DNA of 64,000 nucleotides from an uncultured delta proteobacterium (GCA_963737905.1 CAVTUQ010000026.1:32001-96000), one strand, 5' to 3'. Positions 1-64,000 are shown, numbered from the stretch's first letter. Numbers and translations are program-made. Notes: generated by a model not told the origin, from the letters alone.

Positions 1-2
1 CT

Positions 3-683
3 TTGCAGCTGGCGAAAGCCTACTCGACACTGGATGTGATGAGTGGCGGTCGTGCGGTTATGGGTGTTGGGCTCGGTGGCGGTCATCTTGGGTCGCATGA
101 AGATGTCTTCGGTTACACGCGCGAGGGGCGAGTAACCCGCTTTACTGAGGCTGTGCAAATCATGAAGCTCCTCTGGACCGAACCAAAGGCGAGTTTTCAA
201 GGACGCTATTGGAATTTTAGAGATGTTTCGATGGAACCGAAGCCGATGCAGAAACCACATCTGCCGATCTGGTTCGGGGGTCATCATGAGAACGCTCTGA
301 GACGCGCGGTCAAGTACGGTAACGGCTGGATGGGAGCCGGTTCTTCATCCTCGTCGGCGTTTATCCGCGACTCGGGGAAAATTCGTGACTTCCTAAATGA
401 GGCGAAGCGCGATCCGGCGACGTTTCATTTTGCCAAACGCGTGTATCTGGCCATCGACAACGATGAGGCGCGCGCGGAGCTGCGGATACGTGAGTGGTTT
501 GGCCGACGCTATAAGAATTCGGACGTCGGCCCGAAGGTATCCATCTGGGGCAGCGCTCCCAAGTGTACGGAAAAAATCCAGGAAATCGTACGAGCCGGCG
601 CGCAGCAGATTGTGTTCAATCCGATGTTCGACGAGATGGACCATCTCGAGATCTGCGCAAAAGAAATCATGCCGCATCTATAA
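3..683 (+). CDS. LLM-class (luciferase-like) flavin-dependent oxidoreductase, 5'-truncated by window edge
   Basis: Motifs LAKAYSTLDVMSGGRAVMGVG, PKPMQKPHLPIWFGG and ALRRAVKYGNGW are typical of the bacterial luciferase-like family. Confidence 0.9.
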   Translation: MQLAKAYSTLDVMSGGRAVMGVGLGGGHLGSHEDVFGYTREGRVTRFTEAVQIMKLLWTEPKASFQGRYWNFRDVSMEPKPMQKPHLPIWFGGHHENALRRAVKYGNGWMGAGSSSSSAFIRDSGKIRDFLNEAKRDPATFHFAKRVYLAIDNDEARAELRIREWFGRRYKNSDVGPKVSIWGSAPKCTEKIQEIVRAGAQQIVFNPMFDEMDHLEICAKEIMPHL

Positions 684-693
684 ATAAGGAGGA

Positions 694-746
694 AAGTTCA
701 AGCCGTTCAAAGCGTTCAAGTCGTTCAAGACGATTGATCATTGAAA
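694..746. repeat. GTTCAA-unit short tandem/palindromic intergenic repeat; second copy at 61122-61182
   Basis: gttcaagccgttcaaagcgttcaagtcgttcaagacg here; inverted ttgaac units at 61122-61160. Confidence 0.7.
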
Positions 747-856
747 CGCGCGGACCGGCACCCAAGGAAAAACGCTGAGCCACAACGGAGGGCGCCGAGT
801 GAACTGGTGAAGTAGGAAACGCATAAATAGCGGGGATCGGAAAAAGGAGCGATCAT

Positions 857-1270
857 ATGAAAGTCATTTACCACAAAGACCGGCCGCTGTTGGAATTTCC
901 CGACGAACCGTGGCGCCAGTCTTTACGGTTGGCGGTGAACCGATCTGCCGGGTCGAATTCTTTGTCTGTCTGGCTAGCTGAGATGGGAGATCACCACCGA
1001 ACACCGTTGCATTGGCACGACACTGAAGAAGTATTGGTCTTCCTCGAAGTCGATGGCGATGGCTTTGCGCGTGTCGGCGACGAGGAGCTTAAGATCGAAA
1101 CTCAAACCAGCGTAGTTGTCCCGCCCGGAACGGTTCATGCGTTCGGTCTCCGAGACGGACGTTTGCTGAAATCCATATCGATTCTGCCCGATGCCGACGC
1201 CGTGCCCGGGCACCGACTTCTGGAGAAGGGCGAAGAGAGCTTTGAGATGCCGGACCTGAAGAAGAAATAA
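857..1270 (+). CDS. Cupin domain protein
   Basis: TPLHWHDTEEVL and VPPGTVHAF cupin motifs; AAGGAG RBS. Confidence 0.85.
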   Translation: MKVIYHKDRPLLEFPDEPWRQSLRLAVNRSAGSNSLSVWLAEMGDHHRTPLHWHDTEEVLVFLEVDGDGFARVGDEELKIETQTSVVVPPGTVHAFGLRDGRLLKSISILPDADAVPGHRLLEKGEESFEMPDLKKK

Positions 1271-1585
1271 CGACAGAGCATAGAAAGTATCGGGGGACGA
1301 AGCTACGCGCATCGGAGTTCCTCTTTAGAGCCAGTCGCACAGAAACCCGCGCCATCACGCACAGAAAGAATCCTATTTACTGTGCGGTCACAAGCCAAAT
1401 GGCGTACAACCTTCCGGCCACGGAGACCTTCGCGACTAGCATAGTTGTAGGGGTGTATCCTTTCGGTTACACCAGTGTCTACAAAGTTACCTACTCGCGT
1501 TCTTCTGGAACGCGACTATGCGTCGTACAAGAAGAAATCTCCTTTAGTTCATTACATCCGGTCACTCTGTCAGACGTTCTGGTTA

Positions 1586-1601
1586 TGGCATCGCTATTGC
1601 G
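1586..1601 (+). promoter_or_regulatory. Sigma54 (-24/-12) promoter upstream of the membrane protein gene
   Basis: TGGCATCGCTATTGCG gives GG-N10-GC with TTGC. Confidence 0.6.
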
Positions 1602-1672
1602 CATCCCTGTGGCGATGCGCATGACCGCGGCCAGCTCACTTGTGGTACCAGGCGGGAAGAAAGGGGGGAAGA

Positions 1673-2152
1673 ATGTCGGCTAGGGCTAGGGTCTATTTAC
1701 ACGGCGTTATAGCAGGCATCATCGGAGCGGCAATCATCGCCATTCTGTTCCTATTCCTGGACGCAGTCGCTCGACTCCCCTTTTACACGCCTACCGTACT
1801 AGGAGCAGGACTTTTCGTGGGAGCAGAAGATCTCGCCGCGACTGAAGGAGTGGAGGTTTCTCTGAAGCTAGTTCTGATGTACACCTGGGTTCATTGGTTG
1901 GCCTTCATAGCCCTGGGTGTGATTGCGTCGCAGTTGCTTTCATTGACCAAGAAAAATCTCAATCTGGGCTTATCGATCTTTCTGCTTTTTCTCATTTTGG
2001 AATTTGGCTTTGTCGGCACTTGGTTTGTTTTAGCTGAGCCGGTTCTCGATGAGCTTGCGTGGACAACGGTGCTGCTCGGAAACCTTCTAGCCGCAATTGG
2101 GATGGCAATCTATCTTCAGTTTCGAAATCCTCGCCCGGCCCTCTCAGCCTGA
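1673..2152 (+). CDS. Hypothetical integral membrane protein, about 4 TM helices
   Basis: Four long hydrophobic segments; purine-rich RBS before ATG 1673. Confidence 0.75.
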   Translation: MSARARVYLHGVIAGIIGAAIIAILFLFLDAVARLPFYTPTVLGAGLFVGAEDLAATEGVEVSLKLVLMYTWVHWLAFIALGVIASQLLSLTKKNLNLGLSIFLLFLILEFGFVGTWFVLAEPVLDELAWTTVLLGNLLAAIGMAIYLQFRNPRPALSA

Positions 2153-2244
2153 TGGCAGCGACACGGCGAAGGGCTTCTCCCAGTGGGCTCAGATTGCGGG
2201 CCACCGGATTAACGTAAAACATAAGGCTAACACAGGATTGCGTT

Positions 2245-3488
2245 ATGACAGGAGCCACGGAGCAAGTTGAGACGGTCATCATAGGCGGCGGCCACGCAGG
2301 GCTGACGATGAGCTGCTATCTCAGTCAAGCTGGACGCGAGCATGTGATTCTCGAACGAGCCCGAGTGGGGGAGCGCTGGCGCAGCGAGCGCTGGGATTCT
2401 TTTTGTTTCCAATTTCCCAACTGGACGATCGAATTGCCCGGCTACAAATATCAATGCGACGATCCAGATGCCTTCGCGCCGGGTCGAGAGGTCGTGCGCT
2501 TCATCGAAGACTACGCGGCCTTTATCCAAGCACCGACGCGCTGCGGATGGAAGTGACTTCGCTGGAGCGAGCAGCAGATTCCAGCCGGTATCTACTCACG
2601 ACAAACAACGGCGCGATTGAAGCCGCGAATGTAGTGATCGCTACGGGTCCTTATCAACTGCCTGTAATACCGGCCATGAGCGCGCATATTCCGAAGGATA
2701 TCTTCCAGGTGCATTCCAGCGCCTATCGCAACGCGGCCCAGTTGCCCCCGGGCGCGGTGGTTGGTTGTGGGGAGCGGGGCTTCGGGCTGCCAGATCGCGG
2801 ACGATTTAAATCAATGCGGCCGCCAGGTCTATCTCTCGGTTGGCCGCCATAGCCGTAGGCCGAGAAAATATCGCGGCAAGGACTTCGCCTATTGGGTGTC
2901 TGCGCTGGGGACGACCGAGCAGATCGTCGATACGGTGCCGGCGGAGCTTAGGAAAGGATCTGAAATCTTACTTACCGGCGCCAATGGCGGTTACGATGTC
3001 GATTTACGAGCTATGGCCGCGACGCGGAGTAGACTTGCTAGGTCATTTACAAGGGATCAACGATAGTGAGTTGATACTTAGCAGATGATCTCACGCAGAA
3101 TCTCGCCAGAGGCGACGAGTCGCTGGAAAATTTCAAACGGGCCGCGGACGACTACATAACGAAGAATGGCTCGGAGTTTCCGGCCCAGCGGGAGCCAGCC
3201 GTAAAATCAGAGGTTCCGAGTCCGGTCTCGCGACTGAATCTTAAAGACGCGGGCGTGAGCGCCATTGTCTGGGCGAGCGGGTTTCGCTGCAATTTCGAAT
3301 GGGTGAAGCTGCCTATCTTCGACGATGGCGGCCAGCCGCTGCATCGTCGCGGTGTGACTCGATTGCCCGGCATCTATTTTCTTGGATTGCGCTGGCTCTA
3401 CAAGCGGAAATCAGCTTTTCTGCGTCAGTGCCTCAGGCGCGGAGGACGCGGCCTATCTGGCGGAGCAGATCGCGGCTCGGAACTGAGA
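2245..3488 (+). pseudogene. Flavin-containing monooxygenase / FAD-NAD(P)-binding oxidoreductase, frameshifted
   Basis: IGGGHAG FAD motif, GERWRSERWDSF, HSSAYRN, VVGSGASG NADPH motif, VWASGF and PGIYFLGL are spread over several frames; indels may be sequencing error. Confidence 0.8.
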
Positions 3489-3650
3489 TACAAAATTCCG
3501 TCACGCAATGAGTGATAAGAGTAAACCTAGGAATAGGCATGCCATGGCGCGACGCACTTGAACGGTAGCGTGATTAAGTTCGCCAATGCATGCGAAGAAG
3601 TATGTAAATGCTCGGGCATAACTGACGGATATGTGAAGGAGAGATAAATT

Positions 3651-4697
3651 ATGAACGAGCCGCGACAAAACACCGGTCCTGAATTATCGTACGCCGCGGC
3701 GATGCTCCATTTGATTATGGGGTTTCGGGTATCGCGAACCATCTTCGTAGCCGCCAAACTTGGACTTGCCGATCTTTTGCAAGATGGGCCGAGAACAAGT
3801 GAACAACTGGCGCGAACCACGGGAACCCACGCGCCATCGCTGTATCGCGTACTCCGCGCGCTGGTGAGTATCGGTGTGTTTTCCGGCGACGATGAACAAG
3901 GCTTTGCCCTCACATCGCTTGGCAACACTTTGCGGAGTGATGCGCCAGGATCGCTGCGTTATTGCGCGATGCTAGTTTTGGGCGATGAGCACTATCAAGC
4001 CTGGGGCGATCTCGCGCACAGTGTGCAAACGGGTGCGAGCGCGTTTCGCCATATCTTCGGAGCAAACACGTACGAATACGTTTCCCAACATCCGGAGCAC
4101 GCTAAGATTTTCAACGAGGCAATGGCGAATCTCACGGGATTTTACAATGCCGCGGTGCGGGACAGTTATTCCTTTTCCGGCATCGGTAAGGTTGTCGACG
4201 TAGGAGGCGGCGATGGCAGCCTTGTTATTGCGTTGCTTCGGGCTAATCCGGGAATGAAAGGAATCGTTTTCGACTTGCCCCAGGTTACGGAACGAGCGAA
4301 GCAACGAATCCGCGAGGCGGGGTTGGAGGAGCGCTGCGAAGTAATCACCGGCGACCAATTTGTCTCGGTGCCGAGCGGTGGCGATATGTATATTCTGTCG
4401 CGTTGCTTGGGCGCCTTTGATGACGCTCGCGTGATTCAACTGCTTAAGAGCTGTCGCGCGGTGATGCCTGAAAAAAGCAAACTAGTGCTCGTCGAACGGG
4501 TTCTTCCGGCTCGGTTAGGGGACTCAATCACGGCTCATCATGCCTTCATGTCGGATCTCAACATGTTGGTGAATACAGGCGGACAAGAGCGCACAGAGAC
4601 GGAGCACTGCGCGTTGTTGAAAGCGGCAGGCTTTCGGGTAACTAGCGTTGTCCCGACGCAATCCGAAATGAGCGTGGTGGAGTGCGTGCCGGCGTAG
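3651..4697 (+). CDS. O-methyltransferase (Methyltransf_2 with N-terminal dimerisation wHTH)
   Basis: VAAKLGLADLL, LYRVLRAL, VVDVGGGDG, FDLP, GGQERT. Confidence 0.9.
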   Translation: MNEPRQNTGPELSYAAAMLHLIMGFRVSRTIFVAAKLGLADLLQDGPRTSEQLARTTGTHAPSLYRVLRALVSIGVFSGDDEQGFALTSLGNTLRSDAPGSLRYCAMLVLGDEHYQAWGDLAHSVQTGASAFRHIFGANTYEYVSQHPEHAKIFNEAMANLTGFYNAAVRDSYSFSGIGKVVDVGGGDGSLVIALLRANPGMKGIVFDLPQVTERAKQRIREAGLEERCEVITGDQFVSVPSGGDMYILSRCLGAFDDARVIQLLKSCRAVMPEKSKLVLVERVLPARLGDSITAHHAFMSDLNMLVNTGGQERTETEHCALLKAAGFRVTSVVPTQSEMSVVECVPA

Positions 4698-4732
4698 CGT
4701 AATCTATATGCCCAAAACGTACGATATAGAAA

Positions 4733-4958
4733 GTCCGTCCGTGCCGCTCCTATACCGCGACGGTTTCCGTCCGCCGCCGCGGCTGTTGGAAACATGAAGA
4801 AAGCCACCGCCGGTGATATTGGGGAGCTGATGAACTGTTTGAAAGAAGCAGATCGTGACCGAGCTTGGGCCGAAATCGAGGAAAAGCTTAAGCGGTTTGA
4901 AGGACCGAACGGCTTTGAGGCGCCGGGTGAGGTGCTGCTTGGGGTCGGGACCAAGTAG
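4733..4958 (+). pseudogene. 3' remnant of a class I SAM methyltransferase paralogous to 12511-13349
   Basis: Encodes AWAEIEEKLKRFEGPNGFEAPGEVLLGVGTK*; DNA closely matches about 13125-13349. Confidence 0.85.
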
Positions 4959-5005
4959 GTGAGACTTTCCTGATCAATCACACCAGATGAAAGAGGAGCA
5001 AGGCA

Positions 5006-5698
5006 ATGGATTTCCAACAAGAAAGATATGCCCGGGGCGCGGCGGGCTACGATGAGCGGATACGCAAAACGTTTCCTTTCTACGAAACAATTCACACAGC
5101 AATCAACGCCGTGCTTCGTGTCTACTTGAAACCCGAAAGTGAGCTATTGATTGTCGGTGCCGGTACCGGGGCAGAGATCCTTGAACTCGGCAAAACAAAT
5201 CCGGGCTGGCGGTTTCTAGGCGTAGATCCGGCAAAGCCCATGCTGGATCTCGCGATGGAAAAGATCGAGGCCGCGGGACTTACTGATCGAGTCAGTTTGT
5301 TTAACGGCCTTGTCGGGGATCTCCCGATCGGCAAACTCTGCGACGGCGCCACTTCAGCGATGATCATGCACTTTGTTCCGGACGATGGTGGAAAAGTGGA
5401 ATTCCTTCGCGCCATAGCGGCACATCTAAAACCCGGCGCACCGTTCGTTCTAATGGATGCCCATGGTGATTTGAATGCACCAGAATCAGAGCTGATGATC
5501 GAGGCTTGGAAGCAACAGCAAGTTCTCGCCGGTATCAAACGGGAGGAAGTTGAAAGCGGTATGAAGGAGCGTATGAAGACTATTCAATTTGTATCTCCCT
5601 CGCGAATGGAAGAATTATTGGCCGAGGCCGGATTTCACCGGATTCAACGTTTCTTTCAGGTTTTCATATTGGGAGGCTGGATAGCATTTAAAGCTTAA
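5006..5698 (+). CDS. Class I SAM-dependent methyltransferase (CmoA-like subfamily)
   Basis: LLIVGAGTGAE, GVDPAKPML, HFVPDDGGK, HLKPGAP; GAGGAG RBS. Confidence 0.85.
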   Translation: MDFQQERYARGAAGYDERIRKTFPFYETIHTAINAVLRVYLKPESELLIVGAGTGAEILELGKTNPGWRFLGVDPAKPMLDLAMEKIEAAGLTDRVSLFNGLVGDLPIGKLCDGATSAMIMHFVPDDGGKVEFLRAIAAHLKPGAPFVLMDAHGDLNAPESELMIEAWKQQQVLAGIKREEVESGMKERMKTIQFVSPSRMEELLAEAGFHRIQRFFQVFILGGWIAFKA

Positions 5699-5792
5699 GA
5701 GAAAAGAAGCAGCGCCACGAACATTGCGGTCTACTGCGGGGTCAGACGGATCATTAGGGACTGTAACACTTGATTCGGGTCTAAGTTTAGGA

Positions 5793-5864
5793 ACCCTTCG
5801 ACAGTCTCAGGGTGAACGGTCTAAACACGAGCCGTTCGTGGTGAGGCTCTCGAACCATGAACGG
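5793..5864. repeat. REP-like palindromic element, CCCTTCGAC..CTCAGG family (related copies about 16675, 28112, 29110)
   Basis: cccttcgacagtctcagggtgaacgg ... ccgttcgtggtgaggctctcgaaccatgaacg. Confidence 0.65.
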
Positions 5865-5966
5865 CGAACACTATGAAGCTGTTAGGGTTCACTAGGAGTG
5901 TTGCATCTAGGCCACAGGCATAAAGAGATCATAGACCGAAGACACGACATCAACAGCAGGTGACGT

Positions 5967-7586
5967 ATGAACCAAACGTCTTCCCTCGCGGACTTTCTGG
6001 ATCGGTACAGTCGTCAGTATCCAGAGGACGTGTTTTTCGTCGATGCCGAAGTAGACGTCGAATACGAGTCCACGGCTTACTACAAACTTCTCGAAGAGGA
6101 AAACCCGCTCATTTGGTTTTCCAAAGTCAAAGGCTACCCGGACTTCCAGCTTGTGACCAACGTCATGGGCTCAAAACGACGAATGGCTTTTGCGCTAGGA
6201 CTGGACTCCGAATCCAAGCTTTACGAAACCTGGAATGAAACTTTGAACTCAAAGGGCGAAATACGAATATCCGACGAGAATCCGCCAATCAAAGAACGAA
6301 TTTTCCAAGGGAAGGATGTCGATCTCTACAGCCTTCCTGTGATTAAGCACTATTCCGGTGACGGCTCTCACACCGGCTTCGGGCGATACATCACTGCTGG
6401 GCTGGCCGTCGCAAGAGACCCGCTATCTCCCGAAACGATCAACATGAGCTTCACTCGAATCCAGATTATCGATAGGGATAAGTACGCCTTTGATATGGGA
6501 AGCAGAAGCCATTTCTCGCGCTACGTGCAATCTGCGGCCCAAAAGGGGGATTCGTTGCAAGTGTCCGTGATCGTCGGTGCCCATCCAGCATTCTACCTGC
6601 TCGCCGCCTCGTTCATTGAGAATGAATATTCCATTGCGGCAAAACTAATTGGCTCAACCTTCACAAACGGGGTGACAAACCATGTGCCTGTCCCCTCAGA
6701 AGCGGAGATTGTCATCGAAGCTGAGGTTGTCCCCAACGAGTACTATCAGGAAGGACCTTGCGGTGAATTCACCGGGTACATGGCAGCGAGAACGACGGGC
6801 AGTGTCGCCAAAGTAAAGGCGATCTTGAGAAGGGCGAGGCCGATCTACTATGACATCCAGCCATCCAATTCATACGAACACATCGGCCTCTTCACGACGA
6901 CACGCAAGGCAAAGATCAGCAGGATGCTGGCTGAGGTTTTGCCGCCCGGCGCAAGATATAAAATCGAATGGCCGCTGATTTCCGCGACTTTTCTGGCACT
7001 CTGCTCGTTACCGAATCCTGAACCTGGTATTGCCAAGCAGGCGGGCTTGGGGCTCTTGGCCTTAAATGCGTTGCTTTCGAAAATAGTCATGGTCAACGAA
7101 GGCGATTGCGAGCTGGAGCTGGAAAGATTTCTGGCCAACCTCTCGATCACGGGAGCACGAAACGGGGAAAACGTGCACATTATTACTGATGTCTTTGTCA
7201 TAAAACTCGATCCGACCGCCACTACCGAGGGAACCAATGGGAAATTGATCATCGTAACGAAAAACTCCGGCCTCCCCTTTCACAAATTGGTAACGACAGA
7301 CTGTGTGAGATTAGTATCGGGGAATTCGGAAGTGGTCATTTCCCATAAGCCGACGACTGAAGGGAGAGTAAATGTTGTAGTAGGCGACGACATCGACCTG
7401 CAAAATTCCAATCAGATCGTCTGGGCGCTTTCGACCAGACTCCGACCTGACAAAGATGTTGAATTCAGTGACGATGGCAAGATTTTGTTTGATACCACCC
7501 GAATTGAGGAAAAGCTCGAAGTGCCTACATTACCTCAGGAGGTAATCGAAAGAGTTGCGAATAAATTGCGAGAGGCTGCTCAATGA
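5967..7586 (+). CDS. UbiD-family (prFMN-dependent) decarboxylase
   Basis: DLYSLPVIKHYSGDG, RYITAG, EIVIEAEV, EGPCGEFTGY and DDIDL..VWALSTRLRPDKD motifs. Confidence 0.85.
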   Translation: MNQTSSLADFLDRYSRQYPEDVFFVDAEVDVEYESTAYYKLLEEENPLIWFSKVKGYPDFQLVTNVMGSKRRMAFALGLDSESKLYETWNETLNSKGEIRISDENPPIKERIFQGKDVDLYSLPVIKHYSGDGSHTGFGRYITAGLAVARDPLSPETINMSFTRIQIIDRDKYAFDMGSRSHFSRYVQSAAQKGDSLQVSVIVGAHPAFYLLAASFIENEYSIAAKLIGSTFTNGVTNHVPVPSEAEIVIEAEVVPNEYYQEGPCGEFTGYMAARTTGSVAKVKAILRRARPIYYDIQPSNSYEHIGLFTTTRKAKISRMLAEVLPPGARYKIEWPLISATFLALCSLPNPEPGIAKQAGLGLLALNALLSKIVMVNEGDCELELERFLANLSITGARNGENVHIITDVFVIKLDPTATTEGTNGKLIIVTKNSGLPFHKLVTTDCVRLVSGNSEVVISHKPTTEGRVNVVVGDDIDLQNSNQIVWALSTRLRPDKDVEFSDDGKILFDTTRIEEKLEVPTLPQEVIERVANKLREAAQ

Positions 7587-7700
7587 AAAACGTAACCTTC
7601 CTTCGTTTGATATTTCAGGAAGGTGCGATCGCGGCCTCGGAACGGGCGATCCGCTATCGATACATGTGAGATAGGGGCATCATCAAGGAAGGATTCTTCT

Positions 7701-8120
7701 ATGAGCCAGAAACCCGTCGTCACCATCGAAGACATCACGAACATGGCGCTCGAGGAACGCCGGCCGGGCTGCGACAAGGGAATGTTACACGAGGATGCGC
7801 CGGTGCAGACGGCGGTCTACCGAGTCCAGCCAGGGAGCGGCGTGCCGACGCACCTGCATGCGCGGGTCTACGATCTTTTCATCGGCGTGAAGGGGAATCT
7901 CGAAATTCGCTATGAAGGCGAGCACGGCAATGACATGTTCGTGCTCAAGCCCGGCGCGTTTTGTAGAGTGCCGCCCGGTGTGCGGCACGAATTATCGAAC
8001 CCGAGCAAGACAGAGGAAACGGTTTTCCTGCTCGTGCAAGCATCGCAGGAAAGTTTCGATTACGTCCCGGCGCCGTTCCGCACGATTGAGGCGGCGCTGC
8101 CGTTTTCGCCACGAAGCTGA
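7701..8120 (+). CDS. Cupin domain protein
   Basis: PGSGVPTHLH and VPPGVRHELSN. Confidence 0.85.
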   Translation: MSQKPVVTIEDITNMALEERRPGCDKGMLHEDAPVQTAVYRVQPGSGVPTHLHARVYDLFIGVKGNLEIRYEGEHGNDMFVLKPGAFCRVPPGVRHELSNPSKTEETVFLLVQASQESFDYVPAPFRTIEAALPFSPRS

Positions 8121-8186
8121 GCTGGGCCAGCTTCACACACTCGCGAGCAACTTGTCTCAGTAAATAAATAAGGAGGCAAAGGACAG

Positions 8187-9314
8187 ATGCCATACGTCGA
8201 GCAACATAAGGTTAAACGTTCGGGCATTGGACTGCGTGCTTGCGATCGCGATCGAGTCTTTGCCGGCTTTACGATGTTCGCGCCGCTGAGCGGCGACGGC
8301 AAGGTTTACCTGATCGATCTCGATGGCGAGGTCGTCCATACTTGGCAGATGCCTTATCCGCCGGGCCAGTATGGCTATCTCACGGAAAGAGGCACCTATT
8401 TCTATAACGGCAAGACCTCCGAGGACTCGACCCGTTTCATAACCAACAAACCCTGGAAAGGCGGCGCGGTATTGGAAGCTGACTGGAACGGCCGAGTCCT
8501 TTGGGAGGTGCGTCATCCAGACCATCACCACGATGGCATCAGACTGAGAAATGGTAACGTCTTGTTGATTTGTCTCGCTCAGTTGCCGCGCGATCTCATC
8601 TCCAGAATCAAAGGCGGATTGCCCAGTACAGAACATCACGGTGCAATGTACGGAGATTATCTTGTCGAAATGACGATCACGGGAGAAATTGTCTGGGAAT
8701 GGCGCACGTGGGAGCACCTCGATCCGGCGACAGATTGCATCACGGCTATGCAAGACCCGCGCGAGGCGTGGACGCATGCCAACGGTCTGGCGGAGTTCCC
8801 AAACGGAGACATCGCGTTGAGTTTTCGTCACATTTCAACGGTCATCATCGTTGAGCGCAAAACGGGGCAAATCATCTGGAAGCTCGGAGCGCCGCCTTTA
8901 TCGGGACAGCATGCGCCGACGCCGCTTCCCAATGGCAATCTTTTGCTCTTCGACAACGGCCCGCACCGGTTAGACCACTCGATGCCGTTCTCGCGTGTGT
9001 TCGAAGTCGAATTGGCGACCAAAGAGATCGTTTGGAAGTACCAGGAGCGGCGCGAATATGAATTTTTCAGCCCGCGTATGTCTAACGCTCAGCGATTACC
9101 GAACGGCAACACTTTGATCTGCGAGGCCGACTTTGGCCGGCTGTTCGAAGTGACGGCTGGAGGTGAATTGGTTTGGGAGTACGTCAACCCGTATTTCAAC
9201 GAAGGGCCAAACGGGTTAAATAATCGTGTCTTCCGCGCGTACAGATACAGTGCAACCGAGATCGCTAGAGCCAAAGCCACAGGCACTCTGGGCACTCCTG
9301 GCGGAGTCTCTTAA
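8187..9314 (+). CDS. Arylsulfotransferase (ASST)-family beta-propeller protein
   Basis: HHHDG, HAN, QHAP, LLFDNG, AQRLPNGNTLI and VWEYVNP motifs; AAGGAGG RBS. Confidence 0.85.
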   Translation: MPYVEQHKVKRSGIGLRACDRDRVFAGFTMFAPLSGDGKVYLIDLDGEVVHTWQMPYPPGQYGYLTERGTYFYNGKTSEDSTRFITNKPWKGGAVLEADWNGRVLWEVRHPDHHHDGIRLRNGNVLLICLAQLPRDLISRIKGGLPSTEHHGAMYGDYLVEMTITGEIVWEWRTWEHLDPATDCITAMQDPREAWTHANGLAEFPNGDIALSFRHISTVIIVERKTGQIIWKLGAPPLSGQHAPTPLPNGNLLLFDNGPHRLDHSMPFSRVFEVELATKEIVWKYQERREYEFFSPRMSNAQRLPNGNTLICEADFGRLFEVTAGGELVWEYVNPYFNEGPNGLNNRVFRAYRYSATEIARAKATGTLGTPGGVS

Positions 9315-9493
9315 CCATTTAAATCGGCCGTATAATATTCCTCGAAAAGAAAATGCTGGCAAATTTGGTACGCTGCTGTACACAGCGCCGCCGTAACTAA
9401 ACGCTCCAGCAAAGGCTGACCGCGAGATCAGAACAAAAATTTCCATGAAAATACACTTAGCCTTAGCAGAGGAATGACATAGGAGGTGATGCA

Positions 9494-9928
9494 ATAAGCG
9501 ATGTCCATGAGGGTGGTTGTCTTTGTCAGGCAATACGGTATCGCGTTAGGGGCGACCCGATGCGAGTCTCAACGTGTTACTGCACGTTTTGTCAACGCCG
9601 TACCGGCGGTGCGTTGAGCATTCATGCTTTCTTCGATGAGCAAAATATCGAGCTAAACGGCGATGGCCTTACTACGTACGAACATCACTCTGACGAAAGT
9701 GGTCTCTGGTTGCGACTACACTCCTGCAACCGGTGCGCAACAACTTTGATGTTGACTCTGGAAAAGTTTCCAGGCGTCCGAATCATCGCGGGCGGGACAT
9801 TCGACGACCCGAACTGGATCAGGATAGTTAAGCACGTCTGGACACGGTCGGCCCAGCACTGGATGATGTTTCCGCAGAATGTGGATTGCTTTGAGAAAAG
9901 CTGTCAGGGAGCTAGAACAACCCCATGA
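9494..9928 (+). CDS. GFA/CENP-V family Zn-binding protein with apparent ATA start codon
   Basis: In-frame upstream extension SDVHEGGCLC then CYCTFCQRRTG and CNRC; AGGAGG 7 nt before ATA at 9494. Confidence 0.8.
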   Translation: MSDVHEGGCLCQAIRYRVRGDPMRVSTCYCTFCQRRTGGALSIHAFFDEQNIELNGDGLTTYEHHSDESGLWLRLHSCNRCATTLMLTLEKFPGVRIIAGGTFDDPNWIRIVKHVWTRSAQHWMMFPQNVDCFEKSCQGARTTP

Positions 9929-10065
9929 AGTGGATTTGTATCACATGCGCCAGATTCCCCCTTCTGCTCGACTGATGCGGCTAAACCATTGGGTTGAAAG
10001 GGAGCGGGCGGACCACGCGCCTCACTCAATCTAAGGCGACGATACGCGAAGGAGAATTAAATGAT

Positions 10066-10861
10066 ATGAAGTGGCTATCGAGGTTTATTGTTTTTGCAGT
10101 CGCGTCTGGTACCGGAGTAGGGGCTCAAGACGTCCCTTCACAGGCTCGGGTAGAACTCGCGCCTACAGGCAAGCTTAGGGTTGCTCTCTTGCCGCTACCG
10201 CATATCGCCGTCCGCGATAAAGATACGGGAGACTTCAAGGGAGTAGTCGTCGATCTCAGTCGGGAACTGGCCAAACGGCTCAACGTGCCGGTCGAGTTCG
10301 TGACGGTGAACTCGAATATGGTTGCCGTCGATCAGGTCAAGAATGGCCAGGCGGATTTTACCTTCCTGGTTGGCTTACCGGCGCTGGCTAGCTCAAATCG
10401 ACTTTGGGGCGGCCTACATCGAATATGAGACGAGCTTTCTCGTGCCAGCAAACTCTCCGATTCGCGGAGTGGACGACATCGATCTTCCGGGATTCCGAAT
10501 CATTGTACCTGAGAATGGCGTAGCCGAGGCGAAGCTCAGCCAAACACTCAAGAACGTCAAACTCATTGGCGCGCCGATCGCGATTGGTTCTGCGAACCGG
10601 GTGGTCGAAATGCTCAAGAACGGCGAGGCGGACGCCTACAGTAATCTCACTCACCTGCTCTCGCTCACGCAAACTGAGCTGCCAGGTTGGCGTATTGTGC
10701 CTGGAAGCTACATGATGACGGTGTTTTCAATAGGCTATCCAAAAGGTAGGCCGGCCGGCGCTACCTACGCGAATCAATTCATCGAAGAAATGAAAAAGAG
10801 CGGCTTCATTCAGCAGGCGATTGAGCGGGCCAATCTCAAGGGTGCGGTGGTGCCCAAATAA
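10066..10861 (+). CDS. Polar amino-acid-type solute-binding protein (SBP family 3), one frameshift near 10385
   Basis: Signal peptide, ELAPTGKLRV, GVVVDLSRELAKRL, FIEEMKKSGFIQQAIER across two overlapping ORFs. Confidence 0.8.
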
Positions 10862-10906
10862 CGTATTGCTTTACACGGATTTTGCCGTGTATTTAGCAGA
10901 TACCCG

Positions 10907-10963
10907 GCCCAACCGTTGGGCGGAGACGGACGCTCGACGCGTCGCTCACCCAAAACGTCAGGC
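10907..10963 (+). mobile_element. Degenerate integron attC-like site (57 bp)
   Basis: R'' GCCCAAC, imperfect inverted repeat with extrahelical bases, R' GTCAGGC (one mismatch to GTTRRRY). Confidence 0.5.
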
Positions 10964-11031
10964 GTCATAGCTCAGCTTATGAGGCTAGTATTGGTCAAGC
11001 AGTGGTCCACAATGTCACGGAGGCAAAACGC

Positions 11032-11478
11032 ATGTCTACACAAGGGTATGTGCTAGGCCCCACTGAGGGCGAACATCTCATTCGGAATGCTGGAAGCTAT
11101 ATTATCAAGGTAGACCCCAGCAGGGGTTCAAACAACATGGCCCTGGGAACACAGCAGGTGCCGATCCGCACCGGCATCCAAGTCCATCAGCATCAAGAAG
11201 CAGATGAAGTGCTTTTCGTTCTGGAAGGCACCGGTTTTGGCATATTGGACGATTCACGCATGCCAGTCGAAAAAGGTTCGGCAATTTATATCCCTAAGGG
11301 TGTTTGGCATGGACTTGAGAATCCCGACAGAGAACTATCGCTGCTTTGGGTCGTGGCACCACCGGGACTCGAAACGTTTTTTCGTGAGGTAAGCAGCGCT
11401 CCTGGAGCACCGCCCAAGCAACTTAATCGCGAACAATTGAACGAAATTGCCCAGAAACACGGAATTCAGTTGAAGTAA
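11032..11478 (+). CDS. Cupin domain protein, putative gene cassette between two attC-like sites
   Basis: HQHQEADEVLFV and IPKGVWHG; GGAGG RBS. Confidence 0.85.
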   Translation: MSTQGYVLGPTEGEHLIRNAGSYIIKVDPSRGSNNMALGTQQVPIRTGIQVHQHQEADEVLFVLEGTGFGILDDSRMPVEKGSAIYIPKGVWHGLENPDRELSLLWVVAPPGLETFFREVSSAPGAPPKQLNREQLNEIAQKHGIQLK

Positions 11479-11576
11479 CGAGAAGTCGGCCAAGGTGGGT
11501 AAAGTTGCCCCAAGGCATTGCCACCACCTACGCGTACATGAGTCGAGGCTAACAACCATACGGGTGAACGGAGCTC

Positions 11577-11658
11577 GCTGAACAAGGCCATGCATCGGAC
11601 GTTTCAACAGCGATCCTTCGCACAGCTGTTACCCAGCGGCTGATGGCCGGCGTTAGAC
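11577..11658 (+). mobile_element. Integron attC-like site (82 bp)
   Basis: GCTGAAC-aaggccatgcatcgg...aacagc/gctgtt...cggctgatggccggc-GTTAGAC, with an extra G in the L'' box. Confidence 0.6.
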
Positions 11659-11717
11659 CGCCTGAGCTACGCCGGAGCCGATAAACATGGCTTGATTGAC
11701 AATCCAACGGAGAGCTT

Positions 11718-12482
11718 ATGTTCGAAGTCGCGGAAGCCTATGAGCGGCAGAGAGGGCGATCAAGCAAGATATTGGCGCCGTTGTTCGTCGATTTTGCCGG
11801 TGTCCGAGGCGAGGTGCTCGACGTCGGTTGCGGCACGGGCGCGCTTACGTTCGCGATTGCGCAGCATGAGGCGGTGTCGAAGATCGTCGGCCTGGACTTG
11901 TCCGAGGCGTTTCTCGCTTACGCGCGGTCGAAGAGTGACGATCCGCGAATTCATTTCGAGCAAGGAGATGCTCAGGCGTTGCCATACCCACATGGTTTTT
12001 TCGATTGCTGTCTGGGATTACTCGTCATGAGCTTTATCCCGGACGCATCCAAGGCCGCCAGTGAAATGCGCCGTGTGACCCGACCGGGCGGAGTGGTCGC
12101 TACAGCAATGTGGGACACCACCGGGGGAAACCAGTTGAATGACGCGCTAACTGAGGCTGCAACTGTCATTGATCCCGAAGCTAAACTGCTCAGTGGCACT
12201 CATGGCACTATAGAGGAACTTTTATCTTTATGGACCTCTGCCGGCCTCACAAATATCGAAGTGAACGGTATCGTGTTCCCCTGCGGCTTCGACTCCTTCG
12301 ACGGTTATTGGCAACCACTTACCGAAGGCCAGGGACCTGCCGGCGTTTATCTTCGTCGGGTTGCGGAAGATCAGCGAAGCGCATTGCGCGAGCGGCTGCG
12401 GCAGAATATTTTTGGCGACCGCATTGACGGGCCATTTACACTTCAGGCCAAAGCGTGGGCGGTTAAAGGAATCGTGCCTTGA
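11718..12482 (+). CDS. Class I SAM-dependent methyltransferase
   Basis: VLDVGCGTG, GDAQALPY, EMRRVTRPGG, AKAWAVKG. Confidence 0.9.
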   Translation: MFEVAEAYERQRGRSSKILAPLFVDFAGVRGEVLDVGCGTGALTFAIAQHEAVSKIVGLDLSEAFLAYARSKSDDPRIHFEQGDAQALPYPHGFFDCCLGLLVMSFIPDASKAASEMRRVTRPGGVVATAMWDTTGGNQLNDALTEAATVIDPEAKLLSGTHGTIEELLSLWTSAGLTNIEVNGIVFPCGFDSFDGYWQPLTEGQGPAGVYLRRVAEDQRSALRERLRQNIFGDRIDGPFTLQAKAWAVKGIVP

Positions 12483-12510
12483 TACGCAGGGCGTAACAAA
12501 CGGAGGTCGT

Positions 12511-13349
12511 ATGGCGGACACTCTCACACCTAAAAAATGGGGACGCAAAGAGAGCGCTGATTGGTGGAGCGCTGGGCAAGCGCGGCGTCAGCAAATCTAT
12601 GGAGCTGCAACTGAGATGATGCTTGAAGTGGCCGGTGTCCAACCGGGCAGCCGAGTGCTGGACGTTGCCGCGGGTACAGGTGATCAACGCTCATGGTGGC
12701 TCGACGCGTCGGACCAACAGGCAATGTACTGGCCACAGACGATTCCGCCAGCATGCTAAAGGTTGCTGCCGAGGCGGCGCGCAAAGAGGGCCTCACGAAC
12801 GTCGAAACCCGCGTAATGAACGCTGAGAATATTGAGCTCGACTCGGACTCGTTTGACGCGGTGATATGTCGGATTGCTCTGATGCTATTTCCGAACCCAG
12901 GGAAAGCGCTAACCGAGATGCGCCGCGTAGTGAAGCCTGGAGGCAAAGTCGCAGTGATGGTGTATTCCGCCGTAGAAAGAAATCCGCACCATGGGATTCC
13001 CTTCGCAATTATTCGCCGCTTAGGAAACATACCCCCTCCAGCGCCAGGAGAACCCTGGATGTACGCCCTTGGGGAGTCAGGGGCGCTTGAAGACGTCTAC
13101 AGTCGGGCCGGTTTTCTGAAAGTGTCGGTTCACGCCGTTCCTATACAGCGACGTTTGCCATCCGCTGCTGACGCTGTTAGAAACATGAGAAATTCTGCAG
13201 GTGATATTAGCGAACTCATGAGCCGACTGAATGACGCTGATCGTGAGCTGGCTTGGGCAGAAATTGAACAGTCAATGCGCCAGTTTGAGGGACCGAACGG
13301 CTTTGAGGCGCCGGGCGAGGTGCTGATTGGGGTCGGGACGAAGCAGTAG
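12511..13349 (+). CDS. Class I SAM-dependent methyltransferase (UbiE-like), frameshift near 12688
   Basis: RVLDVAAGTGDQ continues as VARRVGPTG..FDAVICR..VVKPGGK; GGAGG RBS. Confidence 0.85.
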
Positions 13350-13486
13350 GAGTGGAGAACGGAGATAATCCAATTAGCTATCCATTGCGATAGCGCCGTC
13401 GAGCACAGGAAAAGGGTCCAGAGGTCTATTGCATACACGTGTGTTGGTTGCGGTCCGCGAAGAATTTTTGACGAGCGGAGGACAAC

Positions 13487-13933
13487 ATGTCGATTGCATC
13501 CCATAAAGCAATCGTGCGTCGCTACTTTGAGGAAGCCCTCGATAAGAGAAGGCTGGATGTTCTTGACGAAATCGTTGCGAGAGATTGCATCATACATCGA
13601 CCGGAGGCTCCGGAACCGATCCGAGGACTCGAAGCGTTCAGGCTCACGCTCGAAAGGATTCTCCAGGTGTATAGCGAATTCAAAACAAACATCCACGATT
13701 TAATCGCCGAGGAAGATCGCGTCGTATGTAGATTGAGCCACCAGGCGGTGAATCGGGGAGAATGGAAGAGTCGTGTCGGAACCCACGCGGTGGCGGGAAA
13801 GACGGTTACCTGGCCAGCAATCGCAATTTTTCGACTTCACGATGGCAAGATTGCGGAAGAATGGGTTAGTCGGGACGAGCTTGGCATGCTGATCAAGCTC
13901 GGGGTCTTGATATCTAGCGAGAAGTCAAAGTGA
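13487..13933 (+). CDS. SnoaL-like ester cyclase / NTF2-fold protein
   Basis: KAIVRRYFEE, DLIAEEDRVV, FRLHDGKIAEEW. Confidence 0.88.
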   Translation: MSIASHKAIVRRYFEEALDKRRLDVLDEIVARDCIIHRPEAPEPIRGLEAFRLTLERILQVYSEFKTNIHDLIAEEDRVVCRLSHQAVNRGEWKSRVGTHAVAGKTVTWPAIAIFRLHDGKIAEEWVSRDELGMLIKLGVLISSEKSK

Positions 13934-14090
13934 TTAAATGACCCTGTTAAGGACTGATTCTTTCGCGGACCAACACAAGCGAGCAAAACCGTTTCGGCGG
14001 GGTACGAAAGGAAAAAGTATCAAAGACCATTTTTTCGGGGTTCAAGAGTGCGCGAATATCAATGTAGCGGCGAGCGGGGAGGAAAATCCG

Positions 14091-14857
14091 ATGGATTTGG
14101 GATTACAGGGAAAGGTGGCGATTGTGACGGGGTCCAGCGACGGGATCGGCTACGCATCGGCGCATGCTCTGGCGAAAGAAGGAGTCCGTGTTGTGTTGTG
14201 CGCCAGACGGGAGGCTCCTCTCGCCAAGGCTCGGGAAACCGTTGCGATGGAGACTGGCGCCGAGGTGCTCGCGGTGCCGTGCGACGTGCAACAGCTTCCC
14301 GACGTTCAGCGACTGGTCAGAGAAACCATGGAGAGCTTCGGCGCCATTCATATATTGGTTAACAACGCCGGCAGCGTTCCGAGCATGCAATTCGCCGAGG
14401 TGGACGATGCGCAGTGGCATCAGATGCTGGAGGGAAAGCTGCTCAATTATATCCGCGTCACGCGCGAGGCCGGCTGGGGAAGAATCGTCAATATCGCGGG
14501 TGGTGGCGGAAGGCAGCCGACCGCCACGGGGATGGCGGTCGGTGTCAATAATGCGGCAGTAATCAATGGACCAAGTCCCTGTCGTTACAGTATGCGGCGG
14601 ACGGCATTCTGGTGACGACCATCGCGCCCGGCAAGATTGACACGCCGCGCCAAATTCGAAACCGTGAGCGAGAGGCAGAGATACGAGGTATGAATCTCGA
14701 GGTACTCCAGGAGGACGGTGTGCGTGATATCCCGCTAAAGCGAGTCGGCCGCCCGGAGGAGGTGGCGAGCGTGGTAGTTTTCCTGGCATCGGAGAGGTCG
14801 AGTTACATGACCGGCACCTGTGTGACGGTGGACGGCGGCTCCACGCGCGCGATATGA
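14091..14857 (+). pseudogene. Short-chain dehydrogenase/reductase, frameshift near 14567 and probable short internal deletion
   Basis: TGSSDGIG, LVNNAG, GRIVNI, then PGKIDT, GRPEEVA and SYMTG..VDGG in another frame. Confidence 0.85.
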
Positions 14858-14879
14858 CGCCGAGAATTCCGAGGGGATC

Positions 14880-15380
14880 ATGGTAAACGGAAATGTCGTT
14901 GCAATATTTGTCTCGCCCATTGCCGGCGGGAAAATGGAAGAGGTGGAAATAGCGGAAGCCATTGCCGGCGCCGGTCTCGGGGGAGACCGTTACTCGAAGG
15001 GCGAGGGTAGCTTCAATCGAAAACAGCCGGGAAGGCGGCAAGTGACTCTTATCAATTCCGTTTTCTTTCAAAGCAGTGGCTTTGAATATGTCGAGAGCCG
15101 CCGCAATATTGTGACCCAGGGCATCGAACTGATGTGGCTCATTGGCCGCGAGTTTCAAATTGGGAAGGCGCGTTTCCGCGGACAGCACTACTGTGATCCC
15201 TGTTTGCGGCCTACTCGCCTCTCCGGCAAGACGGAGAAGTTCTTGGAAGCGTTCAGCGATCGCGGCGGTCTTGTGGCAGAGATCATCGAAAACGGCACGA
15301 TAAGAAAAGGCGATCCTATCAGCCTCAAAGCGCTAGCGGAGGATGCCTACTATTACCGAAATCGCGAGGCAGATAAATAA
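14880..15380 (+). CDS. MOSC domain protein
   Basis: GLGGDRY, RQVTLI, RRNIVTQGI, CDPC, DRGGL, GTIRKGD. Confidence 0.9.
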   Translation: MVNGNVVAIFVSPIAGGKMEEVEIAEAIAGAGLGGDRYSKGEGSFNRKQPGRRQVTLINSVFFQSSGFEYVESRRNIVTQGIELMWLIGREFQIGKARFRGQHYCDPCLRPTRLSGKTEKFLEAFSDRGGLVAEIIENGTIRKGDPISLKALAEDAYYYRNREADK

Positions 15381-15400
15381 GAATCTGAGACACCGATTAC

Positions 15401-15603
15401 TATTATGGTATACCTTACGAGGTGCAAGCCACTCGGAACGGTCTCTGCGCGGGGTCGCCGGAACAGTGTATCGGATGGCTCAACGCGTTTATTGCCGCCG
15501 GCGCACAGACGATCGTGGTCCGATTCGGGAGTCCGGATCAGACTGGACAACCGGTGCGATTCGCCAGTGGGGTTTGCCACACCTGCGGACAGGTTGAGAG
15601 TGA
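15401..15603 (+). pseudogene. 3' remnant of an LLM oxidoreductase paralogous to 19517-20464
   Basis: Shares gaggtgcaagccactcggaacggtctctgcgc and flanks with about 20267-20460. Confidence 0.85.
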
Positions 15604-15706
15604 GGTCTGTGAATTTCAATGCAAGCCTCAACATCTCCGACGGAGCCTTGTTGGCTGTTTTTGACGAGGGAAAGTTGAGCAATGCTGAAATCAAACGAGG
15701 CTTTCT

Positions 15707-16627
15707 ATGGTCCATGTCACGAGGCTTAAACTGATTCAATTCAGGGCAGGTTATAATCTTCCCGTCCACGCCGGCCGGGAGAAGGGGATCTTCGAACGGT
15801 ATGGTCTCGACGTCGAAATAACCTATACGCCGGGCTCGCTGTACACTAGCGAAGCACTGCGCAAAGGGGAATTCGAGATCGGCCACACGGGAGCTGATGA
15901 TATCGTCGCCGATGTGGAGGATTTCGGCGGCGGCCCCTCGGGTCTGTTTATTTTCATGGGACTTCATAGTGGCCTTCTGAGCATCGTTGGAGCACCAGGT
16001 ATCGCGACGGTCGAGTCGCTTCGCGGCAAAGAACTGGCCGTCGACGCGCGCGCGAGCGGGTTTGTTTTTATTCTCGAAAAATTCCTGCGCACGAAGGGCC
16101 TTGGCCCCGACGATTACCGCTTCGTCGAGATCGGCGGCGTCGATAGGCGCTATCAAGCGCTGTTGGAAGGCAAGGTCGCCGGCACCTTGCTTTTGCCGCC
16201 TTTTGCGGGTAACGCCGTGGCGCGTGGCTGCCACGTGCTTGCGCGTGGGGATCAGATCGTTCCCTGCTATCAGGGAACTGTGGGAGCAGCGAAGCGCTCT
16301 TGGGCTGAAAAGAATCGGGATTCGCTGGTCAACTATATAAGCGCTTACGTCGAGGCGACAACGTGGTGTTTCGACATTCAAAATCGCGCGTCCTGTTTGG
16401 AGCTTCTGGCCAAACACAACGGCCTGCAAGGGAAAGCGGCGGACGAGACCTTGGATGCCGTGCTAGATTCAGACTACGGCATGTATCCAAAAGCGGAAGT
16501 GAATCTTCCCGGGGTAAAGTCCGTTCTCGAATTGCGCGCCGAGATGGGCTTTCTCAAGCAGCCGCTGCCGCCGGTCGAGAAGTATATCGATCTGTCTTAT
16601 TACGACCGGGCGGCGGGTAAGAGTTAA
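15707..16627 (+). CDS. NMT1/THI5/SsuA-like solute-binding-fold protein, no signal peptide
   Basis: KGIFERYGLDVEI, SLRGKELAVD, RYQALLEG, EKYIDLSY. Confidence 0.85.
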   Translation: MVHVTRLKLIQFRAGYNLPVHAGREKGIFERYGLDVEITYTPGSLYTSEALRKGEFEIGHTGADDIVADVEDFGGGPSGLFIFMGLHSGLLSIVGAPGIATVESLRGKELAVDARASGFVFILEKFLRTKGLGPDDYRFVEIGGVDRRYQALLEGKVAGTLLLPPFAGNAVARGCHVLARGDQIVPCYQGTVGAAKRSWAEKNRDSLVNYISAYVEATTWCFDIQNRASCLELLAKHNGLQGKAADETLDAVLDSDYGMYPKAEVNLPGVKSVLELRAEMGFLKQPLPPVEKYIDLSYYDRAAGKS

Positions 16628-16757
16628 AGTTGTTCCAGACGGGAAAAGAATTCGGATAAGAGTATCTGGCGCAAAGCATGTCCTGAGCAGCTTAGTCGAA
16701 GGGAACGTAAAGGACGCCAAGGTTCGGAGAAGTTAGGGATAGCACGGGGAAGAGGGC

Positions 16758-17675
16758 ATGCTTATAGCCGTTCCTGATTTTGTCTCGAGTACGTTTTTTC
16801 CATTGATCGCAGCGAAGGCGCTGGGAATCTTTGAGGAGGAAGGTCAGGAAGTGGAGATCGTGCATTCCAATGCACTCAAAGCTGTGGAAGCGCTGCGCAG
16901 CGGAACGGTGGATTTTTCTGCCGGTCCAGCGCATGCCCCGATGATGTTTTTTCCTGAGTGGCGTGGGGTGAAGCTCGTGGCGGCGGTATCGCAAGGCACA
17001 CCTTGGATGCTGGTCATGAAAACAGGTCTGGCAAAACGCGGTGAGATTGCCGCAGTTCAAGGCCGCCGCATTGCCGCGAATGGTGGTCCCGACCTTGTCT
17101 TCAAACATTTGCTTCGGGAAGTTGGCATCGATGTGGAGAGGGACAGAGTGGGCATTGGCCAGCTTCGAGGGGCAAACGAGCCCGGCATTTCCTTCGGCGT
17201 CACCGCCGCGAAGGCGCTTTCGGAAGGACGGGTGGATGGGATCTGGGCCAATGTGTTGGGGTGCGAAGTTGCGGTTCACTTGGGGGCCGGCTCCGTGGTG
17301 GTCGATACGAGGGTCGGCGACGGTCCAGCGGGAGCGCGGAATTATTCATTCATCGCCTTGGCCACGACGGAATCGAAGATCGAAACCGAGCCGGAGCGTA
17401 TCGAGTCCGTTATACGGGCGGTAGTTCGAGCGCAGTCCGTGATTCGACGTGATCCCGGACGCGCCGCAGAGGTAGCGCGGAAGTTGTTCCCGCCCGTCGA
17501 AGCCGAGCTCATGGACCGAATCCTTGTGCGTGACGCGATTTTCTATCGGCCGTCCATATCGAAAAATGCTATTGCCGAGATGAATCAATTTGTCACAGCG
17601 GCTGGCCTGCTCACGTCTCCGGTTCCCTACGAACAAGTGGTTGCCACCCGGTTTCAAAGCCTCTGGTCGGAGTAA
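16758..17675 (+). CDS. NMT1/THI5/SsuA-like solute-binding-fold protein, no signal peptide
   Basis: LGIFEEEGQEVEI, ALRSGTVDF, ALSEGRVDG, PVPYEQVV. Confidence 0.85.
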   Translation: MLIAVPDFVSSTFFPLIAAKALGIFEEEGQEVEIVHSNALKAVEALRSGTVDFSAGPAHAPMMFFPEWRGVKLVAAVSQGTPWMLVMKTGLAKRGEIAAVQGRRIAANGGPDLVFKHLLREVGIDVERDRVGIGQLRGANEPGISFGVTAAKALSEGRVDGIWANVLGCEVAVHLGAGSVVVDTRVGDGPAGARNYSFIALATTESKIETEPERIESVIRAVVRAQSVIRRDPGRAAEVARKLFPPVEAELMDRILVRDAIFYRPSISKNAIAEMNQFVTAAGLLTSPVPYEQVVATRFQSLWSE

Positions 17676-17742
17676 GATCACCGACGATTAGGCGTAGGAT
17701 GCTCGGACTCGCAGGGAAAGCGTTGCCGCTGGCTGGAAAAAG

Positions 17743-18027
17743 CTACGCTGCAATTTTTCGAACGCGAAGCTTCTTACGGCCCTGCTCGGCATGCCAGAGG
17801 TCATACTGGGTTTGCTGAGTAAGCCAACTTTCCGCGGATGTACCAAAAGCAATGGACAGACGCACCGCCATCTCGGGACTAATCCCGGCCCGACCATTCA
17901 GAATCGCCGATAACGTTTTGCGACTTACCCCCAGGGCTTTTGCTGTTTCGGTGATGCTTAGATTCAAGGGTTCGAGACATAGAGTTTTCAGAACTTCTCC
18001 CGGGTGGGGAGGATTATGCATGCGCAT
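17743..18027 (-). CDS. higA: HigA-family antitoxin (XRE HTH)
   Basis: [50 protein letters not shown]. Confidence 0.95.
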
Positions 18028-18035
18028 AGTGCACC

Positions 18036-18314
18036 TCAGTGATAGTCTTCGTAATCGACGTCATCGGCATCTTTCCCGACGAAAGTGAAGGTGATTCGCC
18101 AGTTTCCGCTAACCTTTACCGCACATGTGCCCTTACGATCGCCCTTGAGTGGGTGAAGATCCAGGCCGGGAAGGTTCATATCATTGGGAGTTATGGACAC
18201 ATTTAAACGGCCGAGAATGATCCGCAGCCGATCCGCATGCTGGGCCTGGATACCTGCTTTGCTTCCGGTGGCAAAGAACTGCTCAAGCCCTTTGTGCTTG
18301 AAGCCCCGGATCAT
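18036..18314 (-). CDS. higB: HigB (RelE/ParE-family) toxin
   Basis: [36 protein letters not shown]; lies upstream of higA. Confidence 0.95.
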
Positions 18315-18439
18315 GTCGGCCACTGTAACCTACCTGGTTACGCGGCGCAAGACGACGATTTCTGAGGCGTGCGGGAAAAGGGGTCCGGAGTCTTTTGCAT
18401 ACTCGCGTATTCTTGTGTCCGCATCGCACCGGAGGCCGG

Positions 18440-18510
18440 CTGAAATGGAAGTATTGAGCGCCGTCGCGATGCGCCAGGTTATGGAAAACCTCGGGCCGAA
18501 GTTTGAGCAG
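18440..18510 (+). pseudogene. Short N-terminal remnant of a ModA-like solute-binding protein
   Basis: AEMEVLSAVAMRQVMENLGPKFEQ resembles the start of mature molybdate-type SBPs. Confidence 0.45.
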
Positions 18511-18650
18511 AGCGACAATTGGAAAGGAAGCATGGCCGAGCGATTGAGCTCGACTTATGCTCTTTTGCGGGTCGCTTGGCGCCGCAGGAAAGCAGCGCCA
18601 AGAACGCGAACGATTCGCACGAGATAGTTATGGTTGGATAGAATGGCGGT

Positions 18651-19067
18651 TTACTCAACAGACAGAATTGCGATCCCAAGTGACGCTCGGAGCAGTTCGA
18701 AATCCGAAGTGTTTGTTGTAGCAACCGTTGCTCCGTGGCGCCGCGCAGTGAGCGCAATCAACGCGTCGTTTTGAAAATCTCGGCGCTTGTTTATGTCCCA
18801 GTGCTGCCTGTCACCGATGTGTCGCACGAGTCGGCCAGCCTCCCACCAGTCGGACACCGAGGGCTCCCATCGCACGGTGGCCAATTCGAAGAGCTTGGCG
18901 ACAAGTTGCTCGGCGTCACGGCCGCGAGCGCCGCGACGAAGTTCCGATAGGACCACTGCCGAATGGCGAATAATATACGCTCGCCTGAGATCATCGAGTG
19001 TGTCTTCGTATAACCCGCGCTCCCAGTGATCGATATAAACGCTGGTATCCAGAATGGCTACGGCCAA
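18651..19067 (-). CDS. vapC: PIN-domain (VapC-family) toxin
   Basis: ILDTSVYID, VVLSEL, DALIALTA, TTNTSDF. Confidence 0.9.
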   Translation of the reverse strand: MAVAILDTSVYIDHWERGLYEDTLDDLRRAYIIRHSAVVLSELRRGARGRDAEQLVAKLFELATVRWEPSVSDWWEAGRLVRHIGDRQHWDINKRRDFQNDALIALTARRHGATVATTNTSDFELLRASLGIAILSVE

Positions 19068-19068
19068 C

Positions 19069-19272
19069 CTAAGATTTCTCCACGCTTCCAGGCTTAAGCG
19101 AACGACGAGTTTTCTTCATGAACTCCCAAAATTTCTCCATTTCGGCCACGCGCTCGACCGATATACGAATGACCTCGGCCTCGGTCTTTACTCCAAGTGC
19201 TTTTTTCGCGCGGTCGAGCGCCCGCTCGTCAATGAAATAGGACTTGCGCTTCAATTTCGCCCTTCCTGCCAT
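19069..19272 (-). CDS. VapB-like ribbon-helix-helix antitoxin
   Basis: RKSYFIDERALDRAKKALGVKTEAEVI; immediately upstream of the PIN gene. Confidence 0.8.
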   Translation of the reverse strand: MAGRAKLKRKSYFIDERALDRAKKALGVKTEAEVIRISVERVAEMEKFWEFMKKTRRSLKPGSVEKS

Positions 19273-19516
19273 TTTTACCTCCAAACAAGCACCGGCGGAT
19301 GTGCATACATAATAAACAATTCAGGCATATGTCTCAAGTTCTGGCTTCGGCAATCAATTTCCTCGGCGGACCCCCAAATCTTTGCAGGGAAAGAGCTGGA
19401 AGAGAGGTAGGGGATCAGTTCAGTTATTGAAATTCGTAAGCGTCTTGGAATATGGTGCCACGGCAATCTGATCGTGGCCGAGATCGCTCAATTAACATTT
19501 GAGAGGAGACAAGCAC

Positions 19517-20464
19517 ATGACCGCTTTTGGACTCCTACTGCCGACACGGGAAATCGTCATGAACCAAGAGATCCCTGACTTTGGTCAGATTGTTGATCTG
19601 GCGGAGCAAGCAGAAGCGTTGGGATTCGACTCCGTCTGGGTGGGCGACAGCATCCTCGCCCGTCCGCGATTCGAGGCGTTGACCACACTGGCCGCCATCG
19701 CGGCGCGAACTCAGCGGGTACGATTGGGGACTGCCGTGCTCCTCCCCGTGCTCCGTCAACCGGTCGTGCTAGCCAATCAGGTCGCGAATCTCGACCTTGT
19801 TGCCAATGGGCGGCTCATCCTCGGTGTCGGTATCGCCGGCAATAACGCTTCCGTCGCCGCGGAATTCGCCGCTTGCGGGGTGCCGATCGCCCGCCGCATC
19901 GGAATGTTCGAAGAAACCCTCACGCTCATGCGCCGGTTGTGGACTGAACCAGAGGTGACGTTTCAGGGGCGCTATTTTAAGGTCCAGTCGGTGCGGCTGG
20001 GCCTGCGTCCTCTCCAACCGTCGGGTGTCCCGCTTTGGCTCGCTGGGAGTGGGGATAACGCGCTCCGGCGGGTGCTGCGGCTGGGAGATGGCTGGTTGCC
20101 CATTTCCTCGCCCCAGGCCTTTACAGCGGATTGGGAGCGTCTCAAGGTCTTAGGGCAAGAAATGGGACGCGACGCCCGGGACCTCCACCGCTGTTTGTAT
20201 ACCACGCTCAACGTTAATCCCGATGTCGCCCAAGCGCAGCGCGAGCTGCGCGCGTTCATTGAAAGCTATTACGGGATACCCTATGAGGTGCAAGCCACTC
20301 GGAACGGTCTCTGCGCAGGGTCGCCGGAACAGTGCAGTGCGTGGCTTCAGGCGTTTATTCACGCCGGCGCGCAGACGATCGTGATTCGGTTCGGCAGCCC
20401 CGATCAAAACGGACAACTGATGCGATTTGCCGAGGAGGTTCTGCCACACTTCCGGCCAGGATGA
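19517..20464 (+). CDS. LLM-class flavin-dependent oxidoreductase
   Basis: AEALGFDSVWVGD, RVRLGTAV, GRLILGVG, PLWLAG, LGDGW. Confidence 0.92.
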   Translation: MTAFGLLLPTREIVMNQEIPDFGQIVDLAEQAEALGFDSVWVGDSILARPRFEALTTLAAIAARTQRVRLGTAVLLPVLRQPVVLANQVANLDLVANGRLILGVGIAGNNASVAAEFAACGVPIARRIGMFEETLTLMRRLWTEPEVTFQGRYFKVQSVRLGLRPLQPSGVPLWLAGSGDNALRRVLRLGDGWLPISSPQAFTADWERLKVLGQEMGRDARDLHRCLYTTLNVNPDVAQAQRELRAFIESYYGIPYEVQATRNGLCAGSPEQCSAWLQAFIHAGAQTIVIRFGSPDQNGQLMRFAEEVLPHFRPG

Positions 20465-20688
20465 AATACCAAATTGGGCTGCGAGGGTTGTGCGCGTCGG
20501 GTGCTTGCAAGGTATATGAGAGGAAAGAAAATGGCATAAAGGGTGCCAGCCAAACAAGCAGGCACATAGCCTCCAACTGATCCTTGACGGCAGTACTTCA
20601 ATTCAACTAAACATAGGCGACCATTCGAGTGGAATTTTAGACTGGACGAAACAATCCCGTGTTGCGGCGCGGCCGATGAGAGCTACAT

Positions 20689-21000
20689 GTGGATATTGAA
20701 GATATCAGGCGTAAGGTTACTGAGGGAAGGTACCCTATCTCTTTTACTCACACTGAAAAATTACGATTGAGAAGAATAAAAGCCGTGGACATTGAGCAGG
20801 CGGTAAAATCGGGTAATATCATCGAAGACTATCCCAATGATCCGAGGGGAGCCAGTTGTTTAATCCTTGGCCGTGTCGGCAACAGACCTTTACATATTCT
20901 CTTTGCCCAATTGGAAGCGCAAGAGATTCTTGTTGTCACTGCGTATGAGCCTGATCCGGAAGAGTGGGAAAATGATTGGCAAACAAGGAAGGCGAGGTGA
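20689..21000 (+). CDS. DUF4258-family protein (putative toxin)
   Basis: IIEDYPNDPRGASCLILG, RPLHI, VVTAYEPDPEEW. Confidence 0.85.
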   Translation: MDIEDIRRKVTEGRYPISFTHTEKLRLRRIKAVDIEQAVKSGNIIEDYPNDPRGASCLILGRVGNRPLHILFAQLEAQEILVVTAYEPDPEEWENDWQTRKAR

Positions 21001-21004
21001 GTTT

Positions 21005-21244
21005 ATGATTACGGAATGTTACTTCTGCAAGGGTAAAGTGGTCGAAGTGAAAACTGAAGTCGATTTTCGCTGGGGTAAGAAGCTCAAGGTTCTGAAAAAT
21101 GTTCCGGCGCGCGTTTGCCAACAATGTGGAGAGAAATACTTTGAAGCGACTATTTACAAGGCAATGGAGAGGCTTGTCATCCGTCGAGTAAAACCATCGG
21201 CCCGTATGAGTGTGGATGTAGTTCAATTTAAAGAAGCCGTATGA
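21005..21244 (+). CDS. YgiT/MqsA-type zinc-finger protein (putative antitoxin)
   Basis: CYFCKG ... NVPARVCQQCGEKYF. Confidence 0.85.
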   Translation: MITECYFCKGKVVEVKTEVDFRWGKKLKVLKNVPARVCQQCGEKYFEATIYKAMERLVIRRVKPSARMSVDVVQFKEAV

Positions 21245-21377
21245 AGCCAGAAACGCAAGAGTTGACCACCCAATGTTTACCGCTTGACGCTGACCCAACA
21301 CCTCCAATAGATATTACATGCAACCGTTGAGCTCATGAAAGCCGACGGGGTCATGACATCCGTTGAGAGCTAACTCT

Positions 21378-21420
21378 AAAGACTAGGCCCGGACTGGGTT
21401 TCCCCAGCCGGGCTTGCTTT
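21378..21420 (+). terminator. Terminator-like GC hairpin with T-rich tail immediately 5' of the first GAF kinase start
   Basis: gcccgg(a)ctggg-tttc-cccagccgggc followed by ttgcttt-ATG. Confidence 0.4.
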
Positions 21421-24400
21421 ATGAAAACTCCCTCTAAAAAACTTGCGCAGAAACCAAACACGAAGGTCCGCGCTACTTCAAACGCGGTGTCTATTGCGGA
21501 ACTAAAGAAGACCATCGCCGCGCAGGTGCAAGAGTTGCAACAGGCTGCTAAGCAGCAAGACGCGACCAGCGAAGTCTTGCGCATGATCGCCACCGCACCG
21601 GGGAACCTGCAGGGGGTGCTGGATGCTCTCGCAGAACGTGCCGCGCGTCTTTGCGAGTCCTACGACGCCGTTATCCAGCGTGTCGATGGTGATTTCTTGT
21701 TCCGGGCAGCCCATTTTGGTCCTGTGCCGGTGGGTGAAATTCGACCAATACCACTCACTCGCGAGCTCCCGTCCGGGCGGGCCATTGTCGACCGGCAGAC
21801 GGTTCATGTCGACGATGTTGTGTTGGAGATCGAGACTGAGTACCCAGATGTCGCAGAGATCCAAAAACGTAGCGGAAGTCGGACAGTCCTTGCCACGCCC
21901 TTACTGAGCCGGGGTGTTCCCATCGGGGTTATTAATGTCCGCCGCATGGAGGTTCAACGCTTCTCGGACAAACAGATCAAACTGCTCGAAACCTTCGCTG
22001 ACCAGGCCGTCATTGCCATCGAGAACGCGCGGCTTTTCCGAGAATTAAAGGAATCGTTGGCGCAGCAAACGGCGACGAGTGAAATATTGGGCGTCATCGC
22101 TAGCTCGCCGACGGATATTCAGCCGGTATTGGATGTCATTGCTGAGAACGCCGCGCGCATTTGTGGAACGTCTGATGTCTCCATCGTTCGCGTCGAGGAT
22201 GATGGCTATAGGGTCGTCGCGACTTACGGCTCTGCGCCCAACTGGACGTCCGGAGAAACCCGTCCCCTCGATCGCGGTTCCGTGGTTGGCCGTGCGATTG
22301 TCGACTCTGAGACGATACATATCGATGATGTCCGAGCAGTCGAAGAGGACTTTTGGAGCGCGGGTGCGGCACGAGCGGGTTTAAGAACCCTGGCCGCGAT
22401 TCCACTACTGCGCGAGGGAATCGCGATCGGTGCAATCTCGATCCGCCGCACGGAGGTTCGTCCTTTCTCAGAAAAACAAATCGGTCTTCTAAAAACCTTC
22501 GCCGACCAGGCCGTGATCGCCATCGAGAACGTGCGACTGTTCAAGGAACTGCAAGAGCTTAACGCAGAATTGCGCGAAGCCCTGGAGCACCAGACGGCAA
22601 CGTCCGAAGTGCTCGGCATCATCAGCCGCTCGCCGACCGACGTGCAGCCGGTGCTCGACGCCATCGTCGAGAGCGCCGCTCGGGTTTGCGGGATCGATGA
22701 TTTAGTGCTGCACATTCAGGAAGGGGACCGTCTTGTTTCGCGTGCTCATTTTGGCTCCATACCTGTGCCAAGCGGCCGCCTCGACATCGGCATGGATGAT
22801 TTACAATTTCGCTGGATGCGCGAGCACGGCACGCTTCACATTCCCGACGTTAACGAGCAGAACGACTTTCAAATCGTGAACATCAGTGGGTGGCGCAGTT
22901 TTTTGGCCGTTCCCCTACGTCAGCAGGAGGAACTCATTGGAGGATTGACCGCACGTCGCATCGAGGTGCGTCCCTTCACGCCGGCGCAGATCCGGCTACT
23001 TGAGACCTTCGCTGACCAGGCCGTCATCGCCATTGAGAACATACGGTTATTTCAAGAACTCAAAGAATCGTTGGAGCAGCAGACTGCAACAAGCGAAATT
23101 CTGGGCGTCATTGCCAGCTCGCCGACGGACATTCAACCGGTGTTAGACGTCGTCGCCGAAAATGCTGCACGACTGTGCGATGCCAGCGACGCGTTAATAT
23201 TTCGGGTGGACGGGGATATTCTTCGATTCGCGGCAAAATACGGTACCATGCCGGTCGCGGAGGCTAACCGTCCGATCGTTCGTGACACCCCAGGAGGTCG
23301 AGCCGTTGTTGACCGACAAACAATTCATGTCCGAGACCTCGCAGCTGAGATCGAAACTGAGTACCCGCAGTATGAGAACAGGAGTACTCGTACCGCACTC
23401 GCCACGCCTCTGCTTCGCGAGGGCATCCCGATCGGACTAATTTTTATTCGGCGGACCGAGGTACGGCCGTTTTCAGACAGACAGATCGCCTTGCTCAAGA
23501 CCTTTGCTGCTCAAGCGGTCATCGCCATTGAGAACGTGCGGTTGTTCAAGGAGATCCAGGAGCGCAACGCAGAATTGCGTGAGGCCCTGGAGCATCAGAC
23601 CGCAACCGCCGAGGTGCTGGGCATCATCAGCCGCTCGCCGACGGACGTGCAGCCGGTGCTCGACGCCATCGTCGAGAGCGCGGCGCGGGTTTGTGGAATT
23701 GATGACGTGATGCTGCGACTCCGCGAGGGGAACACAATGGTGTGCGCGGGCCCATTTTGGTCCTATACCTAACGTCCGTGCGTCGAGATCAGTAGTGAGG
23801 ATCCACGGTTTCACTGGATGCGTGAACATGGCACACTGCATATTCCTGACGTCCGCGCGCACAGAACGATTTTCTAACGTTGGGTTCCGTTACTGGCTTC
23901 CGCACCTACTTAGGCGCTCCCCTTCGCCAGCATGGGGAATTATTGGAGGATTGGGCGCGCGTCGGATCGAAGTGCGTCCCTTCACTCCGGCGCAGATCAA
24001 GCTCCTCGAAACCTTCGCTGACCAGGCGGTCATCGCCATTGAGAACGTGCGGCTGTTCCAGGAACTTAAGGAGTCGTTGGAGCAGCAAACCGCGACGAGT
24101 GAAATATTGGGCGTCATCGCTAGCTCGCCGACGGACATTCAGCCTGTGTTGGATGCGGTCGCGGCGAATGCCGCGCGGCTCTGCGATGCGAGCGATGCTT
24201 TGATTGATCGCGTCGATGGTGATGTCTTTGAGCATGTAGCGGTGTATGGCGCAATGCCGGTCGCGGGAAGCCGACGGCCTCTAACTCGTAGCACGCCCGC
24301 CGGCCGAGCCATCATCGACCGCAGAACCATTCACATTCATGATGTTGTGCCCGAGCTTGAAACAGAGTACCCGGAAGCCAAGGCGCGCCAGCAAGTTACA

Positions 24401-27400
24401 GGCACGCGCACTGTTCTTGTTACGCCATTGCTTCGTGAAGGAGTTGCGATCGGCACAATTCAGATTCGCCGATCGGAAGTTCGTCCTTTCTCGGAGAAGC
24501 AAATCGCCCTGCTCAAAACCTTCGCCGACCAGGCAGTGATCGCGATCGAGAACGTGCGGCTGTTCAAGGAGATCCAGGAGCGCAACGCAGAATTGCGCGA
24601 GGCGCTGGAGCATCAGACCGCAACGGCCGAGGTGCTCGGCATCATCAGCCGCTCGCCGACGGACGTGCAGCCGGTGCTCGACGCTATCGTCGAAAGCGCG
24701 GCAAGGGTTTGCGGGATCGATGATATGATCTTGCGACTCTGCGAGGGCAACACCATGGTCGCGCGCGCACATTTCGGTCAGATGGCCCTTCCTGAAGGCG
24801 AAATTGGTACAGATGCGCCGCCGGTTCTGTTGGGTGCGGGAGCACGGCACGCTCCACGTTCCTGATATCCGTACGCAGAATGATATTCCCGTTTGTGTTT
24901 CCTGGCACGTTGCGCACTTTTTTAATAGTTCCCCTTCGTCAGCATGGACAACTCATTGGAACCCTGACGGCGCGTCGCATCGAGGTGCGTCCTTTCACCC
25001 CGGTGCAGATTAAGCTGCTCGAAACCTTCGCCGATCAAGCCGTCATCGCCATTGAGAACGTGCGGCTGTTCCAAGAACTAAAAGAGTCTTTGGAGCAGCA
25101 GACGGCGACGAGTGAAATTCTGGGCGTCATCGCAAGCTCGCCGACGGATATCCAGCCCGTATTGGACACCATCGCTGAGAATGCTGCGCGCGTGTGCGGC
25201 TCATACGACGCGCTGATTCGACTAGTCGAGGGGGATAAGCTGCGACTGGTGGCGCACTATGGCCCCTTGGAACCGGGTTTCGATCTCGAGCAAGCCTTGA
25301 CGCGCGACTCCGTCGGCGGCCGGGCTGTCCTTGATCGCGAGCTAATCCACATTGAAGATTTGATGGCCGTTGCTGCAACCAAGTTTCCAGAGGCGGTCAG
25401 CGCTGTCGAGCGTATGGGTGGTCGCACGATACTTGCCGCGCCCTTACTACGCGAGGGCGTTGCGATCGGGGTGATTTTTATTCGTCGAACCGAGGTACGT
25501 CCGTTTACGGACAAGCAGATCGCGCTTCTCAAAACCTTTGCTTCTCAGGCGGTGATCGCTATCGAGAACGTGCGATTGTTCAAGGAGATCCAGGAGCGCA
25601 ACGCAGAATTGCGCGAGGCCCTGGAGCATCAGACCGCAACAGCCGAGGTGCTCGGTATCATCAGCCGCTCGCCGACGGACGTGCAGCCCGTGCTCGACGC
25701 CATTGTCGAAAGCGTGGCAAAGGTTTGTGGGATTGATGACGTGGGGCTGCGACTTCACGAGGGGAACACTATGGTTTCGCGGGCACATTTTGGTCCCATG
25801 CCCATCGTCCGCGTCGAGATCAGCATTGATGAGCCACACTATCGCTGGATGCGCGAGCGTGGCACGCTCCATATTCCTGACATCCGCGCGCAGAACGATT
25901 TCCCGACCGTAGGCTCCGCCGGCGGCTGGCGCACCTATTTAGCCGCTCCCCTTCGTCAGCAGGGGAAACTCATCGGCGCACTGAACGCGCGCCGCACCGA
26001 AGTACGCCCCTTCACGCCGGCGCAGATCAAACTACTTGAAACCTTCGCTGATCAAGCCGTCATAGCCATTGAAAATGTCCGCCTGTTCAAGGAACTGCAG
26101 GAACGTAACCACGACCTCACCGAGGCGCTGGAGCAGCAGACCGCCACGAGCGAGATTCTGCGCGTGATCGCCAGCTCGCCGACCGATGTGCAACCGGTGC
26201 TAGATGTCGTGGCGGAGAATGCAGCGCGACTTTGCGACGCGTCCGACGCTTTGATCCTTCGCGTCGCTGGCGACACCCTTCAGACGGTGGCGAGATTTGG
26301 ACCAATTGCAAGTGCTGCTTCCAGGGTAATCAGTCGCGGCTTTCCAGGGGGCCGCGCTGTGATCGACCAGCAGACCATACATGTCCATGACATGGCTGCA
26401 GCAGTCGAAACCGAGTTCCCGGAGGCTCGTATCCTTCAACAACTTTCGAGCGCTCGAACTGTTCTCGCTACACCATTACTCCGAGAGGGTATTGCAATCG
26501 GCTGTATTACGATTCGACGACCCGAGGTCCATCCCTTTAGCGACAAGCAAATCTCCCTGCTTAAAACCTTCGCCGACCAGGCCGTGATCGCCATCGAGAA
26601 CGTGCGGTTGTTTAAAGAATTGGATGAGCGAACCAACGAATTGACACGCTCGGTGGGCGAGCTCAAAGCCCTCGGCGAAGTCGGTCAAGTGGTAAGCTCG
26701 ACTCTGGATCTCGAAACCGTGCTGACGAGAATCGTCTCCCACGCGGTTCAGTTGAGCGGCACCGACGGCGGGGCGATTTACGAATACGACGAGCAATCGG
26801 AAGAGTTTCTTCTGCGTGCAACCGATCATATGGAGGACGAACTCATCAACGCGCTGCGTGCTAATCCGCCTCGGCTAGGAGATGGTGTAGTCGGACGGGC
26901 AGCGGCCAGCTCGTGAACCGGTCCAGGTCCCCAATATCTTGGAGGAGCGCGGCTTACGCGCCGCGCATGCGCCAATTGCTGGAACGTTTCGGTTTCCGCG
27001 CCAGCCTGGCCGTTCCGTTGCTGCGCGAAGACCACATCATCGGTAGTCTAGTGGTAAGGCGAAAATCGATTGGCGACTTTCGCCCCGAAGTTATCGAGCT
27101 TTTGAAAACCTTCGCCACCCAGTCAGTGTTAGCGATCCAAAACGCGCGGCTGTTCCGTGAGATCGAGGATAAGAGCCGCCAGATCGAGGCCGCTAACCGG
27201 CACAAATCTGAATTCCTGGCCAACATGTCCCACGAACTACGCACCCCGCTCAATGCGATTATCGGGTTCTCCGAAGTCTTGGGAGAGAGGCTTTTTGGCG
27301 AGCTGAACGAGAAACAAGCCGAGTACACAGACGACATTCTCACTTCCGGTCGCCATCTTTTGTCCCTCATCAATGAGATTCTCGATCTCTCAAAGGTCGA

Positions 27401-27887
27401 GGCCGGGCGCATGGAGCTGGAGCTGGCTACATTCGATCTGCCGCTGGCGATAGACAATGCGCGAACCTTCGTACGCGAGCGCGCCACCAGGCACGGCATT
27501 AATCTCGACGTTACAGTCGACGAGCGCCTTGGGGATTTCAGCGGCGATGAGCGCAAGATCAAGCAGATTCTACTCAATCTGCTTTCCAATGCCGTTAAGT
27601 TCACGCCGGAGGGGGGACGGATCGGCATTAACGCCAGGCAGACCGACGGCGTAGTGGAAATCTCCGTCACTGACACAGGTATTGGCATCGCCCCGGAGGA
27701 CCAGCCCAAGATCTTCGAGGAGTTTCGCCAGGTGGGCTCCGACTATGTTCACAAAAGCGAGGGGACAGGACTGGGGTTAACCTTGGCCAAGAAGTTCGTC
27801 GAGCTGCACGGAGGAAGGATTTGGGTAGAGAGCGAAGTAGGGAAGGGCTCCACCTTTATCTTCACCCTACCTATCAACCTGGTGTGA
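21421..27887 (+). CDS. Giant cytoplasmic sensor histidine kinase (HK1), 11 tandem GAF domains plus HisKA-HATPase, about 2150 aa when frameshifts are repaired
   Basis: Repeated [43 protein letters not shown]; H-box [12 protein letters not shown]-box [21 protein letters not shown]; split over ORFs 21421, 23795, 24880, 26913. Confidence 0.9.
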
Positions 27888-27922
27888 AGGGTGAGGGGTA
27901 AGGGGTGAGGAGAAAAACTGCA

Positions 27923-28086
27923 GAAATCCGAAGCACGAAATCCGAAATTCGAAACAAATTTAAAACGAGAAAGAAACGAGACAATGTTCCAAAGAGAGTG
28001 ATCGGATTCCGAGTTTTGGATTTTCTTCGTTTTCCGGTTTTGGGTTCCGTTTGTTTCGGATTTCGAAATTCGGATTTCGGAATTTT
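27923..28086. repeat. Palindromic element CGAAATCCGAAATTCGAAACAA..TTCGGATTTCG after HK1; second copy after HK2
   Basis: Heptamer-based inverted arms with an inner AT-rich stem. Confidence 0.8.
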
Positions 28087-28271
28087 AGTACGGGGACTTG
28101 GCGCCTTAGCGCCCCTTCGACGGAGTTTATCCTGAGCTTAGCCGATGGACTCAGGACATGCTTAGCGGGAGAAAAATCCGAGTCCGAAAATGAATGATCG
28201 CGCGCAAAGCATACCCTAAGCGAAGTGCGCTCTGCTATGAAGTTGGAACGTCGAATCGGAGGAAACATAAT

Positions 28272-28502
28272 ATGTCGCAAACGATAGCTATTAAATTGTC
28301 GGTGCCGGATGATCTAGCCCGTTTTTGTTTACCAGACGGTGTTAACGCCCGACTCCAAGAACTGTTAGACCGCCAAGATAGGGGCCAGCGACTGACCCCG
28401 GCGGAGCGAAAGGAAGCAGAGGGTCTGGTGAATCTGGCCGAGCTGCTTTCGCTGCTGCGGCTGCGCGTTGAACGAATCGGCAGTCGGCGGACAAAGAGCT
28501 GA
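28272..28502 (+). CDS. Small antitoxin-like partner of the HNH nuclease
   Basis: RLQELLDRQ..LTPAERKEAEGLV; stop overlaps HNH start (TGATG); GGAGG RBS. Confidence 0.75.
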   Translation: MSQTIAIKLSVPDDLARFCLPDGVNARLQELLDRQDRGQRLTPAERKEAEGLVNLAELLSLLRLRVERIGSRRTKS

Positions 28503-28918
28503 TGAGCGATGTTCCCGCTCGATTGCGCCGCTTGGTCTTGCGACGTGCGGGTGCCCGATGCGAATACTGTGGATTGTCACAGGAAGGCCAAGAGGCAAGT
28601 TTCCACGTGGATCATATTGTGCCCAAGGTGGCAGGGGGTCCGACTCTTGCGGACAACCTGGCCCTTGCCTGCGTCTCGTGTTCCTTACGAAAGGAAGCGC
28701 GACGCTCCGCCGTCGATCCGATGACCGGTCGCAAGGTCGCTCTATTCCATCCGCGCCGTCAGCGATGGCGACATCACTTTCGCTGGGCGGGCGTTCGTAT
28801 CTTGGGTTTGACTCCGACCGGGCGGGCAACTGCTTCCGCTTTGCGGATGAATCGTCCGCTCATTCTATCAATACGCGAGGAGGAGGCACTGCGTGATCGG
28901 CATCCTCCACCGAACTAA
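28502..28918 (+). CDS. HNH endonuclease
   Basis: CEYC, FHVDHIVP, NLALACVSC, LFHPRRQRW..HF, TPTGRAT. Confidence 0.9.
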   Translation: MSDVPARLRRLVLRRAGARCEYCGLSQEGQEASFHVDHIVPKVAGGPTLADNLALACVSCSLRKEARRSAVDPMTGRKVALFHPRRQRWRHHFRWAGVRILGLTPTGRATASALRMNRPLILSIREEEALRDRHPPPN

Positions 28919-29005
28919 ACGAGGCGATCTACGGGTGAGTCAGGTTTTCTCAGGCAACTTTCCATTGAGAGGTTTCCTGGTAAAGCCAGTAAGATTGATG
29001 GTAGG

Positions 29006-29226
29006 TTCGCGCAAAGACGCAAAGGGGTGCCAAGTTCGGAGTATTAGGAAAAAGAATTTTACTTTGCGAGGTTAGCGTGCTGGGCGCGAGATAAATCCGA
29101 ATCCGCAAAACATGTCCTGAGACCAAGTCGAAGGGACGCAAAGACGCTCATTTGTGACAGAGAGTGAAATTAGCAAGATCATCCTTAAGTCTTATAAACT
29201 TTGCGCCTTAGCGTCTTTGCGGGAGA
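29006..29226. repeat. Nested REP-like palindromes, CGCAAAG/CTTTGCG family (also about 16669-16728 and 47888-47966)
   Basis: cgcgcaaagacgcaaag...ctttgcgccttagcgtctttgcggga. Confidence 0.7.
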
Positions 29227-29241
29227 ATTATCCGAACTCTT

Positions 29242-29622
29242 ATGGCTAACGAACTTATTTTGATCATCGAAGATAACGAGAAGAACCGGAAGCTCGTGCG
29301 CGACGTGCTCCAGGTCAAGGGCTACAAAACCATCGAGAGCGAGACGGCTGAAGATGGTCTCAAGCTCGCGCTGGAAAAATCTCCTGCCCTCGTCCTCATG
29401 GACATCCAGCTTCCCGGAATGGATGGAATTACGGCTCTGAAGGAGCTCCGGGCCGACTCACAAACGAAGAGTATACCTGTCATTGCGATCACCGCATCGG
29501 CCATGACCAACAACCGCCAGGCGATGTTGGCTGAAGGGTTTGACGGCTATCAGAGTAAGCCGATCAGCGTTAAGGACTTTCTCGGAGAAGTAGAAAGAGT
29601 GCTCGCTAGCCACGCAAACTAA
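29242..29622 (+). CDS. Single-domain response regulator (DivK-like receiver)
   Basis: IIEDNEKN, LMDIQLPGMDG, AITASAM, SKPIS. Confidence 0.92.
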   Translation: MANELILIIEDNEKNRKLVRDVLQVKGYKTIESETAEDGLKLALEKSPALVLMDIQLPGMDGITALKELRADSQTKSIPVIAITASAMTNNRQAMLAEGFDGYQSKPISVKDFLGEVERVLASHAN

Positions 29623-29722
29623 AAAATTCTAACTTGCGCAAGATCTAAGCGTAAAAAACGGATTGTGAAACTCGATAGCTTCAATCCAGAATCTAGGTCG
29701 AAGTCGAAAATCCAAAGTGGAA

Positions 29723-30001
29723 CTACTGCATCCCTAGCCGTTGCTCGATATGATCCAGGCGGTCCTCGAGAATCCGCTGTTTGAAGATAGCTGCGCGTAA
29801 GCATTGATTAATGAGCGTCTGGTACTTGCCGCCCTCTTGCTTCGCTTTTTCTTTGAAATAGTTCACGACATCCCCGTCCAAGCGAATATGAACATTGATC
29901 TTAACATTGGGCATTGCAATGTCTTCCTCCTGATAGGTACGGGGGCGTGGAATTTGGCGGAATCGACTGCTAGTCACTTTTTTCCTTTTTTGCTTTCTCA
30001 T
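29723..30001 (-). CDS. brnA: BrnA-family antitoxin
   Basis: KINVHIRLDGDVVNYFK..GKYQTLINQCLR. Confidence 0.88.
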   Translation of the reverse strand: MRKQKRKKVTSSRFRQIPRPRTYQEEDIAMPNVKINVHIRLDGDVVNYFKEKAKQEGGKYQTLINQCLRAAIFKQRILEDRLDHIEQRLGMQ

Positions 30002-30260
30002 ATTCCCTCCGTTCACGGCGTCGTTCTTGCGCCGAAATTAGCCTGAGTCTGTCAACCGAAAGGGTATAAACGACGGTTATAATACGACCGCTTTTCATTT
30101 TGCCGGTGCGCCAAAGACGCTGCTCGGTGCGCGACGAATGAGCCAGATCCTCCTTTTCGATCCCATCAGTGTCGGTGAAGACCTGTAAAGCCTCCGCAAA
30201 GGAGATTCCGTGTTTCTCGGTGTTGGTCGCGTCTTTGGCATCGTCCCATTCCCATTCCAT
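29970..30260 (-). CDS. brnT: BrnT-family toxin
   Basis: EWDDAKDATNTEKHGISFAEA, RLISA..RERREY; overlaps brnA. Confidence 0.9.
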   Translation of the reverse strand: MEWEWDDAKDATNTEKHGISFAEALQVFTDTDGIEKEDLAHSSRTEQRLWRTGKMKSGRIITVVYTLSVDRLRLISAQERRRERREYEKAKKEKSD

Positions 30261-30560
30261 CTATGTACATATTGTATCCATGCGGACGACGGGATACAAG
30301 CAATCGGTTTTTTTGCATTTCCTTTGTGTCGTTCGCCTTTGCCGGTAACCGCGACGAGTGAGACGCTCAAGCACCCGGCCATCGCTCACACGCTCCTTTA
30401 TGCACGTTACGGCCGGCCTCTGGATCGTAACCTTCTGCAGGGTTTCCTTGACGACCGTAACCACCTGGCGTAAAAGACAGCTCAGCCGCTGGGTGAGCCA
30501 TCTGCGATCGCTCACATGGTAAGTTGGCCGTGCGGCGCATATCGATCTCCGTCATTTTTT

Positions 30561-33500
30561 ATGGCTTCCACCACCAAAAAGGACACTAAGAAATCAAAGG
30601 CAAAACCGCAGCGCCCCTCCGTTAAAGAGGCCAAGCTGGTCCGGGAGAACAAGGAAATAAGGCGGGAGCGCGACGAGTCGCTCGAACGGGAAGCAGCGAC
30701 CAGCGACATCCTTCGGATGATCGCCAACTCGCCAGCGGAACTTCAGCCAGTGCTCGATGCAATTGCCGAGCGAGCTGCAAGACTGTGTGAAGCAGAAGAT
30801 GCTGCCATTTTTCGAGTGGATGGCAATTCTTACCGCCGTGCAGCCCACTTTGGACCAGTTTCCATGGCAACTGTTTTCGGTGAGGGCCGCGTTATTGATC
30901 GCGATACGCCACCGGGTCGAGCGATTGCCGACCGGCAAACGATCCACGTCCACGACCTTCAGGCCGCCGGAGCTGAATTTCCGGGTGCCAAGACCCGTGG
31001 AATTGCAATGGGCCTCCGTACGGTGCTCTCCGCACCGTTACTCCGTGAAGGTATTGCCATTGGTGCTATTCATATCCGCAGACGAGAGATCCGTCCGTTC
31101 TCGGATAAGCAAATTAAATTGCTGGAAACCTTTGCCGCCCAGGCCGTCATCGCCATCGAAAATGCCCGGCTGTTCCAAGAGTTTAAAGAGTCGTTGGAGC
31201 AGCAGACAGCCACGAGCGAGATTCTCGGTGTCATCGCCAGTTCGCCGACGGACATCCAGCCGGTGCTGGACGCCATCGCTAAGAGTGCCGGACGCTTGTG
31301 TAACGCAAAAGACGCAGTGATTCGATTCGTCGAAGGGGATGTGCTCCGATTGGCAGCTCACCAAGGACCCATTCCATTTTTTGGGGCGGCCCAAATACCG
31401 ATTAACCGTGCTTCAGTAACAGGCCGAGCCGTTGTCGAGGGTCTACCGGTTCATATTGAGGACTTTCTGTCTGTAGCCGCGACTGAGTTTCCCGAGCTTC
31501 TCAACGCCGGCGTTGAGCGAGAAGGTGATCGAACCCAACTGGCTGTCCCACTTATGCGCGAAGGTGTTGCGATTGGAGCGATTCTCATTCGCCGAATCGA
31601 AGTTGATCCTTTCACCGAAAAACAAATCGCTCTCGTAAAAACCTTCGCCGCTCAAGCCGTAATCGCCATCGAGAATGTCCGGTTGTTCAAGGAGATCCAG
31701 GAGCGCAATGCGGAATTGCGCGAGGCTCTTGAGCATCAGACCGCAACCTCAGAGGTGCTCGGCATCATCAGCCGCTCGCCCACAGACGTGCAGCCGGTTC
31801 TCGACGCCATCGTCGAGAGCGCGGCGCGGGTTTGTGGAATCGATGATGTGCTACTGCGACTCCGCGAGGGCAACGCTACGGTTCCGCGGGCTCATTTTGG
31901 TCCCATAGCCATTGGCCACCTCGAAATCAGCATTGATGCGCCGCAGTATCGCTGGATGCGCGATCATGGCGCGCTCCATATTCCCGATGTCCGCGCGCAA
32001 GACGAATTTCCAGTGATCGGTTCCCGCGGCAACTTTTGCAGCTACTTGGCCGCCCCCCTTTGTCAGCATGGGGAACTCATTGGAGTATTGAACGCGCGTC
32101 GCATCGAAGTCGCGCCCCTTCACCTCAGCGCAGATTAAACTATTGGAAACATTCGCCGACCAGGCGGTCATCGCCATCGAGAACGTGCGACTGTTCAAAG
32201 AACTCAAGAATCGTTGGAGCAGCAGACGGCGACCAGTGAGATATTGGGCGTTATCGCTAGTTCGCCGACGGACATTCAGCCGGTTTTAGATGTTGTCGCA
32301 GAAAATGCAGCGCGTCTCTGTGACGCCACTGATGCTGCAATCATTCGTGTTGAGGGCGAATCCTTAAAGGCTGTGGCTAATTACGGATCGCTGTCCGCCG
32401 CTTCTGACCCCCCATTCGACCGATTCTCTATACCTGCCCGAGCCATCATTGACCGGCAAACTATTCACATTCATGACCTTGCGGCAGTGCCGGAAGATGA
32501 GTTGCGAGCACGCTTTGCTCGAAGTCTCGGCGTTCGTACGGTACTTGCAACGCCGCTGCTCCGTGAGGATGTTTCCATTGGATCTATTCTGATCCGTCGG
32601 ACGGAGGTCCGTCCGTTCTCAGAAAAGCAGGTCGCTCTACTGAAGACTTTCGCCGCCCAGGCCGTGATCGCTATCGAGAACGTGCGGCTGTTCCAAGAAC
32701 TCAAGGAGTCGCTGGAGCAGCAAACTGCCACGAGTGAAATCTTGGGGGTGATCGCAAGCTCGCCGACGGAAGTTCAGCCGGTTCTTGATGCCATCGCCCG
32801 GAACGCAGCGCGGGTATGCGGATCCGATGACGCGACGATTCGCCTGCTTGAAGGTGAGGAGATGATCCCGGCGGCCCATTTCGGGTCGATCCCAATGCCT
32901 GGACCTGGCCGGGGAACCCTAGGATGGCGCTCGGTCGGCAACGAGGCTTTGCTCCAGCGCAGGACGATCCACATTCCAGACCTTCAGGCGGAGGCTGAGA
33001 GGTTCCCGGACAGCTCTCACATAGGGCGTGGTATTCGAACCTTTCTTGTCACCCCGTTGCTGCGTGAGGGGAGCGCCATCGGGGTCATCGCCATCCGGCG
33101 CAAGGAGGTCAAGCCTTTCACTGATAAGCAGGTGGTTTTGTTAGAGACATTTGCTTCACAGGCTGTGATTGCCATCGAGAACGTGCGGCTGTTCAAAGAA
33201 TTGCAAGAGCGCAATGCGGAATTGCGGGAGGCGCTGGAGCACCAGACGGCGACAGCCGAAGTGCTCGGCATCATCAGCCGCTCGCCCACCGACGTGCAGC
33301 CGGTCCTCGATGCCATCGTCGAAAGCGCCGCGCGAGTCTGCGGGATCGATGACGTGGTGTTGCGACTGGTTGAGGGACGCGCGACGGTGGTACGCGCTCA
33401 TTTTGGTCCCATACCCGTTGCTGGCCGCGAGATCAGTATTGAGGAGTTGCAGTTTCGCTGGGTTCGCGAGCACGGCGCCCTGCATGTTCCCGACGCCCGG

Positions 33501-36099
33501 GCGCAGAACGAATTTACGATGGTAAGCGCGCGAACCTTCTTGATAGTCCCGCTTCGTCAGCAGGGAGAGATGATCGGGGTGCTGGTCGCGCGGCGAATCG
33601 AAATCCATCCGTTTACCCCGGCGCAAATCAAACTGCTCGAAACCTTCGCTGACCAGGCGGTCATCGCCATTGAGAACGTGCGGTTGTTCCAAGAACTTAA
33701 GGAGTCGTTGGAGCAGCAAACGGCGACCAGTGAGATTCTTGGTGTGATCGCCAGCTCCCCGACAGATATACAGCCGGTGCTTGACGCGGTCGCGGAAAAC
33801 GCCGCGAAAATCACAGGATCAGACGATGCCCTCATCTACCGGGTGGACGGCGATAATTTGAGACGGGCCGCGAAGTATGGACCCAGAGAATGGGGACCGC
33901 TCGGAGAAATTGGACAACGGCTCACTCGTGGGACGCCTGCTGGAAGGGCCGTTATTGACCGGCAGGTAGTACATGTCCCGGATCTTCTCGCCGCGCAATC
34001 GGAGTTTCCCGACGTCAGACGACATCTGCAGTACGGCAGTCGGACCGTCCTGTCGACGCCTTTGCTGCGCGAGGGTGTGCCAATTGGGGTGATTCATATG
34101 CGCCGCACCGAGGTCCGACCTTTCTCGGACAAGCAAATCGCCTTGCTCAAGACCTTTGCTTCACAAGCCGTCATCGCCATCGAGAACGTCCGTCTGTTCC
34201 AAGAACTCAAGGAGTCGCTGGAGCAGCAAACCGCGACGAGTGAAATATTGGGTGTCATCGCCAGCTCGCCGACGGACATCCAGCCGGTGCTGGATGCGAT
34301 TGCGGCAGAATGCAGCGCGGTTGTGGAGCTGACGATGCAACGATTCGACTCGCTCGAGGGTGAAGAGATGGTCCTGCGCGGCTGCATTTCGGAGCGATAG
34401 CTATCCCGGGAACGGCGGCGACGAACCTCAGGACTCCGTTCGGTGGGCAACCAGCGTTAGTACGCGCAAGACGATCCACATTCCCGACCTTCGAGCGCGA
34501 GTCAGAACGAATTTCCCGGATAGCTCGCAATGGGTACCGGCGTTCGCGCACTTTTCTTGTGACGCCACTGCTACGTGAAGGGACAGCGATTGGTGTGATG
34601 ATCGATTCGCCGCATCGGAGGTGCGGCCTTTTACCGATAAGCAGATCGAGCTGCTCGAAACCTTCGCCGATCAGGCCGTGATCGCCATCGAGAACGTGCG
34701 GTTGTTTAAAGAATTGGACGAGCGAACCAACGAATTGACGCGCTCGGTGGGCGAGCTCAAAGCCCTCGGCGAAGTCGGTCAAGCGGTAAGCTCGACTCTG
34801 GATCTTGAAACCGTGCTGACGCGAATCGTTTCCCACGCTGTTCAGTTGAGCGGCACCGACGGCGGAGCGATTTACGAATACGACGAGTCCTCGGAAGAAT
34901 TTCTCCTGCGCGCCACCGATCACATGGAGGAAGAACTCATCAACGCTCTGCGTGCTAGTCCGCCGCGTCTGGGAGATGGAGTGGTCGGCCGGGCAGCAGC
35001 GAGTCGCGAACCGGTCCAGGTCCCCAATATCCTGGAGGAGCGCGGCTACGCGCCGCGCATGCGCCAGTTGCTGGAACGTTTCGGTTTCCGCGCCAGCCTG
35101 GCCGTTCCGTTGCTGCGCGAAGACCACATCATCGGTAGTCTAGTGGTAAGGCGAAAATCGATTGGCGACTTTCGCCCCGAAGTTATCGAGCTTTTGAAAA
35201 CCTTTGCCACCCAGTCTGTGTTAGCGATCCAAAACGCCCGGCTGTTCCGCGAGATCGAGGAAAAGAGCCGCCAGATCGAAGCGGCCAACCGGCACAAGTC
35301 GGAATTTCTCGCCAACATGTCCCATGAGCTCCGCACGCCGCTCAATGCCATCATCGGCTTCTCGGAAGTCTTGCGGGAGAGACTGTTTGGCGAGCTGAAC
35401 GAAAAACAAGCCGAGTACACCGACGACATTCTCACCTCCGGTCGCCATCTGTTGTCGCTAATCAATGAGATTCTCGATCTCTCCAAGGTCGAGGCCGGGC
35501 GCATGGAGCTGGAGCTGGCAACGTTCGATCTGCCGTTGGCAATCGACAATGCGCGCACCTTCGTGCGCGAGCGGGCCACCAGGCACGGCATCAATCTCGA
35601 TGTCTACGTTGACGAGCGGCTTGGAGACTTTGTCGGCGACGAGCGGAAGATCAAGCAGATACTTCTCAATCTGCTTTCCAACGCCGTGAAGTTCACGCCG
35701 GAGGGAGGACGGATCGGAATCAGCGCCAGGCAGACTGACGGCGCAGTGGAAATCTCGGTCAGTGACACGGGCATCGGCATCGCCGCGGAGGACCAGGCAA
35801 GAATTTTCGAGGAATTTCGCCAGGTGGGATCCGACTATGCGCACAAAAGCGAGGGGACAGGACTCGGGTTAACCTTGGCCAAGAAATTTGTCGAACTGCA
35901 TGGTGGCAGGATCTGGGTGGAGAGCGAAGTAGGGAAGGGATCGACATTTACCTTCACATTGCCGATCAACCCTCACCCATTCCCTCTCCCAGAGGGCGAG
36001 GGCTTAGAAAGTAAGGGAGGAAAATTCGAAACACGAAATCCGAAATTCGAAACAATTTCAAATGAGCAAGCAAAAACACAATGTTCCAATCAATCCTGA
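30561..36099 (+). CDS. Second giant cytoplasmic sensor histidine kinase (HK2), 9 tandem GAF domains plus HisKA-HATPase, about 1850 aa when repaired
   Basis: Same repeated junction motifs and H/N/G boxes as HK1; split over ORFs 30516, 32214, 34621; tail runs into repeat DNA. Confidence 0.9.
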
Positions 36100-36188
36100 T
36101 TCAGATTCGGCGCTTTTGGATTTTCCGAGTTTGAGATTTATTTGGCTGCGGTTTGTTTCGGATTTCAATATTCGGATTTCGGATTTTA
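35968..36188. repeat. REP-like CCCTCACCC..GAGGG hairpin plus second copy of the CGAAATCCGAAATTCG element
   Basis: ccctcacccattccctctcccagagggcgaggg; arms match 27923-28086. Confidence 0.75.
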
Positions 36189-36280
36189 ATCGTGTTGAGC
36201 TTGGCGCTTGGCGGGAGATATATCCGGGTTTGGAAAGGAGGATGTCGCGCAAAGATGATACTTACAGAAGGGAGATTGAT

Positions 36281-36691
36281 ATGAAAATCGACGGCGGTTG
36301 CCATTGCGGCAATATTACCTATACCGCGGAAATCGATCCCGAAAAAGTCGGTATATGCCATTGCACGGACTGCCAGACACTTTCCGGGACAGCATTTCGC
36401 ACGAGTGTGCGCGCAAACAACGACGCGTTTCAGTTGAAGGGCGGTCCGCCCAAGATCTATGTCAAGACCGCTGAAAGCGGCGCCAAACGCGCCCAGGCAT
36501 TCTGTCCGGAGTGTGGCACGCCGATCTATTCGGCGGCGGTGAAAGACCCGGATACTTTCAATATCCGCGTCGGGACCATACGGCAGCGGGCCGAGCTGAG
36601 GCCCAGGTCGCAAGGCTGGTGCCGGTCCGCACGAGACTGGGTGAATGATCTGCAATCGATAAAGCAGTTTGATAAACAGCGGGGCGGTTAA
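36281..36691 (+). CDS. GFA/CENP-V family protein
   Basis: GGCHCG, CHCTDCQ, FCPECGTP. Confidence 0.92.
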   Translation: MKIDGGCHCGNITYTAEIDPEKVGICHCTDCQTLSGTAFRTSVRANNDAFQLKGGPPKIYVKTAESGAKRAQAFCPECGTPIYSAAVKDPDTFNIRVGTIRQRAELRPRSQGWCRSARDWVNDLQSIKQFDKQRGG

Positions 36692-36756
36692 GGCAGTGGG
36701 TTGCGCTGGCCTACTTGGCCACTCTCGCTAAGCCAAAATCCGTTCGGAAATTAGCC

Positions 36757-36812
36757 CGATCGACCGTTTACACTTCAGGCGAAAGCCTGGGCTGTGAAGG
36801 GCACGGTTTGGC
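36757..36812 (+). pseudogene. Tiny 3' remnant of a methyltransferase like 11718-12482
   Basis: PFTLQAKAWAVKG; DNA resembles about 12430-12480. Confidence 0.7.
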
Positions 36813-36907
36813 GTTAGGGATGGTGATCAAGTGCTCTACGGTAGGGCGTTTTCGAGGTTGACACCTGAAATCCGTGCTCATAGACTTTGACTACTGAGGG
36901 AACTGAT

Positions 36908-37189
36908 ATGCGTTCACGTGCAGGGTCTCGACGTTTACAAAAGAAAAATGGGCGAGTAGAGAAAACGATACGAGAGTGGGAAAGATCATATCCGGATATG
37001 TGGATTCTCTTAGAGGTGACGGAACAAGTCAATAATGAACCGGTGCGCGGAAAAGTGATCGCGACTGCCGGTGATCCGGAGGAGTTTCAAACGGAATGGA
37101 AAAGACACCGGGGAAAAGGTGTCCTCACAATGCTGACCTACGGTCCTCCGCTCGAGCCTGGTCCGGCGGTGGTGGCCAGTGCCACGTAG
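36908..37189 (+). CDS. Small hypothetical protein partnered with an aspartyl protease (DUF5678-like role)
   Basis: YPDMWILLEV..GKVIA; overlaps the downstream protease gene. Confidence 0.6.
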   Translation: MRSRAGSRRLQKKNGRVEKTIREWERSYPDMWILLEVTEQVNNEPVRGKVIATAGDPEEFQTEWKRHRGKGVLTMLTYGPPLEPGPAVVASAT

Positions 37190-37556
37190 CTGGGCATCAT
37201 TTCCTCCTAATTCTCTGCCCGTTATAGCCCTTCGGATCAGTGATGTCATCATCAGGGCTTTGGTCGACACTGGCGCTTCTCAAAGCTTGATTGATCCCCG
37301 TTTAGTCAAACAACTCAGCCTTCAAGAAGACGGTCGCGGTTGGATTGTCGGCGTTGGCACAAAACCGCTCCAGGTCTCACTCGTATCGATTGAAGGTGCG
37401 GCAATCGGTCGTTGTATTCTGAATTCTTTCAGAGCGGGAACATTGGATTTGACCAATCTGAGGATCGGTGTCCAACTGATTCTCGGTATCAATTCCTTTG
37501 AAGGGTACCGTCTGCAATTCGATCTAGCAAAGGGGCGGCTCCATCTTTTGTCATAA
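37179..37556 (+). CDS. Retropepsin-like (clan AA) aspartyl protease
   Basis: ALVDTGASQS catalytic motif and ILG. Confidence 0.85.
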   Translation: MPRSWASFPPNSLPVIALRISDVIIRALVDTGASQSLIDPRLVKQLSLQEDGRGWIVGVGTKPLQVSLVSIEGAAIGRCILNSFRAGTLDLTNLRIGVQLILGINSFEGYRLQFDLAKGRLHLLS

Positions 37557-37752
37557 GGATAGACTGAGCGTTCGGACACACTTGTGAGGCTCAACATGGA
37601 AACTTGCCCAGTGGCGGGCGTCAGTTCTTCCTTGCGTACTCTTGATGAGATGAGATAGAAGTTCCCAAACGTGTGTTTAACACTACAACACTTTTGATTC
37701 TGGTGACGTAACCGCCATTGGTTGAATTGAGATGAAGGATAAAGGCGGAAGG

Positions 37753-38712
37753 ATGAAGGTCCGGATCGGCATCAGCCTGGGCGACGGTGCGCTGGACACC
37801 GCGTCGCCGGATAGTGTTCTCGAGTTTATCGACGATTGCGAGCGCTGGGACATCGACTCGGTGTGGGTCAGTGACCGCATCGCTGCCCCCAGGCCGACCC
37901 TCGAGCCCGTTGTATTTATGGCTTACCTGGCATCGCGCATGCGCAACATGAAGTTCGGCACGAGCGCCCTTGTGTTGCCGACCCGCCATCCCGTGGTGCT
38001 TGCCAAGCAGCTTGCTACGCTCGATTTTCTCTGCAAGGGAAGGCTTCTGCTTGTCGTGGGCATCGGCGGCGATGATTCACGCGACTTCGAGGCGACGGGG
38101 GTGCGCAAAGAAGAACGCGGCAAACGGGGCGATGAAGCGATCGTGCTGATGAAGAAACTGTGGACCGAGGAGCAAGTGACCTTCGAGGGACAGTTCTATT
38201 CGGTTCGTGATCTAACCTTGCTTCCACGGCCTTATCAAACAGGCGGACCGCCGGTTTGGGTCGGTGGCCGTAGCAAGGCCGCCTTTCGACGCGCAGGGCG
38301 TCTCGCCGACGGTTGGCTCGTTTCGTCCGTGACCCCGAGCGAAGTCGCGGCGGGCATCGAAGCGATCCGCAATCACGCCACGGAGGTTGGGCGGGAGATT
38401 CCTGAAGATCATTACGGAGTTTTAGTTCCTTATGTTTTCGCAAAGGATACCGAAGACGCTTTAAAAATTGCCGGCCCTTCCATTCGCAGGCGGCAAGACA
38501 TCCTTCCGTCTGATTACTCTGCCCTGGGCACACCGGACCAGGTGCGGAGAAAAATCCAAGAGTATATCGCCGCCGGCGCTACCAAGTTTGTCATGCGTCC
38601 CTACGGTCCAAAGGAAACGCATAGAGAACAAGTGCGAATTCTTGCCCAGGAAGTAATTCCGCCATTGCAGACGCCTTTCAGTCCGGCTGAGCGCGGCGAA
38701 CGATTAGGTTAA
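37753..38712 (+). CDS. LLM-class flavin-dependent oxidoreductase
   Basis: DSVWVSD, LAKQLATLDFL, GGPPVWVGG, RAGRLADGW. Confidence 0.92.
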   Translation: MKVRIGISLGDGALDTASPDSVLEFIDDCERWDIDSVWVSDRIAAPRPTLEPVVFMAYLASRMRNMKFGTSALVLPTRHPVVLAKQLATLDFLCKGRLLLVVGIGGDDSRDFEATGVRKEERGKRGDEAIVLMKKLWTEEQVTFEGQFYSVRDLTLLPRPYQTGGPPVWVGGRSKAAFRRAGRLADGWLVSSVTPSEVAAGIEAIRNHATEVGREIPEDHYGVLVPYVFAKDTEDALKIAGPSIRRRQDILPSDYSALGTPDQVRRKIQEYIAAGATKFVMRPYGPKETHREQVRILAQEVIPPLQTPFSPAERGERLG

Positions 38713-38831
38713 TACAGGAACCACAAGAGGCTATGTTCGAGGTCGCGGCAGCCCATCTTCTTGTACAGCACGCAACATGCGAACGAATGTTGCGGTTTGC
38801 ACGAGCGAAAAATACGCAGGAGGATAAGAGC

Positions 38832-39233
38832 ATGAAAATCGAAAGAGTAACCAGCCCTCATGTCGCGGAACCGCCGCCGGGTCGATGGTCCAATGCTTTG
38901 CGGGTCGGTGACATGCTGTTTGTCTCCGGCATGGTTTCCCGCGCCGGCGACGGCAGGACCATCGAAGGCCGCGATGAATACGAGCAGGCGAAAGTGATTT
39001 TCGGCAAGATCCGCGGCCTCGTGGAGGCGGCGGGAGGCGCCATGGCGGACATCGTAAAGGTGACCATTTATGTCGTCAACATCAAGAACAATACCGAAGT
39101 GTGGCGCGCGCGTCAGGAGTTCTTTAGCGGTGATTTTCCATGCTCTACGCTGGTCGAAGTCAGGAGCCTTGCGACCCCCGAGATTCTCGTCGAGATCGAA
39201 GCGATCGCTTGTATCGGTGCCGGCAAACGATAA
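38832..39233 (+). CDS. RidA/YjgF family protein
   Basis: LFVSG, DIVKVTIYV, PCSTLVEVRSL, LVEIEAIA. Confidence 0.92.
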   Translation: MKIERVTSPHVAEPPPGRWSNALRVGDMLFVSGMVSRAGDGRTIEGRDEYEQAKVIFGKIRGLVEAAGGAMADIVKVTIYVVNIKNNTEVWRARQEFFSGDFPCSTLVEVRSLATPEILVEIEAIACIGAGKR

Positions 39234-39305
39234 GGCAGGTGACATCTCCAGCGACAGAATAATAGAACTCAGCGCATCCCACCGACATCCCTCGTCTGGA
39301 GGAAT

Positions 39306-40349
39306 ATGATGAAAATTGATTTTTTCAGAGGTTTGGTGCCGAAACGGAAAAAATCATGTTACCCACTGCCGGTTGTGCTCTGGTTCTTGCTGATGCTCTC
39401 TCTTCCTGGCACTTCGAGCGCCGCGGATAAACTCGTTTTCGGCTGGAGTGCCATCGCGGGTTCCCAGGCGGTTCCGTGGATTACGAAAGAGGCGGGGCTT
39501 TTCGAGAAGCATGGGCTGGACACGACGCTCATCTATCTGGACGGAGGATCCAGAGCGATTCAGGTCTTGCTTTCGGGTGAGGTGCCTATCGTTCAAGGCG
39601 GCGGCAACTCGCCGGTCGCGGCGCGCTTGCGCGGCGGTGATGTGACCTTGATCGCGGGTATCGTGAATGTCCTTGCCTACAGTTTGATCGTCCATCCGGA
39701 GATCAAACGGCCGGAGGATCTCCGCGGCAAGAAATTGGCGATTAGCCGCTATGGCTCCAATTCGGACTATGCGACGCGCAAAATTTTGATCAAGTGGGGA
39801 CTTAAGCCGGACACGGATGTTGCCATCATCCAAATTCCCGGAGGTCAACCCACAAGACTTGCCGCGGTACAGAACGGACAGGTCGCCGGGCTCGTTGCGC
39901 AGCCGCCGGTGACGGTGCTTGCGCGCAAGGCGCGTCTTAACAGTCTTGCGGAGCCCTCGGACTTTGGCAGCGCCTATACGAACACACCGATCGCTGCCAC
40001 CGGTGCCTTCATTAAAGACCGGAGGGATACTGTCCGGCGATTCACGCGAGCTTTGGTTGAGGGAATCTTCGTCTATAAGACTCAAAAAGAGTTCAGCAAG
40101 CGCGTCATCGCGAAATACATGCGGGTAAACGATCCCGACGCCGTTGAGGATAGCTACCAGTTTTTCTCTCCCGTTGTCCCGTCCAAACCCTACCCGCCAC
40201 TGGATGGGATCAAGGAAGTTCTTTTGGAGTTGGGAGAGAAGGATCCCAAAGCCCGCGGCGCAAAGCCTGAAGATTTTGCGGACTCGAGCTTTGTGAAGGA
40301 GCTGGATGATAATGGTTTCATCGACGGGCTTTACAAAAGCAAGCGATGA
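39306..40349 (+). CDS. NitT/TauT-type ABC solute-binding protein
   Basis: Signal peptide, GLFEKHGLD, EDLRGKKLAISRYGS, DFADSSFVKELD. Confidence 0.9.
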   Translation: MMKIDFFRGLVPKRKKSCYPLPVVLWFLLMLSLPGTSSAADKLVFGWSAIAGSQAVPWITKEAGLFEKHGLDTTLIYLDGGSRAIQVLLSGEVPIVQGGGNSPVAARLRGGDVTLIAGIVNVLAYSLIVHPEIKRPEDLRGKKLAISRYGSNSDYATRKILIKWGLKPDTDVAIIQIPGGQPTRLAAVQNGQVAGLVAQPPVTVLARKARLNSLAEPSDFGSAYTNTPIAATGAFIKDRRDTVRRFTRALVEGIFVYKTQKEFSKRVIAKYMRVNDPDAVEDSYQFFSPVVPSKPYPPLDGIKEVLLELGEKDPKARGAKPEDFADSSFVKELDDNGFIDGLYKSKR

Positions 40350-40373
40350 TCGCCTCGGAAAGTACCTGGTGCG

Positions 40374-41213
40374 ATGACTGACAAAGGAAACGAAAAACGC
40401 GAAGAAAGCCTCCGCGTATTTAGCCAAGCTGCCACCATTTATGACCGGATCGGTCCGGGAATTTTTTCCCATTTCGGTAGACGGCTTATTGATCTCGCTG
40501 AAATTAAAGCTGGCGCCAATGTGCTTGACGTAGCGGCAGGGCGAGGGGCGTTGTTGTTTCCGGCGACTGCGAAGGTTGGACCTGCTGGGCATGTTACTGC
40601 TATCGACTTTTCGCCGGATATGGTGCGGGAGACCGCTAAAGATATTGAGAGCCATAAATTGCATAACGCTGAAATCCGTCAGATGGACGCCGAACAAATG
40701 ATTTTTTCGGACGCGTCCTTCGATTAGGTCGTGTGCGGCTTTGCGCTATGGATGTTCACTGAACCCGCGCGCGTTCTCCAGGAATTTTACCGTGTACTCA
40801 GGCACGGCGGGCGGATCGCGCTTAGTACGTGGGCGGCGGACAATCCATCTCAGGTTTGGTGTAATGAAGTGCTGCGGCCCTACGTGCCGGCGCCCGCGTC
40901 AAAGGCAGTGGCTTCGAAGGACGACTCCAGGTTCGATATGCCCTTGCAGTTAGAAACGGCGCTACGAGATGCCGGTTTTTCAAGTATAGAAATTACCGAG
41001 GAACAAAAAGATTTCGCCTATGCCAGCGAGGAAGACTTTTGGCAATCTCTTTGGTCGGCTGGGATACGACGGCAACTCGAAAAAATGACGCCGGCGGGAC
41101 TTGAACAGGCCAAGAGCGACGTGTTTCAAAAGTTGCAGGCGATGAAGAAACCCGACGGATTCCACAAGCGGAATCATGCTTTATTCGCCTTCGGTACAAA
41201 GCCGGTTGTGTGA
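40374..41213 (+). pseudogene. Class I SAM methyltransferase interrupted by an in-frame TAG (40725-40727)
   Basis: VLDVAAGRG..MDAEQ..ASFD*VVCGF..RVLRHGG in a single frame. Confidence 0.85.
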
Positions 41214-41271
41214 TGCGGAGATTTCTAGTGAACGAGCGTGCCTTTAAATAAGACCGAAAATACGTTGATCG

Positions 41272-41730
41272 GTGATGAAAAAGATTACGTTGCAGAACTA
41301 CGTGACTGACAAATACTATCCCAAGATAGTCAAAGCTGTCGACAACGAGTTAAAGTCTCAAAACTTTGTCGCACCGATCCGGGTATTTGTCTCGATGGGA
41401 TTGCTTGACGCGCAGGACATCGATAACTGGCGAAAAGGACGGGTGCCATACCTAGAGAAGGCCATAAGATGTAATCTCGCAAAAGCCAGTCGCATTCTGC
41501 GAATTCTTCGATTCCATGCTCACGACTTGAATCTCAAACCGTCCGTTACTGTATACCGGAGGAGAACTGCCGGCGGCAAGATCGATCTACGATTTTCCAA
41601 ATACGGGGAGAAAAATATCGAGGAGGCGTATTCGAGGCATTTTGTTATGCTGGGCAAGTCAAGCGCGATAACAGCTTCAGCAAGGAGCGTCAGGCCGACT
41701 CTTATAGCCAGCGCGGGAGAGTCTTCATGA
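41272..41730 (+). CDS. Conserved-looking basic hypothetical protein
   Basis: 152-aa ORF with WRKGRVPYLE, LKPSVTVY, LRFSKYG..IEEAYSRHF; overlaps the next gene (ATGA). Confidence 0.7.
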   Translation: MMKKITLQNYVTDKYYPKIVKAVDNELKSQNFVAPIRVFVSMGLLDAQDIDNWRKGRVPYLEKAIRCNLAKASRILRILRFHAHDLNLKPSVTVYRRRTAGGKIDLRFSKYGEKNIEEAYSRHFVMLGKSSAITASARSVRPTLIASAGESS

Positions 41731-42683
41731 GGAAGACCTGTGTAACGTTGCTTACGGGTTTTCTTGTCGCCGCCTCGGTCCATGCCGCCGACAAAATTAG
41801 AATCACTGTCTCCGGACTGAGCGGCCAGTTTATGACTTTTCCTTTGGCGCAGAAAAGGGGTTTCCTCAAAGAAGAAGGGATCGAGGCCGAGATTATTCGT
41901 ATCACCGGCGCTGCCTCCAGAGCTGCCTTAAGCAGTGGCGAAGTGGATTATGGTACTGGCCTTGGCAGCAATATCGGAGGCGCGATGACGGGATTGCCGA
42001 TCAAGGTGGTCGCTTGCTACGTGCCGGCACCGGTGCTCGCCCTGGTTGCGCGGCCCCAGTTCAAATCGGTCCATGACCTCAAGGGCAAGACGGTCGGAAT
42101 TCTTGTCTTCGGGGGCGTTGCTCATTTTGCGGCGCGGACTATCGCCAAGCACTTTGGTTTAGACTCGGAAAAGGATATGAAGTTTATCGCTGTCGGTCCA
42201 GTAGAGGCGCGTTTTGCGGCGCTAACGCAGGGTTTGATTGATGCGACTCTGCTTGCTCCTCCTTTAGATTCCGAGGCAAAAAAACGGGGCTTTAACGTTC
42301 TTGCCAGGGCGGATGAAATCTTCATCTTCCCCGAGACCGGGCTTGTATCAGGCGTGAAGAAAATCCATGACAAACCGGATGAGGTCAAGCGGGCCATTCG
42401 CGCGGGGATCAAGGCCACCCGCTACATTCGAAGCAATCGTGACGGAACCATTCAGTTTATAATGGAGTGGCTGAAGGTGAATAAAGATGTCGCCACAGCC
42501 ACCTATGACGGGGTGTCCAAAGTCTACAATGACGATGCGGGCGTATGCGAAAAGGGACTTCGCCTGGTGATCGATGAGACGAGGAAAACCTTGAAGATCA
42601 ACCGAGAAGTCCCGCTCGCCGATGTTGCCGATCTCTCGATTCTGAGGGAGGCGCAGAAGGAGTTGAGAACCAAGCCAGAGTAG
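41727..42683 (+). CDS. NitT/TauT-type ABC solute-binding protein
   Basis: Signal peptide ending VHA-AD, GFLKEEGIEAE, DLKGKTVG, DLSILREAQKEL. Confidence 0.9.
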   Translation: MRKTCVTLLTGFLVAASVHAADKIRITVSGLSGQFMTFPLAQKRGFLKEEGIEAEIIRITGAASRAALSSGEVDYGTGLGSNIGGAMTGLPIKVVACYVPAPVLALVARPQFKSVHDLKGKTVGILVFGGVAHFAARTIAKHFGLDSEKDMKFIAVGPVEARFAALTQGLIDATLLAPPLDSEAKKRGFNVLARADEIFIFPETGLVSGVKKIHDKPDEVKRAIRAGIKATRYIRSNRDGTIQFIMEWLKVNKDVATATYDGVSKVYNDDAGVCEKGLRLVIDETRKTLKINREVPLADVADLSILREAQKELRTKPE

Positions 42684-42711
42684 TGCGAGCTCAGCAAAAA
42701 CGGAGGTGAAT

Positions 42712-43170
42712 ATGAGGGACAAGGCGATTGTCTTCGAGCCAGGCGAGGGCAAAGTGCTTAGCGCCCGAGGAAGCACGATGTTCTTCAAAGCCACTCACGC
42801 CAGCACGAACGGGGCGTTTTCGTTCATGGAACGCACGCTCCCTCCGAGCGGCAGGAAGCCGCCGCCTCACATTCATACCGATTGTGAAGAAGCCTTCTAC
42901 GTGCTCGATGGAGAAATAGAATTCTTTCTTGGTGACGACACGATTATCGGCCGGCCTGGATCGTTTGTGTTGGTGCCGGGAGGCGTCTCGCATACCTTTG
43001 GCAATGCGGCCGCGGCGCCTGCCCGCCTGCTGGTCATTCATGCGCCGGCGATGGACGCTTACTTTGAAGAATTGCAGACGCTGTGGTCCGGGCAACTTCC
43101 CCCCAGTCCGGCAGACGAGAGAGCGCTGATGAAACGGCACGGCATGGAGCCAGGGGCAATCAAAAAGTAA
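42712..43170 (+). CDS. Cupin domain protein
   Basis: PPPHIHTDCEEAFYVLDG, VPGGVSHTF. Confidence 0.9.
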   Translation: MRDKAIVFEPGEGKVLSARGSTMFFKATHASTNGAFSFMERTLPPSGRKPPPHIHTDCEEAFYVLDGEIEFFLGDDTIIGRPGSFVLVPGGVSHTFGNAAAAPARLLVIHAPAMDAYFEELQTLWSGQLPPSPADERALMKRHGMEPGAIKK

Positions 43171-43176
43171 AGGGGA

Positions 43177-43491
43177 TCACGTTCCGTCTCTTCTGCCGGG
43201 TGCGCCCAGCGCTTTCCAGTACTCCAGTATGCCGACCATGCCGGCAAAGCGCACGAGCAGAAATGGGTGCAGGCCTAGTCGATAAAGCTTAGGCATATCC
43301 CGCTCACGAAGGGCGTCGATCTCGGCTTGGCTGAAGCGATATTTAGCCGCCACTTTATCCGGCTCGTGATCAAGTTGGCGGACGATATCTTTATCTCGAA
43401 TCATATCGCTGACAAAGATATTGAGATTGGTCGTTAGGTGCCTCGCCTCGTCGATGAAACTGCGCAGCGTATCTTGCCCCTTCTGAGTCAT
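43177..43491 (-). CDS. LigA-like small subunit of a type II extradiol dioxygenase
   Basis: AEIDALRERDMPKLYRLGLHPFLL; ATGA-coupled to the upstream LigB-like gene. Confidence 0.75.
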   Translation of the reverse strand: MTQKGQDTLRSFIDEARHLTTNLNIFVSDMIRDKDIVRQLDHEPDKVAAKYRFSQAEIDALRERDMPKLYRLGLHPFLLVRFAGMVGILEYWKALGAPGRRDGT

Positions 43492-44411
43492 CGAAGCTCC
43501 CAGTAGGCGTACCCGAGACCGATGTGCCAAAGCCGAACATACTCGACGATGGTGGCCTTGACGTCGTCCCCGATGATTCCGGCGGCGATGATCCAGTTTA
43601 CCAATTCCCCATTGCCCTTGCGAAGTATCTCTTCGGGTGACATTACCGCTAACGCTTTTGCTTCGCCCCTGGACAATAGATCGAGCACATGGTTATCGAA
43701 TTCTTCGTCGACCTCGCCATATAGCGGCGTGCCGGGAAAGTGCGACATGCCGCCGGTGGCTTGTACGAGCACTTTGCGCTCCGACCCGTCGATGATTTTT
43801 CTAATGGCTTTGCCGAGCTCGTAGCAACGCCGCGGGTGAGGAATCGGCGGCACGTAACCATTGGTGAACAGCAGCATGATCGACTTATCGGCTTTAGGAT
43901 TCAAAAAATTCTGTGTCAGCACCAACTCCCCGTCCATAGTGTCGTTAGTGGTAAAGGGCATGTCGAAACCCATCGCGAGCAGCTCTTTGAGCATGCAGAC
44001 ACTCAGCTCTTCGTCGACTCGGTAGACGTAGGGCTTGTCGCCGCCTTCCCAGTCGGAGACGTGCTGCGGCATCCCAGCGGGCGCCGACCCGTAGGAAGTC
44101 TTGCCCTGGTATTTCTTGTACACAGCGCCGGTGATTGTCTCGATCTCCGCGGGATCAATAACGCCACTGCCCTTGGCTTCTTTACCGATCAGAAGACAGA
44201 AGGGCGGATAGCAGCGGAAATCAAAATTAACGAAGTGGTCATCGTGAATGACCAGCATCGTGTCCGCGCCCGACTTCTCGACCTGCTCGCGCAAGACGCC
44301 AAGTGCTCTTCTGCCTCGCGCGACTTTCGCTTTGTAATCTTCGTTTTCCGCCGGCCGCGTGAATAATTGCAAATGCGAGTGAGGAGCGGCTACGGCACCG
44401 ACAAATGGCAT
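43488..44411 (-). CDS. LigB-family extradiol ring-cleavage dioxygenase, catalytic subunit
   Basis: APH, DDHFVNF, PHPRRCYELG, TGGMSH, DEEFD, GNGELVNW. Confidence 0.88.
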   Translation of the reverse strand: MPFVGAVAAPHSHLQLFTRPAENEDYKAKVARGRRALGVLREQVEKSGADTMLVIHDDHFVNFDFRCYPPFCLLIGKEAKGSGVIDPAEIETITGAVYKKYQGKTSYGSAPAGMPQHVSDWEGGDKPYVYRVDEELSVCMLKELLAMGFDMPFTTNDTMDGELVLTQNFLNPKADKSIMLLFTNGYVPPIPHPRRCYELGKAIRKIIDGSERKVLVQATGGMSHFPGTPLYGEVDEEFDNHVLDLLSRGEAKALAVMSPEEILRKGNGELVNWIIAAGIIGDDVKATIVEYVRLWHIGLGYAYWELR

Positions 44412-44622
44412 GACTTTCGTTTACCTCTCGGTCTGGGCTGCAAAACAACGAAGTCGCGGCGGACCGCAAAATTCCCCCGGCACCCGAAAACATTACGCAT
44501 TGATGCCGTAAAATTTCAAGCCGTTATCCCACATTTCTTGGCGGGAAAATTCTTGCGTCGCCTTGAGAAAATCCGAGTCGCATCACCGCAAAGGCGCACG
44601 AAGAGGAGGAGGCGTGGGTTAT

Positions 44623-44698
44623 TCTTTCCATTGAAGTAGTCGGCGTTTATCCGGGTAAATTCTTTCCACTTCTCCGGAACTTCATTCTCCGGAAAAAT
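44623..44698 (-). pseudogene. 3' remnant of a 7Fe/FdxA-type ferredoxin
   Basis: IFPENEVPEKWKEFTRINADYF is the typical C-terminus; no Cys motifs upstream. Confidence 0.65.
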
Positions 44699-44896
44699 CA
44701 AAAGTCAGTTTCACCTTACTGAATTGGATTCATAACTCACGTTTGTCGCAAAAAAATAGAAAGTCTCCCTTTGTAAAGGGAGATTTGGAGGATTTTCATC
44801 GACACGACTTTGACGAGACCCTGAGTCGGAGCATGAGGCCCGAGTATCACTTCCAGGCCTACGTGGATCGTTGGCGAGAGCAAGATAGGTCGATTG

Positions 44897-45340
44897 TCAG
44901 GAGGTGGTTCTTATCCTGATTTTCTTTCGCTGCGATGCGGCGCGCAAATTCCCCGAGCGGTGCGGAATCGTCACGATGGCGCTGCTGCTGCGAGTACGGC
45001 TGCTAGTTATCTGCCGGATTAAGCCGCCTCGGAGGTAGCTCGGGTCGATTCCCAACACCTCGCAAATGTTTCTGAAGGAGAAGATCCATTCGCTCTCTTC
45101 TTCCGCAGTTACCCAGTGCTTTGCCTCCTCATATTGCTTCCGCTGCCGCAGACTGCACCCGCGGAGATTCATCGACAAGCACGAAACAGCGTCCTCCAGA
45201 ATAGCCACCATGAGTCTCCGTTCGGGTTCCCGGTACTGGCTATTTTTGAACATAGCGTAGAACTGCGCCGGCAAGATCGCGTCGGGTTCGAACAGCTTCC
45301 CGGTATCGTGCATCGCAAGCACGCTGGCAGACATCGTCAT
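44897..45340 (-). CDS. Conserved hypothetical protein (PERRLMVAILEDA / FSFRNICEVLGID)
   Basis: GGAAGGA RBS, clean ORF with basic C-terminus, divergent from nhaR. Confidence 0.75.
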   Translation of the reverse strand: MTMSASVLAMHDTGKLFEPDAILPAQFYAMFKNSQYREPERRLMVAILEDAVSCLSMNLRGCSLRQRKQYEEAKHWVTAEEESEWIFSFRNICEVLGIDPSYLRGGLIRQITSSRTRSSSAIVTIPHRSGNLRAASQRKKIRIRTTS

Positions 45341-45466
45341 ATTCTCTTTCCTTCCCCCATTCCGTGGGAAAAACTCACTGCAGAACAACATAGGCCTTGG
45401 GTGGTTTGTTAGACAAATTCATAATTTCTCATTGATTCATAGAAATAATCGAACTATCATCGCTTG

Positions 45467-46366
45467 ATGGAATGGCTAAATTACCATCATCTGCTTTACT
45501 TCTGGACCGTTGCGCGAATCGGTAGCGTTTCGCGCGCGAGCGCTGAACTCCGGCTTACCCAAGCGACCGTGAGTGCCCAGCTTAAATCATTGGAACAGTC
45601 ACTGGGCGAAAAACTTTTTCACAAGAGTGGAAGACATCTGGTTCTAACGGATACCGGAAAGTTGGTGTTTCGCTATGCGGAGGAGATTTTTTCGCTGGGG
45701 CAGGAGTTGATGGGCACGCTTAAGGGCCGTCCCCAGGGTAGATTGGCTCGAGTGAACGTCGGGGTTACGGAGGTTATGCCGAAATTAGTTGCCTATCAAT
45801 TGATCGAACCGGCGCTCAAGTTGAAAGACCCGTACAGGATTATTTGTCGAGAAGGCAATAATAGTGAATTGCTGGCGGCCCTGGCCGTGCATGATATCGA
45901 CGTGATGCTAAGCGATGGACCCATCGATCCGGCTGTTAACGTAAAGGCTTTCAACCATCTCCTCGGCGAGTGCAGCGTGATATTGTTTGGCGCTCCCCAG
46001 TTGGCAGCCAAATACCGCGCCGGATTTCCGCAGTCACTTGACGGCGCTCCTTTTTTGCTCCCTACCTCTAACACCACGGCCCGCCGCTCGCTAGACGAGT
46101 GGTTTGAATCGAAAAACATCCGGCCGGCAATCGTTGCGGAGTTTGAAGACAGCGCCCTAATGAAGGTCTTTGGCCAGCGGGGGTTGGGGCTCTTTGTTGT
46201 TTCTTCGGTGATCACCGCCGAGGTCCAGCGACAATACGACGTCAAGATGATTGGTCGATTGGAGGGTGTCACCGAGCGATACTATGCAATCTCGCTTGAT
46301 CGGAAGCTGAAGCATCCGGCCGTTGTGGCGATCTCAGACGGTGCCCGAGCTAGACTCGGTGGCTGA
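45467..46366 (+). CDS. nhaR: LysR-family transcriptional activator, NhaR-like
   Basis: MEWLNYHHLLYFW, FNHLLGEC, AEFEDSALMKVFG, RKLKHPAVVAI. Confidence 0.9.
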   Translation: MEWLNYHHLLYFWTVARIGSVSRASAELRLTQATVSAQLKSLEQSLGEKLFHKSGRHLVLTDTGKLVFRYAEEIFSLGQELMGTLKGRPQGRLARVNVGVTEVMPKLVAYQLIEPALKLKDPYRIICREGNNSELLAALAVHDIDVMLSDGPIDPAVNVKAFNHLLGECSVILFGAPQLAAKYRAGFPQSLDGAPFLLPTSNTTARRSLDEWFESKNIRPAIVAEFEDSALMKVFGQRGLGLFVVSSVITAEVQRQYDVKMIGRLEGVTERYYAISLDRKLKHPAVVAISDGARARLGG

Positions 46367-46398
46367 AGCGAATCTTCATCTGACTGATCCAGAAGAGA

Positions 46399-46488
46399 AC
46401 TCACCGCGGAGCCGCTGAGGGCGCAGAGTAAACAGTTCCCAATCAAGAAATACTCCGATCTCTGTGAACTCGGCATCTCTGCGGTGAA
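46399..46488. repeat. REP-like palindrome CACCGCGGAG..CTCTGCGGTG (half copy at about 47705-47735)
   Basis: Inverted arms between convergent genes. Confidence 0.7.
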
Positions 46489-46541
46489 GTAAGATTGTTG
46501 CTTTGGTTGCGGCTCCGCCGCGCTGGGAATAACGTGACGCC

Positions 46542-47669
46542 TCAACCTAGCACCGGTTGAATGTTATACAGCCGGGCGGCATTTTCGCCCAGGATACGGT
46601 CTTGGGTTTCGACGGAGAGTCCTGCCGATCGGATGCGCGAGACCGTTTGCGGCCATTTGCTGTCGCCATGCGGGTAGTCGGAAGCGTACATGATGCATTT
46701 GTCGCCGACGGTGTTGATCACCGCGGGCAGCATGATTTCTCCCGGCTCGCAGGATACCACCATGCGCCCTTCGGCAAAAAGCTCGCTCGGTTTTATGCGG
46801 CTCTTCGGCCTCTTGCGGCTCAAAACTCCATCGTACATGCGCGGGTTCTTTTCACCGCGCTCGTGCATCTCGTCCATTCTTTCAACCCAATAGGGCAGCC
46901 AGCCGCAGCCAGTTTCGAGTAAGCCGAAGCGAATTTTCGGGAAAAGATCGACGATCCCGCCGCCGACGAGAGAAACCATCGCGGTCGTTAACGTGAGCGG
47001 CATGGACACCGCTTTGGCGCCCCAGAAATGATCGAACAATTCCTGGCCGACGGTGGGGTACATTCCCGTGACGGTGTGCACTCCGACGCCGACATCGAGT
47101 TGTTGGACGGTTTCCCAGAACGGATAAAGATCGGGATGATCGAGGGTGCGCGTGCCGATGGTGCCGGGAACCATAACGCCGACGGCGCCGAGGGATTTAA
47201 CCGCGTGTTTCAATTCATCCGCGGCGGCTTTGGGATCTTGCAACGCAACGATCGCAGCGAAGCGCAAACGACCGCCGCTTTGGGCGCAGCGCTCCGAGAT
47301 CCAGGTGTTGTACGCGCGCGCGATCGCGCTGGCGAGTCCGGCGTGCTCCAGACTATTGATCGACATCAACACATTCGGGTAGATCACCTGAAGGTCGATG
47401 CCTTCGAGATCGAGATCCGCCAGCCGACCGGGGACGTTGCTGAGATCGAGATCTTTGACCGAGAGCGTCGGAGTCGAATTGGCGATGCTGCCCGGCGTGC
47501 CCGGGCCCCAGCCGAACGGCTTGGTGATAAGGCGCCCTTCGATCAGATAGAATCCGCGTCCGTCATCGAACGTGACGAAGCGCGGGCGGTTCCGATGGAA
47601 TTCTTTGTCCAAGTAGTTGTCAAAAACTGTCTGAGGAATTTGAGTATGGCCGTCGGCATCGATAATCAT
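46542..47669 (-). CDS. Amidohydrolase_2 family metal-dependent hydrolase/decarboxylase
   Basis: IDADGH, RAYNTW, LYPFWE, LETGCGW, YASDYPHGD, ILGENAARLY. Confidence 0.92.
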   Translation of the reverse strand: MIIDADGHTQIPQTVFDNYLDKEFHRNRPRFVTFDDGRGFYLIEGRLITKPFGWGPGTPGSIANSTPTLSVKDLDLSNVPGRLADLDLEGIDLQVIYPNVLMSINSLEHAGLASAIARAYNTWISERCAQSGGRLRFAAIVALQDPKAAADELKHAVKSLGAVGVMVPGTIGTRTLDHPDLYPFWETVQQLDVGVGVHTVTGMYPTVGQELFDHFWGAKAVSMPLTLTTAMVSLVGGGIVDLFPKIRFGLLETGCGWLPYWVERMDEMHERGEKNPRMYDGVLSRKRPKSRIKPSELFAEGRMVVSCEPGEIMLPAVINTVGDKCIMYASDYPHGDSKWPQTVSRIRSAGLSVETQDRILGENAARLYNIQPVLG

Positions 47670-48013
47670 AGAATCTCCCCTTTTTGTGACCTTCAAAAGC
47701 GGTACTCACCGCGGAGGCGCTGAGAGGCCGTGGAGTAAGAGTCATAAAATTTTCCTAGCCGGTTATCCCTCCGGCGTGTGAAAGTCGAATGGAATATATC
47801 GCCCGGGCAGAGAAAACGTCAACCTAACAGAGAAACTTGTCCTGCAAGTTTAGCTTGACACAAGGAGCTGTGTTTAGTTAAGAAAGTTTCTCCCGCCAAG
47901 GCGCCAAGAGCGCAAAGAAAAAAACTACTTATCCGAACTTGGCGTGCTTTGCGTCTTTGCGGGAGTCATCTTCTTCGCAGCATTTGTAATGCAACGCTAT
48001 TGGAGGACTAATT

Positions 48014-49117
48014 ATGCCGCCCGTTGAACAAGTCAAAGCCAAACGTTCTGGCGTCGGTTTGCGTGCCTGTGATTCCGACCGTGCATTTCCGGGCTTCACA
48101 TTATTCGCGCCGCAAAGTGGCGGCGGCAAGGTCTACCTCATCAATCTCGAGGGTAACGATCGTTCACACCTGGCAAATGCCTTACCCTCCCGGCAACTCG
48201 GGTTATCTCACTGAAAGGGGTACTTTTTTCTATAACGGAAAGACCAACGAAGATTCCAAACGCTTTATCAGCGGAAACCTTGGAAGGGCGGTGCTGCGCT
48301 TGAGGTCGACTGGAACGGCCGTGTACTGTGGGAGGTCCGGCAACCCGACCACCATCACGATGGCATACGGCTTCGTAACGGGAACGTGCTCCTGATTTGC
48401 CTAGCTCAATTGCCGCACGATCTCGTTCCGAAGATCAAAGGCGGTATGCCTGGCACCGAGCACAATGGGGAGATGTATGCGGACTATCTCGTCGAGATGA
48501 CCACTGCCGGTGAAGTAGTTTGGGAGTGGCGTACGTGGGAGCACCTCGATCCAGAGAAAGACTGCATTACAGCGGTACAGGATCAGCGCGAAGAGTGGAC
48601 CCATGGCAATGGTGTAGCCGAGCTGCCAAACGGCGACATCGTATTGAGTTTTCGTAACATCTCAACCGTCATCATCATCGATCGGAAAACCGACAAAATT
48701 ATCTGGAAGCTCGGTGCTCCGCCGCTATCGGGCCAACACGCCCCGATGCCACTGCCTAATGGCAACTTGCTCCTCTTCGACAACGGCCCGCATCGTTTGG
48801 ATCATACAATGCCGTTTTCGCGCATCATCGAAATTGAGTTGGCAACCAAGCAAATCGTGTGGAAGTACCAGGAGAAACGGGAGTACGAATTTTTCAGCCC
48901 GCGTATCTCCAACGCCCAGCGCTTGCCCAACGGCAACACACTCGTCTGCGAAGGCGACTTCGGCCGGCTCTTCGAGGTAACTCTCGATGGCGAATTGGTC
49001 TGGGAGTACGTGAACCCCTATTTTGGCGAAGGACCCACCGGTCTCAACAATCGCGTCTTCCGCGCCTACAGATACAGTGAAGAAGAGATCGCTAGAGCAA
49101 AGGCCACGGGAATTTGA
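48014..49117 (+). CDS. Arylsulfotransferase-family protein, paralog of 8187-9314, two frameshifts (about 48157 and 48275)
   Basis: Colinear high similarity to the 8187 protein over the full length. Confidence 0.85.
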
Positions 49118-49159
49118 TTTCGTTTCGCATAAAGGCATTAGATAGGCTACGCTTTACTC

Positions 49160-49408
49160 ATGCGTGTCTCGGTCACCATAGAAGATGATGTTGCCGCGTC
49201 GCTCAAACGCCTTGCGAAAGCGCTCGGCTTAAGGTTCAAGACCTTAGTCAATCTGGTGCTCAGAGAAGGTATTAAGAGCATGACCGGGCCGGTGAAAAAG
49301 CGAAAAACTTTTCAGACGCGTTCGGTCGACCTTGGGCCATGCAGGATTGCCAATGTGGATAACCTTGCGAAAGTCCTTGCAAGAACCGAGGGTGAATCGT
49401 TTAGATGA
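49160..49408 (+). CDS. VapB-like antitoxin
   Basis: MRVSVTIEDDVAASL..FKTLVNLVLREG..SVDLG. Confidence 0.8.
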   Translation: MRVSVTIEDDVAASLKRLAKALGLRFKTLVNLVLREGIKSMTGPVKKRKTFQTRSVDLGPCRIANVDNLAKVLARTEGESFR

Positions 49409-49561
49409 TCCTTTCGCCGGCCTCCGGGAATGCAAGCGAACTTGGTGCCGGATGCCCATCTTGCTTCGCTGGCTATTGAGCACGGATTGATCCTCTGCTC
49501 CACCCACGGCGACTTCGGCCGTTTTCGAAATCTCCGCTGGCAAAATCCGCTTTCGGCTTAA
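49405..49561 (+). pseudogene. VapC PIN toxin with a large internal deletion
   Basis: Coupled start MIL, then only the C-terminus NLVPDAHLASLAIEHGLILCSTHGDFGRFRNLRWQNPL. Confidence 0.8.
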
Positions 49562-49674
49562 GGCGTCGCCGCGATTTACCAACCTCGCTTTTGAAAATAA
49601 CTGGTCGATGGCCCAGTTAGAGTAACTGTTAACATGCGGTTAAATTACGCGGTATTTTAACCACATGCTGAAGG

Positions 49675-50142
49675 TTACGCGGACTTCGCCCGTATCACTA
49701 GATCAACGTCGCACTCCAGGAGTTGGAGCAAAGACACGAGCTGATCGAGTGACTTCTTGTAGTTAGTTTGATCGAGCAGCCGATAGAGTTGAGTCGCAGA
49801 AGTACCTAGCCTCCGAATGATCTCGCGCTTGGAAAGTGGGCTATCAGCGATACGCCTTTGAGCTTCCAGTGTTAGTTTATAGAGCATGAGATCTCTTAGA
49901 TAATGGGATCTCGATTGTATTCCAATACCTGTTCTATGTGGACGGTTCCGGTCTTTCCCGATTGAAGTTCGTAGGTGAATCCCTCGCCGCCAATATCTTT
50001 GTCCACATACACCCGGACTAACTGGATCATCCGATGTCGGACTTGGCCTGGCTTTGACGTACGGAAAAACGTATGTCTTTCCGGATGCCCTGGCTTCGAA
50101 GCCCTTCCTTTTATTGTTGTATCTTACAGACCTAATCTTCGT
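49675..50142 (-). pseudogene. HTH-containing antitoxin-like hypothetical protein, ACG at the expected start and one frameshift
   Basis: KIRSVRYNNKRKGFE...GFTYELQSG..HIEQVLEYNRDP..SKREIIRRLGTSATQLYRLLD. Confidence 0.65.
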
Positions 50143-50950
50143 AGCAGACGCTGCTTCAGCCTATCGGCCTCTGCGATGGCGAAGTCTTTCGTAATTGCGG
50201 CACATTCCGCTTGGATCGCTAGGTCTGCAGCCATTCTTGCGATAACCGGCTCAAAGGCACGTCCCCGCCGCTTGCCACGGATCGTTTTCTGGACGACTTT
50301 GCGGAACGTTTTCGGTTTCACTGTCACACCCCACGCACAAAGTAACCGAATACGTCGAGTTGTCGATCTTCCCCCACAGCAGTAAGTGAATCGCTCCAGC
50401 AGCAGCTCCGAGATATCAAAAAGACCTCGGATGACCTTTCCCCAAGTCGTCGCCCCCCGGACGATCTCATAAACGCGATAGTCTCGGGTTGTGCTGCTGT
50501 GGTAAATGAAGCGCTCAAATCTTCCGAGGAAGGAGAACATCTAATGGAAAAACTTTCTCGGTATTGATCTGCCTAAGAGGGTATCACAGCTAGCTGCGCA
50601 GAGAGAAATCAAACCCGCGTCGCAGCTTCGGTTCGCCAAGGATACCGTCACGGTCGAGAAGGGCTTAAAGCAATTACCGCAGGGAAGCGATTACATTTGA
50701 GGCGACAGCTCGTGGTGGTGGTTTGCCAAGATTTTCTGTCACCGGTCCTTGTTTGCCTCTTACCCTAAACCCAACTCTACTTGGAGAGAAGCGGATGATT
50801 GACCTGAAAGCTCCGCCTAACAGGAGGGTTTTTCTCCCATTCCTCGAAGGAGACATTAAACCCATGGGTATCGGTGCCCTGCACGCAAGTGATTCTACCG
50901 CGCGATCAGATTTGCCACTACCACTTATCTCACATAGGATAATATCAACC

Positions 50951-51412
50951 GTGAAGCTTTACCTCGATACTTCGGTTCTGGGCGCTGTGTTCGACACAAA
51001 ACCTATTGGCCGCCGTGAAACGACTCAGCTATTTTTTGAAACCGTACGAAGAAGTAGCGACACTTTGTATATCTCGGATTTGGTGCTGGACGAAGTTGAT
51101 CGGGCTCCCGATCGTGTACGTTTTTCGCTGATGACGCTTGTGCGACAAATTCGGCCGCTGGTGCTTTCCGAATCTCGCGACAGCTTGTCGTTGGCCGACG
51201 AGTACGTCGCGGCACGCGTGATTCCGGTAAGCTCGCGCGACGACGCGAGGCATGTCGCGATCGCTACTCTTGCCGGGAACGACGCGCTGGTCTCGTGGAA
51301 TTTTAGGCATTTGGTGAATCTAAGAAGAAAACGACTGGTTCATTCGGTGAACATTCGACTCGGATACCCACTGATCGAACTGGTTTCTCCCGAGGAGGTT
51401 CTTTATGAGTAA
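50951..51412 (+). CDS. PIN-domain protein
   Basis: LYLDTSV, ISDLVLDE, DARHVAIA, LVSWNFRHLVN. Confidence 0.9.
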   Translation: MKLYLDTSVLGAVFDTKPIGRRETTQLFFETVRRSSDTLYISDLVLDEVDRAPDRVRFSLMTLVRQIRPLVLSESRDSLSLADEYVAARVIPVSSRDDARHVAIATLAGNDALVSWNFRHLVNLRRKRLVHSVNIRLGYPLIELVSPEEVLYE

Positions 51413-51611
51413 AAAATGGGAAAGTGAGTCCTTAGGCTGGATACATGCTATCCGCAAGCGGAATTATGAGAAAACTAAAGGAAAGTCGTTAGCCGAGCTT
51501 CCACCGGGCCCTGGTGCCAAATCCAACACCCTGGTCAAAAAACTCAAACTTCAGCGTGCTCCAGTTCACGCGAACAAAAAGGCCCGGACTAAACGGGGAG
51601 TTAATTCGTAA
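51405..51611 (+). CDS. Small basic partner of the PIN protein (putative antitoxin)
   Basis: Overlaps the PIN stop; GAGGAGG RBS. Confidence 0.6.
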   Translation: MSKKWESESLGWIHAIRKRNYEKTKGKSLAELPPGPGAKSNTLVKKLKLQRAPVHANKKARTKRGVNS

Positions 51612-51665
51612 CAAGTAGTTTGGGAGAGACTGGGGGCAACGCATAGGTACGGTTGCTGTCTCTTG

Positions 51666-52652
51666 TCATTTGAGCACCCTATCGGCTCTCGCCAGCACAT
51701 TCGGCGGGATCGTCAGGCCGATCTGCTTGGCTGCCTTCAGATTAATGATGAACTCAAACTTTTTCGGCTGCTCCACCGGCAGATCGGCCGGTTTGGCGCC
51801 TTTCAGAATCTTGTCGACATACGTGGCAGTGCGCCGGTCCAAGTCGGTAAGGTTCACACCGTAGAACATAAGCCCCCCGGCCTCTACATATGATGAAAAT
51901 GGGTATATCACCGGAAGCCGGCTCGTTACCGCAAGGTCTACAATCTCTTGTCTGCGATCACCGACAACGGAGCTCGCCACTATCATAAGGACTGCTTGAG
52001 CGCGCCTCTTGACTGCAGCTCGGAATGCGCTCTCAATGTCCCTTGAAACCAGTATGTCAACGTATTGAAGCTTCACCGCCAATGCTCCGGCGGCGAGTTC
52101 CACTTCTTTTAACATTTGTGCAGTTGCCCGGCTGCGTCGAAGTCCCGAAGACGGCCGCGCGGGAGAGGCCAGGAAGGATCTCCTTCAGAAGCTCCAGTTG
52201 TTTTCCGCTTATCTCCGGGGCGAGGGTAGATAAGCCAGTGATGTTCCCGCCAGGCCGCGCAAGACTGGCGACGAAACCGTTCCCTACAGGATCGTTAACC
52301 TGCGTCATGACAATGGGAATCGTGGAAGTTGCGTCCTTGGTAACACGAGTCGGTACCGGACCAGCCGGTGACGATGACATCCACTTTGAGACGCGACTAG
52401 CTCGGCAGCGAGCGCAGGAAGACGATCGAGTTTTCCCTCTGCAGATCGCCACTCAATGACAATGGTTTTCCCCTCCACATATCCCAATTCGCCGAGACCC
52501 CGGCGCAATGCCTCGCTGCGGACCGGGTCAAGGAAGCGACTCATTAGGTAACCTATCCGCGGGATTTTCGTCGGCTGCTGCTGCGCCTCGGCGAGCTGAA
52601 TGGTTGTTAAAATTAGAACCGGGAGCGCATAGACAAGGATCTTTGCCTTCAT
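51666..52652 (-). CDS. ABC_sub_bind-family solute-binding protein, two frameshifts
   Basis: Signal peptide, LGYVEGK, SLARPGGNITG, KILKGAKPADLPVEQP, ARADRV. Confidence 0.88.
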
Positions 52653-53016
52653 AGGCTCCTCCGAAACTAGTCAGGCTAAAACCAGTCTGGTTGGTAGAAG
52701 TATAGGTGCTTTCCTTATTTCATCACCTGGTATGATCTGTCAATGTTCGCAGAATATAGCCTTGACTCCATCGGCTTAGTGCCGTTAATAGGTGCGCCAC
52801 CACATGAAGCTCAAAGACATGAGGAAGGCGCCGATACACCCCCGCTTGGCACTCTGGATGCCCCCGCGCTGGACCGGGATAGGTTCCGCCGCCGTGCACG
52901 GCGCCTTCTGAAATAGCATGTGTCTTGTTCTTGCGCTCGTCCGCGACATCATAATAAATCTCTCCGCGTTCGCTCCCGTGTCGCAGGAGGCCGTTCATGA
53001 AGCTTGATAACTCACC

Positions 53017-53052
53017 GTAGAGTTTTCACTACCGGGGTAGAGGAAAAACTAC
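53017..53052. promoter_or_regulatory. Tandem GTAG-N8-CTAC palindromes, candidate enhancer (UAS)
   Basis: gtagagttttcactac and gtagaggaaaaactac, starts 20 bp apart, about 100-130 bp upstream of a sigma54 site. Confidence 0.5.
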
Positions 53053-53148
53053 CCTTTGGGTGTATCGCCGTTCGCCTTAAGATCCCACCGCTCGAAATTC
53101 TTCCGTTCACTCAGCACCTTACTCTCATCGAGCCACGTGCGCTGACCG

Positions 53149-53164
53149 TGGCACGGCGGTTGCG
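53149..53164 (+). promoter_or_regulatory. Sigma54 (-24/-12) promoter
   Basis: TGGCACGGCGGTTGCG matches TGGCACG-N4-TTGC. Confidence 0.75.
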
Positions 53165-53239
53165 CTACGAAAATCGGGTCGGGCGTAAATCCAAACTGAT
53201 TCATCTGAAACATGACAAATAACACGGAGGTTCAAAGCT

Positions 53240-54571
53240 ATGAAGTCACGATGGATTGGTCTAGTAATTTTCCTATTATTTACAGGTATCTTCTTTTCAT
53301 TGGCCCCTCAAGTCTGTCCCGGATTTAGGCGGTTCCTCGGCATGGGGAGACGACGACGATAAGCTACCGTTTCCAAAGAATGCGACCGTTACAACTCTGA
53401 TCACGACACCACGCCGCTTGCATCGGTTGACCGGAGACAATCACCGTAATTTATACACCGTTGGTTTAGGCACGCCTCCCTGCCCGGTTTGGCAAATCAA
53501 CCTCCACAAACCCAGCCTAATTCCGGTCGGATTCATTGTACCCGCTGCCGGAGACTGCGGCTTCAATGGAATTGCGTTTAACCGAGAACGGCAATCTGTT
53601 TGTGACCGACGCAGGGTAGGAATTCACGTCCAATTCACGACCGGGACCATTTACACGTTTAAACCAAGCGCCAAGAATCCGCCATCGCCACCATTTTCGC
53701 CTCAGGCGTTCCGGGAGCTAAGCGCATCGCCTTCGATAAGAAGGGAAACCTCTGGGTTAGTGACGGAGTGACGGGTCAGGGAAGAGTTTGGAAGATTGCA
53801 CTGGGGGTGGTGTGTGTGAAGACGAAGTGAATCCTTATCAGGGCTGTGAAGAAGTATTTCGTATCCAGCCGATGGCAAACGAGGTTAATCTCGATGCTAA
53901 TGGAGTCGGCGGTGTAGGGCGTGACATCCGTACGCTGCCGCAAGGGACGATAACCGTGACACCAACATCGCGTAATGCCGCCAACACTGAGGGCTCTGCG
54001 CCGTTCGTGGCCACCGGCCTCGCTTTCGACAAGGACGGAGATAACTGTTCATTGCTGATCAGGCGCGAGAAGCGATCTGGAAGGCGAAATTCGACCGCAA
54101 CGGCTATCTAAAAAGCAAAACAGGTTGCGATACTACCTTTACACCCAACACTCTCTGTCTCGACAACGTCTTTGTCGCGCATCCCTATCTTGAAGGCGCT
54201 GACGGAATCGCATTGGATCGAGATGGAAATATATGGGTCGTTGCCGCTGAACGCCAGGCCATCGTGTTTGTGACCAAGAATGGGAAAGTAATTGAAGTCT
54301 TCCGCAATCCCGTGAACGCGGCTGGCTTGAGAAATTCGGCCGATCCGGCAGTAGGAAACAACCACATTCTTGAACATCCCACGGGTCTCTTCCTTACCGG
54401 AAAAGCCCTCTGCTCGGCCCAGAACGACCATGGGGCAAGGGATAATGTCACTCGACGCTTGGGCGAGATCAACGCCAGCGCAGCCGAAGATGGGCCAATT
54501 CCTTTAGGTAAGATATCTTGCATGGACCAGGAGTTAAAAATTCCCGGTCTACGGTTTTACCCATCGACTAG
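53240..54571 (+). pseudogene. Secreted SMP-30/gluconolactonase/NHL-like beta-propeller protein, many frameshifts
   Basis: GGAGG RBS, signal-like N-terminus, repeated blades NGIAF, GLAFDKDG, LEGADGIALDRDGNIWV. Confidence 0.65.
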
Positions 54572-54992
54572 TGCTGTTTTCACCACGGGAGCCTCCTGGA
54601 ACAAAACCAGGATCGACGGCGTCTCTGATCCGCGAGGACGGAATCGAACATGGAGGTAAGATCGCCGCCGTGCAGACAATCTGTTCCTCAAGCCGGAGAA
54701 AAAATAGCTCCTCCCGCAGGAACGTAGCCAGGATTCTGTGTCGTTCGATCTGGGGTACGTTCCTGCGAGAACCGGGTCGGACCTGCGCAGAGTAAAAGTC
54801 CTTTGTGCGTCTAACCGGTTTCACTTTCTTGTATGCCACCAGGTGCGGCAATGGATAGAAGTAATGGTTTCCGGAGCGGTTGACAGCGAAGTTCAGGGTC
54901 GGATAGGTTCTAGAACCGATCCGATATCCTCCGTTTTCCAGTCTCCCCGAGCCAAGTGACGGTTCTCTTAGAATGGATTTAGGAGAACTCTG

Positions 54993-55232
54993 ATGGGATG
55001 GCTTAGCGGAGAAAAGAAAAGTGAGAATTCACGAGCTACTGAACTGAGCCAGCTCAAAGAAGAGTTGCGTGGCGTCTCTGAAAAACTCGAATCCCGCGAG
55101 AGCGAACTGGCCGAAGCCTTGGAGCAGCAGACCGCAACAAGTGAGATCTGCGCATGATCGCGGGAACGCCCACCGATATTCAAATAGTGCTCGACGCCGT
55201 GACCGAGAGTGTCGCTCGGCTTTGTAACGCTA
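54993..55232 (+). pseudogene. N-terminal remnant of a third GAF-array kinase
   Basis: AGGAG RBS; [15 protein letters not shown], then after a frameshift RMIAGTPTDIQIVLDAVTESVARLC. Confidence 0.75.
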
Positions 55233-55471
55233 CAGTGGAATCCTTTGTGTGGGCGGATGAGGTGATTAGCAATGGTGAGTGGCCAGAGGTCTAGTGGAGC
55301 TCAGGGGAGGAAAAGCTGCGTAGTGGGACTTTTGCTCGGGTAGGTTATCTGGGCGCGGGAGACCCCGTCAGCGGGGGTTATCGCATCGAGGCGTTCCGCC
55401 AGGGACTAAAACAGCTCGGCTACATCGAGGGGAAAAATCTTATAATCGAGTATCGGTTCGCCGGGGCTAGG

Positions 55472-57082
55472 TTGGATCGGCTGCACGAGTTGGCGGAAGA
55501 CCTTGTCCGTCTCGAGGTCGACATTATCTTTGCGCGAGGTATGCCGGCGACCGACGCTGCTAAGAACGCGACGCAGACGATCCCGATCATCACAAGCAGT
55601 AGCGACCCGGTAGGGTCCGGGCTTGTCGCCAGCTTAGCGCAACCGGGTGGAAACATTACCGGGCTGACCAACCTTACCTCGGAGTTGGTCGGAAAACGGC
55701 TTGAGCTGCTCAAGGAGGTGATTCCTAAGCTATCCCACGTCGCCGTTCTTTGGACTCCAGGTCATCCTGCGGTTGGAGTTTGGAGAGAGGCCGAGGTTGC
55801 CGCTCAATCTCTGGGCGTGCAGCTCCAGGCCGCAGAGGTACGAGATCGAGACGATTTAGAGCCGGCTTTCGCAGCTATAAAAAGAGAACGTGCTGAGGCC
55901 CTGATCATGCTACGGAGCCCCATCGTTAATGACCTGACGAAAGGGATCGTCAATCTTGCGGCCAAGAGCCGGCTACCGGCCATCTACGATGATAAAAGAT
56001 TTCCGCAGCTTGGTGGCCTCATGAGTTATGGGGTCAATCTGGCTGATCTGGACCGGCGTGCGGCCACGTATATCGATAAGATTTTGAAAGGCGCCAAGCC
56101 CACAAACTTGCCCATCGAACAGCCGACGAAGTTCGAGCTGCGGATCAATCCCAGGACCGCCAAAGCCCTAGGGAGCAGAATAACGGAGACTCTGCGCGAG
56201 GCTTATAGCGGGTTGGAAAAACAGGTCGAAGATAGAACCCGCGAGCTTGCTGGTGCCAACGAGAAATTAAAGGAGTTGGATCGACTGAAATCGGACTTCG
56301 TCTCTCACGTCTCGCACGAGCTGAGGACGCCGCTCACGGCAATCAAAGGTGCCGTGGATCTGATACTACGCGAGGTCGCGGGACCGCTTACCGAGAAGCA
56401 AATTCATTATCTCACCCGCGTAAGATCGAATACGCAGCATCTGGCCGGTTTGATCAATGACTTGTTGGATCTCGCCAAGATCGAGTCGGGAAGAATCGAG
56501 GTTAAATCCAGTCGTGTTTCTCTCAGCGGTCTCGTGCATGAGGTGGCGGAGTCCTTGCGGCCCGTTGCGGCGGAGAAAGTCATTGCACTTGAAGCGATCA
56601 TTCGCGAACCGTCCATTCTAGTGTGGGCGGATCGGGATAAGATCAATCAAGTCCTGACGAACCTGATCGGCAATGCGATCAAGTTCACGCCTGTTCAGGG
56701 CAGGGTTACAGTGTCAGCGTCAAGAAATGGCGGAGAAAGCGTTCAGGTGTCTGTATCCGATACCGGTCCGGGAGTACCGGCGGACGAAAAAGAAAAGATT
56801 TTTGCTAAGTTTTACCGGATCGCCGAGGTGAATGGAGAGAATTCCAAAGGCACCGGTCTCGGTCTTGCGATCTCCAAAGCGCTTGTGGAGTTGCATGGCG
56901 GCAAGATTTGGGTGGAGTCTGAGGCGGGTGGCGGCAGCACGTTCTCGTTCACTCTGCCGTTATCAGGTCCGCAAAATTCCGGATGGTGTTCTGGATTGAC
57001 TGCTCGGAGAAGATTTAACAGAGAGCGAGTGCTAGTGGCAACGACAATGAAATCAAATACTTTACCACGAAGTGCTTCATGA
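55472..57082 (+). CDS. Chimeric ABC_sub_bind solute-binding domain fused in frame to HisKA-HATPase (homology extends upstream to about 55337, no signal peptide)
   Basis: SLAQPGGNITG..LPIEQPTKFEL joined to [35 protein letters not shown]. Confidence 0.8.
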   Translation: MDRLHELAEDLVRLEVDIIFARGMPATDAAKNATQTIPIITSSSDPVGSGLVASLAQPGGNITGLTNLTSELVGKRLELLKEVIPKLSHVAVLWTPGHPAVGVWREAEVAAQSLGVQLQAAEVRDRDDLEPAFAAIKRERAEALIMLRSPIVNDLTKGIVNLAAKSRLPAIYDDKRFPQLGGLMSYGVNLADLDRRAATYIDKILKGAKPTNLPIEQPTKFELRINPRTAKALGSRITETLREAYSGLEKQVEDRTRELAGANEKLKELDRLKSDFVSHVSHELRTPLTAIKGAVDLILREVAGPLTEKQIHYLTRVRSNTQHLAGLINDLLDLAKIESGRIEVKSSRVSLSGLVHEVAESLRPVAAEKVIALEAIIREPSILVWADRDKINQVLTNLIGNAIKFTPVQGRVTVSASRNGGESVQVSVSDTGPGVPADEKEKIFAKFYRIAEVNGENSKGTGLGLAISKALVELHGGKIWVESEAGGGSTFSFTLPLSGPQNSGWCSGLTARRRFNRERVLVATTMKSNTLPRSAS

Positions 57083-57264
57083 TCAGACGCCGCCGACAGA
57101 ACGTGAAGCTACAGGTCGTCAGCCGGCATGGTTAGCCGGCATCCAGGTCCACGTGGCTGACTCCGGAGAAATCTATGTGAACTGGATGGCCAACACGCGA
57201 TGCTGGTCGACAGAAACGAGTAGTTTAAGAACGATCGTGGCTACGCCTCGATTTGGAAATGAGG

Positions 57265-57342
57265 TGCGAAGAGCACGAAGTATAAGAAATTGAATGTAAA
57301 TATTTCCGTGTCCTTCGTGCGCTTCGTGCGCTTCGTGGTGAC
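57265..57342. repeat. REP-like CACGAAG/CTTCGTG palindrome family (also 59951-60135)
   Basis: gcacgaag...cttcgtgcgcttcgtgcgcttcgtggtga. Confidence 0.7.
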
Positions 57343-57388
57343 ATGATATTTTTTTATTGATTCGACAATTTGGAATCGGCACCCAAAA

Positions 57389-58741
57389 ATGAAAACTCTT
57401 AGCGGGACCATACTTGTTGCGGATGACGATGCCGATATTCGCGACATTCTAAGTGAAACTCTGAATAGCCTTGGTTCCCGAGTGATCACGGCCGCCAATG
57501 GGCGCGAGTGTCTGGACAAGGTGGACAAGGAGGCGCCGGAACTGTTGCTCCTCGATATCGAGATGCCGGTTAAAAACGGACTCGAAGTGTTGAAAGAGTT
57601 ACGACAAAGAGGGCGTGACACGACAGCAATTATGATCACCGCCTACGGCACGATCGAGCGGGCCGTGCAGGCGATGCAAGAAGGTGCGTTTGATTTTATC
57701 ACCAAGCCCTTTGACCTTGACCATATTGCCATGGTCGTGGAAAAGGCGCTGGAGCGCGAACGGCTTAAGAGAGGCCTAGAACGCTTTACCGAGGAAGCTG
57801 GCGAGCGATATCGGTTAGTGGGCGGTGAGAGCCCGCAGATGCGAGAAGCGATCGAGACGGCTAAAAAGGCCGCCTCCAGCAGGTCGACGGTTTTGCTCCT
57901 TGGCGAAAGCGGCGCGGGGAAAGAAGTCTTCGCCCGGGCCATCCATAACTGGAGCGAAAGAAAGCATGAGCCGTTCATCGCGATTAATTGTGTAGGACTT
58001 TCCAAAGATCTTCTTGAAAGCGAGTTATTTGGCCATGAAAAAGGGGCCTTCACTGGCGCGCATCATTTTAAAAAGGGCAAGATGGAACTAGCCCATCGTG
58101 GAACCGTTTTTCTCGACGAGGTCGGGGACATTTCGGCGGAGTTGCAAACCAAGCTCCTCAGATTTCTTCAAGAGCGGGAGTTTGAGCGGGTCGGCGGCAC
58201 CCAGCCGATTCACGTGGATGTTCGGGTGATCGCAGCTACCAACCGTGACCTCTCGATCGCCATCAAAGAAGGACGATTCCGTGAGGACCTCTATTATCGT
58301 CTTAACGTCATTCCCATCTCGCTGCCGCCATTGAGAGAACGAAGAGAAGATATACCCGTTCTCGCGAGATATTTTTTGCGGCGGTTTGCCTTGGAAACGA
58401 AGAAAAACTTTACCGGGATCACAGCGGAGGCGGAGGCGAGGCTTGTAGCCTACGCATGGCCGGGCAACGTTCGTGAGCTGGCGAACGCGATTGAGCGAGC
58501 CGTCGTACTCGGCCAGGGCCCCGAGATTACTCTCGAAGATCTGTCGCCGCGTATCGCTTACTCGGAAGACGAAGGAACTTCCGACGGTTTGTCCTATCGC
58601 GGAGCCGTAGACGCTGCCCGAGCGAATGTCATCAGGCGAGCGCTGGCGACCACTCAGGGCAATCGAGCCGCCGCTGCAAGGATCCTCGGCCTGCACAAAA
58701 CCCACTTGCTAAATCTGATGAAGTCCCTCGGGATTGGTTGA
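57389..58741 (+). CDS. Sigma54-dependent response regulator (NtrC/AtoC family: REC-AAA+-Fis HTH)
   Basis: ADDD/LDIEMP receiver, GESGAGKE, ESELFGHEKGAFTGA, FLDEVG, WPGNVREL. Confidence 0.95.
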   Translation: MKTLSGTILVADDDADIRDILSETLNSLGSRVITAANGRECLDKVDKEAPELLLLDIEMPVKNGLEVLKELRQRGRDTTAIMITAYGTIERAVQAMQEGAFDFITKPFDLDHIAMVVEKALERERLKRGLERFTEEAGERYRLVGGESPQMREAIETAKKAASSRSTVLLLGESGAGKEVFARAIHNWSERKHEPFIAINCVGLSKDLLESELFGHEKGAFTGAHHFKKGKMELAHRGTVFLDEVGDISAELQTKLLRFLQEREFERVGGTQPIHVDVRVIAATNRDLSIAIKEGRFREDLYYRLNVIPISLPPLRERREDIPVLARYFLRRFALETKKNFTGITAEAEARLVAYAWPGNVRELANAIERAVVLGQGPEITLEDLSPRIAYSEDEGTSDGLSYRGAVDAARANVIRRALATTQGNRAAAARILGLHKTHLLNLMKSLGIG

Positions 58742-58831
58742 GTGATACGACAGAAAGGCTTCGTCGAGTTTACCATAGAGGAGTAATTCGTCACGAGGAG
58801 TCGACTAAGACTGACCGAGGCCCTCCGATTC

Positions 58832-58929
58832 CGTCATTCCAGCATGGAGTGCTGGAATCCAGGTCGACATGGATGTCTCCGGACGCATCTTGCGCACCCT
58901 GGATGCCGGCAATCCATGCCGGCATGACG
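58832..58929. repeat. REP/RPE-like palindrome GTCATTCC..GGAATCC..GGCATGAC (partial relatives at about 59127, 60268, 63410)
   Basis: cgtcattccagcatggagtgctggaatccag...ctggatgccggcaatccatgccggcatgacg. Confidence 0.75.
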
Positions 58930-59175
58930 AAGCTCTACCATTTTCACACTCTCTAGGCGATCGTTAAGATGATGAATCACGAATGTTTCTTCAAGCGCCA
59001 CATGATGCTTGACCTGCGAGGAGGAGCTGTGTTTAGTTGGTTCGTGGACGGAGGCGAAACCGGTCGGTTTGAGCTGAGAGAAAACTCGTCGCTCATCGCT
59101 GACGACGGAGTTTAAGGAAAAGAAACCTGGATTCCCGTTTTCACGGGAATGACGCGGGGAAAAAAGAGGTAGACA

Positions 59176-59883
59176 ATGCCCAGCTCGTGGGAGAAAATAA
59201 AGGTCGATAACAGTCAGATGCCGCTTTATGTGAGTGTGCCGGCGAGCGGCGGGCCGGTGCCGGGCGTCGTCGTAGTGCACGGCCAGTCGGGTTTGGAAAG
59301 TTTTATCAAAGACACCACCCACATGCTGGCGCTTCAGGGATACGCTGCCGTTGCGCCGAATCTCTATCACCGCGATGGTACGGACTGCAAGGACGACAAT
59401 CCGACCCGCAAAGCGCGCTTGCGCGACACGACGATCATCAACGACATCAATGCTGCCATCGGGTTTCTCAAGAATCACCGGCAAGTCGACGGTGGACGGT
59501 TAGGCATCGTCGGCTTTTGCATGGGAGGGCGGTTAGTCTATCTCATGTCCGCTGCGAGCAAAGATCTCAAAGCCGGTGTGATGTTTTATGGCAGCGGCAC
59601 CATGGTGCCGTTTGGCGAAGGTCCGTCGCCGTTCGATCGCACGCGCGAGATCAACTGCCCGGTCCAGGGACACTTCGGCGCTGAGGATCAAAACCCATCC
59701 CCCGCAGACATGCGAAAGCTCGACGCGGAGCTTACGAAATGGGGCAAGGTCCACGAGTTTCACACCTACACTGGGGCGGCCCACGCCTTTGTGAATTCAG
59801 GTTCAAGCAACTACCGCCCCCGCGCCGCTGCCCTGTCGTGGCCGAAAGCGATGGCATTTTTTAGCAGGCATTTAGTGGGATGA
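59176..59883 (+). CDS. Dienelactone hydrolase family protein
   Basis: GIVGFCMGG nucleophile, FGAED, GAAHAF. Confidence 0.93.
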   Translation: MPSSWEKIKVDNSQMPLYVSVPASGGPVPGVVVVHGQSGLESFIKDTTHMLALQGYAAVAPNLYHRDGTDCKDDNPTRKARLRDTTIINDINAAIGFLKNHRQVDGGRLGIVGFCMGGRLVYLMSAASKDLKAGVMFYGSGTMVPFGEGPSPFDRTREINCPVQGHFGAEDQNPSPADMRKLDAELTKWGKVHEFHTYTGAAHAFVNSGSSNYRPRAAALSWPKAMAFFSRHLVG

Positions 59884-60482
59884 AATTTAGCCCATGAGAA
59901 CGGTCGCTAGAAAAAAATAGGTTCTTCTGGGTTTAGTGTGGAAGAGTATTCACCACAAAGGGCACGAAGAGCACGAAGAAAAGAAGATTTTACCGCAAAG
60001 AACGCAAAGGACTTAGGTTTAAGATCTGTGAGGCGATGGCCCTGGCGTTACCATTAGCGGTGCGGTGAAGGACACGAAGTTTTGGTTTACCATGTATATC
60101 CGAACCCTTCGTGTACTTCGTGATCTTCGTGGTGACGAAATCAATGTGATAGTGTCAGATTGTCCACACGGAAGCGTGAAGAGACAGCGCGGCATTTAGC
60201 AATCGATAATTGTGACCCTCCCGAATCGTCGCAAATTTTCTCTCTCGCCTTTGCAAAATTTTCTTAGTGTCATTCCGAACGGAATGTGAGAAATCTTTTT
60301 GGTAGTCGTCCGGGACCAACTCGAGTATATGGTCCAAGATCCGACCCTAGATTCTCCGGCTCGTACCTTTTTGCTCACTTGACCGGTTCATCATAGTCTC
60401 CGTTTTTCTCCCGCTTTCGATTTTCTTTTTAAAGACTGCTCGCTTACCGTTTTGTGTGCCAGACTCATCGGTTCGAGATTAT

Positions 60483-60498
60483 TGGTATGTTCTTTGCT
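60483..60498 (+). promoter_or_regulatory. Probable sigma54 promoter
   Basis: TGGTATGTTCTTTGCT gives GG-N10-GC with TTGC. Confidence 0.55.
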
Positions 60499-60561
60499 GA
60501 TTCGAAGTTGTCTATGGGAATCGCATTTAAGATCGCTAATCAATCAGGCGAAACGAATTCG

Positions 60562-60972
60562 ATGACTGCCGAGGCGGATTACTCCATCTACACATTCCAG
60601 CAGTTACTTAAGGAACGTTATTGGTTTGATGCCGATCACTACTTCAACCGCGAAAGACTCGAAGAAGAGATCGAAAAGCGTTGCGCGCGTTTTCAAGAGC
60701 CAACCAAGCGGAAGAGATCTGCTGCCGCTGGGTCGGGTAGCCGGTACAGGCCTTACGGTCTTATGTTAGGCGTTTTTTTTCTTGTGATTTCGAGCGGCCC
60801 TTTCCTCGCCGTTGAGTTCCTCGACACGATGAACGTCATTAGGGACGTTAACGGAGATAACTCGCTCTTGTCGGGCGTGTGGGCGCTCTTCACGCTTCCA
60901 TTCGCGGTGATGGTATATATGATCGGCGGCATCATGGATGCGGAACGCGTCGTAAAATGGTTCAATCTATAG
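60562..60972 (+). CDS. Hypothetical membrane protein, 2 TM
   Basis: Soluble N-terminal part followed by two hydrophobic segments; start chosen downstream of the sigma54 site. Confidence 0.65.
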   Translation: MTAEADYSIYTFQQLLKERYWFDADHYFNRERLEEEIEKRCARFQEPTKRKRSAAAGSGSRYRPYGLMLGVFFLVISSGPFLAVEFLDTMNVIRDVNGDNSLLSGVWALFTLPFAVMVYMIGGIMDAERVVKWFNL

Positions 60973-61203
60973 ACAGGCGTGGAATTTGCGTGATCAAGAC
61001 TCAAGGTCGATCGCGCCTGAGTTCCGCAGCGGTCATGCGCACTAGCGGGGCCGTCACCACGTGCGAATACTCCCAACCGATCGGATCAGTCACGATCACG
61101 CCTGCTACTGGAGCGAGTAGCGAATGGAACGGCTTGAACGATTTGAACCTCTTGAACGGTCCAAGTCGCTCAAGCCGGTTTCAGAGGCATCGGACTCGGC
61201 GAT

Positions 61204-62031
61204 TTATGGTACCCCCGGCGGCTTGGTTTTGCCGTCATAGTACTCTTGGGTGAAGTCCGGTTTGCGTCTTTGCGAAAAGGCGGCCGAGCCTTCGTCATAA
61301 TCCTTGCTTTGCCTCAGGTGGGCGTAGAAGTCGCGGTGCACTTCGAAGGCTTTTTCCCAGCCCTGGATCTCGTACAACAGTTTGTCTTCAATGTACTCCA
61401 TGGTATGCGCGGCGATGAGGCGGCCGTTGCGATTGATCGTCGTACATAGCTCAACGCAATCGTCGATGAGCTTGCCAGGCTCGCAGATTTTCTGCACGAG
61501 ACCCAGCCGAAAGGCTGTATCAGCGTCGATCATCTGGCCGGAGAGCGCGAACCAGTACGCCCAACCGGTAGGCAACTGGCAGACGTAATGCGGCCACGCC
61601 GCCATATGCGACCAGCGGACCTCGGAGCAGCCGAATTTCGATGCCGGGACGCAGTAGCGGATATGACAGGCGAGGGACAAACTGAAACCGCCGCCCACGG
61701 CGTAGCCGTTAATGGCGGCAATGATCGGTTTGTGCATTTGCAAAGCCCGGGTATTCGAGTAAGGCCGCGGGCCGGAGCGCGGTCCTTTCATCTCGCCCTT
61801 TGCAAAAGCGAGATTCTCTTTGAGATCACCGCCGGCACAGAACGCGTCCCCAGTGCCCGTGAGAATAATCGACCACACATCGTCATCCGCCTTTGCTTTC
61901 TGCCACGCTTCGTCTAGCGCCCAATAAAGATCGCGGCTGATGGCGTTCTTTTTCTCCGGGCGGTTGAGACGGATGATCGCTATGTGGGGCTCGCGCTTTT
62001 CGTAGATACATAGGGGTTCTGGTTCGGACAT
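61204..62031 (-). CDS. Enoyl-CoA hydratase/isomerase (crotonase) family protein
   Basis: LNRPEKKNA, AFCAGGDL, KPIIAAINGYAVGGG; GGAGG RBS. Confidence 0.93.
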   Translation of the reverse strand: MSEPEPLCIYEKREPHIAIIRLNRPEKKNAISRDLYWALDEAWQKAKADDDVWSIILTGTGDAFCAGGDLKENLAFAKGEMKGPRSGPRPYSNTRALQMHKPIIAAINGYAVGGGFSLSLACHIRYCVPASKFGCSEVRWSHMAAWPHYVCQLPTGWAYWFALSGQMIDADTAFRLGLVQKICEPGKLIDDCVELCTTINRNGRLIAAHTMEYIEDKLLYEIQGWEKAFEVHRDFYAHLRQSKDYDEGSAAFSQRRKPDFTQEYYDGKTKPPGVP

Positions 62032-62052
62032 ACTTCCTCCTTGGTTTTGTGA

Positions 62053-62143
62053 GTTAGAGGTCAGAGATCAAAGATCAGAGGTCAGAAGTCAGTCTTGCGG
62101 TTTGAAGTGTCAATTTGACGACTGATCTCTGACTTCTCAACCT
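62053..62143. repeat. Heptameric (TCAGAGR) tandem-inverted intergenic repeat
   Basis: gaggtcagagatcaaagatcagaggtcagaagtcag...ctgatctctgacttct. Confidence 0.7.
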
Positions 62144-62152
62144 CGTTTCTGG

Positions 62153-63360
62153 TTAGTACAGTACTTTTTCATCTTCGAGTGCAGCAATTTCCTTATCGCT
62201 CAGGCCAAGGAGTTCCCGGGCGATCTCGTGCGTGTGCTCGCCCATCATCGGGGCGAGGCCGCGCACCTTGCCCGGCGTTTCAGAAAAACGCATAGGAACG
62301 TTTTCAGTCACCACGTCGCCCGCTTCCGGCTCTGTCATATTTACTAAAAAGCCGGTGGCCGCATATTGGACATCGCGTTTGAACTGGTCTTCGACGTCTT
62401 GCACGACGGCCGCGCAGACGCGGGCTCCTTGCACCAGGTTCATCACATCATACGGGTCATGTTGCAGGGTCCAACTCGTGACCCATTTGTCTAGTTCTTC
62501 TTTGTGCCGCACGCGGCCGAGATGGGTGGCAAATCTTTCGTCTGGTTTCAATCCCGATTTTTGCAATAAAGCCGAGAAACGCTCCCATTCGTCTTGAGTA
62601 TAAACCGCGATGACGCACCAGCGGTCATTGCCCATACACTGGTAAGGACCGTAAGGCGCCGCGACCAGGCTGCGATTACCCTCGGGTTTGGGCTCTCTCT
62701 TATTGACCGAATATTCCAGATATTTCGGACCGAGTAGCGATGCGCCGATCTCGACCTGGGCGCTGTCGATCCATTGGCCGCGTCCGGTTTTCTTGCGCTG
62801 GATCAATGCCAGCACGACGCCGAAGGCGCCGGTCACACCGCCCATAAAATCCGGATGCTGGGTACGCGGCTCGGCTGTCGCTGTGGTGGCGTTGGCATAG
62901 TTCCAAAGGTACGTCGTTGCCATGGTGTTGCCGACGTTCGGGCCGTAGGTTAGATCGGCGGCGTGGGGTCCGCTGCAGCCCATGCCTTTAACGCGGATCA
63001 AAATACAAGACGGATTAATCTCCTTGAGCTGCGGCCAATCGAGTCCCCACTTTTCTAAAATACCCAGACCATAATTCTCCACCAGTACGTCGGAGATTTT
63101 TACCAACTCTCTGACGAGACGGCGGCCTTTGTCGGTTTGCATGTTGACGGTGAAGGATTTTTTTCCGCGCTGCAGCTTCATGAAATCGGGATTTTTGTTC
63201 CACTTGGCGGGGTCTTCGCCGCGATGGCCGTCGCCGCGCAAGCGCGTTTCACAGCGAATCACTTCGGCGCCGAACTCGCAAAGCACGCGTGCCACCGTGG
63301 GGCCGGCGGCACCGGTGGTCAATTCGACGACGCGTATTCCTTCCAAAGGCAGCTTGCCAT
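62153..63360 (-). CDS. Family III CoA-transferase (CaiB/BaiF), probable 1-nt slip near the start
   Basis: LEGIRVVEL, GAEVIRCE, DVLVENY, HPDFMGG, TGRGQWID, APMMGEHT. Confidence 0.92.
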
Positions 63361-63503
63361 AATCGCCTTAATCCTCTTCAGATTTCGTTACAATTTCGCT
63401 GCGGACAACTGTCACCTGAACGAAGTGAAGAATCTCAGGTGCGATCATTCTTCGCCTGCGGCTTAGAATGAAGGGACTGATTGAACGGACTAGTGGAATC
63501 CCA

Positions 63504-64000
63504 TCAGATCACTCCACTCGCGCGCAGGGCGACGAGATCGTCGTTGCTCATGCCCAGATCTCCACAATAGATTTCCTTGTTATGCTCGCCGATCAACGGC
63601 GCCGCGCGCGTAATCCGCCCCGGCGATTCGCTGAGTCTCGGGACTGGACCGAAATGCAGGTATTTGCCGATCACAGGATGTTCCATCTCGACGAATGTTT
63701 CGCGGGCTTTTACCTGGGCGCTATTCATAAACTCACCGACGGTGTTGATAGGCGTAACCGCGATGCGCCGTTTTTGGCCTTCCTCGTAGAGCTCTTCTTT
63801 CGTGTGACGGCTGCAGAATTCCGTGATCGCCCCAACCACGATCTCCGGATTTTTCCGCCGATACGCCATCTTTTCGAACTCGGGGCCTGAAATGGAAGGC
63901 GGCCGTCCCATCCAGTCCACTAACCGGCGCCATTGCTCGACCGGGATAATAAAGATACGCGCGTAACCGTTTTTCGTCGGGTACGGGTCGTAAAGATCGG
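63504..64000 (-). CDS. Family III CoA-transferase, C-terminal part (runs off window)
   Basis: PYPTKNGY, FVEMEHPVIG, AAPLIGEHN, LRASGVI. Confidence 0.88.
   Translation of the reverse strand, partial: DLYDPYPTKNGYARIFIIPVEQWRRLVDWMGRPPSISGPEFEKMAYRRKNPEIVVGAITEFCSRHTKEELYEEGQKRRIAVTPINTVGEFMNSAQVKARETFVEMEHPVIGKYLHFGPVPRLSESPGRITRAAPLIGEHNKEIYCGDLGMSNDDLVALRASGVI

What the first reader, a model, noticed from the sequence alone, without database searches (positions are those of the whole stretch)
21421..36099. Two giant GAF-array kinases with constant junctions and hypervariable cores: candidate recombinable modular sensor system
Seen: 20 GAF modules of about 500 nt in two genes (11 + 9). Each junction ([44 protein letters not shown], about 150-180 nt) is near-invariant even at DNA level, while the ligand-pocket cores between junctions differ strongly. 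There are no TM segments. The two genes have different module numbers and order but the same output. Some cores are internal duplicates: HK2 modules 5 and 8 share the DDATIR..LEGEEM..TIHIPDL..FPDSS pattern, and HK1 modules 4 and 6 share [20 protein letters not shown] third N-terminal fragment sits at 54993. Established: GAF domains bind small ligands and signal through coiled-coil helices. Inference: the junctions act as homologous-recombination handles that shuffle, add or delete sensing modules, giving a combinatorial cytoplasmic multi-input receptor. I know of no characterised system with this architecture.
Basis: partly seen in the sequence, partly recalled or inferred. Interest (0 to 1): 0.88.

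Follow-up and report, generated by a model that had tools for sequence, protein, structure and literature searches.

The report
Two frameshifted giant multi-GAF sensor kinases
These are two copies of a very common but unstudied type of soil-bacterial sensor kinase carrying 11 and 9 GAF sensing domains; the constant joints between domains are a protein helix kept by selection, not DNA handles for reshuffling.

Summary
The 11 + 9 GAF modules, the shared kinase output (93% aa identity) and the third remnant near 54972 are real. Two points of the observation fail. First, both genes are split by small indels (HK1 into 4 ORFs, HK2 into 3). Second, the junctions are near-invariant only as protein. 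Junction DNA identity averages 75% (61-96%), and exact runs have a median of 12-13 nt.

Synonymous divergence in junctions equals that in cores (pS 0.72/0.75, 0.53/0.51, 0.71/0.73). It is also the same within an array, between arrays and between genomes, so there is no sign of gene conversion.

The junction folds as one continuous 46-residue helix joining two GAF domains (AlphaFold pLDDT 87), as in PDE2A, PDE5A, CyaB2 and phytochromes. Linker lengths are 9, 16 or 23 residues in 275 of 277 cases, so the heptad register is kept.

Cores are not hypervariable. They fall into conserved types shared across genomes. Module order is poorly conserved, so the arrays are evolutionary mosaics.

The family is very large (9,899 clusters at E<=1e-30; intact proteins up to 3,673 aa). 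It is often followed by a REC gene and a REC-cyclase gene. The frameshifts are probably long-read assembly errors. This is an ordinary member of an abundant, uncharacterised family.

The parts
21421..27887 (+). HK1: a multi-GAF sensor histidine kinase of about 2155 codons with 11 GAF folds, HisKA and HATPase_c. It reads as 4 ORF pieces: 21421-23772, 23795-24865, 24880-26916 and 26913-27887.
   Evidence: ORFs. Pfam GAF, HisKA and HATPase_c. Motif positions. Internal core types F B A x A x C B A.
23596..24085 (+). Type B module of HK1 with about 4 small indels (+1, +2, +2, -1) relative to 5 other B modules. This is the first frame break of HK1.
   Evidence: DNA alignment of 6 B modules; ORF ends.
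24829..24886 (+). Two single extra bases (24829 and 24886) that break the frame in B module 24614. A 94.5%-identical public contig lacks both. Without them the frame is open from 24086 to 26916 (942 codons).
   Evidence: read laying tables 4 and 8, run X5 record 19; in-silico frame test.
26640..27887 (+). Terminal GAF, HisKA and HATPase_c output of HK1, with a frame break near 26905. It is 93% aa identical to the HK2 output.
   Evidence: blastn 26455-28085 against 34547-36187: 85.7% over 1654 nt with 17 gaps.
27923..28085 (.). Copy of a dispersed hairpin element of about 165 nt, directly after the HK1 stop.
   Evidence: blastn; also matched inside the HK1/HK2 3' similarity.
29212..29619 (+). 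Single-domain response regulator (REC), the likely partner of HK1. Orthologues at 81-86% aa identity follow GAF-array kinases in 7 related loci and on contig C2 of this genome.
   Evidence: Pfam; tblastn on loci; own genome C2 at 84%.
29726..30385 (-). BrnA-like antitoxin gene (29726-30037) and a small upstream ORF (30098-30385) inserted between the REC gene and HK2.
   Evidence: Pfam. The same pair (88% and 62.6% aa) flanks a kinase twice in L025.
30516..36099 (+). HK2: a multi-GAF sensor histidine kinase of about 1860 codons with 9 GAF folds, HisKA and HATPase_c. It reads as 3 ORF pieces: 30516-32138, 32214-34400 and 34621-36099. The listed ORF runs on into the hairpin element.
   Evidence: Core types [N=A] C x A C B L x. 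Frame path.
34227..34700 (+). Type C module of HK2 with about 10 small indels relative to its paralogue at 32721. It is the most damaged module.
   Evidence: DNA alignment A1.
36021..36187 (.). Second copy of the hairpin element of about 165 nt, at the 3' end of HK2.
54972..55294 (+). Remnant of an array N-terminus: a coiled-coil leader, then '..[11 protein letters not shown]', a frameshift, and the first ~49 residues of a GAF ending in a stop. It lies directly upstream of an ABC_sub_bind-HisKA-HATPase_c kinase (55295-57082).
   Evidence: Stop-to-stop ORFs; Pfam.

Best explanation
The locus holds two paralogous, soluble, dimeric-type sensor histidine kinases of a Candidatus Binatia-like soil bacterium. 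Each has a long string of GAF domains (11 and 9) in front of a HisKA-HATPase_c transmitter.

The constant 'junction' is the protein-coding sequence of one continuous alpha-helix. This helix runs from the last helix of one GAF, through the linker, into the first helix of the next GAF. Strong purifying selection on the protein keeps it constant, because the helices must stay in heptad register along the whole rod so that conformational signals, and probably dimer contacts, can pass from GAF to GAF and into the kinase. It is not kept constant at the DNA level.

The cores belong to at least 14 old, conserved module types (A, B, C and so on). Type B is the most conserved and alternates with other types in HK1. 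Over long evolutionary time the arrays have gained, lost and reordered whole modules. There is no sign of ongoing or programmed recombination.

The likely output is phosphotransfer to the adjacent single-domain REC protein. In many relatives and on contig C2 of this genome, a REC-class III nucleotidyl cyclase is a further likely target.

The frameshifts that split both genes are most likely consensus indel errors of a long-read assembly rather than biology.

Shown here: anatomy, conservation statistics, predicted fold, family size and operon context. Inferred: dimerisation, signal relay along the helices, ligand binding by each module, and phosphotransfer partners.
For: Anatomy. The H-box '[12 protein letters not shown]' is visible in the translations.

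Protein-level, not DNA-level, conservation. Aa identity is 0.75-0.77 in junctions and 0.40 in cores. Nt identity is 0.71-0.72 and 0.50 (48 intact modules of this genome). Window junctions average 0.75 nt identity, with median exact runs of 12-13 nt.

Synonymous sites. pS for junction/core is 0.716/0.751, 0.532/0.513 and 0.712/0.733, while pN is 0.093/0.315, 0.037/0.195 and 0.086/0.297 (400, 400 and 295 between-source pairs of types A, B and C).

No homogenisation within an array or a genome. No tract of >=85% identity between modules.

Structure. AlphaFold2 of a B+A di-module (31-row alignment) gives pLDDT 87.3 and pTM 0.65, with helix 148-193 spanning the junction. The top Foldseek hits are the tandem GAFs of PDE5A (3lfv), PDE2A (3ibj) and CyaB2 (1ykd), and the GAF-PHY of Cph2 and other phytochromes, at E about 1e-16 to 1e-17.

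Heptad phasing. Linkers from RLF to QTAT are 9 or 16 codons in 15 of 15 readable window junctions. They are 9 (85), 16 (183) or 23 (7) residues in 275 of 277 linkers of the wider set.

Module types are shared across sources: A has 133 modules from 62 sources, B has 76 from 40, and C has 25 from 21.

Family size. 31 of 31 related genomes have matches, with open frames up to 2530 aa. There are 69,056, 34,874 and 9,899 cluster representatives at E<=1e-3, 1e-10 and 1e-30. 11 of the 12 top representatives scanned carry 8-14 GAF matches with HisKA and HATPase_c, and 6 of those 11 also carry REC.

Operon. Of 45 arrays with a kinase output and >=4.5 kb of downstream sequence, 27 have a REC gene and 19 a cyclase domain within 5.5 kb. 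5 of 5 scanned second genes are REC+Guanylate_cyc.

Assembly-error reading. A related contig lacks the two frame-breaking bases at 24829 and 24886. Other genes in the window are also split.
Against: Synonymous codon identity in junctions is somewhat above the codon-usage expectation (0.46 against 0.34, and 0.51 against 0.385; cores 0.36 against 0.34). Four-fold differences are lower in junctions (0.568 against 0.685). This small excess is unexplained. It is the same within and between genomes, so I attribute it to position-specific codon preference, but rare conversion is not excluded.

Some junction pairs do share exact runs of 25-48 nt (18 of 225 pairs), so occasional unequal crossing-over there is physically possible.

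Indels are clustered (4 in module 23596, about 10 in module 34227) rather than spread evenly. This fits real decay of single modules as well as it fits local consensus trouble.

No raw reads or bridging contigs were available. No ligand, dimer or phosphotransfer was tested. The recalled cNMP-binding NKFDE-type motif is absent from 410 of 410 modules, so the link to the cyclase is context only.
Confidence: 0.75

Rival explanations
1. The junction DNA acts as homologous-recombination handles, and the arrays are actively and adaptively reshuffled to give a recombinable sensor repertoire.
For: Module number and order differ between paralogues and genomes. Adjacent modules rarely keep collinear nearest relatives (8/208), whereas halves of one core do so more often (96/331). 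18 of 225 junction pairs in the window share exact runs of >=25 nt. A synteny-supported counterpart (the HK-REC-HK locus L018) shares the N-terminal module of HK2 at 77% but not the internal order.
Against: Junction synonymous sites are as diverged as core sites. There is no excess similarity within an array or a genome. Median exact identity is 12-13 nt, below the roughly 25 nt that RecA-type recombination needs (this figure is recalled, not tested). No tract of >=85% identity links modules. No recombinase, integrase or reverse transcriptase was found among 73 ORFs of the window. Breakpoints between domains are what selection for folded domains gives under any mechanism.
Confidence: 0.07
2. 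The two genes and the remnant at 54972 are real pseudogenes: decaying surplus copies of an over-expanded paralogous family.
For: Indels cluster in a few modules (4 in 23596, 2-3 in 24614, about 10 in 34227), while neighbouring modules and the 1.5-kb output are clean. An undoubted truncated remnant exists at 54972-55294. The genome holds about 65 modules in 8 or more arrays, so redundancy is plausible. The REC gene is separated from HK1 by 1.3 kb, and a toxin-antitoxin pair sits before HK2.
Against: Frame breaks track the assembly type: 35/149 against 1/129 and 0/50. ~98-99%-identical short-read contigs show 1-nt indel differences outside the arrays. A related contig is in frame at two of the break sites. 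Apart from the indels, the broken modules keep the conserved residues.
Confidence: 0.2
3. The arrays are an assembly artefact: collapsed or chimeric repeats.
For: Repeats invite misassembly. Completeness is 87% and contamination 6.7%. Short-read contigs of public runs carry many odd joints (table 5).
Against: Cores are only about 50% identical at the DNA level, so each module is unique for an assembler. Intact arrays of the same build, with open frames of 1851-2530 aa, occur in several other genomes and in this one and in thousands of database proteins. The joints have sides of 20-45 nt and come from runs dominated by relatives, which the tool itself flags as unreliable.
Confidence: 0.04

Closest known systems
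Tandem GAF-A/GAF-B regulatory modules of PDE2A, PDE5A and PDE6 and of the cyanobacterial adenylyl cyclase CyaB2
   Same: Two GAF folds are joined by one long connecting helix. These are the top structural matches of the predicted di-module (3lfv, 3ibj, 1ykd; E about 1e-17). The context also links to class III cyclases, because REC-cyclase genes lie downstream in 19 of 45 arrays.
   Different: The known proteins have two GAFs, not 9-15. Sequence identity is 14-17%. The recalled cNMP-binding NKFDE-type motif is absent from 410 of 410 modules. The output here is a histidine kinase.
Phytochrome and cyanobacteriochrome photosensors (GAF-PHY; multi-GAF cyanobacteriochrome arrays)
   Same: Both are strings of GAF-fold domains on a helical spine feeding a histidine kinase. 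They give structural hits (4bwi, 8w26, 5lly) and the best, though weak, sequence hit (8w26, E 6e-8). The term 'GAF arrays' is used for cyanobacteriochromes (bioRxiv 10.1101/2022.09.22.509050, passages seen).
   Different: The host here is a non-cyanobacterial soil lineage (record titles). No bilin-lyase context or chromophore motif was tested. Identity is 12-16%. The arrays here are longer and are built from types such as A and B that are not described in that literature.
Signalling helix (S-helix) of Anantharaman, Balaji and Aravind 2006 (PMC1592074; abstract and passages seen)
   Same: A conserved helical coiled-coil segment with heptad periodicity lies between signalling domains. An 'ERT'-type signature follows the RLF motif in the last junction of arrays (window: '[10 protein letters not shown]'; 45 of 78 array-final modules). 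The long linkers carry 'ERN'.
   Different: That paper separates the S-helix from 'inter-GAF domain helical linkers'. No S-helix profile was run here. The short 9-residue linkers lack the signature.
DosS/DosT (DevS) tandem-GAF redox and gas sensor kinases
   Same: They are soluble GAF-GAF-kinase sensors and give weak sequence hits (2vzw at 5.8e-5; 4ynr, 2w3d and others).
   Different: They have two GAFs. Haem ligation was not tested here, and identity is low.

Membership tests
Two-component sensor histidine kinase (HisKA + HATPase_c) | HisKA dimerisation/phospho-acceptor domain with the conserved H-box histidine | tested here: met
   PF00512 at 83.2 and 84.2 bits (cut-off 26.9) in both genes. 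'SHELRTPL' is visible in both translations.
Two-component sensor histidine kinase (HisKA + HATPase_c) | HATPase_c catalytic domain | tested here: met
   PF02518 at 121.9 and 122.1 bits (cut-off 26.4).
Two-component sensor histidine kinase (HisKA + HATPase_c) | Intact reading frame | tested here: not met
   HK1 is in 4 ORFs and HK2 in 3 as assembled. These are probably assembly indels.
GAF domain (Pfam PF01590/PF13185/PF13492) | Profile match above the gathering score for each module | tested here: met
   GAF matches of 72-201 bits, far above the cut-offs, in six of the seven ORF pieces, plus a partial-GAF match of 37.9 bits in the piece 26913-27887. The predicted fold has a GAF-type sheet and helices.
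cNMP-binding GAF (PDE/CyaB2 type) | NKFDE-type ligand motif (recalled from memory, written as N[KR]..F...DE) | tested here: not met
   0 of 410 intact modules and 0 of 13 window modules match. The motif is recalled, so this is only a rough test.
S-helix (Anantharaman et al. 2006) | Helix of about 40 residues between signalling domains with a central 'ERT' signature | tested here: inconclusive
   The helix is predicted. An ERT-like triplet occurs in 45 of 78 array-final linkers, 'ERN' occurs in the 16-residue linkers and none in the 9-residue linkers. No profile comparison was run.
Cyanobacteriochrome / phytochrome | Bilin-binding cysteine and chromophore pocket; photoreceptor lineage | not tested
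   There is only fold-level likeness and one weak sequence hit. A conserved Cys exists at 'AARLC', but its equivalence was not examined.
Programmed DNA-rearrangement or diversity-generating systems (shufflons, DGRs, cassette conversion) | Dedicated recombinase or reverse transcriptase, and near-identical DNA repeats at the exchange sites | tested here: not met
   No such Pfam family was found among 73 window ORFs. Junction DNA is 61-96% identical with median exact runs of 12-13 nt. Synonymous sites are saturated.

The most novel reading that the evidence does not exclude
Giant GAF arrays are combinatorial cytoplasmic integrators. They are built from a limited alphabet of old, conserved GAF module types (at least 14), each with its own ligand. 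The modules are strung in strict heptad register on one continuous helical spine and, in many lineages, wired to a REC-nucleotidyl cyclase. The array would thus convert many metabolic inputs into one second-messenger output. The repertoire evolves by whole-module exchange at the helix-coding boundaries. The highly conserved type B module, which alternates with variable modules in HK1, would be a relay or spacer rather than a sensor.
Probability: 0.2. Interest if true: 0.6.

Novelty: new member of a known kind. Interest (0 to 1): 0.3.

Why it matters
The specific claim of a recombinable sensor system does not hold, so the finding is far less exceptional than it was rated. What remains is useful background. 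Soil lineages such as Binatia and Rokubacteria/Methylomirabilota carry thousands of soluble kinases with 8-15 or more GAF domains, and no member was found described in the papers searched here. First, linker lengths follow a strict 9 + 7n rule in 275 of 277 cases. Second, a REC gene plus a REC-cyclase gene recurs downstream. These raise concrete questions: how a signal passes through ten domains, what the conserved module types bind, and whether the output is a cyclic nucleotide. The case is also a caution that frame breaks in repeat-rich genes of long-read MAGs are mostly technical.

Tried and rejected
- Complex prediction on two copies of the di-module returned 'no answer'. It is not used either way.
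- The look-up of sequencing runs listed no RNA holder. The best DNA holders share only 0.22 of the words.
- Read laying had only short Logan contigs, and no piece bridges even one full module pair. Its joints have sides of 20-45 nt in runs full of relatives, so they say nothing about variants in module order. Parts without cover were not interpreted.
- Rfam found no family in 20400-37000.
- No NCBIfam model reached its cut-off for the kinases or neighbours, apart from a YgiT-type zinc-finger domain in 20864-21241.
- The same-genus genomes G001 and G002 gave only 70-78% nt matches to the arrays on short contigs. The test of orthologues with identical module order could therefore not be done at strain level.
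- The PDB sequence search gave only weak hits.
- The 'HKout' query was cut in the wrong frame, and its identities were discarded.
- The per-position frame path is coarse, and its 26745 boundary is an artefact. The break near 26905 was read from the translations.
- Before de-duplication, the nearest-neighbour tests were inflated by loci fetched twice. One search drops the 64 modules of the unnamed loci L002-L010 and L090-L101 (346 of 410 kept).
- Supplements of papers were closed and were not needed for any claim.

Full report
WHAT IS THERE

The region 21421-36099 holds two same-strand genes for soluble multi-GAF histidine kinases. As assembled, neither is one ORF. HK1 reads as 21421-23772, 23795-24865, 24880-26916 and 26913-27887. 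HK2 reads as 30516-32138, 32214-34400 and 34621-36099.

Pfam finds GAF in all seven pieces. It finds HisKA and HATPase_c in the last piece of each gene.

The junction motif occurs 9 times in HK1 and 7 times in HK2. Module spacing is 474-534 nt.

A hydropathy scan finds no TM-like stretch. The outputs are 93% identical (299/323 aa). The N-terminal parts are 57% identical.

The 'third fragment' is real. At 54972-55294 there is a coiled-coil leader, the motif '..[11 protein letters not shown]', a frameshift, and about 49 residues of a GAF ending in a stop. It lies directly upstream of an unrelated ABC_sub_bind-HisKA-HATPase_c kinase.

THE FRAME BREAKS

An alignment of the six B-type modules of the window shows that the breaks are 1-2 nt indels. 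There are four in module 23596, two or three in 24614, and two at the end of 31737. Module 34227 has about ten indels relative to its paralogue 32721. One more break lies near 26905.

Four lines of evidence point to assembly error rather than biology:
- Other genes of the window are also split: 827-2149, 2271-3512, 9985-10858, 49247-50540, 51669-53025 and 53268-54656.
- Public short-read contigs about 98-99% identical to the window differ from it by single-base indels at 29640, 30152 and 30307, outside the arrays (run X1).
- A 94.5%-identical contig (run X5) lacks one base at 24829 and one at 24886. Leaving these two bases out opens the frame from 24086 to 26916, which is 942 codons.
- Frame-broken modules number 35 of 149 in MAGs named 'MFD..bin' with 'contig_N' contigs up to 4 Mb. 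That the first group are long-read assemblies is my inference from the names and contig sizes.

The clustering of indels in a few modules is not explained by this reading. It keeps real decay of single modules open, at about 0.2.

IS THE JUNCTION CONSTANT AS DNA?

It is not. In the window, the 75 nt from the Q of the QTAT motif are 0.757 identical on average (0.613-0.96; 120 pairs of 16 junctions). The 78 nt ending at RLF are 0.749 identical (0.615-0.923; 105 pairs of 15 junctions, because one junction is out of frame). The longest exact in-register run has a median of 13 and 12 nt. Runs of >=25 nt occur in 13/120 and 5/105 pairs.

Over the 48 intact modules of the whole genome:
- Aa identity is 0.77 and 0.75 in the two junction halves against 0.40 in cores.
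- Nt identity is 0.71 and 0.72 against 0.50.
- Four-fold third positions differ in 0.568 of junction sites (14112/24839) against 0.685 of core sites (20457/29886).

Within one core type and between different sources, Nei-Gojobori proportions are as follows:

| Type | Pairs | pS junction/core | pN junction/core |
|---|---|---|---|
| A | 400 | 0.716/0.751 | 0.093/0.315 |
| B | 400 | 0.532/0.513 | 0.037/0.195 |
| C | 295 | 0.712/0.733 | 0.086/0.297 |

The mild codon-identity excess in junctions (0.46 and 0.51 observed against 0.34 and 0.385 expected) is not a conversion footprint. Junction four-fold differences are 0.60/0.55 for modules of one array, 0.58/0.55 for different arrays of this genome and 0.58/0.57 for this genome against other genomes.

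blastn of the whole locus against the genome finds only two outside stretches at >=85% identity. One is the output region, 26455-28085 against 34547-36187 (85.7%, 1654 nt, 17 gaps). The other is a 243-nt upstream piece shared with contig C2.

WHAT THE JUNCTION IS

AlphaFold2 on a B+A di-module (window 22540-23610, with 30 relatives) gives pLDDT 87.3 and pTM 0.65. Residues 148-193 form one unbroken helix that covers '..[47 protein letters not shown]'. A short break and the next helix of the following GAF come after it.

The best structural matches are the tandem GAFs of PDE5A, PDE2A and CyaB2, and the GAF-PHY pairs of phytochromes. In these proteins a long connecting helix joins two GAF folds. 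That this helix forms the dimer spine is established knowledge recalled here, not tested.

The linker between RLF and QTAT is exactly 9 or 16 codons in 15 of 15 readable window junctions. In the wider de-duplicated set it is 9 (85), 16 (183) or 23 (7) residues in 275 of 277 linkers. Lengths differing only by sevens mean that the helical register is conserved along the whole array. This explains why the junction is frozen as protein.

The last linker of arrays carries an 'ERT'-like triplet. In the window this is '[10 protein letters not shown]'. It is found in 45 of 78 array-final modules. The 16-residue linkers carry 'ERN'. This recalls the S-helix of Anantharaman et al. 2006 (PMC1592074; passages seen), although that paper sets inter-GAF linkers apart from the S-helix.

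THE CORES

I extracted 536 modules in 112 arrays from this genome and 87 fetched loci; 410 have intact frames. At 50% core identity they fall into 54 clusters. Type A has 133 modules from 62 sources, B has 76 from 40, C has 25 from 21, and D and E have 20 each.

HK1 reads F B A x A x C B A internally. HK2 reads [N=A] C x A C B L x, where x marks a frame-broken module. By motif and alignment the broken modules are types B, B, B and C.

11 of 13 intact window cores have a closer relative in another genome (0.59-0.89) than in their own genome. The cores are therefore diverse between types but conserved within types. They are not hypervariable. Several core positions are near-invariant across all types: H, D, R, P, G and R at alignment columns 90, 93, 120, 126, 135 and 141.

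MOSAIC EVOLUTION

Arrays hold 2-15 motif-bearing modules in many different orders. After dropping loci fetched twice (346 of 410 modules kept), the nearest relatives of two adjacent modules are themselves adjacent in only 8 of 208 cases. The figures are 8 of 90 at >=70% identity and 8 of 23 at >=80%. By contrast, the two halves of one core share the same nearest relative in 96 of 331, 82 of 175 and 45 of 81 cases.

The one synteny-supported counterpart, the HK-REC-HK locus L018, shares the first module of HK2 at 77% but not the internal order.

Whole modules have thus been gained, lost or exchanged over long time spans. It does not need special DNA handles, since selection removes chimeric domains whatever the mechanism.

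FAMILY AND CONTEXT

The best-matching record titles are Candidatus Binatia MAGs and MAGs labelled 'uncultured delta proteobacterium'. Weaker relatives are Rokubacteria/Methylomirabilota, Betaproteobacteria, Acidobacteriota and others.

All 31 of 31 related genomes searched have matches, with open frames up to 2530 aa. This tally includes two genomes marked unpublished, G006 and G012. This genome alone has about 65 modules on 8 contigs.

Against 1.84 billion cluster representatives, the di-module finds 69,056, 34,874 and 9,899 proteins at E<=1e-3, 1e-10 and 1e-30. The top 150 are 628-3673 aa long. Of the 12 scanned, 11 show 8-14 GAF matches with HisKA and HATPase_c, six of them with two REC domains as well.

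Downstream of the kinase there is often a single-domain REC gene. It is 81-86% identical to window 29212-29619 in seven loci and 84% identical on C2 of this genome. A REC + class III cyclase gene often follows (5 of 5 scanned). Of 45 arrays with a kinase output and >=4.5 kb of downstream sequence, 27 have REC and 19 have a cyclase domain. In the window, HK1 has only the REC gene, 1.3 kb downstream, and HK2 has neither.

The recalled cNMP-binding motif is absent from all 410 modules.

LITERATURE

Five full-text searches found no paper on such non-photoreceptor GAF arrays. The nearest are the S-helix paper and work on cyanobacteriochrome 'GAF arrays' (bioRxiv 10.1101/2022.09.22.509050, passages seen). 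Subscription journals are not covered, so this is not proof of absence.

VERDICT

The recombination-handle mechanism is not supported. The locus is a pair of probably mis-assembled but otherwise ordinary members of a very large, uncharacterised family of multi-GAF sensor kinases. The conserved junctions reflect a heptad-phased inter-domain helix.

Noticed in passing
window 27923-28085 and 36021-36187: A dispersed element of about 165 nt with long terminal inverted repeats sits right after both kinase genes. It folds as a hairpin at -48.9 kcal/mol, z -2.06. blastn gave 12 and 9 matches in this genome, self-hits included. It also matches at about 80% on many contigs of G001, G002, G004 and G013. 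It looks like a MITE or REP-type repeat. The listed HK2 ORF reads through into it.
   Followed up: partly
L016, L017, L021, L033, L064 and own genome C2:101121-102701: There is a recurrent operon: GAF-array kinase, then a single REC gene, then a REC + class III nucleotidyl cyclase gene. 19 of 45 arrays with enough downstream sequence have the cyclase. This suggests a cyclic-nucleotide output for the family. The window's own locus lacks the cyclase gene.
   Followed up: partly
window 20864-21241: A small ORF with a YgiT/MqsA-type zinc finger (NCBIfam TIGR03831, 56.3 bits) lies just upstream of HK1. A 72% aa homologue lies just upstream of the array kinase in L033. 21002-21244 is 88% identical in nt to the region upstream of an array on C2. 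It may be a conserved upstream partner gene.
   Followed up: partly
window 827-2149, 2271-3512, 9985-10858, 49247-50540, 51669-53025, 53268-54656: These are runs of short overlapping same-strand ORFs with partial Pfam domains (Pyr_redox_3, SBP_bac_3, ABC_sub_bind, SGL). They look like further genes split by indels.
   Followed up: partly
window 29726-30385 (-) and L025: A BrnA-like antitoxin gene with a small partner ORF sits between the REC gene and HK2. The same pair (88% and 62.6% aa) occurs twice in L025, on either side of a related kinase.
   Followed up: no
all modules, alignment columns 32, 90, 93, 120, 126, 135, 141: A cysteine in 'AARLC' is nearly always present at the start of each GAF (pairwise identity 0.88). 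The residues H..D, R, P, G and R are near-invariant inside the cores of all module types. This points to a shared pocket or fold feature across types.
   Followed up: no
own genome contig C2, arrays at about 104560-107755 and 115128-120888: One pair of modules in this genome has 99.1% identical core DNA. Judging by their printed ends, they are probably module 4 of one C2 array and module 0 of the neighbouring C2 array. This would be a recent duplication between two arrays about 7 kb apart, the only such case seen.
   Followed up: no
window 54972-57082 and 57347-58738: The array remnant abuts a kinase with a periplasmic-type ABC_sub_bind domain, followed by a sigma-54 activator response regulator. 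The remnant may mark an old deletion or fusion event.
   Followed up: no
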